From a virus (taxonomy: Duplodnaviria > Caudoviricetes), in the IMG/VR virus record IMGVR_UViG_3300031949_000121, positions 1 through 33,119 of that record: a stretch of DNA of 33,119 nt, one strand, 5' to 3'. The notes under the pieces were generated by a model. It was not told the DNA's origin, made no database searches, and was given only the letters and a program-made list of their open reading frames with translations. Shown in pieces: positions 1-33,119 of this stretch. Position 1 is the stretch's first letter. Each line of letters opens with the position of its first letter. Both the position numbers and the translations under genes were made by a program.

Positions 1-162
1 GCGCACAACCATGGCGATCGCCGCCACCGGATCGTCTGGGCCCAGCACTGGCTGCTCGCCGAGGAAGATCAACTGGCCCGCATCTGTGGCGTAGCCATTG
101 CTCTTGCGGATCTGTTCCAGCCGTCCCTCCAGTTTCTCGATCGCGACGGAACGGACGCTCAC
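1..162 (-). CDS. Tail completion/terminator-like protein (5' part, runs off the window)
   Basis: Hand translation from GTG at 162 (GTGA overlap with the preceding stop) gives MSVRSVAIEKLEGRLEQIRKSNGYATDAGQLIFLGEQP...; the I..NGY.TD.G pattern and the position after the head-tail joining gene fit siphophage tail-completion proteins. Confidence 0.6.
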   Translation of the reverse strand, partial: MSVRSVAIEKLEGRLEQIRKSNGYATDAGQLIFLGEQPVLGPDDPVAAIAMVVR

Positions 163-488
163 GGTTCCACCGGCACCACGATCACTCGATAGTGATCGGC
201 GTCCACTCGCTCGGCTTCGTCGATCTTCCAGTCAGTCACGACCGAACCCTCAGAGGGCGCCACGCTGACGACCGTTCCACGGGGAACCTCGGTGAGGCCT
301 TCGAGGGGCAGCGCCAGCACGCGACGGGCCTCGGCGCGGCGGAAGTCCGTTCCGGTCGGGTACTCGACGGAGACAGGCGGGAGCCAGATGGCCCGCGTCT
401 TCACCGCACTCGCACTCGGCGGGACGACCGTCGCCGGCAGCCCGAACGCATCCAGCGCCGCCCCTATCGGTGGCCTGAAGTCACCCAC
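159..488 (-). CDS. Head-tail joining protein (gpFII-like head closure)
   Basis: 109 aa beta-rich ORF directly after the major capsid gene; size and synteny fit. Confidence 0.65.
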   Translation of the reverse strand: MGDFRPPIGAALDAFGLPATVVPPSASAVKTRAIWLPPVSVEYPTGTDFRRAEARRVLALPLEGLTEVPRGTVVSVAPSEGSVVTDWKIDEAERVDADHYRVIVVPVEP

Positions 489-494
489 GTTGGT

Positions 495-1505
495 TTACGT
501 CCCGATCGTCACCTGGACTACGGCCCGCGGCCGGAGACACAGCGCGAGGGGATTCGACTGCGTATGGATTTTCATCCAGCGTTGCAGCTCCGCGTCGATG
601 GCCTGCTTCGCATAGAGGGGCAGGCCCACGGTGTTGACCGTCTCGATGAAGTCGGCCGGCGCGAAGTAGGTCGAGAAGATGTTGGAGCCCTCGGGGAACA
701 CGTAGGCCTCGTCGTCGGCGATGAACGGCGTGCCGCCCGTCGAGCCGCGGTACTCCTCCCACGCCACGCCGGCGAACATGAACACGCGGGCGTTCGCCTG
801 CTGCTGCAGCAGCGACTGCGGGTCGGCGTAGCGCAGCGTCTGGACGACGCCGAGGTCCGAGCGCAGCGTGTCGAAGAACGTCTTGCCGCAGAAGGCGCGG
901 TAACTCGAGATGGGTTCGGCGCCCAGCTCGGCCTCGATCAGGCGCTGGATCGCGACGATCTCGGCGCGGAGCGCGTCGCCGTTGTCGGCCGCGTCGTTCG
1001 GGGTCACCGTCCCCGTCTGCTGCGAGACCCCGAACTCGGTGAACAGGTTGAGCATCGTCGAGCCGTCCGCGTCCAGGATCAGGCCCTTGATGGCGCCCGC
1101 GCGCAGGTGCTCGAGCGTCACCTCGTGCATCGCCCTCAGGTCGACCAGGCGCTCGTTGACGATGGCCTGCACGGCCTCGACCGCGTTCTCGCTGCCGAAG
1201 CTGCGCACGTTCTGGACCTCGTCGGCCAGGACCGTGCTCTCGCGCGCCAGGTGCGGGACCACGAAGCTGCGTGCCGTCCGCTTCGACGCCCCGATCGAGG
1301 ACGGCGGGGCACCGCGCGGGCTGCTCTGGATCAGGGAGAGCCGTCCGTCCTTCTCCTCGATCACGACGGTCGTCGTGGTGATACCGCGGTTGCGGAATAG
1401 GCCGAGCTGCTCGATCCGCATCGGCTTGTGAGGGGCCTTCAGGATCGCGTCGGTCAGAGACGTGACGCTGAAGATGTCGCTGCGGAAGACGTCCAACATG
1501 GGCAT
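495..1505 (-). CDS. Major capsid protein, lambda gpE family
   Basis: 336 aa; N-terminal FSVTSLTDAI, internal FAPADFIETVNTVGLP and C-terminal HTQSNPLALCLRP are typical of the lambda-E family; AGGAG SD upstream. Confidence 0.95.
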   Translation of the reverse strand: MPMLDVFRSDIFSVTSLTDAILKAPHKPMRIEQLGLFRNRGITTTTVVIEEKDGRLSLIQSSPRGAPPSSIGASKRTARSFVVPHLARESTVLADEVQNVRSFGSENAVEAVQAIVNERLVDLRAMHEVTLEHLRAGAIKGLILDADGSTMLNLFTEFGVSQQTGTVTPNDAADNGDALRAEIVAIQRLIEAELGAEPISSYRAFCGKTFFDTLRSDLGVVQTLRYADPQSLLQQQANARVFMFAGVAWEEYRGSTGGTPFIADDEAYVFPEGSNIFSTYFAPADFIETVNTVGLPLYAKQAIDAELQRWMKIHTQSNPLALCLRPRAVVQVTIGT

Positions 1506-1536
1506 GCTGATCTCCTTTTTTCCTTCTCGCTCTCGC

Positions 1537-1920
1537 TCAGTCGCGCGCGATGACGAACAGGGACGCGAGATCGGCGTAGGCGGCCGTCTTGCCGCCCGCG
1601 TCGACGCCGGAGTTCCACTGCAGATCGGCCTTGCGCACGGCCGCCAGGCGCTTCACGACGGTGACGGTGAAGTCGGCCGGGGCGCCTCCGGCCACGTTGT
1701 CGGCCTCGCCGTACAGGATCGCGGCTGCCACCTCGCTGCCGTCGCTTCCCGCGTTGTCGTACTCCACGTACTTCCCGGTCGCCGCGAGCTGCGCCAGGAC
1801 GTAACCCGGCTCGAGCTTGGTCGCCGCGGCCACGGTCAGCGTGACCTGCTCGCGGCCGATCTGCGGATCCACCTCGGCCAGGATGAACTCGCCGGTGTGC
1901 TGCCCTTCGCTCAGAGACAT
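1537..1920 (-). CDS. Head decoration protein (gpD-like)
   Basis: 127 aa; EGQHTGEFIL, REQVTL, PGYVLA, DGSEVAAAILY motifs; lies between protease and capsid genes; GAGGAG SD. Confidence 0.9.
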   Translation of the reverse strand: MSLSEGQHTGEFILAEVDPQIGREQVTLTVAAATKLEPGYVLAQLAATGKYVEYDNAGSDGSEVAAAILYGEADNVAGGAPADFTVTVVKRLAAVRKADLQWNSGVDAGGKTAAYADLASLFVIARD

Positions 1921-1936
1921 TGCGCTCTCCTCTTTT

Positions 1937-3046
1937 TCAGTGACGGAGCCTGTTCCGCTCCGCGTAGACCGCCTGCACGTCGATCACGGCCTTGGGCCGA
2001 GAGCCCTGGTCCGGGTTGAGGCCCGCGTCGATCTCGACCCTGTCCACCATCCCGGTGACCTTCGCGACGAGCGCTCGAGCGGCGTCGAACGGCATGCCGC
2101 CGGAGATCAGCTCCGGCGCCAGGTCGGCGACCTTGAACTTGTCGCAGAGCGCGCGGATGCTCTCCTGGCGTTGCGCCTCGGCGGCACGGCGCCCCTTTTC
2201 TTCGCCGACGAGCTGGTGTGCCTGGGCGGGCGTGACCTTGTCCTTCAGCAGCCGGTTCGCGAAGGCGATGTCCAGGCCGGCGGTCGCGCACAGCCCGATC
2301 ACGTCCTCGGGCTTTGCGGCGGCTTCGGCCGCGGGCAGCGCCGGGCCCGGAGGGTCCTGCGGGTTTTCGCTCTTGAGTAGAGCCGACACGCGGGCGGCGA
2401 ACCGCTCGGGCACCTTCAGCTTCGCCATGGAGCGCGGATCGATGCTCGCCGCCGCCTTGAGTCCCTCGATCTTCTCGGTGGCGAGCCCGTTCGCGATCGC
2501 CTCGTCGGCGTCGAGCCAGCTCCCCTGGCCGTCCTCGCCCTCGATCAGCGCGACGATCTCCTCGTCGTTCAGCTTGCTGTGCCACTGGTAGGTCTTCACC
2601 AGCGCGTCCCGCATCTGGTCGAGGATTTCCGCGGTGGCCCGCATGTCCCTCGCGTTCCCGACCGCGACGCTCCAGGGGTCGTGCACCATCATCAGCGCGT
2701 TGTCGGCGATGCGGATCTCTCCGCCACCCATCGCGATGACAGAGGCCGCACTGGCGGCTAGGCCCTCGATGATCGTCTCCACCTTCCGTCCGCGGGTCTG
2801 TTCCGCGCGCAGGGTGTTCGCGATCGTCAGCCCGCCGAACACGTCGCCGCCTGGCGAGTTGATCCGCACCCTCAGTGTCTTGACGGTGGCTGGCAGCTTC
2901 GCCAGCTCGTCCACGAAACTCTTGGCCGTGGTAACGTCATCGAATCCCCAGAGATCGTCGATCCAGTCGCCGATCAGCCCGAAGATGTAGATGTCGGCGG
3001 AAGCTCCGTCGGCCTCCGCCTTGATCTGGAACCACTGTCGCTTCAT
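1937..3046 (-). CDS. ClpP-type (S14) head maturation protease with C-terminal scaffold region
   Basis: RINSPGGDV, IEGLAASAAS (catalytic Ser), MMVHDPW (catalytic His); helical C-terminal extension. Confidence 0.93.
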   Translation of the reverse strand: MKRQWFQIKAEADGASADIYIFGLIGDWIDDLWGFDDVTTAKSFVDELAKLPATVKTLRVRINSPGGDVFGGLTIANTLRAEQTRGRKVETIIEGLAASAASVIAMGGGEIRIADNALMMVHDPWSVAVGNARDMRATAEILDQMRDALVKTYQWHSKLNDEEIVALIEGEDGQGSWLDADEAIANGLATEKIEGLKAAASIDPRSMAKLKVPERFAARVSALLKSENPQDPPGPALPAAEAAAKPEDVIGLCATAGLDIAFANRLLKDKVTPAQAHQLVGEEKGRRAAEAQRQESIRALCDKFKVADLAPELISGGMPFDAARALVAKVTGMVDRVEIDAGLNPDQGSRPKAVIDVQAVYAERNRLRH

Positions 3047-4641
3047 GCCGCTTCCCCTTCCCGTGTCCGATCACCTTCAGCGGGATCACCATTGCCCTTG
3101 TCACCGCCATCGGGTCTCTTGTCGTTCCTCTCGTCCGGCGGTATTGGCGATGCAGCGGAAGGCGGCTCGGTGCGCCCGTCCGAGTCGTATTCGAGCCCGA
3201 GGGCGTCGGCCCTCTCGTTGTCCTCGGCCTGCTGCTGGTCGATCACCTGGGCGTCCTCGCCCTGCTCGCTCACGATCGCGGACCGCGAAGTGAAGCCGGA
3301 CCGGATCGCCGCGCGCGCCGCCTCGACATCCTGCACGGGGTGCAGGTACGGCCAGCCCTGCGGCATCCATTCGACATTCGCCCAGGGCTGCGGATCGGCG
3401 AGGTACTCCGCCGGGATCGGGAGGGCGCCGCTCAGGAACACGTGATCCATCCAGGCGCGCCACACCGGCCGGCAGAGCTGGAAGGCAACCGTCTGATGCT
3501 GCTCGGCCTGGATCTGACGGCGGAACTCGTGCAGGATCACCCGCACCGTACGGTCGTTCACGCGGCTCATGTCCCCGGTGAGGACCTCGTACGGGACGCC
3601 CGTAGCCGCGGCCACCGCGAAGAGTTGCTGCCGCATGTAGTCGCCGTACCCGCTGATGACGTCGGGCGGCTCGGAGAACTCGACTTCCTCGCCGGGCGCG
3701 AGCTCCTGGAAGATCCCAGGCTGCAGACCGAGCACGGGCCGGTTGCCCTCGGTCGCCACGGGCTCCTGGCCCGTGATCGGGATGAGGCTCGAGGAATCCG
3801 AGGCAGGGTGCTTGAGGAACGCGACGAACATGGCCGCGAGCTGCTGGCGGATCAGCGTCGCGTCGTCGAACTTGTCGAGCTCGCGGAGCCGGATCAGCGC
3901 CTGCGTCAGGTGGGGGATCCCGCGGAGCTGGCCCGGGCGCAGCGGCTTGTAGACGTGGAGCACGCGATCGGCCGGCACGCGCCGCAACTCGCTCGGATCC
4001 CAGTCCTGCCAGTCGCCCGGACGTGTCGCGAAGAAGTAGTAGGCGACCCTTCGGCCGATGCGGTCGAACTCGATCCCGGCCCGGATCTTGTTTCCGCCAC
4101 GCGCCAGGCCGTTGTGGCCGTGCGGGCACAGCTCCGGCTCTAGCACTTGGAGCTGCATCGGTACCGGCAGGCCATCCGTGGGCAGGCGGTCGCGGCGGCG
4201 GACGAACACCTCGCCGGCCTCGAGCCAGCAGCGGACGGCCTGCCCCTGCTGGCCGTACCAGTCGAGCGTGCCGTCGGCATCGCTGTAGTCCGTCCACAGC
4301 AGCCACAGCGCCTGGAGCTTCTGGCGGAACTCCTTGTCCTCAGCCAGCGAGAGAGGCTTCAGCCCGGTCCCGACGATGTTGTAGACGAGCTTGTCGATGA
4401 CGCCTTTCGCGTAGCCGTCGTTTCGCGTGGCGACACGCGAGCGGTCGCGCAGGACGTTGAGGCTGTCGAGGATGCTCTGATTCGGGCCGAGCGTGGGGGC
4501 CAGCCAGCCGTAGGCTCGGCGAGTCGCGGACGCCGCCTCGTACACCGCGGCCCGGGCGCTCGTCGCCACGATGCCCTTCGCTGGCTTGCGCGCTCGGCCG
4601 CGAAGGCGGGCTTGCGGAAAGAGGGCCTGTTGCTCGGCCAT
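3043..4641 (-). CDS. Portal protein, lambda family
   Basis: LRDRSR...RNDGYA, GIEFDRIGRRVAY, HVYKPLRPGQLRGIP, GVPYEVLTGDMS motifs; start set at ATG 4641 (TGATG overlap with the gpW stop) rather than 4713. Confidence 0.95.
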   Translation of the reverse strand: MAEQQALFPQARLRGRARKPAKGIVATSARAAVYEAASATRRAYGWLAPTLGPNQSILDSLNVLRDRSRVATRNDGYAKGVIDKLVYNIVGTGLKPLSLAEDKEFRQKLQALWLLWTDYSDADGTLDWYGQQGQAVRCWLEAGEVFVRRRDRLPTDGLPVPMQLQVLEPELCPHGHNGLARGGNKIRAGIEFDRIGRRVAYYFFATRPGDWQDWDPSELRRVPADRVLHVYKPLRPGQLRGIPHLTQALIRLRELDKFDDATLIRQQLAAMFVAFLKHPASDSSSLIPITGQEPVATEGNRPVLGLQPGIFQELAPGEEVEFSEPPDVISGYGDYMRQQLFAVAAATGVPYEVLTGDMSRVNDRTVRVILHEFRRQIQAEQHQTVAFQLCRPVWRAWMDHVFLSGALPIPAEYLADPQPWANVEWMPQGWPYLHPVQDVEAARAAIRSGFTSRSAIVSEQGEDAQVIDQQQAEDNERADALGLEYDSDGRTEPPSAASPIPPDERNDKRPDGGDKGNGDPAEGDRTREGEAA

Positions 4642-4847
4642 CAAAGGCCCTTCTCCGCGTAGCCGAGCGACTGCTTCGGCCTGCCGCCGAGCAACGCGAC
4701 CTTGCCGGCCCAATACTGCTGAGCCGTCATCAGCTCGTCCATCGAGCGGTAGGTGACCGCGCGGTCCGCGAACTGGACCGTGCGCTCCCCCTTGGCCATG
4801 GCCGCCTCGATCGCCCCGAGCGACGCCTGCGCGGTTGCGAGCGTCAT
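4641..4847 (-). CDS. Head-tail adaptor gpW-like protein
   Basis: 68 aa; AIEAAMAKGERTVQFADRAVTYRSMDEL is the typical gpW-like pattern; immediately before the portal gene. Confidence 0.88.
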   Translation of the reverse strand: MTLATAQASLGAIEAAMAKGERTVQFADRAVTYRSMDELMTAQQYWAGKVALLGGRPKQSLGYAEKGL

Positions 4848-5575
4848 CAGGCCACCGCCTCGGTCAGCTGCGTGTCGAGGTCACGCCACATCCTCGCGAG
4901 CGGGCGGACGTGCTGCGACGAGGCGATGCCGAAGACGGCCATGCGCAGCGCGCCCTTGACGTGGACGATCTTGGTGACAGCCGGGTTGAAGCGCTCCCAA
5001 CTGGTGTCCTCGGCGTTCCACTCCAGACACGGCAGCGTGGCCACCTTCAGGCCAAGCGCTGCGGCCAGGCCGCTTTCGAGGATTGCACCCAGAGAGGCCT
5101 GATTCTGGCCGCCGTACCGCTGGCGCCATGGGCCGCGCGCTTCTATGTCGCGCAGGAAGGCCGCGTCCCGCTCAGACCAGGCGTCCATGAAGCGCCGCGT
5201 CGCGGGGCCGACGCGCACGGCGACGACGCCGGCATTCAGCGGGAAGCGCGAGCGCGACGCGTCGCGCACGGTGTAGGCGAGATCGAACTCGCGCTCCCAT
5301 AGCGAGTCGAGCGGAGCCGTCACGAACGTGTCGGCGTCGACCAGCAGGATGCGCGCGCCGTCGTGCGCTCCTTCGACGAGGCGGCGCCACTCGCAGAGCT
5401 TGTGGTGATTCGCGGCATCGGCCTCGTTCCCGCTCGCGGCCCGCACGTGTGGGTCGATCCGGCGAACGTTCACGTCCCAGCCGGGACAGTGTCGCTGCGC
5501 CGATAGAGCCAGCGCTCGCGCGAGGCGCGGGTACTGACCGTCGCCGAAGAACACGGCCTCGAGCCGCGGGCGCAC
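4847..5575 (-). CDS. Glycosyltransferase-like protein (GT-A, nucleotide-diphospho-sugar transferase type)
   Basis: ILLVDADTFV (DxD), LNAGVVAV, NQASL, CLEWN and IVHVKG follow the GT8/GT34/GT77-like motif order; no clear SD before the GTG. Confidence 0.85.
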   Translation of the reverse strand: MRPRLEAVFFGDGQYPRLARALALSAQRHCPGWDVNVRRIDPHVRAASGNEADAANHHKLCEWRRLVEGAHDGARILLVDADTFVTAPLDSLWEREFDLAYTVRDASRSRFPLNAGVVAVRVGPATRRFMDAWSERDAAFLRDIEARGPWRQRYGGQNQASLGAILESGLAAALGLKVATLPCLEWNAEDTSWERFNPAVTKIVHVKGALRMAVFGIASSQHVRPLARMWRDLDTQLTEAVA

Positions 5576-5587
5576 GGCTCATGGTGA

Positions 5588-5722
5588 GGCCGGTTTTCGG
5601 CCCTGCCCGGAGCGTTATAGATGTGAGTTAGCTAGGTGAGCTGCTGTAAAGAAATGACTTGACAGCTCTTTAACGACTTCCGCTCGTACCGCACCCGGTT
5701 CACCGACCGCGAGCCTGTCAAG
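5588..5722 (-). promoter_or_regulatory. AT-enriched internal regulatory region with tandem 13-bp repeats (candidate head-operon promoter)
   Basis: Plus-strand TTATAGATGTGAG (5615-5627) and TTAGCTAGGTGAG (5628-5640); inverted pair CTTGACAG (5658-5665)/CTGTCAAG (5715-5722); hairpin GGCCG-5nt-CGGCC (5588-5602). Confidence 0.5.
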
Positions 5723-5945
5723 CGGGAACCTGCCGCCACTCTCGCTCCCGATCCAGCGTCGCGACCACCGCGAGCGGAACCCACAAGAGCAGCCGGGGGT
5801 GCTTCCCGCGCCGGGCCCGATGGCAGCGCCCGCGATACGGCTTCAGCAGCAGCCGGACCATCTGCGGCGAGACGTGCCAGCGTTCCGCGAGGTCCGCCAC
5901 GCACCACCAGTATTTCGTTGTGGTGGTGAGGGCGAGGTCTTTCAT
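5718..5945 (-). CDS. Small HTH DNA-binding protein (excisionase/HTH_17-like)
   Basis: 75 aa; WCVADLAERWHVSPQMVRLLL helix-turn-helix followed by a basic wing; ATGA overlap with the upstream GT gene. Confidence 0.7.
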   Translation of the reverse strand: MKDLALTTTTKYWWCVADLAERWHVSPQMVRLLLKPYRGRCHRARRGKHPRLLLWVPLAVVATLDREREWRQVPA

Positions 5946-6526
5946 GGAAGCTGCAATCTCACGGTGGGCATCCCCTCCCTGCCGCGACAGGGGCAGTCCT
6001 TCGCCCGGGGCGTTTCCTTCGGCAGCTCGTCGCCGTTCGCCCTGCGCCAGTGGTAGACGTAGAGCCCCTCGAGCAGGTAGACCCGGAGCCCGGCGTCGCG
6101 CAGCGCGAAGTGCATCCGGTGGTCCACGCAGAGCATGCCATCGACGAAGCCGCCGACTCCGCTCCAGGCCCTCTTCGAGATGACGATCACAACGCCGCCG
6201 AACCCCATCGTGTCCGTGATGTCGAGCAGGGTTCGCACCCTCGTCCGCTCTGCACCGTAGCGCCGGTGTCGCACGATGTCGTGGTTGTCCTTGTCCCCCA
6301 CCTGCTGCCAGCGCGGCGCGATCCGGTTCGTGACCGCGGTGAAGGCTCCGGCATCAGGCCGGAAGTCGATCGCCTCCCTCACCTGATGCCACCAACGACG
6401 GGTCGTCCACGCGGCGTCGTGATCGAGGAAGACGGCCCAGCCGTCCTCGGGTAGCAGCGCCATCGCCTCGTTGTAGGCCTTCCCGAGATTCAGGTCCTCC
6501 GCAAACGGCGTCATGCAGAGGATCAC
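5942..6526 (-). CDS. Glycosyltransferase family 2-like protein (paralog B)
   Basis: NLGKAYN, VFLDHD (DxD), SKRAW..VGGF, CVDH, YVYH motifs of GT2-like enzymes. Confidence 0.85.
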   Translation of the reverse strand: MILCMTPFAEDLNLGKAYNEAMALLPEDGWAVFLDHDAAWTTRRWWHQVREAIDFRPDAGAFTAVTNRIAPRWQQVGDKDNHDIVRHRRYGAERTRVRTLLDITDTMGFGGVVIVISKRAWSGVGGFVDGMLCVDHRMHFALRDAGLRVYLLEGLYVYHWRRANGDELPKETPRAKDCPCRGREGMPTVRLQLP

Positions 6527-7137
6527 GGCAGGCGCCTCCTCTTCGTCGGATCACCCTGCGGGAGGCCGCGGCAGGGGCAGCCCTGCTCGGTCCGCCGATC
6601 GCGCGCATGCGGGACCTCCTCCGGTGGAGGCTTCGGTCCTCCAGTCATGCCGCGCCAGTGGTAGACGTAGAGCCCCTCGATGAGCCAGACGCGTCGCCCC
6701 GCAGCCTTGAGCGCGTAATGGAACATGTGGTCCACGCAAAGGAGCCCATCGACGAAGCCGCCGGCATCGCACCACGCCCTCTTGGAGACCAGCATCAGCA
6801 CGCCACCCCATCCTTGCGTGTCCGTCACATCAAGCAGCGTGCGGGTCTTGAGGCGTGCCTCGCCCACTTTCCGATGCTGGCCAAGATCGTGGCGCGCCCG
6901 GGCGGCCTCTGGCGCCACCTGCCATCGGCTCGCCATGCGGTTGGTGATGGCAGTGAAGCACCCGTCCGGCTCCGCCGCCACGGCCGCTGCGAGCTGCCGG
7001 TTCCAGGCAGTGGTCGTGAACATCATGTCGTGGTCGAGGAAGCAGACCCAGTCCTCCGGCCCAACCAGGTTGAAGGTCTCGTTATAGGCGCGCCCCAGAT
7101 TCAGATCCTCCGCGTAGGGGACCGCCGTCAAGATCAC
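6523..7137 (-). CDS. Glycosyltransferase family 2-like protein (paralog A)
   Basis: Start moved to GTG 7137 (GTGA overlap; MILTAVPYAEDLNLGRAYN aligns with the paralog B N-terminus); CFLDHD, SKRAWCDAGGF, CVDH, YVYH. Confidence 0.85.
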   Translation of the reverse strand: MILTAVPYAEDLNLGRAYNETFNLVGPEDWVCFLDHDMMFTTTAWNRQLAAAVAAEPDGCFTAITNRMASRWQVAPEAARARHDLGQHRKVGEARLKTRTLLDVTDTQGWGGVLMLVSKRAWCDAGGFVDGLLCVDHMFHYALKAAGRRVWLIEGLYVYHWRGMTGGPKPPPEEVPHARDRRTEQGCPCRGLPQGDPTKRRRLP

Positions 7138-7646
7138 CGGACGGCCTCCACCCTGAAGTCCCGGCCGCTGGCGTACGTGTGGTATTGCTGCGGAAGCACG
7201 AGGATGGAGGACCACGGGGCCGACTCGCGCAGGAGGGCCACCAGTGTCTCTGGGTCGTATCCCCAGCTGTGAAGATATGAAGGATCGCGGTGTGCGGGGT
7301 CTCCGTAAATGGGCCACATGATCCGCTCGAAGAGGTGCCCCGACGTCGGGACCTTGTCGAGCCCAGCCAGAAGGCGCGCTGCGACCGCGATGTCGGGCTG
7401 CTCCAGCACCAGCGTCCCGCCCGGGCGCAGAACGTCGTGGATCTCCCCCAGCAGCGGACCCGCGTCCCAGCGCCAGAAGTGCTCGATGCCGTGGATCAGC
7501 TCGATGAGGTCCCACTTCTTGTCCCTCACCGCTGCCGGCAGCGGCGGGATCTCAGCGAGGATGTCCGGGGAATGCGCAGGGTTACAGTCGAGCCGCAGGA
7601 ATCCGGCGGGCCGCGTGGGGCCGGAGCAGAGCAGGAGCTTCCTCAC
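7134..7646 (-). CDS. Class I SAM-dependent methyltransferase (glycan-locus type)
   Basis: Start GTG 7646 (GTGA overlap); LLLCSG...GFLRLD, WDLIELIHGIEHF, LLGEIHDVLRPGGTLVLEQPD; no DPPY/NPPY or PC motif of DNA methyltransferases. Confidence 0.85.
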   Translation of the reverse strand: MRKLLLCSGPTRPAGFLRLDCNPAHSPDILAEIPPLPAAVRDKKWDLIELIHGIEHFWRWDAGPLLGEIHDVLRPGGTLVLEQPDIAVAARLLAGLDKVPTSGHLFERIMWPIYGDPAHRDPSYLHSWGYDPETLVALLRESAPWSSILVLPQQYHTYASGRDFRVEAVR

Positions 7647-8341
7647 GGATGGACGTGCCGCGTGAAGTGCTGGTTGGTCGAGAGATCTACGTCGAAGCCG
7701 ACCGGCTCGATCCCGTGCTCCATGAGGAGCGGCGAGAGCGCGGCTTGATCGAGGATCGAGAAGCGGAGGACGCAGTTCCACCACGCGTCCAGGAACGCGT
7801 GCGTGCGCGAAGCGTTGGCCATGAGCCAGAGCCCGCCCGCCCAGAGCTTCAGCGCCTCCAGGTCATGGATCCGACTGAAGAACTCGCGCTCGCGCTCCAG
7901 CGCCTCCGCGGAGTACCGCCCCGCTAGGTAAGGATTCCCCAGCTCGATCTGCCGCAGAACGTAGCCGTACTCCTGCGCCACCGTTTGGCGGTCGGGGTGC
8001 GGGACGAATACGGCGCGTGATCCATCAGGGGCCGCGAACCCTGACCACTCGGTCAGAAACTCGAGAGAGTGGAACTCGAAGCTCGCGTCAGCCCACGCTA
8101 GCCACGGGTAACCGCGCACCTCGGGGAGGTGGTGGGCCTGGCACTTGAAAAACTTGGCCTTGAGCCTGGGCTCGCTCGCTGGGTACGGAGGCACCAGGAT
8201 CCTGGTCCACGTGGAGGCAGCTGAGCCGAGGCTGGGCACGTCGGTGTAGTAGAGCGCGTCGATGCCCGGGTGCGGCGGCAGCGCAAAGAGGGGATCGATG
8301 CCGCCCATGTTCGCCGTCACGAGCGCGATGCTGGTCCCCAT
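7643..8341 (-). CDS. Glycosyltransferase-like protein, DUF616 (TOD1/MUCI70-like)
   Basis: IALVTANMGGID, LYYTD, AKFFKCQAH, WADAS, HPDRQTV..E, WWNCV...DQAAL match the DUF616 motif order. Confidence 0.8.
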   Translation of the reverse strand: MGTSIALVTANMGGIDPLFALPPHPGIDALYYTDVPSLGSAASTWTRILVPPYPASEPRLKAKFFKCQAHHLPEVRGYPWLAWADASFEFHSLEFLTEWSGFAAPDGSRAVFVPHPDRQTVAQEYGYVLRQIELGNPYLAGRYSAEALEREREFFSRIHDLEALKLWAGGLWLMANASRTHAFLDAWWNCVLRFSILDQAALSPLLMEHGIEPVGFDVDLSTNQHFTRHVHP

Positions 8342-10221
8342 CAGCCGTTCCAGTTCCGCGTGCGCGGAGTGCGAGGGGCCGGCTGCTGCTGTTGAGCCTG
8401 GGCGGGCGCCGCGAGTTGATCCCGCATCTGCCTCACCAGCCTGTCATGCGCGCCGCCGCTGATGATGTCGAACGCCGCGCGCGCGTAGATCATGGTGTCC
8501 CATGCCTCGTTCCGCGCGCCCTCCTGCTTCACCCAGCGCTCGTATGCGACGCCGTTCCGGTAGTACCGCTCGCGGTGCTCGACCGTGAGCTGGACAAAGT
8601 AGGGCTCGCCGAGGAACGAGCCGAAATGGATCGTGCCGGGCCCGCCGGGCGGGAGGGCTAGGGCGGCCGCCAGCTCCGCCTTGCCGGCGTCTACGTTGAG
8701 GCGCTGCAGCTGCACGGGGCGGGCGTTACGCCCGTGCGTCCGTGGGCTGATCTTCATCACGAGCGGCTCGGCCGTACCGTGGGACTCGCCCTTCGCTGCG
8801 AAAATCCGCCGATGCTGCTGCGCGACGACGAATGAATAGACCTCGTCCGCGAGGAAACCGCTGTCGACGCAGGTGCCGTGAATGCCGATCCTCCGACCGG
8901 AAGTGTGCCCGTAGGTCTCAGCGAGCGCTGCCGACAGCTGATCCCACGTCTCGCGGCGCCGCGGGTCACCCGGTACGCTCTTCCAGTCCACGACCCAGCG
9001 CTCGAGATGCTCGCCCCAGGCCACGACGTGCACCTCGATGCGGTCGGCCTGGACGTCGACGCCGGCCGTGAGTACCGTCGCCGGCTCCGGCACATCCACG
9101 TCGGTCCCGTAGTCCTCGCGCCGCCCAAGCAGGACATGAGGCTCCACCCGCGGCGAGTCGCGATCCTCCCAGCCTTCCGCGAGCGAGGTGTTGATGAAGA
9201 CTCGCAGCGACTCGCGGCCCCGCGTATGCGCCGACAGGAATTTCCCCACGAGCTCGGGCAGGCTCACCCAGGGCGAGAGCATGGCAGGCACGTGGAAGCC
9301 GATAAGGCCGGGCTCCTGGGACTCGGCGGTCGCTCGCCATTCGCCGCCGGCGACGAGCGCTTGACGTCCCGACTCCAGAATCCTCCGGTCGCACCCGCCG
9401 TGCTCCGAGTTGGGGCACTCGATCCTGGCGCTCGAGGCGTCGCGCTCGTCGAAGGCGACACGCATGTGTTCCGGGTCGTTCCAGGTGACCCAGTCCTCGC
9501 GACCACACCGCGGGCAGGCGACAAAGTAACGGCGCTGGTCGCTTGCCTGGTAGAGGCTATCGATGCGCCCGCCCTTCAAGGTCGGGGTGCTCACGAAGAT
9601 CGCGAGCCCGTCATGGAATGTCGTGACGCGGTTGACGAGTAGTTCGGCGGGGTCGCCTTCTTCCCCCACGACCGGAGGGAAACGGTCCACGTCGTCGCCG
9701 ATCGCCATGCGCACGGCCCAGCGTGCGAAGGTGTTCGGCGTGTTGGCGCCGCCCAGGGCGAGGAAGCCGCCCGGGAACATCTTCAGCGCGAGCGTCGATT
9801 CCGGCCGGCCGTCCGTCCCGGGCATCCGCTTGTCCTGCACCACGGCCCGCAGCGCCGGCGTCGTCCGAATCATGTCGGAGAGCCGCTCCTTGCTGAACGC
9901 CTCCGCGGCCAGCGCCGTCGGGTGCACCAGCAGCATCGGCGCCGGCTGGTGCTCGATGTAATACCCGAGGATGTTGTTGAGCGACTCAGAGCCGCCGCTC
10001 TGATGGCACTTCATCAGCGCGATCTTCCGCACCCCGGGCTCGTGGACCGCGTCCATGATTCCCGCGAGATATGGGGCTGTCGCGGTGCGCCACCGCCCAC
10101 CACGCGCAGCCGAGGCCTCCGGCAGGACGCGCTCCTGATCCGCCCACTCGCTGACGGTGAGGACGGGCGGCGGCGTGCATGCGAGCGACCACTCGGGAAT
10201 CGGCGACGGAGCGAAGCTCAC
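8341..10221 (-). CDS. terL: Terminase large subunit, lambda gpA family
   Basis: LTVSEWAD, MKCHQSGGSE (Walker A-like), IGDDVDRF, STPT, DQRRYFVACPRC, LTAGVDVQ, RNEAWDTMIYA. Confidence 0.97.
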   Translation of the reverse strand: MSFAPSPIPEWSLACTPPPVLTVSEWADQERVLPEASAARGGRWRTATAPYLAGIMDAVHEPGVRKIALMKCHQSGGSESLNNILGYYIEHQPAPMLLVHPTALAAEAFSKERLSDMIRTTPALRAVVQDKRMPGTDGRPESTLALKMFPGGFLALGGANTPNTFARWAVRMAIGDDVDRFPPVVGEEGDPAELLVNRVTTFHDGLAIFVSTPTLKGGRIDSLYQASDQRRYFVACPRCGREDWVTWNDPEHMRVAFDERDASSARIECPNSEHGGCDRRILESGRQALVAGGEWRATAESQEPGLIGFHVPAMLSPWVSLPELVGKFLSAHTRGRESLRVFINTSLAEGWEDRDSPRVEPHVLLGRREDYGTDVDVPEPATVLTAGVDVQADRIEVHVVAWGEHLERWVVDWKSVPGDPRRRETWDQLSAALAETYGHTSGRRIGIHGTCVDSGFLADEVYSFVVAQQHRRIFAAKGESHGTAEPLVMKISPRTHGRNARPVQLQRLNVDAGKAELAAALALPPGGPGTIHFGSFLGEPYFVQLTVEHRERYYRNGVAYERWVKQEGARNEAWDTMIYARAAFDIISGGAHDRLVRQMRDQLAAPAQAQQQQPAPRTPRTRNWNG

Positions 10222-10793
10222 GGCTTCTCCGCATCGACTACACGCTCGAGGTCGAGCGTGTTCTGCCAGCGCGCCATCTCCTCTTGCGCCTCGCGGATCA
10301 GATCCGCCAGCACCGGCTCCGAGGTGCGCGGGATCACGCCCGCGCGGATGAGCCTGGACGGAATCGCGCGCAGCTTCGCCATCGTCGCCCGGATGTAGGC
10401 CTGGCCCTCCTTCACGACCTGCTCGCGCGGCAGAACCGCTCCGCGCTCGCGGGCCAGACGGAGCTGGTTCAGCTCGGCCTGCGATCGGTCGCGTGCGTCC
10501 CGCGGGGATTCCACGCTGTTGGTGAGCCGTACCCGCTCATGCGTCAGGTAGGCCGCCACGATCAGGGGCCCGGAGTAGACCGAATGGCGGCCTCCCGAGC
10601 CGGCCTGCTTCGCCCTGATGATCCCCTCGGACTCCAGCCGCGTGAATGTCCGGTCGCTGACAGTCAGCAGCCGAACCGCCTCCGGCCTCGGCAGGTGCTC
10701 GAGACTCCAAGATGGCTCGGCCGCGGAAGCCCGGGGCGCCCGCGTCTTGGGCGGATGCTTACGGCCGCGCACCGCACGTGCTCGCCCCGCCAC
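10218..10793 (-). CDS. terS: Terminase small subunit (Nu1-like)
   Basis: Winged HTH (EAVRLLTVSDRTFTRLESEG), coiled coil ending LARERGAVLPREQV and LRAIPSRL; overlaps the terL start. Confidence 0.85.
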   Translation of the reverse strand: MAGRARAVRGRKHPPKTRAPRASAAEPSWSLEHLPRPEAVRLLTVSDRTFTRLESEGIIRAKQAGSGGRHSVYSGPLIVAAYLTHERVRLTNSVESPRDARDRSQAELNQLRLARERGAVLPREQVVKEGQAYIRATMAKLRAIPSRLIRAGVIPRTSEPVLADLIREAQEEMARWQNTLDLERVVDAEKP

Positions 10794-10947
10794 CTATAGG
10801 GCCTTGCGAGGCGGTGAAATGCTGCGCCGCTCAGACCCGCTGTGCTGGGGGATCACGAGGGGCCCACGCTGTCTACGCGCACACGCGTGCAGTCCATGTC
10901 GATCGCCTTCTAGCGGCGGGCGTGGCCCCCTTAGCCATCGGCCCCCC
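10794..10947. other. Intergenic region upstream of terS; candidate cos/packaging site
   Basis: Positional analogy to lambda; minus strand GGGCCCCTCGTGATCCCCCAG loosely resembles the lambda cosQ-proximal GGGTCCT...GTGATCC. Confidence 0.35.
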
Positions 10948-11361
10948 CTAGCCATCGCCAAGGTCGTCCGAGATTCGGAGCACGTGGTTTGCACCGTTCG
11001 GGAACGTGGTGCGGACGCCGGCTGCATCCACGACTTCGCACTCGAAGACGTGCTCGAGGTCGCCCTCTTCGATCACCGGTAGCGAGGGGATGAATCCGCC
11101 CACCGTGTACGGGCTGGCCTTTGTGCCGGCGCCTGCACTACCCACATCCCAATCGCTCTCGATGGGATCGTAAATAGCCCAGCCGTCCGTGCCCGGCGGA
11201 GTCTCGATCTCGAAGTCGCGCTGAAGATAGATGCCGTTCGAGAGCTTGATGTTCAGCTTCCGGACGGTGCTTTCTTCCAGGTCCTTGGGTGTACCATCCG
11301 ACTCCATTAGCTGCGCCCGGAGGCCCTTCGTATCTCCGCGTTTCAGCGTCCAGACACTCAT
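10948..11361 (-). CDS. BppU-N/DUF2479-like virion adaptor protein
   Basis: LKRGDT...L...DG.PKDL...TV, GWAIY...DWD and FECEV...G..TTFP..G...LRI.DDL pattern of small Ig-like fibre or baseplate adaptors. Confidence 0.6.
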   Translation of the reverse strand: MSVWTLKRGDTKGLRAQLMESDGTPKDLEESTVRKLNIKLSNGIYLQRDFEIETPPGTDGWAIYDPIESDWDVGSAGAGTKASPYTVGGFIPSLPVIEEGDLEHVFECEVVDAAGVRTTFPNGANHVLRISDDLGDG

Positions 11362-13931
11362 CAGCTCACCCCCGTGTCGGAGCCATCAATCACCAGGCGC
11401 GTCGCCGATGCAGCGATGTCAAGACGCGTGGCCGATGCGGCAAGGATGCTACGCGTGGACTGACCCAGCTCGGCGCGGATCGGCGCGTAGACGAAGGAGA
11501 GGGCGGCAGCCGTGGACGATCCGGCGGCGGCGCCTGACGCGGCCGCCCTGGGAGCTCCTGCGGCCAGGGCCGTAGCAGATCCAGATGCGATGCCGGAACC
11601 GATGGACGTGCTAGCCCCGACGCCGTTAAGCATGGCGGCGCCGGACGAACTCGCCGCGGAAGACGCGGTCGAAATTCCGACGGCGGCCGCAGTCGCCGTG
11701 CCTGCGGCGGCTGCGTTCGATGCCCCTCCGCTGGCGCCGCTCGCCGTAGAAACACCAGCGGAACTCGCGATAGTCTCCGCGACCGAAGACCCGGCGGCGG
11801 CGGCGGCGCCCTGGCCAGCGGCGGCGCCAGCGCTTGCGCCAAAACTTGAGCCGACAGCAGGGGCCACCGCGGTACCGGGGGCCGAGCCGACGGCGGAACC
11901 GGTCGCGGCGCCAATTGCGGCGGCCGACGCCAGGCCGGCAGAGGACCCTACCGAAGCGCCCTCGCTGAGCGCCGATGCGGTCGCGGCGCCCGCAGCCTGC
12001 GCGGCGGACGCGGCGGACGCGGCGCCCGCGGCCTGCGCGATAGCAGAGCCGGGAGCGACCCCTGACGCAGCCGCCGCGCTCGCCCCGGCAGCGGACGCGG
12101 TAGCGACGGACGCCGACGCGCCCGAAACCTGCGCGGTCGTGGCGCCGACACCGGCCGCGGTACCCTGACCCGGAGAGGCCGCATCTGCCGCGGCCACGCT
12201 CCCTGCGGTCCCCTCCACGGCAGCGGAGCCAGCCGAACTCGCGGCGGCCTGGGACTCCGAACCTCCACCGGCGGAAACCGTCCCTTGGCCCGCGGAGAAC
12301 GCGTCCGCCTCCGCGGAACTGATTCCGACCGCCGCGGCGGACGCGGCGCCGGATGCTGCACCCTCCGCTGGTGAGGTCCCTACCCCGAGGCCTGCGCCGT
12401 CAACCGTCGCCGTGCCCGCGGCGGCCGCCCTCCCCGCGGCGAACGAGATGCCAGTTGCGAGCGCGTCTGCCTGGCCTGCTGTGGTGGCCGCTGCGGACGC
12501 GACGCCGGCGCCAGCGCCCGTAACAGCGGAGACGCCATCGGAACTCGCACCGGCGGCCTTGGTTGCGGATCCCGACGCCTGGACGGTCGCAGCGCCGACA
12601 GAGGCACCACTGGCGCCAGCGGTTGCGCCGCCCGCGGCGGACGCCAGAACACTTCCGGCGGCGACCGCGAGGGACAGGGCGAACGAGGCACCGATGCTGG
12701 CTACGGTCGCGGCGCCCGCGGACGCGGCGACGCCGTCCGTCGTTCCAGCGGCGAGTTCCATCGAGAGCGCGACCAGGATGTGGTAGCTCGCGCTGTAGTT
12801 CGGCGCTACGTCGAAGTCCTCGGCGATGTCGAAGTCGATGTTCGCCGTGCCGGAGGACAGCGAGGCGATGCCGAACAGCACGTTAGCTAGCTTGTCGGTG
12901 GAGGCGTGGTTCTTCGCCCCACCGGCGCGCCCAAACCCCGCCGTGGGCCAGTCCGTCTCGGATATCTGAATGCGCGCGTACTGGCTCTTCGCGCCATCCC
13001 CGAGCGCGTCCGTCAAGGAGAAGCCGAAGATCAGGTGATCTCCGGTCGCCGTGACCGGATGCGCGTTGTGCGTCGCACACTCCTGGAAGGTATCTATAAC
13101 CGAATGCGTGATCACGCCCGTGCTCAGGACCGCGCTCACGTCCTTGAACGCCTGAAGCCGCAGCGCGAACACCTTGGTGTCAGTCACGTCGTGCGTCGCG
13201 GAGCTCGTGTGGAACCGGCTCCGCGCCGTCGTGTCGGACGCGACGTTCTCGGCGAGGTACGCGGTGATCAGCGGCCTCGACTCGAAGGTGTCCTCGCCCT
13301 GGTACTGAAGCTCACCACGCGAGCCGCCCACGTCGAGGTCTTGAAACAGGTCCGCCGTCACGCTGTCGATCAGCCACTGAGCGAAGCCCAGCACCAGCCA
13401 GTCGTCGCCACCCGAGGGCAACGTGACCGAGGCTCCGGTCGTGCCGTAGGTCGTGGGCGCGTCGCCGCTGTGAGTCGCTTCCGCGTACCGGAAGTCACCC
13501 GCAGCGAGGTCCCCGAGCTTCAGGACGACGATGCTGAAGTCGTCGTACCGAGCCGTACCGGAGCTTCCGTTCGCCAGCGAGACCGAGAAGTACAAGTTCT
13601 CATTTGTGACCAGCGTGTGCCGCTCGAACCAGCCGTAGGGGTGAAGGCCCTGCGAGTCAGTCGAACCCGCCTCGCCGCCTGCGAGGGAGTCGCTCCAGTC
13701 GGCGCGCCCGGCGTACGTACTCCCGCGGCCGACTTGGAAGCTCATGTTGGTGGACGTGGTGCTACCGCCGAGCCCAACGCGGACGAGGATCAGGACATCG
13801 TCCCCGGCCGCGAAGCCAGCCGTTGTCAGGTCTGTCCAGGGAACGGTGTAGTTGGTCTGCTCAACCGGGGTGGTCGAAGTCGTAGTCCGCCCCGTGGCGT
13901 CGACCTTGCTGTAGTGAGTGATCGCGGCCAA
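11361..13931 (-). CDS. Fibre-like protein with a beta-rich N-terminal region and about 21 Ala/Gly/Ser-rich 20-aa repeats
   Basis: 856 aa open frame; TTG start with GAGGGG SD; repeats counted by eye; flanked by two virion-type genes. Confidence 0.7.
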   Translation of the reverse strand: MAAITHYSKVDATGRTTTSTTPVEQTNYTVPWTDLTTAGFAAGDDVLILVRVGLGGSTTSTNMSFQVGRGSTYAGRADWSDSLAGGEAGSTDSQGLHPYGWFERHTLVTNENLYFSVSLANGSSGTARYDDFSIVVLKLGDLAAGDFRYAEATHSGDAPTTYGTTGASVTLPSGGDDWLVLGFAQWLIDSVTADLFQDLDVGGSRGELQYQGEDTFESRPLITAYLAENVASDTTARSRFHTSSATHDVTDTKVFALRLQAFKDVSAVLSTGVITHSVIDTFQECATHNAHPVTATGDHLIFGFSLTDALGDGAKSQYARIQISETDWPTAGFGRAGGAKNHASTDKLANVLFGIASLSSGTANIDFDIAEDFDVAPNYSASYHILVALSMELAAGTTDGVAASAGAATVASIGASFALSLAVAAGSVLASAAGGATAGASGASVGAATVQASGSATKAAGASSDGVSAVTGAGAGVASAAATTAGQADALATGISFAAGRAAAAGTATVDGAGLGVGTSPAEGAASGAASAAAVGISSAEADAFSAGQGTVSAGGGSESQAAASSAGSAAVEGTAGSVAAADAASPGQGTAAGVGATTAQVSGASASVATASAAGASAAAASGVAPGSAIAQAAGAASAASAAQAAGAATASALSEGASVGSSAGLASAAAIGAATGSAVGSAPGTAVAPAVGSSFGASAGAAAGQGAAAAAGSSVAETIASSAGVSTASGASGGASNAAAAGTATAAAVGISTASSAASSSGAAMLNGVGASTSIGSGIASGSATALAAGAPRAAASGAAAGSSTAAALSFVYAPIRAELGQSTRSILAASATRLDIAASATRLVIDGSDTGVS
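11491..12734 (-). repeat. Coding degenerate tandem repeat, 60 bp/20 aa period
   Basis: Units such as GVAASAGAATVASIGASFAL, ADAASPGQGTAAGVGATTAQ and SAASSSGAAMLNGVGASTSI, usually with Gly at positions 7 and 15. Confidence 0.85.
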
Positions 13932-13950
13932 ATTGACCCCTCAGATCGAA

Positions 13951-14001
13951 GGGCGGGCCAACGAGAACTGGCCCGCCCCCCTCCCGTCTGCCTGCGGGAG
14001 G
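13951..14001 (-). terminator. Two tandem intergenic hairpins (attenuator or mRNA-stabilising element)
   Basis: GGGCGGGCCA-8nt-TGGCCCGCCC (13951-13978) and CCTCCCG-8nt-CGGGAGG (13980-14001); only TT follows on the minus strand, so termination would be weak. Confidence 0.55.
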
Positions 14002-14013
14002 CGCGGCGCCGGC

Positions 14014-14442
14014 TTAGTCTTCGGTGACCGTGCTCGCCGTGGTGAGCCGTGGCGTGACGCCGTCGCCGCACACGATGTTCGGCGTGATCGTGCCGGAGTA
14101 CAGGATCTTGCCCGCACCGCTCGCGAGCGTTCCGACGGCGAAGTGCGTGGCCGTTCCGCTTCCGCCCGTCCCGGCGGGGAAATCGATGTTCGCCGCCGGG
14201 CTCACCGACGCGCCGCTCACCGTCCAGCCGCCCGAAGTCCGCGCCACGGCCACACGGGCATAGCTCGTGTACGCGATCTCATTCGATTGCTGGTTGCCTG
14301 CCTCGCCCGGATCCGCCGTGTGGAGGCTGACGTACAGGTTGGTCAACGGACTGGTGGCGTCGTTGTCGGCGAGGTCGGCGATGCCCACCGCGTTGAAGAT
14401 CAGCTGAAGCAGGTCGTTCTCGAAGACGTTCCCCTTACTCAT
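14014..14442 (-). CDS. Small phage fibre/structural subunit protein
   Basis: Start ATG 14442 with GGAGGGAG SD; LYVSLHTADPGEAG...EIAYTSYARVAV...IDFP...TATHFAV...ILYSG is a recognisable small virion protein family often labelled phage tail fibre protein. Confidence 0.75.
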   Translation of the reverse strand: MSKGNVFENDLLQLIFNAVGIADLADNDATSPLTNLYVSLHTADPGEAGNQQSNEIAYTSYARVAVARTSGGWTVSGASVSPAANIDFPAGTGGSGTATHFAVGTLASGAGKILYSGTITPNIVCGDGVTPRLTTASTVTED

Positions 14443-14701
14443 TTGACTCCCTCCATGCGGCGTTGCCCGGACGCGCGAAGAACCACAGCACGCCCAAGAA
14501 CGCCGCCACGAAAAATGCAAGGAGCACAAGCGCGAACCGGATCCAGCCGCCCTCTCGCGGGACAACGTCAAGCCCGAACGAGAGCAAGGCCGGGATCGCA
14601 CCGTTGAGAAGCGCGACTCCGGCCGTCTGGACCACGAAGGAGAGGCGCTCCCTCAACGAGAGCAGGGCCCAGGTCCGCTGGATCTCGGCGGTCGTGCTCA
14701 T
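14435..14701 (-). CDS. Small membrane protein, 2 predicted TM segments (holin candidate)
   Basis: 88 aa from ATG 14701 (ATGA overlap); hydrophobic FVVQTAGVALLNGAIPALLSFGL and FALVLLAFFVAAFLGVLWFFA. Confidence 0.6.
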   Translation of the reverse strand: MSTTAEIQRTWALLSLRERLSFVVQTAGVALLNGAIPALLSFGLDVVPREGGWIRFALVLLAFFVAAFLGVLWFFARPGNAAWRESNE

Positions 14702-14889
14702 CCCTTCGGTGCCGTCGGCGTCGCGTCCTTCGGGCTGCGCAACCAGAAGCCGAGCGCCGCGGTCAGGAACGTCGCGCCCAGCGCCGGGAGCATCCCCATC
14801 AGCTCGGGACACGCCCCTGATAGCTGCTGCATGATCGCGGCGAAGCCGGCCGCGGCGGCGCCGAACGCTGTGACCTTGAGTCCCCTCAC
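14698..14889 (-). CDS. Small membrane protein, 2 predicted TM segments (holin candidate)
   Basis: 63 aa; two hydrophobic stretches and a short basic tail; coupled at both ends. Confidence 0.6.
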   Translation of the reverse strand: MRGLKVTAFGAAAAGFAAIMQQLSGACPELMGMLPALGATFLTAALGFWLRSPKDATPTAPKG

Positions 14890-15455
14890 GGCTCACCTCC
14901 TGTGGGCATCGCCACCGCGACCCCGATCCGCGTGAATCCACCCTCGCCCGTCACGTGGTCCGCCACCGCGGACAGCGCGCGCCAGAGCGGGACCTGCGCC
15001 ACCACGATCCCGCGCACACCGTCCCCTGCAGCCTTGTGCCGGCCGGCCATGACGTACACGTAGCCGGCGCCGCGGCCCAGCCGCACGCCCGCGCCCCAGG
15101 TCCTCGGCGAGGACGAGTCGCCCTCGAGCCGCGCGGTGATCCCGTACACCGCCGCGATCCCCAGGCCAGGCCGCACGTCGTAGTACGCCCCGCCGTGAGC
15201 CTCGACTGACGAGTAGCCGTCGAGCCCGGCGTCGAGGTCCAGCTCCTCGCCAGGCAGCGCGGAGGCGTCCACGCGGCCCACCACGTGCAGCCCCCTGGCG
15301 ACGTGCACGTTCGCGGCGACGCGCCCGCCCCACACCTGCTGCGTGTCACCGGACTGCGTGAGCAGCACGCGCCAGGCCCAGGCCCCAGCCTGCGTCTCCT
15401 GAGTGCTGGCGCTGGCGGCCAGCAGGACAAACGCGGCCGAGAGCCAAGTCCTCAT
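14886..15455 (-). CDS. Secreted protein, putative outer-membrane beta-barrel
   Basis: Start ATG 15455 (ATGA overlap); signal peptide MRTWLSAAFVLLAASA followed by about 10 amphipathic Gly/aromatic-rich strands. Confidence 0.6.
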   Translation of the reverse strand: MRTWLSAAFVLLAASASTQETQAGAWAWRVLLTQSGDTQQVWGGRVAANVHVARGLHVVGRVDASALPGEELDLDAGLDGYSSVEAHGGAYYDVRPGLGIAAVYGITARLEGDSSSPRTWGAGVRLGRGAGYVYVMAGRHKAAGDGVRGIVVAQVPLWRALSAVADHVTGEGGFTRIGVAVAMPTGGEP

Positions 15456-15679
15456 CGCTTGCCACCCTCCTCGGGGCGCTTCTGGTGCCACTCCAGGGCG
15501 TCCTGCCAGGTCTGGTAGCTCTCGCCGCGCGAGGACACGAAGGCCACGACTGAGGCCCATTCCGAGGGCTTGAGCGACGTGCTCTCCGATCCATGTTCGA
15601 TGAGCACGGATCCATCCTCGGCGCGCTGGAAGTAAAAGCCGTCACTCGCGTGATGGTGCGGGCGCTTGCGGTCGATCAT
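15452..15679 (-). CDS. Hypothetical protein
   Basis: 75 aa; ATGA-coupled at both ends; normal amino-acid composition. Confidence 0.65.
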   Translation of the reverse strand: MIDRKRPHHHASDGFYFQRAEDGSVLIEHGSESTSLKPSEWASVVAFVSSRGESYQTWQDALEWHQKRPEEGGKR

Positions 15680-16335
15680 CGCTTGCTCCCCATCCGCGAC
15701 AGCGCGTCCACCACCATCTGGCGGAGCGACCGGATCTCCTCGTCAAACTCCCGCGTTGCCCGGTCCAGACGCTCGTGTAGCTCCCGTCGCGCTGCGGTCC
15801 CGGCCTCGTGATGCTCTTTCTCACGCTCGCTCAGCGCCCCAGCTTCGCCCTCCACATGGAACAGCCGCTCGATCAATGGCTGCCGCTCGGCCGCGAAGCG
15901 CGTGAAGTCGGCTCTCGTCTCGCGTGCGGTGCTCAATGCCAGCTCCGCCTTTCCGAGGATCTCCTGCAGGAGATTCCGCAGGTCATGGAACTCCCGCAGC
16001 CGCTCCTCGATCCGCCGCAGCCAAGCGGCGCTGAACACGTCCTCGTCTTGTGCGGTGTGAGGCTTTCGGCGCCGGCCCCGATGCTTGCTTGGCTTCGTGG
16101 CTGCCTCCCGTGGTGGCTGTAGAGCGGCAGGGACCAGAGCCACACCCACCGTGCCACGATGCGCGGTGGCGCTGAGTCGCTTGGCCTCGATGGGCACGCT
16201 GGCGCACTCGTGCGCCTCGGGCTCCCAGTGGGCTCGGCAATAGAAATTGAGGCAACCGCCACCGGGGCCAGAGACACAGCGATCCAGATCCGCCTGCAAC
16301 GAGCAGCGAACGTAGGCGCAAACTCCGACCAGCAC
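15676..16335 (-). CDS. AN1-like zinc finger plus coiled-coil protein
   Basis: C-x4-C-x8-C-x7-C-x4-C-x2-H-x5-H-x-C at the N-terminus; heptad-rich C-terminal half. Confidence 0.65.
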   Translation of the reverse strand: MLVGVCAYVRCSLQADLDRCVSGPGGGCLNFYCRAHWEPEAHECASVPIEAKRLSATAHRGTVGVALVPAALQPPREAATKPSKHRGRRRKPHTAQDEDVFSAAWLRRIEERLREFHDLRNLLQEILGKAELALSTARETRADFTRFAAERQPLIERLFHVEGEAGALSEREKEHHEAGTAARRELHERLDRATREFDEEIRSLRQMVVDALSRMGSKR

Positions 16336-16336
16336 T

Positions 16337-16663
16337 TCACACGGCCCTCTCGGGGTCCGGCTCGACGGGCAGGCGCGGCCGATGCAGCTTCACCTTGCCG
16401 CGCGAGGTCCACGCCAGCTCGCGCGCCGCCTTGATTTGCTCCAGCAACAGTTGGCCGTCCGCCTCCGGCACGCGCTGATGGAGCAGGACGAGCCGTAGAA
16501 TTTTGCGATTGAAGTCCAGCGCCGCGTGCGAGTCGCGGTCCGCGCGCTTGATCGCCCCGTAGGCCCACCACGCGAGGCGAATCCCAGCCAGCACGCCCGC
16601 CGCGATCAGCGCCGACAGCGCCTTGTTCGCCACGTCGAGCCAGTCGATCCCGCTCAGGACCAA
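16337..16663 (-). CDS. Single-TM membrane protein (start uncertain: TTG 16663 or CTG 16657)
   Basis: ALSALIAAGVLAGIRLAWWAY hydrophobic segment, then a helical soluble part. Confidence 0.55.
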   Translation of the reverse strand: MVLSGIDWLDVANKALSALIAAGVLAGIRLAWWAYGAIKRADRDSHAALDFNRKILRLVLLHQRVPEADGQLLLEQIKAARELAWTSRGKVKLHRPRLPVEPDPERAV

Positions 16664-16890
16664 ATGCCACCGCCCAGCTCCTTGCGCTTGCGTCGTCCCG
16701 CGCGCTCGGCCTTGCACTTCAGCTCCGGGGACAGCGAGGACTCGAGCCCGCCGCGCCTCACGTGGTCGATCACCGTCTCCAGCGCCATGTCCTCCTCGGC
16801 CCTCCGCAGATGGCGCCAGGCCACGTAGCCGGCCCAGGCCAGCGACAACGCCGCGATCACGAAGGCGCCGGAGACGAGATAGTCAGCCAT
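16654..16890 (-). CDS. Single-TM membrane protein
   Basis: 78 aa; N-terminal YLVSGAFVIAALSLAWAGYVAW; TGATG-coupled start. Confidence 0.6.
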   Translation of the reverse strand: MADYLVSGAFVIAALSLAWAGYVAWRHLRRAEEDMALETVIDHVRRGGLESSLSPELKCKAERAGRRKRKELGGGIWS

Positions 16891-17156
16891 CAGTGCGGCG
16901 CCGTGTTGCCAGTTACGGGCGGCGCGTCGGTGTGGATGCGCCCGCCTCGATAGTTCATGGCCGTGGGCGCCCCCGGGCGGCGCGGCTTGCCCGCCTTGGT
17001 CTCGACCACGAGGCCTCCGGGATCAACGCTCTCGGCCAGCGCACCGAAGGCCACGCAGATGCCGACCAACGACAGCCCGAGGATCACGCCGGCCACGAGC
17101 AGCACGCCGCACGCGATGGCCGCCAGCGCGCGGACGAGCCAGCGCAGCGCCGTCAC
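16890..17156 (-). CDS. Membrane protein
   Basis: Start GTG 17156 (GTGA overlap); long hydrophobic stretch LAAIACGVLLVAGVILGLSLVGICVAFGALA. Confidence 0.6.
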   Translation of the reverse strand: MTALRWLVRALAAIACGVLLVAGVILGLSLVGICVAFGALAESVDPGGLVVETKAGKPRRPGAPTAMNYRGGRIHTDAPPVTGNTAPH

Positions 17157-17410
17157 GCGGCGGGCCTCACCAGGCGGTCGGCTCGTCTCCGCCGTCTGGT
17201 CGCTGCCTTCCTCGCTCGGCGCCTGTCGCGCTCGACCGAGTCGGCCACCAGCCGCGCGGCGCTCGCGCTCGCCTCGTGGCGCGCGCCCTTCTTCAGCGTC
17301 CGCCACTCGGACCGGTAGTAGCCGCCGTGCTGCCACTCCGTGCGGCTCGGGCGGCGACCGTGACGCGCCTCGAACGCGGTGGCGAGCGCCCGGCAGCGGC
17401 GGCCGCTCAC
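17153..17410 (-). CDS. Hypothetical basic protein
   Basis: 85 aa from GTG 17410 (GTGA overlap); fills the gap between two coupled genes; Arg-rich. Confidence 0.45.
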   Translation of the reverse strand: MSGRRCRALATAFEARHGRRPSRTEWQHGGYYRSEWRTLKKGARHEASASAARLVADSVERDRRRARKAATRRRRRADRLVRPAA

Positions 17411-17562
17411 TTGCCGCCGATCTCCACGACGACCTTGATCTGCGTCGTCGCGTCGCCGGCGTTCTCGCGGATGAAGTCGCACACGTCGCTCGCTGCCGTG
17501 CGCGCGACCAGCTTCACCGGGAACTTCCCGCCTTGACGTCCGTACCGGAAGACTTTCTTCAT
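17407..17562 (-). CDS. Hypothetical small protein
   Basis: MKKVFRYGRQGGKFPVKLV...; GGGAGAG SD before ATG 17562; earlier in-frame starts exist. Confidence 0.55.
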   Translation of the reverse strand: MKKVFRYGRQGGKFPVKLVARTAASDVCDFIRENAGDATTQIKVVVEIGGK

Positions 17563-17640
17563 CAGTTTCTCTCCCATCGACCATTGCGGATCCACCCCGT
17601 GAAAGCCGCAGGCACGTGCAGGCCGAGCTAGCGCGCAAGG

Positions 17641-18510
17641 TCACCACGTCCTCTCGTTGCAGCCTTGCGTGCCTGCGAACGGCTTCCCCGTCGCTGGGTT
17701 GACGAGCGTCGGCGGCGGGCACGCGAGCATCTTCGTCGGCTGCCCAGGAATACGGCCCTCGAACTGCACACGGACCGAGTAGCCGTCATGCACCACGGGC
17801 GCCGGACCGGCGACTCCGAGGCGCTTGAAATCCGGGGGCGGCGTCGGGCAGCCGTTCGGCAGCTCGCATTCGCGGCGCACGTCCGTCGTGTACCAGCAGC
17901 ACGAGCTCTCGCCCGTAACGGGATCGTTCTCCTGCCGTTCGGTGCGCATCGTCCCGCCGAACCAGAGGACATCACCGGCCTGGACGTTGTGCCCCTTCTC
18001 CGCCCAGTCGAAGCAGCCAGGTAGCCCACTCTTGGCGTTGCGGCCGTGGCCCACGCACACGTCCTTGCCCTTGCGGATCACGCGTTCCCAGTAGATGCCT
18101 GCGTTCCACACGTGCGGGCAGCGCGTGAGGCACACGCCCCACGGACACGTGGTCTCACCGTGCAGCGGAGTCGTGGGCGCGAAGCAGCCGCCGGGCGGGC
18201 CGGGCGCCGGCGTCGGCGGAGGGATGCTCGGCTCCGGCGTCGGAGGCGCAGTTGGCGCCGGCGAGGGCAGGGTGGTCGGAGGAGGATCGGACGGTGGCGG
18301 GCTCGGCGGTGGCAAATCCGGCGGTGGAGTCGGGACCGGTGAACCAGGCGTGGACGGGCCCGGCTCCGGGGTCGGCACCGGCGAGGACGGAGGGCACGGG
18401 ATCACCGCGCCCGTGCTGAGATCGAAGCAGATCGCCGGCAGCGGGATCGGGCGGTCGCACGCGGCCGTGATGAGCAGGGCGAGGACGACGAGCGGCAGCG
18501 GGCGGCTCAC
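17641..18510 (-). CDS. Lipoprotein with Pro-rich stalk and Cys-rich C-terminal domain
   Basis: Start GTG 18510 (GTGA overlap); MSRPLPLVVLALLITAA-C lipobox; about 70 aa Pro/Thr/Ser linker; 12 Cys in the C-terminal domain. Confidence 0.7.
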   Translation of the reverse strand: MSRPLPLVVLALLITAACDRPIPLPAICFDLSTGAVIPCPPSSPVPTPEPGPSTPGSPVPTPPPDLPPPSPPPSDPPPTTLPSPAPTAPPTPEPSIPPPTPAPGPPGGCFAPTTPLHGETTCPWGVCLTRCPHVWNAGIYWERVIRKGKDVCVGHGRNAKSGLPGCFDWAEKGHNVQAGDVLWFGGTMRTERQENDPVTGESSCCWYTTDVRRECELPNGCPTPPPDFKRLGVAGPAPVVHDGYSVRVQFEGRIPGQPTKMLACPPPTLVNPATGKPFAGTQGCNERTW

Positions 18511-18710
18511 TTGAAGAGCGCCGCGCAATCGGCGCCGGTCCAAAAGAGATGGCCGGCGAGCACACCCGCCAGGAAGGGAACGACGGGGCGCTTCAGCGAC
18601 GCCCGCCACACCGACTCGCTCAGGGTGCCGCCCGGCCGTCTCATCGCGGCCCACACGTCGTAGCCGAGCGCCAGCACGATCAGCACGCCCCACGCCAGCT
18701 CTGGACTCAT
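18507..18710 (-). CDS. Holin-like small membrane protein
   Basis: 67 aa; two hydrophobic segments; coupled directly behind the endolysin. Confidence 0.55.
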   Translation of the reverse strand: MSPELAWGVLIVLALGYDVWAAMRRPGGTLSESVWRASLKRPVVPFLAGVLAGHLFWTGADCAALFK

Positions 18711-19210
18711 GCCGCTTTCGAAGCCTCCCAGATCGTTTCCAACACGCGCAGGCGCCAGCCGCGAAGGAACTGCTGCAGGCCGGGCCGGCTCTGCACCAGG
18801 GCTTCGTAGCGATCGAGCCGGCGTTCCATAAACAGCGCGACGGCGCGAGCGCCCGAGTGCCGCGCCGCAGTCAGCGTCTCTGGCCCGAGCACGCCGTCCA
18901 CGTCCACGCGCAGCGCCTCCTGCAGCATGCGCACGGCAGCGCTCACGCCCTGGTTGACTGCGCTGTCGAAGAGGCAGAGGGCCAGCGCAGCCGGCAGCTC
19001 ATCGCCGCGAATCGCCGTCCAGTAGGAGACGCGGTAGATTTCCCGCGCCTGCTCCGGCGTCAGGTTGATTACGTCCACGTCCGGGTGCGCACGCTGGGAG
19101 ATCCCGTACTTGGTGATCTGGCCGGGGTCTGAGCGATTGACGGAGAGCCCACCCTCGTGCTTGAGCACTGAAGCGACGGCGGCCTCGAAGGCGGAAGTCG
19201 GGAGAGTCAC
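18707..19210 (-). CDS. Endolysin, glycoside hydrolase family 108 with peptidoglycan-binding region
   Basis: VLKHEGG...DPG..TKYGIS, IY..SYW, LFDSAVNQG, LQEAL.V.VDGVLGPETL, FLRGW; start GTG 19210. Confidence 0.93.
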   Translation of the reverse strand: MTLPTSAFEAAVASVLKHEGGLSVNRSDPGQITKYGISQRAHPDVDVINLTPEQAREIYRVSYWTAIRGDELPAALALCLFDSAVNQGVSAAVRMLQEALRVDVDGVLGPETLTAARHSGARAVALFMERRLDRYEALVQSRPGLQQFLRGWRLRVLETIWEASKAA

Positions 19211-19581
19211 GCAGCGATCTCCCGGCCTGCGTTCCGCGACGAGAGGATCTCGTCTACCTTCTCGGCCTTCACCACCAGGAAGGGGCGAAGCGCAAGAAGG
19301 AAGCTCTGGGCTGTGGTGTTCGTGACGACGAACTGGTAGCAGTCCCTGAGCGCCCGCTTGTGGGCGCCAGCTCGGTAGCTCAAGCCGACCCAGCCGTAGC
19401 CGAAGATCTCCTTGACCTTGTCTAAACAGCGTCGGTCGGTGTTGTGGATCCTGGCGACCACTCGGAGGTATCGCGCACCATTCTTCGTCGCTCTGTATGG
19501 CTGAATCCGGCAGTCGCCTTCGCCGTCGAACAGACCCGCGACGTAGGCGATCTCCGTCGAGTCCGACCGGCGCGTCGCCAT
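19207..19581 (-). CDS. Single-motif LAGLIDADG homing endonuclease-like protein, free-standing
   Basis: IAYVAGLFDGEG motif, I.NTD...L..VKEIFG.G and FL..LRPFLVVK C-terminal pattern; 124 aa. Confidence 0.88.
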   Translation of the reverse strand: MATRRSDSTEIAYVAGLFDGEGDCRIQPYRATKNGARYLRVVARIHNTDRRCLDKVKEIFGYGWVGLSYRAGAHKRALRDCYQFVVTNTTAQSFLLALRPFLVVKAEKVDEILSSRNAGREIAA

Positions 19582-19621
19582 TTCGCCCCCCCGCATCACG
19601 CGCGGCCCCCCTCCAGAACGC

Positions 19622-19670
19622 AAAAAGGCCGGGTCGGCTGCCGTGGGACGCCAGCAGCTTTCCCGGCCTC
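19622..19670 (-). terminator. Intrinsic terminator-like hairpin (tR'-like)
   Basis: AGGCCGGG...CCCGGCCT stem with an inner GCTGC/GCAGC helix, running into TTTTG on the minus strand. Confidence 0.65.
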
Positions 19671-19747
19671 ATCCGAACCGGTTGGGACAACCCGGCTCGT
19701 CAGCCCGCGCCCTCTTTCGCTGGGGCGCTAGTTCCTAATCGTCAAGA

Positions 19748-19777
19748 ATGGTGCGCCTACTTGCCGCCTTACGTCAA
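19748..19777 (-). promoter_or_regulatory. Candidate sigma70-type late promoter (pR'-like)
   Basis: TTGACG-18 nt-CACCAT on the minus strand at the early/late boundary; the -10 element is imperfect. Confidence 0.5.
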
Positions 19778-19865
19778 GGACTTCTCCCGCGTCTCCCGGC
19801 CCATCCGGGCGAACGCGCGCCCGAGCGCGTCAGCGGCGGCCACGGCTTCTGAAAAGCGACCTGGC

Positions 19866-20078
19866 TCATAACCTGGCTGTATAGCTGTGCATCACCTTCC
19901 ACTCTACCACTCGGCCCTCCTCGTTGGTCCGGTAGTGGATCTCCTCCTCGACCTCGCGGTGCGTGTCGCGGATCTGTTCCAGCCGACGCACGAGCGCGCC
20001 AAGACCATCCGCCGGCAGCAGCGCCTCCAGGCGCTCGGCCATCGAGGGGCGGCGCGCTGGCTGGGGGGCGACGGTCAG
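19866..20078 (-). CDS. Small hypothetical protein missing from the ORF track (start CTG 20078 or ATG 20042)
   Basis: Hand translation from ATG 20042: MAERLEALLPADGLGALVRRLEQIRDTHREVEEEIHYRTNEEGRVVEWKVMHSYTARL*; GC3-rich codons. Confidence 0.6.
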   Translation of the reverse strand: MTVAPQPARRPSMAERLEALLPADGLGALVRRLEQIRDTHREVEEEIHYRTNEEGRVVEWKVMHSYTARL

Positions 20079-20341
20079 GGCTTCGGCTCCGCTGGGAGGC
20101 CTACGATGGCCGCACGCACCGCATCAAATAGTCCACGGGCCGTCATTGCGCACCAAACCTGCGTGCCCCCTTCGCCAAATGGCTTCAGGCTGGCACACAC
20201 CAAGCCCTCGGTCACTCCTTCCATGTACAAGTAGATGGTCCCGTAGTTGGTCTGAAGTTTCGTGTCGCCGCCGGCGACGAGTTGCTTGAACTCCTCATAG
20301 AATCCCACCGTCGCTGCCGGAACGTCATTCACTACGTTCAT
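20075..20341 (-). CDS. Hypothetical protein (lower GC than neighbours)
   Basis: 88 aa from ATG 20341 with GAGGGGG SD. Confidence 0.6.
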   Translation of the reverse strand: MNVVNDVPAATVGFYEEFKQLVAGGDTKLQTNYGTIYLYMEGVTEGLVCASLKPFGEGGTQVWCAMTARGLFDAVRAAIVGLPAEPKP

Positions 20342-20411
20342 GTGTCCTACCCCCTCAGATTCAGTCTGAGGTGGTTCCTCCGAAGGTGCAATTCCCGGCG
20401 CGTGGACGTGT

Positions 20412-22148
20412 TCACACTGCGCCCTGGAACAGCTGATCCGATGCTCGCACCTCACCGCGGCCGACGTCGACGACGAGCTGTCGCGCGCGCAGCCGTTGGA
20501 GATACGTGTCCCGACTCGAGCGCTGGTACCCAGTGGCCTCGTCCAGGCGCCCGCGCTCAATGGCGCGCGGGTACGCGTCGGTCAGCGCGGAGAGGACGCG
20601 CCGCTCTCCCTCGGGGAGCTTGTGCATCCAGTAGTGGCGCAGCGCGTCGCCACTCGGCAGCGGTTCGAAGTCCGGGCCCAGCGTCGCCAAGCCCGCATCG
20701 GTGGCGAAGATCAGCTCGCCCCGGAACTCGGCCAGCCCCGCCGCTCGCAGCCGCTGCAGATACGTATCGCGGCTCGAGCGCTTATAGCCGGTCAGCACGG
20801 TGATCTGCTCCCGGGTGACGCCGCCTACGTGCTGGGCGATCGCCACCAGGACGCGGCGCTCGCCGGCGCCGAGGGTGCCCCCTCCCGCCTCGCCACGCGG
20901 CACCGGGCGCGTTTCCGCGGCGCGCACGGGGCTCGCGGACCGGGGCGGCGCGGCCGGGGGTTGGGCCGGCGTCGCCAGCCTCGCGCGGATAGCTGCCGAG
21001 ATCTCCGCGGCAAGGTTCCGGATCTCCCGCTCCGTGCCCGTGAAGGCCTGGGCCCATTTCCCGAGCTGGACCATGGCGCGGTCGATCCGACCCGCGGCGG
21101 CCTCGAGACGCTTCACCTGGACGTCCTTCAGCGCCGGGACCTCGACGCGCCTCTCATTCGCTGGCGCCGCAGCGGGCTTCGCCTTCAGATCGCGCTCGAG
21201 CTCGGCAATCCGCCGGCGCAGCTCGCGGGGATCCTCGGCCTTCGCCCGCTGGATCGTCGCCGCCATCTTGGCGCGCAGGCGCTCGAGGTCGACGACCGCC
21301 AGCGCCTTTGGCTCCGTGCGCTGCTCTCCGTGTTTCGGAGTCGCCGAGGAATCGAACGTCTCGCGCGGAAGGATCTGCACCCGCTTCAGCCCAATCGGGT
21401 CGTCCTCTGGGAACTCCGGGGCCCAGACGAAAGCCTCGCCGGTCTTCAGCGTCGCGAGCTCGCCGAGAATCTCCTCGCTCTGCTGGCGGTACTTGATCCA
21501 TTGGCGCACCGCTTCGACGTCCTGCGGGCCGATCGTCCGGTGCACGACAAGGATCTCTGACTGCGTCGTGATGTCCTTCGAGAGGGACGCGGGTCTCTGG
21601 GTGATCGCGGTGCCGCCGATCCCCGACGAGCGGCCCAACTTCCAGAGCCGCTTGAAGGCGCCGAGCATGTTCTCGGCCTTCTCTCCTCGCGGCGGCGACT
21701 GCGGCGCAAGCTCGTGCGCTTCCTCGAGCACTAGGTGGAGGACGCCGCCGCTCCATTTCTGGTAGAGCGTCTGCGCGAAGTCCACCATGAACTGGCTGCG
21801 CGCCACGCCGGAGAGGTGCTTGCACGAGAGCACCATCGATACCCGGTGCTCGCAGAGCACGTCTGCGATCATGGCGCCGCCGTGAACCTCGAGAGGCAGG
21901 TCAGCGTGGCGGCCGCCGAAGACATACACGTCGTGGCCCGCGCCGTTCCCGTCGCGCGAAGCCTTCAGGCCCCACCAAGTGTCGGCGATGTCCAGCACGA
22001 CGACCGGCACCTTGGCATTGAGGAGCTGCTCGACCAGGCGCGCGGCCGTCGTGCTCTTGCCGCTCCCCCGCTTCCCCACGACCAGGAACGTCTGTGTCGC
22101 GGCGTCCACGGGAAGCGCGAGCGACGACGACAGGCGCAACCGCTTCAT
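20412..22148 (-). CDS. HerA/FtsK-superfamily ATPase (DUF87-like) with two C-terminal winged-helix repeats
   Basis: GKRGSGKS Walker A, LVLEEAH Walker B, GRSSG arginine finger, ITQRP; start ATG 22148 (ATGA overlap). Confidence 0.88.
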   Translation of the reverse strand: MKRLRLSSSLALPVDAATQTFLVVGKRGSGKSTTAARLVEQLLNAKVPVVVLDIADTWWGLKASRDGNGAGHDVYVFGGRHADLPLEVHGGAMIADVLCEHRVSMVLSCKHLSGVARSQFMVDFAQTLYQKWSGGVLHLVLEEAHELAPQSPPRGEKAENMLGAFKRLWKLGRSSGIGGTAITQRPASLSKDITTQSEILVVHRTIGPQDVEAVRQWIKYRQQSEEILGELATLKTGEAFVWAPEFPEDDPIGLKRVQILPRETFDSSATPKHGEQRTEPKALAVVDLERLRAKMAATIQRAKAEDPRELRRRIAELERDLKAKPAAAPANERRVEVPALKDVQVKRLEAAAGRIDRAMVQLGKWAQAFTGTEREIRNLAAEISAAIRARLATPAQPPAAPPRSASPVRAAETRPVPRGEAGGGTLGAGERRVLVAIAQHVGGVTREQITVLTGYKRSSRDTYLQRLRAAGLAEFRGELIFATDAGLATLGPDFEPLPSGDALRHYWMHKLPEGERRVLSALTDAYPRAIERGRLDEATGYQRSSRDTYLQRLRARQLVVDVGRGEVRASDQLFQGAV

Positions 22149-22654
22149 GATGCCCGCTTCCTCGGGGCTGGAATCGGCTTGGGCTTGGTCTGCCGACCGA
22201 ACACGATCGGCACCTCCTTCCAGCCGGCCTTGATCGCCTCGGCGAGGCTCGCCTTCCACCTGGTGCGCGCGTCGGGTTCCGTCGCTGTGGTGATGCTGAC
22301 GCCGGTCGCCGACTTCTTCCCGTCCCGCAACATCCAGCGGATCCGGAAGGGATCGCCGCCGAACCGGGGTCGCTCGCGGCGCAGCCACAGAAACAGCACC
22401 AGGCCGGCCGCGTCGGTGAACTTCAGCCGGTCGAGCGTCGCCTTCTCCGGCTCCTTCACCTCGACCTTCTCGTTCACCATCGCCGTCTCTACCTTCTCTC
22501 GATCGACCTCTGAGACGGCGAGCCCCTTGCTGCGGTCAACGATCTTCCACGTCTGGACGGTGTGTCGCTTTGGACAGAGCAGACTGTCGCCGATCCCGGG
22601 CTTGAGCTCGAGCCCATGATCGCGGCACACCCGGACGAAGCGCTCTTTGGCCAT
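22145..22654 (-). CDS. Hypothetical protein, possible N-terminal Zn site
   Basis: 169 aa; CRDH...CPKRH; coupled to the HerA-like gene. Confidence 0.65.
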   Translation of the reverse strand: MAKERFVRVCRDHGLELKPGIGDSLLCPKRHTVQTWKIVDRSKGLAVSEVDREKVETAMVNEKVEVKEPEKATLDRLKFTDAAGLVLFLWLRRERPRFGGDPFRIRWMLRDGKKSATGVSITTATEPDARTRWKASLAEAIKAGWKEVPIVFGRQTKPKPIPAPRKRAS

Positions 22655-22655
22655 G

Positions 22656-23066
22656 TCAGGCCGATGCCTCGGAGCCCTTGCCCTTCCCGTCCGCCGGCGG
22701 CGTGACGCCGGCGCGCTTCGCGAGCTCGGCCAGGCCTTTCGCGGTCTGGTCCTTCGACGGCGAATGCGTCGCGCCGTCGGCGAACAGGTCGCCCTGCTTG
22801 ACCTGCTCCTCGCCGTGGAGGATCTGCTCGTGCAGCAACTCGAGTTCGTTGTTCAGATCCTTCAGCTCGCCGTTGATCTCCCGCGTCACAGACCGACGCC
22901 TCTTCTCGAGCGCGAGCTTCTGGCCGAACTTGAGCTGGAATCGCCCGCGGCGCTCGTTGATCTCCGTGTCGTCGAGCTTTCGCCCGACGAGCGCTTCCAT
23001 GCTGGTCTTGCTCGGCGGCTTGCCCTTGCCCTTCGGCTTCTTCCCGAAGAGCTTTTTGTCCCTCAT
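22656..23066 (-). CDS. Hypothetical coiled-coil protein with QGDLF motif
   Basis: AGGAGG SD before ATG 23066; Lys-rich N-terminus and central coiled coil. Confidence 0.7.
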   Translation of the reverse strand: MRDKKLFGKKPKGKGKPPSKTSMEALVGRKLDDTEINERRGRFQLKFGQKLALEKRRRSVTREINGELKDLNNELELLHEQILHGEEQVKQGDLFADGATHSPSKDQTAKGLAELAKRAGVTPPADGKGKGSEASA

Positions 23067-23142
23067 TCGCGTTCCTCCTTGCTCCTGTATTTCGCCTGCA
23101 GAGAACAGGCCCGACCCCATCGCCACCAACGACGAGGCGCGC

Positions 23143-23607
23143 TCACGCCTTGACCGCGGCCACCTCGTCCTCGGCCACGATCTCCAGCGCCTGGGCGCGC
23201 AGGATGTCCACGCGCTCGACGCCAGCGACCACCACGGCGGCCGGCTCGATGTACGGCGCCGGCGCCGTTAGCCGCGGCACGCTGGCGACGGCAGCCTTGA
23301 CCAGCTCGAGCCCACGTCTCGCCATCGCGCGGTCCTCCTCGCGCTCCTCGGGCGTGCGCCGCTCCGGAAGCAGTCCGACGACGGGCGGTCGCCACGCCCC
23401 CGCGTAGTCAAGCAGCGACGCGATCGTTGGGAACCAGCGCTCGTGTCGTACGGCCTCCCGCACAGCGTGCAGCCAGGGCGCGTCCGCGAGCTCGTCCAGG
23501 TGCTCGCGGTATAGCCCTGCACGATCGGCCTTGATCTGCGGATCGCTCACCGCGTCCGGCAAGAACGCCAGCTGCCGCATACCCTCGACCCACGCCGCGT
23601 CCGTCAT
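23143..23607 (-). CDS. Replication protein, helicase loader/inhibitor-like (lambda P or G39P-like)
   Basis: Y..HL.EL....WL.AV..A...RWFPTIASL pattern; directly downstream of the initiator; start ATG 23607. Confidence 0.6.
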   Translation of the reverse strand: MTDAAWVEGMRQLAFLPDAVSDPQIKADRAGLYREHLDELADAPWLHAVREAVRHERWFPTIASLLDYAGAWRPPVVGLLPERRTPEEREEDRAMARRGLELVKAAVASVPRLTAPAPYIEPAAVVVAGVERVDILRAQALEIVAEDEVAAVKA

Positions 23608-24443
23608 CGCCCTCCCCCCGCCGTCCCGTCGCCCTTGAGCCCGCCCACTACCGCCGCCACCATCCCGGCCCGTTGCTTCCGGTCGCGCGCGTCTGGCGGT
23701 GGGGCGACTCGCGCTTCTCGATGCGCGAGGGCCGCCGAGCCGTTGCCGGCGATCCGCATGAACCGCTCGACGTGCTCGCCGTCGCGGCAAATCAGCGCCA
23801 GGTCGTCGTAGACCTCGCTGCGGTCGTTGGCCCCCATGTTCCACGGCGACGCCTTGCACCCGTCGACCGCCGCGATCAGCTGCTCCGGCGTGTAGAGCTT
23901 GAGCATTTGCCGGACACACCGCTCGCGCTTCGGCGTCAGCTGCGCGGGCTCGTGCCCCATCACGGTGCGCCAGTGGTCGAACACCCGGCGCACGCTCCCC
24001 CCCGGGGGGGTAGGGGGGGTACTCCGATCCAGATCCAGCTCTGATCCAGATCCGATCTGATCCTTATCTACTAAGGCTTCGGCTAGGCCGTCCCTAGCGG
24101 AAGGCTTAACCTCCTGTACTGGCTGTTGATACGCGGACGGGCGTCGCTGTGACGCCGGGCGTCCCTGGAAGTTAGTCCATGTGGCCAACTCGTCGCCTTC
24201 GTGCTGGTACCGAGAGAGCAGCCCCTCGCGTTCGTACTCCTCCAGCCAGGTCGTAACCTCGGCCAGAGTCACGTCGGTCCTGGCGCCGAACACCTTGCTG
24301 CAGATCCTGGTTGGGTCGTACTCGAAGCGGCCCCAATCGTCGGCGACCAGGAAGATCCACGGATATGCCAGCGCCGCGTCACGCGAGCAACGGCGCAGCT
24401 TCTTCGACTCCCACAGGCGATCGCGGATTACGTGGTTGCTCAC
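23604..24443 (-). CDS. Phage replication initiator/replisome organizer (O-like)
   Basis: N-terminal winged helix with ADDWGRF..DP..I, low-complexity linker (DKDQIGSGSELDLD...PPTPP) and a helical C-domain; start GTG 24443. Confidence 0.75.
   Translation of the reverse strand: MSNHVIRDRLWESKKLRRCSRDAALAYPWIFLVADDWGRFEYDPTRICSKVFGARTDVTLAEVTTWLEEYEREGLLSRYQHEGDELATWTNFQGRPASQRRPSAYQQPVQEVKPSARDGLAEALVDKDQIGSGSELDLDRSTPPTPPGGSVRRVFDHWRTVMGHEPAQLTPKRERCVRQMLKLYTPEQLIAAVDGCKASPWNMGANDRSEVYDDLALICRDGEHVERFMRIAGNGSAALAHREARVAPPPDARDRKQRAGMVAAVVGGLKGDGTAGGGR
23997..24110. repeat. Origin-like repeat tract inside the initiator gene
   Basis: C7G7 palindrome (23997-24010), a second G7 run, six GATC in 24026-24062, then AAGGCTT twice and CTAG twice. 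Confidence 0.55.
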
Positions 24444-24829
24444 GCGAGGCTCCAGGTTGATTCCTTCGCCCCGTACGGCCCCGGCCTCCGGTCGGCCCTG
24501 TGGTGCACCAGCAGGCCGGCCGTGGTCAGGTTCGTGATTGCCCGGCGAACCGAGGTCACGGGCAGGATCGGCCTCGGCCCTCTGAACGTCTCGTGGACGA
24601 ACTGGCCCATGCTGACGATCGCCGCGTGAACTTCGGATGGCGTCCAGCGTGTGTGATGGCCATTGCCCTGGTCGTCGTGATACCGGAAGAACTCCAGGAT
24701 CGCGCCCTCCTGCCGCTTGGCCTTGGCCTCTCCGGCGCTGACTTCCTCGACGGTCTGATGAGAGCGGACGTGGAAGGAGCGCGGCCGGTGCTCGGCCGGC
24801 TTCCGATCGAATAGTCCGAGCTGCGTCAC
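24440..24829 (-). CDS. Winged-helix DNA-binding protein
   Basis: ILEFF...WTPSEV...VTSVRRAITNLTTAGLL...W; N-terminal QLGLF. Confidence 0.7.
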   Translation of the reverse strand: MTQLGLFDRKPAEHRPRSFHVRSHQTVEEVSAGEAKAKRQEGAILEFFRYHDDQGNGHHTRWTPSEVHAAIVSMGQFVHETFRGPRPILPVTSVRRAITNLTTAGLLVHHRADRRPGPYGAKESTWSLA

Positions 24830-25041
24830 CGGCTCGCCCTCGCCACCCCGGCCGCCTCAAGCGTCAGCTTTGCGCGGTGCACCTGAAGCAGGTGCGTCGC
24901 GACCCCGTTGAGCGCGCCCGCTTCCGTGCTCCACTCGCGCCGGAACCTGCAACGGTCGCAGGCGTAGCGGAAGGCTCCCGAGGCCCTGACGATGAGCGCC
25001 TGCTTCCGGACTCGCTCGCGATCTTCGGTCCTGATGGTCAC
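24826..25041 (-). CDS. Small C2H2-type zinc-finger protein
   Basis: YACDRC...HLLQVH; coupled at both ends. Confidence 0.6.
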   Translation of the reverse strand: MTIRTEDRERVRKQALIVRASGAFRYACDRCRFRREWSTEAGALNGVATHLLQVHRAKLTLEAAGVARASR

Positions 25042-25775
25042 GCCGGGATCTCCACCATCCGCCGATAGAAGCGCTCGACCCTGGCGGCGGTCCGCGCGAG
25101 CACTCGCCGCCTCTTGAACTGCAGCGCCGGCGTCTTGTACCCGAGCCGGCGCGCGATCTCGGCCTTCGGGAATCCCTCATCGAGAAGGATCGCGATCCGG
25201 CGCCAGGTGCGTCCGGCGGGCACGGTCCCGCCGCCAGCTACGGCGTCACGGTCGACCGCGAGGATTCGACGCTCGGTGTCGGCGCGAATACGCCTTTGCT
25301 CCCCGCTGCGGATCTTCGCCATCACGCCGATGGACACGCTCGCCGCGGCCGCCACGGACTTGTAGCCGACGCCATGGCGCGACAGGCGGTGCACGTGCGT
25401 CCGGGCCCGCGACGCGTCGGCCAGGCCGTTCCACACCAGGCGCTCGCGGCACGCGCGGCAGACGCCGCCCTTCGAGTCCTTCCGGAGGTGGGCCCGCAGG
25501 CGGCATGGGTCGCCGTGGACGCCAGGGCAACCCCGCGCGTAAACGCGGATCCGCTTCGAGCCGTCGGGGGCGGTCCAGAGCTGGGGCGCCGGCGTCGGCG
25601 GAGTGACGATCTCCAGCGCGGCCGCCTTGGCGCGACCCTGGCGCTGGTGGTAGTAGCGGACGTTGGAGCCCCGGCAGTCCGCGCAGCGGCAGCCGGTGAC
25701 GTAGCGCGCCCTGGTGCCGTGCTGGTAGGCATCCGGGCCCGGCATGTGACGGGCCTCGCGCCAGGCGGCGGTCAC
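25038..25775 (-). CDS. Zn-binding and HTH DNA-binding protein
   Basis: HGTRARYVTGCRCADC, a second Cys cluster and two HTH-like segments (GVGYKSVAAAASVS, GFPKAEIARRLG); start GTG 25775. Confidence 0.7.
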   Translation of the reverse strand: MTAAWREARHMPGPDAYQHGTRARYVTGCRCADCRGSNVRYYHQRQGRAKAAALEIVTPPTPAPQLWTAPDGSKRIRVYARGCPGVHGDPCRLRAHLRKDSKGGVCRACRERLVWNGLADASRARTHVHRLSRHGVGYKSVAAAASVSIGVMAKIRSGEQRRIRADTERRILAVDRDAVAGGGTVPAGRTWRRIAILLDEGFPKAEIARRLGYKTPALQFKRRRVLARTAARVERFYRRMVEIPA

Positions 25776-26467
25776 GCCGCTGGCTCCTTCGAGATCTCGG
25801 CGGCCCGCAAGAGCCCGCCGGCGAGGACCAGGTCCATGAACCACGTCTGGTCCACGCGCCGCAGCTCGAAGGCGGTCGGGTTCTCTCGGATGAAGCCGAG
25901 CAGGCCCTCGTCGGTGAACTGCCAGGCGTCGCGTTCAAAGGCGCGTTGCTCACCGCCGTGACGGTGGCGCCCACGGAGAAGCCCCCTGCGGATCCAGCCG
26001 TCGATCGCGTGATGGTCCACACCGAAGCACAACTCGAGGTCGCGCAGGGTATAGCCCTCGCGGATCCTCCGGCTGATGTGCATGTGCTTGAGCTTCAGGA
26101 CGACCGACGTGATGCTGCGGCCCAGGCGTTTCGCGATGTAGGCGACCAGGCGCGTCCCGGCGTGATCCTCGAGAAAGCGAACTTCCTCAGGCGTCCAGGC
26201 CCGGCGGTTCTTGGGGCAGGCCGTCAGGCCGAGGAGGGCTGCGCGCTTCTTGATCACCCAGCTCGGCCAGCCAAAGGTGGCGGCGATCGCGGCCGGGATG
26301 CCGTCGCGGCCCTCGTACTTGGCCTTAAGGATCGCGTCTTTCTCGGGCGTCCAGATGTAGATGGGCTGCTTCCCGCGGTGGCGCCAGCGGCAGTCGTCGC
26401 ACCACCTGGCGTAGGGCTGCGTCAGCTTCCGCGGGCAGTCCCCGCAGCCGCGGGCCGGCCGTCTCAC
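25772..26467 (-). CDS. DNA-binding protein with Zn ribbon, two Myb/SANT-like repeats and a MerR-like HTH
   Basis: CGDC...CDDC; WTPEKDAIL and WTPEEVRFL repeats; YTLRDLELCFGVDHHAIDGWIRRGLL; start GTG 26467. Confidence 0.72.
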   Translation of the reverse strand: MRRPARGCGDCPRKLTQPYARWCDDCRWRHRGKQPIYIWTPEKDAILKAKYEGRDGIPAAIAATFGWPSWVIKKRAALLGLTACPKNRRAWTPEEVRFLEDHAGTRLVAYIAKRLGRSITSVVLKLKHMHISRRIREGYTLRDLELCFGVDHHAIDGWIRRGLLRGRHRHGGEQRAFERDAWQFTDEGLLGFIRENPTAFELRRVDQTWFMDLVLAGGLLRAAEISKEPAA

Positions 26468-26751
26468 GGAGCACTCCCCGCCGGCTTCGGCAGCCCACGC
26501 CGGCGCCACGCCTCAGGACAGCTCGACCAGTGGCTGACGAAGCGCGGCCCGTCGTGGGCCTCGAAGCGCTTCAGCGCCTTGGCCAGGCTGTCGTTGTGCG
26601 CCTCGAGGACGACGTTGCCGTCGGAGCGGGGCTCGGGGTCGAGCGGGTTCTTCCGCCCCGAGGGGACCATAGTGACCCAGCGGACGGGCGCACTACACCA
26701 GCTGCAGCGCTTGAGGGGCCGGCCCTGGGAGTCGAGGAGGGAGTCGGCCAC
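26464..26751 (-). CDS. Conserved phage Zn-binding hypothetical protein
   Basis: CSWCSAPVRW...GRKNPLD.EP..DGN...SHWSSCP, a pattern common in phage early regions. Confidence 0.7.
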   Translation of the reverse strand: MADSLLDSQGRPLKRCSWCSAPVRWVTMVPSGRKNPLDPEPRSDGNVVLEAHNDSLAKALKRFEAHDGPRFVSHWSSCPEAWRRRGLPKPAGSAP

Positions 26752-26754
26752 GGG

Positions 26755-26979
26755 TCAGAGCGCCTTCCGCTTGAGGATCCACTCGGCCAGCTCCGCGTAC
26801 TCGCGTAGGTAGCTCCGCGCGTAGCGGTCGTCGATCGTCGAGGCCCAGGTCCAGCGGCCGCCGCGGCCGCGGCTCTGCAGCTCCGGCGAGATCGTGCCCA
26901 TGCCGACCACGCGGGCGACTTCGAGCCCGCCCACGTGGACGGCGAGGACGTCCTTCTTCCTGATGTAGCGTCGGGCCAC
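26755..26979 (-). CDS. Hypothetical protein
   Basis: 74 aa ORF filling the gap between neighbouring genes. Confidence 0.55.
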   Translation of the reverse strand: MARRYIRKKDVLAVHVGGLEVARVVGMGTISPELQSRGRGGRWTWASTIDDRYARSYLREYAELAEWILKRKAL

Positions 26980-26982
26980 TGG

Positions 26983-28443
26983 TCAGCGCTTCTTCTTGGC
27001 TGCCTTCTTCGGCTGTTCCTTGGCCGGCCCCGAGGCCTCCAGCGGCGCGACCTCGTCGAGGATCTTCGCGACGTCGATGCCGAAGGCCTTCGCGCGCTTC
27101 GGGAAGTCGTCCCACGCGCCCCACTCTCCGGCCTCGCGCGCGAGGACGAGGAAGGCGGCGTGCCGGACCAGGTCCTCGGCGGTGGTGCCCCGCGCGACGA
27201 AGCGGATCGCGGCCTCGCGCTCCGGGCGGTGGTCGCAAATGGAGTCGAGGACGGTCTCGCCGAGGAGCCCGGCTGCGCGTGCCGGCGCCTTCTTCACCGC
27301 GGCTGCGATGGCCTCGAGGATCTTGGGGGCAGCCTTCTTCCACCTGTCCTGCTTGGCCAGCTCGATCGCCCGCTCTCGCTTGCGCTTCTCCTCCTCGAGC
27401 TTGTAGCGGTCCTCGCCGGTGCTGCCGCCCTTGGTGGCCGCGGCCGCGCGCTTCTGCGCCTGGCGCTGCTCGGCCCCCCAGTGGACCTTGCAGCCCTTCT
27501 TGTCGGTGCAGACCTTGAAGGCCTCGCCGCGGCCGGGCCCGACCACGATCACGCCCGTCACGGAGGAGTCGCACAGCTTTGACTTCCCCTTCCCATCGGC
27601 GCGCCTCCACGACATGGGCCCGTACGTCCGCTCTCCCTCGACCTTGGCCTCGGGAGTGACGTAGTGGTCGTGGGTGATCGGGATGATCTTCTCGGCCACC
27701 TCGCGCGTGGCGGTGAGCGTGGCGGCCGTCTCCGGAAAGAGCATCGGCTCGACCTCTTCCCGATCGAACCGGACGTTCTTGTCGATCCAGCCCTGCAGCT
27801 CGCGCACGCTGACTGGCTTTACCGCATCGTCGCGACGCATGGCGGTCGCCGCCGAGCGGTCCTCGTTCGGATCCCACAGCAGCCGCTCGTGGTCGAAGAG
27901 CGCGCCCCGCTCCGCGATCGCCCGCTTCTGGTCCGCGGGCTTCAGGCGCGCCAGGATGACCGCGTGCCCGGCCTGGATCCTCCCGTCGTGGAAGAGGGCT
28001 TGCGCCTCCTTCGTGAGCGACAGAAGCTTCAGCCGGTCGTAGACGTACTGCACTGAGCGGCCGACGCGCGCCGCGATCCGGGCGACGTCGTACTTGGCCT
28101 GCGCCATCAGCTGCCGGTAGCCCTCGGCCTCCTCGAGCGGATGCAGGTCGGAGCGCTGCAGGTTGTCGATGATCATCAGCTCGAGCGCGGCCTTGTCGTC
28201 CAGCTCGCGGACGATTGCCGGCGCCGCCTCGAGGTTCGCCGCCTTCGCGGCCCGGTAGCGGCGCGCGCCGGCGAGGATCTCGTAGCCGCTCCCGTTGGGC
28301 CGGACGAGCAGCGGGTTCAAGATCCCCTTGTCGCGCACGCTCGAGGTCAGCTCCTCGAGCGCCTGCTCCTCGAAGACCTTGCGCGTGTTCCGGGGGGACT
28401 CCTTCAGCTGACCGATCGGTATGGATTGAAAGACCGCGTCCAT
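26983..28443 (-). CDS. ParB/RepB/Spo0J family protein with long C-terminal extension
   Basis: NTRKVF...LEELTSSV..KGILNPLLVRP, AGARRYRA (GxxRxxA), DNLQRSDLHPLEEA, then HTH; GAGGAGG SD before ATG 28443. Confidence 0.92.
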   Translation of the reverse strand: MDAVFQSIPIGQLKESPRNTRKVFEEQALEELTSSVRDKGILNPLLVRPNGSGYEILAGARRYRAAKAANLEAAPAIVRELDDKAALELMIIDNLQRSDLHPLEEAEGYRQLMAQAKYDVARIAARVGRSVQYVYDRLKLLSLTKEAQALFHDGRIQAGHAVILARLKPADQKRAIAERGALFDHERLLWDPNEDRSAATAMRRDDAVKPVSVRELQGWIDKNVRFDREEVEPMLFPETAATLTATREVAEKIIPITHDHYVTPEAKVEGERTYGPMSWRRADGKGKSKLCDSSVTGVIVVGPGRGEAFKVCTDKKGCKVHWGAEQRQAQKRAAAATKGGSTGEDRYKLEEEKRKRERAIELAKQDRWKKAAPKILEAIAAAVKKAPARAAGLLGETVLDSICDHRPEREAAIRFVARGTTAEDLVRHAAFLVLAREAGEWGAWDDFPKRAKAFGIDVAKILDEVAPLEASGPAKEQPKKAAKKKR

Positions 28444-28475
28444 CGGCAACCTCCTCAAACCTGGCGCTTGGGACT

Positions 28476-28943
28476 TCAAGGAAACGAGCCCAGCGGCCCC
28501 ACGCGCACCTCGACGTAAGGCGACTCGCCCTGGGCGCCGATTGCCTTCGTCACGAACAGCTGCGCGATCTGCGCGTCGTCGGACCACAACACCCCGGTCC
28601 CCGCGTCGAGGACGGCCTTGCAGACGTTTTCGGCGTCTGGTCGCTTCGCGTGCCAACGCCGCGGCCACGGGTCGCGCTTCCGGTATTGCGAGGGCGGGCA
28701 GCTGAAGATGGCCAGCAGGTGCACCTCGAGCGGGCCCACCGGGTGCAGGATGGCTCCGCCGGCCAGCGCCTGGACCATGACGTCGCGCGCGGCGGCCTTC
28801 CAGTTACGGCTCTTCTTTGGGTCGTAGGTACGGATGAAGCCCTGCGGCGTCTTGAACGCGCGCGGCCGGCCTTGTCCACAAGGCTCCCCAGGAATGCGGA
28901 CGACGAACGTCGCGACGGCGGCGACCGGCGCCGGGCTGCTCAC
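28476..28943 (-). CDS. rusA: RusA family Holliday junction resolvase
   Basis: IPGEP.GQGRPR and KRPDAENVCKAVLDA...WSDDAQI motifs. Confidence 0.92.
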   Translation of the reverse strand: MSSPAPVAAVATFVVRIPGEPCGQGRPRAFKTPQGFIRTYDPKKSRNWKAAARDVMVQALAGGAILHPVGPLEVHLLAIFSCPPSQYRKRDPWPRRWHAKRPDAENVCKAVLDAGTGVLWSDDAQIAQLFVTKAIGAQGESPYVEVRVGPLGSFP

Positions 28944-30460
28944 GCGGGCGTCTCCGCGGGTTCCTCGGTGATGACATTGAGCGGCCCCTCAGCTACGCGC
29001 CCGATAAAGGCCTGGACGCCGCTCTCTTTCAGGGACCGGCGGAGGTGGTCGAAGTGCTCGCGATCGAGGGCCTCGGCGCCATCTACGAAGACGACCGGCA
29101 AGCGCAAACCCTTGGCACGGAGGACCGCCACCTGGACGGCGATGTCCACACGCTGGGCGGTGTTCAGGTGTTCAAACGGGATCCCCCCAACGCGAATGAC
29201 CTTCTCCTCGATCGACAGCCCTGGGATGGGCAGGTCCTTCGTGAGCTGCCGCCGGTGCGCGTCGAGGGCGTCGATCGCTCTGGTCAGGCGCTCGCTCTCG
29301 GCCCCGAGGCGCGTCGCTTCCTCGTCGAACTGCCTGGCCTGGTCGTGCAACGCGCGCGCCTTCGTCGACACCTCCGCTTGCGCGCGCAAGACCGCAAGCC
29401 GCTCTTGGCCAACGCGAAGGGTCTCGCGGTGGCTCTCCAAGCGCAGGCGGGCCGCGATGCGGTCCTCGCGAGCCTTCTGCACCGAGGCCTGGGCCGCCCT
29501 GGTGGTGGCATCTAGGCCGTCTTCGCCGGCCGCTTTCCGGACCTGGATCTCCCGCTCGAGCTCGGCGAGCTTGGCGGCGATCTGGCGCTCCGCCTCGGCC
29601 CGGATCTCGGCCGCGGCTGCGTCGTGCTCTCGGCGCCGCTTCGCCGCCCATGTCTTGAACTCCCCCGAGACGCGCTCCACCTCGAGCTGCTGATTCGCCT
29701 GCGCCGCCTGGATCGCCGCGGCCTCGCCGGCGTCGGCCTCAGCGTCCTCGCGGGCGATCTCCGCGGCCAGGTTCGTGGTGGTGGTCTCCCCCAGGGCGAT
29801 CTGCTCGGCTGGGTCCTCCGGGATCGTGGCCGGTGCGTTTCGGCGCGTCTGCTCGGCTGCCGCGGCCTTTCCCTTCGCATCCCGGTTCACGCCGGTTCGT
29901 GCCCGGAAGACGGCGTCCCGGATCAGGGCCAGCTCCTCGAGGGGGTGAATCCCCATTGGCAGTGGCGGCAGCTCCGTCGCGGCAACGCCCATCTCGGCGA
30001 GGAGCGCCGGCCGGTCGAGTCGGAGCGGCAGCGCCTCGAGGAGCATCAGGGCGCGCTCCTTGTCTGGTGCCATCAGGAACCTTACGGGGTTGGCGCAGTC
30101 GGGGTCGAACAGCGAGGCGAGCCAGCCCTGGGGCCGGGGCACGTCCTCGAAGCCGGCGGTGTCACCCACTCGCGCGCGGACGCGGAGGCGGTCCCCGGTG
30201 CGCTCGACCCGGTACGCCTCGTGGCCAGCGCCCTCGAGGACGAGCACCACCTCGGGCTCGGTCGGCTCTCCTGAGGGGTCGACGCGCGCCAGGCGCGCCA
30301 GGTTTCCGCCCGCCAGGGCCGCCTGCACTGCCTGCAGCGCGCTGCTCTTGCCGCTCCCGTTCGCGCCCTCGAGGACCGTGATCTGGCCGGGCTGGAGCGC
30401 GAACTCGCGGGCACCCAGGACGTCCCGGATCGTGACGGCCACGACGCGCAGCTCGGACAC
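28940..30460 (-). CDS. Rad50/SbcC-like coiled-coil ABC ATPase
   Basis: GANGSGKSS Walker A, central coiled coil, degenerate signature LNTAQR, VFVDGAEALD Walker B/D-loop. Confidence 0.85.
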   Translation of the reverse strand: MSELRVVAVTIRDVLGAREFALQPGQITVLEGANGSGKSSALQAVQAALAGGNLARLARVDPSGEPTEPEVVLVLEGAGHEAYRVERTGDRLRVRARVGDTAGFEDVPRPQGWLASLFDPDCANPVRFLMAPDKERALMLLEALPLRLDRPALLAEMGVAATELPPLPMGIHPLEELALIRDAVFRARTGVNRDAKGKAAAAEQTRRNAPATIPEDPAEQIALGETTTTNLAAEIAREDAEADAGEAAAIQAAQANQQLEVERVSGEFKTWAAKRRREHDAAAAEIRAEAERQIAAKLAELEREIQVRKAAGEDGLDATTRAAQASVQKAREDRIAARLRLESHRETLRVGQERLAVLRAQAEVSTKARALHDQARQFDEEATRLGAESERLTRAIDALDAHRRQLTKDLPIPGLSIEEKVIRVGGIPFEHLNTAQRVDIAVQVAVLRAKGLRLPVVFVDGAEALDREHFDHLRRSLKESGVQAFIGRVAEGPLNVITEEPAETPA

Positions 30461-30464
30461 GCAG

Positions 30465-31397
30465 CTACTCCTCGAGGCGCCGCTGGCGGCAGGTGCTGGG
30501 CGCCTTGCTTCGCGCCTGAGCGCCCGCCGCTCCGGCGAGCGCCCGGACGGTCTCCTGCGGAGTCGGCACGTCGTCGTCTGCGCCAGGCTCGCGTTCCGCC
30601 GTGGCGCTGGCGGCGGCCGGGGGGGCCGGGGGCGCGGCCGCGACGGTCGGCGGCGCCGCAGTCTGGAGCTTCTCGGTCAGAGCGCTGAGGGTCGCGGGGG
30701 CGGGGGCGCCGTACGTGCCGTCCGCCCCGCGCTCGAGCGAGACCGTCTCGCGGACCTCCTCCTCGGCCTGGATCCCGATCATCGCCTCCGGCATATGGCG
30801 GCGCGCCCATTCGCGCGCACCCCGGTAGGCGAGCATCTGATCGGCCGACTTCTTCCACTGCTCGTTGTTGGTCGCCCAGCCCTGGACCGTGCCCTCGATC
30901 TGCCGCTCCTGCTTCTCGCCCTTGATCTGGGCGGTCACGACCACGCGGCGCGCCTGCCCATCACCCGAGTACGTGTAGTCGAGGCGCTTCTCGATCCGCC
31001 GGTGGCTGTTGACGACGGCCGCGATGAGCTTGCCCTCGTAGCCGAGCTTGCCCTGGAGCACGAACGTGTGTTGCGCGACCGCAAAGGGGTCCATGCGCCA
31101 GCGGAAGGCTTGGGCTGCGACGAGCGAGCAGTCGGCCACCTTCCCCTTCAGATGATCCGGGACGAGGCCCGAGGAGCTCATCAGCTTCGCGACGCGCTGT
31201 AGCTGCTCGAACACGCCGCCGTCCATGTAGAGCGAGACCGGATCGTCGGCGTCGAACTCGACCGGGGGTCTCGTCGATGCCGGGGGGGGCAGCGGCGCGG
31301 TCACCGTGGGGAGGTTGCCCTCCGGCGGCGCCGGGGCCTCGAGCTCCGCGGGAACCTTGGGGGCGTTGGTGGGAGTGACGGCGAACGTCTCGGACAT
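30465..31397 (-). CDS. recT: RecT-like single-strand annealing protein
   Basis: VPDHLKGK.ADC, QAFRWRMDPFAVAQ.T...GKLGYEGKLI.AV, QMLAYRGAREWARR..PE; GGAGG SD before ATG 31397; follows the exonuclease gene. Confidence 0.8.
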   Translation of the reverse strand: MSETFAVTPTNAPKVPAELEAPAPPEGNLPTVTAPLPPPASTRPPVEFDADDPVSLYMDGGVFEQLQRVAKLMSSSGLVPDHLKGKVADCSLVAAQAFRWRMDPFAVAQHTFVLQGKLGYEGKLIAAVVNSHRRIEKRLDYTYSGDGQARRVVVTAQIKGEKQERQIEGTVQGWATNNEQWKKSADQMLAYRGAREWARRHMPEAMIGIQAEEEVRETVSLERGADGTYGAPAPATLSALTEKLQTAAPPTVAAAPPAPPAAASATAEREPGADDDVPTPQETVRALAGAAGAQARSKAPSTCRQRRLEE

Positions 31398-31413
31398 CTT
31401 CGACCTCCTCCTC

Positions 31414-32376
31414 CTACTTGAGTCGCAGCTGGAGCTTCGGCCACCAGCGACGGAGCACCCTAAAGCTCGTCGGCTGCACCGTGTATCCGCCTCGGTTGGT
31501 TTCCTTGAGCGTGAGCACGGACCCGTCTGGCAGTCGCCCGTACGATGCGAATCCCAGGCGCGCGCGCAGCCTGTTCTCCGCCTCTTCCTTCGTTTCCTCG
31601 GCGGAGTCGCGGACGACTTTCGCCGCATCCCACTGCGTCACGATGGAGAGTGCTTCATCGTCAAGAGGGATCGTCTCGCCATCCGCGTGCGCCCACAGAC
31701 GGCGGATTGCCTCCGAGGTGCCCGGAAGCGCGTCAGCCTCGGGCGGGTCGCGGCGCTGGACGCGGAGCCAGAACTCCTCGAGCTTCGGCAGCGCGGCCGC
31801 CAGGAAGGCGTCGTCGCGCTGGACGTCGCGCCAGGCGAGAGCGATCCCCCCGATGAGGGCGACGAGCCCCCCCCACTGCGCGCCCGTGCACGCCATCTGC
31901 ACCTGCACCTGGACCACGTAGTGCAGCGGCGGGTCCTCGCGCCACTCCGCCGCCTTGAACCCAGCCACGGCCTTGGCGTCGAGCGGTCCCGTCCTAGGGC
32001 CCAGCCCGTTGACGTGCGAGCTGTAGTTTCCGGCGGGGTCGGGATGCGCCGCGCTCCCCGCGGTGACGCGGTCGAGCGTGCAGCCGAGCCACGTCACGTC
32101 GGGATGCCGCTGGATCTCGTGAGCGCCCAGGTCGACGACCGGCCGACCCGTCTCCTCCGCATACCAGTCGGCGATCGCGCCCTCGACCCTTCTGCCCCAC
32201 TTCATCCAGGCCGTCTGCTCCTGCTCGATCTGCCCCACCTTCGAGGCATAGACCGCGAGCGGGCCGCGGCGCGGGTCGACCCCGAGGACGGCGGCGCAGT
32301 CGCTGGCGGTGAGGAGTTCACGGCGGGCCGCAAGCCAACGCTCGCGCGCGTCGAGCTGGACGGCGGGGCTGCTCAA
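31414..32376 (-). CDS. YqaJ/lambda-exonuclease family recombinase
   Basis: WLAARR..LTASD.AAVLG, WGRRVE, CTLD...LDAK, Y.VQVQVQM.CTG. Confidence 0.92.
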   Translation of the reverse strand: MSSPAVQLDARERWLAARRELLTASDCAAVLGVDPRRGPLAVYASKVGQIEQEQTAWMKWGRRVEGAIADWYAEETGRPVVDLGAHEIQRHPDVTWLGCTLDRVTAGSAAHPDPAGNYSSHVNGLGPRTGPLDAKAVAGFKAAEWREDPPLHYVVQVQVQMACTGAQWGGLVALIGGIALAWRDVQRDDAFLAAALPKLEEFWLRVQRRDPPEADALPGTSEAIRRLWAHADGETIPLDDEALSIVTQWDAAKVVRDSAEETKEEAENRLRARLGFASYGRLPDGSVLTLKETNRGGYTVQPTSFRVLRRWWPKLQLRLK

Positions 32377-32594
32377 GCGGAAGGCTCCTGGCTGGCCAGC
32401 GCTACCGCCGCCTCACGCTGTGCACAGGGGCGGCAGTAGTAGCGCCCGCCATAGGTGACGTTCGTGCCGGCCCTAGAGACGGGGATCTCGGGCGGGCAGC
32501 GCAGACAGCGACCGAAAGATCGCCCGCCCTGGACGGGGCCAAGCCCGGGGATCTCCGCGGGCCAGCCGCCGATGAGATTGTGTGGCTCGGCCAT
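32373..32594 (-). CDS. Small Zn-finger hypothetical protein
   Basis: 73 aa from ATG 32594; CLRC...CRPC. Confidence 0.55.
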   Translation of the reverse strand: MAEPHNLIGGWPAEIPGLGPVQGGRSFGRCLRCPPEIPVSRAGTNVTYGGRYYCRPCAQREAAVALASQEPSA

Positions 32595-32842
32595 CAGCGC
32601 GCGTCCTCGTCTGCGAACCACCACTTCGACTCCTTGGGCCACACGCTCCGCAGGATCGGCTCCACTGTCTCCAGCGTGGCGACGGCCCGGTCGAGGTTCT
32701 GGGCGCAGCTCGAGCTCTGGCGCAGGGCGTAGTTCAGGTCGCGCTCGTCGAGCCAGTGCTCGCGGACGGCGCCGACCGCGTAGCCCGAGATGAACATGGC
32801 GAGGGCGAGCCAGAAGGTCCGATCGCGGGCGGCGTCGCTCAT
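32594..32842 (-). CDS. Small single-TM protein
   Basis: 82 aa; FWLALAMFISGYAVGAV hydrophobic segment. Confidence 0.6.
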   Translation of the reverse strand: MSDAARDRTFWLALAMFISGYAVGAVREHWLDERDLNYALRQSSSCAQNLDRAVATLETVEPILRSVWPKESKWWFADEDAR

Positions 32843-33066
32843 GAACGGCCCTCGGCGGTTTCGGGGGGCGGGCCGAACCCGGCCTTGCCAGAGGCACCGT
32901 CACCGCGGGGTGCGTCCTCCCCACGGCATGACGCGGCCAGCGCCAGCGCGCCCCGCAACTCGATCATCGCCTTGCAGACGTCGAGCGTCGCCAGCATCAG
33001 CTGGATGGTGGCCGCTTCCTCTCGCTCTCGACGCGTTGGCCCGAAGATCAGATGGCGGAGGCTCAC
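32839..33066 (-). CDS. Hypothetical protein
   Basis: 75 aa; coupled at both ends. Confidence 0.55.
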   Translation of the reverse strand: MSLRHLIFGPTRREREEAATIQLMLATLDVCKAMIELRGALALAASCRGEDAPRGDGASGKAGFGPPPETAEGRS

Positions 33067-33119
33067 GCCTGGAACCTCTTGGGGGAGATGGGGTCGGGCG
33101 GGTCAGCCTGGCGCAACGC
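33063..33119 (-). CDS. 3' end of an upstream gene (partial)
   Basis: Open frame ALRQADPPDPISPKRFQA* ending in a GTGA overlap with the next start. Confidence 0.35.
   Translation of the reverse strand, partial: ALRQADPPDPISPKRFQA

Follow-up and report, generated by a model that had tools for sequence, protein, structure and literature searches.

A glycosyltransferase cassette in the head operon of a lambda-type soil phage with a predicted role in O-glycosylation of capsid and tail tube C-termini

Known phage glycosylation systems and the cassette layout

In the literature searched, virion glycosylation has been demonstrated only for mycobacteriophages, and the accessible text of PMC12619734 places their glycans at the C-termini of the capsid and tail tube. 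The Corndog cassette is likewise reported to modify these two proteins in the accessible parts of PMC11600133 and PMC12363180, which cite Freeman 2023. In Corndog (cluster O), gp35-38 comprise an O-methyltransferase and three glycosyltransferases (GTs) placed between portal and protease within the head operon, and its capsid and tube have Gly/Asp-Ser ends (LVGS and KGDS). Che8 (cluster F) encodes a GT set, gp108-110, at the right genome end; its virion is O-glycosylated and its capsid and tube end in KTGS and SDGS, with the terminal Ser itself being what we take to be the glycan acceptor. In the Cellulophaga phage phi18:1 (Helsingorvirus), the gp40-gp41 locus lies in the portal-protease slot, with an MTase adjoining gp41, a fusion of GT-A-like and GT2-like domains; here the capsid gp49 and the tube gp55 end in SGT and VGT, and LPS, DNA or regulatory roles have been suggested in the literature. 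Phage GTs also occur in the GtrABC serotype-conversion system, which has membrane components. They are further found in 5mYOX/ThyS-linked DNA-modifying clusters, where GT-A enzymes sometimes lie near the terminase (accessible text of bioRxiv 2023.12.21.572611).

The window analysed here is IMG/VR record IMGVR_UViG_3300031949_000121, a 33,119-nt contig fragment of an uncultured soil phage (Caudoviricetes) without tail genes, its own tail tube gene lying off the contig. Between terL and gpW, on the minus strand, six coupled ORFs encode four GTs, an MTase-like protein and an HTH-like protein, and the features referred to below are as follows.

8341..10221, minus strand: large terminase, lambda gpA type, upstream flank (PF05876 2e-64, PF20454 8e-79)
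7643..8341, minus strand: GT-A, DUF616/TOD1_MUCI70-like GT, 232 aa (PF04765 matches of relatives, and fold)
7134..7646, minus strand: class I SAM methyltransferase-like protein, 170 aa (PF13489 8.6e-5, under cut-off)
6523..7137, minus strand: GT2a, GT2-like GT with DHD motif, 204 aa (phrog_14179 1e-16)
5942..6526, minus strand: GT2b, GT2a paralog, 194 aa (53% identity to GT2a)
5718..5945, minus strand: small HTH-like protein, 75 aa (homologs near gpW in relatives)
5588..5664, minus strand: conserved non-coding element (also before gpW in five relatives)
4847..5575, minus strand: GT-F, PF03407 (GT77)/GT8-like GT, 242 aa (PF03407 3e-4)
4641..4847, minus strand: gpW-like head-tail adaptor, downstream flank (phrog_2545 4.5e-15)
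495..1505, minus strand: major capsid protein gpE, predicted acceptor, ending TIGT (PF03864)
11361-13931: Ala/Gly/Ser-rich fibre protein, just upstream of terS and beside a Gp80 fibre gene

The preliminary description of this DNA, made from its letters, had proposed a five-enzyme cassette plus an HTH gene in this interval, overlapping terL, gpW and one another save for one gap; all six ORFs were found there, with TGATG junctions at terL/GT-A and GT-F/gpW, GTGA or ATGA overlaps at the other joins and a single 142-bp gap 3' of the HTH gene. Profile matches identified lambda portal, Clp protease, gpD and gpE as further flanking head genes, and GC3 was 0.86 in the cassette versus 0.90 in head and early genes. 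A dip in depth at ~4290-7960 in run X1 was discounted: the reads covered 65% of the run, in which every sampled word occurred. Hydropathy over 19 residues peaked at 1.44 across the six proteins, which gives no sign of a TM helix, as had been described. The scanned proteins of this 33-kb fragment gave no GtrA/B, flippase, ThyS or TET match, in line with the preliminary description, which saw no flippase, GtrA/GtrB pair or nucleotide-modification enzyme. Unlike GtrABC (membrane GtrA, GtrB and a multi-TM transferase), the cassette, as seen in this incomplete contig, has no membrane components and lies inside the late operon.

Che8/Corndog-type systems are marked by several soluble phage GTs and an O-methyltransferase that lie within or close to the virion operon; the window has such a set, with an MTase-like protein, coupled within the head operon as in Corndog. 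The cassette differs from that of Corndog in its enzyme families, with no match to the essential gp38 and a GT2 profile reaching gp37 at only E 0.006, in its slot (terL-gpW versus portal-protease), in its lambda-type head and in its host, which is probably diderm rather than mycobacterial. In the search for that host, a GTDB scan yielded one distant locus and a cluster look-up one doubtful name. With sequence profiles A1-A4 (Z=1000) no orthologs of Che8 gp110 or Corndog gp38 were detected, the best E value being 0.55 (gp110). The layout is already known from Corndog and, judged by these profiles, the window enzymes are not its orthologs. Corndog's MTase and three GTs were missing from the preliminary description. 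In phi18:1 gp41 the GT-A-like domain was matched at E 2.6e-9 (close-relative profile) and the GT2-like domain at E 1.5e-20, although this phage has an HK97-type head, a different MTase family and no GT-F match.

Cassette enzymes and the HTH gene

The family labels given previously find weak backing in the window proteins themselves and depend on relatives and folds. GT-A itself had no match in a Pfam search, while PF04765 was matched by 4/10 aligned, distant relatives (best 1e-9), with WxDA, HPxR and DQ as shared motifs. Its AF2 model (pLDDT 92) has a GT-A fold, with GT6 enzymes as top Foldseek matches (E 7e-7). The MTase-like protein has six relatives at 64-71% identity and a degenerate motif I (LLLCxGP in 7/7 close members); the methyltransferase label, backed by relatives and a PF13489 match under cut-off, is qualified by this motif, and the protein is likely a sugar O-methyltransferase of putative activity. 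GT2a also models as a GT-A fold (pLDDT 95), with D35, H36 and D37 invariant across 62 sequences, and both GT2a-type and GT2b-type paralogs are retained in the related loci L002 and L081. A protein-priming role for GT2a was considered from its fold and set aside: ppGalNAc-T2 was among the top Foldseek matches but not specifically so, since VIA-align Z values were tied from 10.1 to 9.2.

The window GT-F scored 21.3 bits against PF03407, with a cut-off of 22, while 17/27 GT-F members matched this family, its D80-x-D82 (DxD motif) is invariant and its Atlas neighbours bear PF03407; we assign it to PF03407 (GT77-like) on the profile match within the family together with the DxD motif. A GT-F profile matched Gat1 (6mw5) in the PDB at 1.8e-5, whereas PDB searches with profiles A1, A3 and A4 gave nothing significant. 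Nor were there NCBIfam matches for the cassette proteins, tblastn matches for GT-A or GT-F in 50,697 phage records, or a close relative among viral contigs with terL as sole query. In relatives GT-F is fused with MTases or with DUF616, and these fusions, along with that of GT-A and GT2 in phi18:1 gp41, indicate that the enzymes belong to one pathway.

The HTH gene lies where previously described, although its label is an alignment by eye with no significant Pfam match and its linkage is to the head operon, not to the enzymes: seven other distinct phages have homologs, which all lie immediately upstream of gpW or at most ~3 kb from it. Its product is probably a regulator of the head operon and not a glycan enzyme, and together with the 142-bp gap the gene probably makes up the operon's own regulatory module. 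Element 5588-5664 comprises TGTCAAG, two 13-bp tandem repeats and a CGAAAACCGGCC-like box, and recurs ~95-105 nt 5' of gpW in L001, L013, L025, L239 and L262. It gave no match to the sigma-70 consensus and is probably a candidate late promoter or HTH site.

Linkage to head genes and alternative glycan targets

Among loci of at least 5 kb bearing the window GT2 clade, 23/25 have a head gene within 6.5 kb, and the GTs occupy at least three slots (terL-gpW, 7; gpW-portal, 10; before terS, 4). GT-F was present in 23/23 long head loci and, across these sequences, is the constant cassette member while partner genes vary. A lambda-type portal lay within 3.5 kb of GT-F in 35/46 further distinct loci, and 5 of the remaining 11 had portal, terminase, scaffold or capsid neighbours. 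This synteny is kept across lambdoid and PolA-type replication modules and, with the C-terminal signature described below, supports the virion glycosylation proposed in the preliminary description. In T4-like and phi92-like phages, distant GT2 homologs adjoin replication genes.

Enzymes of these types also make up cell-surface glycan loci, and O-antigen synthesis involves O-methyltransferases and many soluble GTs, which weakens an earlier argument from membrane-bound serotype conversion. The cassette could instead modify O-antigen, capsule or lipid-linked precursors at the cytoplasmic face, late or in the lysogen, and so block superinfection or re-adsorption; some relatives are temperate (integrases in 3/12 genomes), and PMC11946311 offers such a role for phi18:1 gp41 as a suggestion. 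We consider this unlikely, as the genes are coupled within the late operon and lack a separate promoter at their upstream end, flippase and GtrA/B genes were not found among the scanned proteins, and the capsid and tube signature would be left unexplained.

Late DNA modification exists, as in Mu Mom, so the earlier argument that DNA modification needs early expression is also weak. The cassette adjoins the terminase, and the accessible text of Pyle et al. (bioRxiv 2023.12.21.572611) describes DNA-modifying GT clusters near terminase genes; furthermore, 8/201 GT-F proteins carry an RHH-like DNA-binding tail, fused in 6/13 loci having such a domain. Glycosylation of phage DNA shortly before or during packaging none-the-less seems improbable, given that ThyS/TET matches numbered 0 among the 290 scanned of 367 cluster representatives from 12 relative genomes. 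A PF12851 (Tet_JBP) search was blank for the 30 sequences and for the control alike. Unlike the 5mYOX/ThyS clusters, the cassette had no detected oxygenase or ThyS partner and no TAGT match, and in the sole genome with TAGT domains these belong to the replication region and are separate from the head cassette. In addition, the RHH gene stands alone before gpW in the GT-free L393 and L394, and, according to the accessible text of PMC8594841, RM sensitivity is seen in phi92-like phages bearing a distant homolog.

C-terminal signature and predicted role of the cassette

Lambda-type capsids ended in a small residue plus Ser/Thr in 24/27 GT-bearing versus 1/43 GT-free phages, a rule picked after the endings were inspected and counted over related sequences, which overstates independence; for any terminal Ser/Thr the counts were 25/27 and 30/43, and a TKS ending occurs among GT-free relatives. 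At some four separate points of the tree the small-residue ending tracks GT presence; exceptions are L237, L029 and L320, which have a GT but not the signature, and L443, for which the reverse holds. Protease-capsid fusions ended in Ser/Thr in 19/19 versus 2/8 cases, as did 23/24 tail tubes of GT-bearing relatives, a set with no matched GT-free tubes. Corresponding counts for other proteins were gpD 1/28, portal 4/25, gpW 2/25 and terL 1/18, with a background of 173/1203. The ending was absent from capsids of Mu-like (0/3) and podovirus (0/4) groups with distant GT2 homologs and from the Bas61 capsid, and a search for cultured, GT-free relatives of the phi18:1 capsid returned none. As in Che8 and Corndog, hydroxyl residues were found at the C-termini of the capsid (gpE, TIGT) and, from relatives, the tubes, and this likeness to known glycosylated mycobacterial phages suggests that the window phage likely glycosylates its own particle.

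Another virion protein could be the target, chiefly the fibre protein at 11361-13931, modified at many internal serines: Ser and Thr make up 24% of its central 420 residues, a stretch with almost no charge, and its gene adjoins the Gp80 fibre gene just upstream of terS. However, it has no homolog in cassette-bearing loci, and Gp80-like dimers that wrap a rope in chain-like fibres can account for the composition (accessible text of PMC13730344), making this reading improbable as well. Least probable of all is neutral or small-molecule cargo in a tolerant intergenic slot. GT-F and the cassette are missing from half of the closest capsid relatives, and in L001 this interval is also a site of homing endonuclease insertion, but the catalytic motifs are intact and conserved, GT-F forms 1668 clusters at 50% identity and the C-termini are correlated with GT presence.

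We therefore favour, with a probability of roughly 0.7, O-glycosylation of the capsid and tail tube C-termini by the cassette. The soluble head-operon GTs, presumably expressed late together with the head genes, would assemble a short O-glycan, probably bearing a methyl group, at the terminal Ser/Thr of gpE, with that of the tail tube, by analogy with relatives, as a second target. As constant member, GT-F may start the chain or work on its first sugar, while GT2a, GT2b and GT-A may lengthen it using host nucleotide sugars, and the MTase-like protein may cap it; since the signature occurs in phi18:1, where GT-F had no match, assignment of the priming enzyme is uncertain. Swapping of partner genes would alter the glycan, akin to a particle serotype, and since close relatives lack the cassette the coat would be accessory. 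More tentatively, and with the odds somewhat against it, GT-F could be an undescribed class of soluble protein O-GT recognising a free C-terminal small-Ser/Thr tag, which a large group of lambda-like phages of diderm hosts would have evolved on three unrelated virion proteins, exchanging partner enzymes and so altering the glycan coat, independently of the mycobacteriophages.

Our literature search, mostly outside subscription journals, retrieved neither glycosylated virions for a phage of a Gram-negative host nor a C-terminal tag rule. GT-F could serve as a compact tool for tag-directed protein glycosylation, and phi18:1, a cultured phage of a Gram-negative host, makes the proposed virion glycosylation directly testable. 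The C-terminal Ser/Thr tag may allow virion glycosylation to be read from genomes, and lambda-type phages of soil and water may have evolved the trait anew by way of other enzyme families. If true, this raises the question of what a glycan coat is for outside animal hosts, be it stability, particle adsorption, or proteases and grazers.

Cassette layout and enzyme identities

The window spans an entire 33-kb virus record (68% GC) with its genes coded on the minus strand, and soil metagenome runs contain its sequence. Its lambda-like head genes comprise terS, the gpA terminase, gpW, portal, Clp protease, gpD and gpE (the major capsid protein), with the following between terL and gpW:

7643-8341, minus strand, GT-A, a DUF616/TOD1_MUCI70-like glycosyltransferase (GT)
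7134-7646, minus strand, methyltransferase (MTase)-like gene
6523-7137, minus strand, GT2a, a GT2-like gene
5942-6526, minus strand, GT2b, its paralog
5588-5945, minus strand, HTH gene (5718-5945) and conserved element with 13-bp tandem repeats
4847-5575, minus strand, GT-F, a PF03407 (GT77)/GT8-like GT

The preliminary description of six overlapping ORFs lacking transmembrane helices was borne out, with a single 142-bp gap between them and no transmembrane-like stretch (maximum hydropathy 1.44 over the six proteins). Codon use in the cassette resembles that of the head genes, and the window yielded no gene for sugar synthesis.

GT2a and GT2b match phrog_14179, and an AlphaFold model of GT2a (pLDDT 95) has a GT-A fold, with a GT of Cellulophaga phage phi18:2 as its closest viral structural match (TM 0.72). 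The GT-A protein itself had no Pfam match; PF04765 was matched by 4/10 of its aligned relatives, and its model (pLDDT 92) matches GT6 enzymes. GT-F scored slightly below the cut-off for PF03407, which 17 of 27 members match, and the best solved relative of its profile is Gat1, an enzyme that extends the Skp1 glycan. The MTase-like protein, also short of the cut-off, carries a degenerate motif I. That the enzymes belong to a single pathway is supported by gene fusions: GT-A is joined to GT2 in gp41 of phi18:1, a cultured Cellulophaga phage, and GT-F is found fused to MTases or to DUF616.

Distribution among relatives and linkage to head genes

Searching with a GT2 profile gave 160 loci (123 distinct), with a single locus from 185,579 GTDB genomes. 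A quick tree placed both window paralogs inside a 50-row clade (support 85) with 46 other loci, of which 30 show a head gene, as do 23 of the 25 that are at least 5 kb long (exceptions L003 and L113); GT-F was found in all 23. The cassette slot differs within this clade, being terL-gpW in 7 loci, gpW-portal in 10 and before terS in 4, and the upstream partners are either GT-A with the window-type MTase or a GT2/MTase/deacetylase fusion with another MTase and a GT. From the best 80 of 113 matches, a separate GT-F search gave 46 further distinct loci, 35 of them no more than 3.5 kb from a lambda-type portal; none carries the GT2 family, the partners being other MTases and GT2-, GT4- or GT32-like enzymes. 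Mu-like, podovirus and HK97-type phages carry more distant GT2 homologs within their structural modules, but in T4-like and phi92-like phages such homologs lie near replication genes.

In one relative a NUMOD3-type homing endonuclease gene (L001:10651-11493) separates the two GT2 paralogs. In another phage group (L279-L301), distant MTase homologs lie in GT-rich clusters in the capsid region/tail gene interval and usually precede one recurring partner gene.

Among the matches listed, 65 terL-selected loci showed the portal, and in 2 of these, both close relatives, cassette families lay between terL and portal. Pfam, run on 17 of the 53 unlabelled genes of at least 120 aa from these intervals, detected MTases and no GT. 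In capsid-selected loci of at least 54% identity, GT-F was present in 5 and absent from 5, and more distant loci had a GT in 1/31. The cassette is an accessory feature.

It is very improbable that the cassette glycosylates phage DNA rather than virion protein. Twelve relative genomes were gene-called, and among the 290 of 367 cluster representatives scanned (all of ~135 aa or more) there was no ThyS or TET domain, while the two TAGT domains of genome G013 lie in its PolA replication region, away from its head cassette. A C5 MTase occurs in G006 and G007, and integrases in G003, G004 and G017; from these genomes we conclude that the cassette tracks the head and not the replication module. In favour of a DNA target, an RHH-like domain forms the C-terminus of 8 of 201 GT-F proteins; we read this as a fusion with the neighbouring regulator. 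One of the G013 TAGT domains is joined to DNA polymerase A, and radical SAM genes lie close by (L182:560-5560); this is a separate DNA hypermodification system. Another relative (G001; L163 and L165) is a 73-kb record that combines a complete HK97-type head module with a complete lambda-type one, and possibly represents two phages.

A candidate C-terminal acceptor signature

In mycobacteriophages, capsid and tube are described as carrying their glycans at the C-terminus (PMC12619734). For capsid and tube respectively, these termini read KTGS and SDGS in Che8, and LVGS and KGDS in Corndog; the window gpE ends in TIGT. Terminal Ser/Thr was seen in 25/27 lambda-type capsids with a GT vs 30/43 without, and a small residue followed by Ser/Thr, a rule picked after viewing the data, in 24/27 vs 1/43, where GT-free denotes no profile match in the stretch that shows terL and portal. 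In a FastTree tree of capsid sequences trimmed of their final six residues, the GT label requires six changes, and the ending tracks it at L393/L394 (GT-free, ending TKS and nested within GT phages), L453, L216/L254 and L228/L223, with exceptions at L237, L029, L320 and L443. Protease-capsid fusions have terminal Ser/Thr in 19/19 cases with a GT vs 2/8 without, and tail tubes of GT phages in 23/24, a figure that stands without a matched control; the remaining head proteins are near the 14% background. The signature is absent from Mu-like and podovirus capsids and from the Bas61 capsid. The Mu-like myoviruses L039, L042, L050 and L119, which carry distant GT2 homologs, have Ser/Thr at the end of decoration and neck proteins (2/2, 4/4, 3/4) and not of capsid or tube.

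Corndog gp35-38 share the layout of the window cassette (Corndog record; PMC4351075) and reportedly glycosylate both capsid and tube (PMC11600133, PMC12363180). The window enzymes are not orthologs; the cassette would work like the Corndog system but does not belong to it.

Proposed pathway, regulation and host

Head linkage and the C-terminal signature favour the virion glycosylation reading of the preliminary description, and we give a probability of roughly 0.7 to the cassette, which is real and conserved, being a virion O-glycosylation system. The enzymes would be made late alongside head proteins and, using host nucleotide sugars as donor, would begin a glycan chain on capsid and tube at the terminal Ser/Thr, and would extend and methylate this chain. 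Being the constant member, GT-F is the strongest candidate for the first step, although phi18:1 shows the signature without GT-F.

The HTH gene has homologs in 7 other distinct phages, and in 5 of these the conserved element, with its TGTCAAG and 13-bp tandem repeats, is found ~100 nt before gpW. TGTCAAG occurs within 420 nt of gpW in 8/68 loci vs 0.012 expected per 450 nt, and in the window the element stands before GT-F. An RHH-like gene occupies the HTH slot in other relatives, including two that are GT-free. Gene and element are probably the head operon's regulator, a late activator, and its promoter, serving gpW, portal and capsid, with which we infer the window GT-F to be transcribed.

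Further window genes are:

10948-14442, Gp80-like fibre subunit (PF23140), 856-aa and 137-aa proteins, directly upstream of terS
14886-15455, signal-peptide, beta-strand-rich protein, after a holin-like gene, no Pfam match
17641-18510, Pro-rich predicted lipoprotein, after a holin-like gene, no Pfam match
19207-19599, LAGLIDADG homing endonuclease-like gene, adjoining the GH108 endolysin
20412-22148, HerA/DUF87-like ATPase, with homologs a little upstream of the terminase genes in L210, L216 and G015

The 856-aa protein has an Ala/Gly/Ser-rich, almost uncharged centre and ends in Ser, and 10948-14442 is probably a chain-like fibre module of rope and dimers. The GH108 endolysin and, by eye, the lipoprotein and secreted beta-rich protein of the lysis region suggest a diderm host. 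Phi18:1 is a cultured phage in which our reading of the cassette can be tested.
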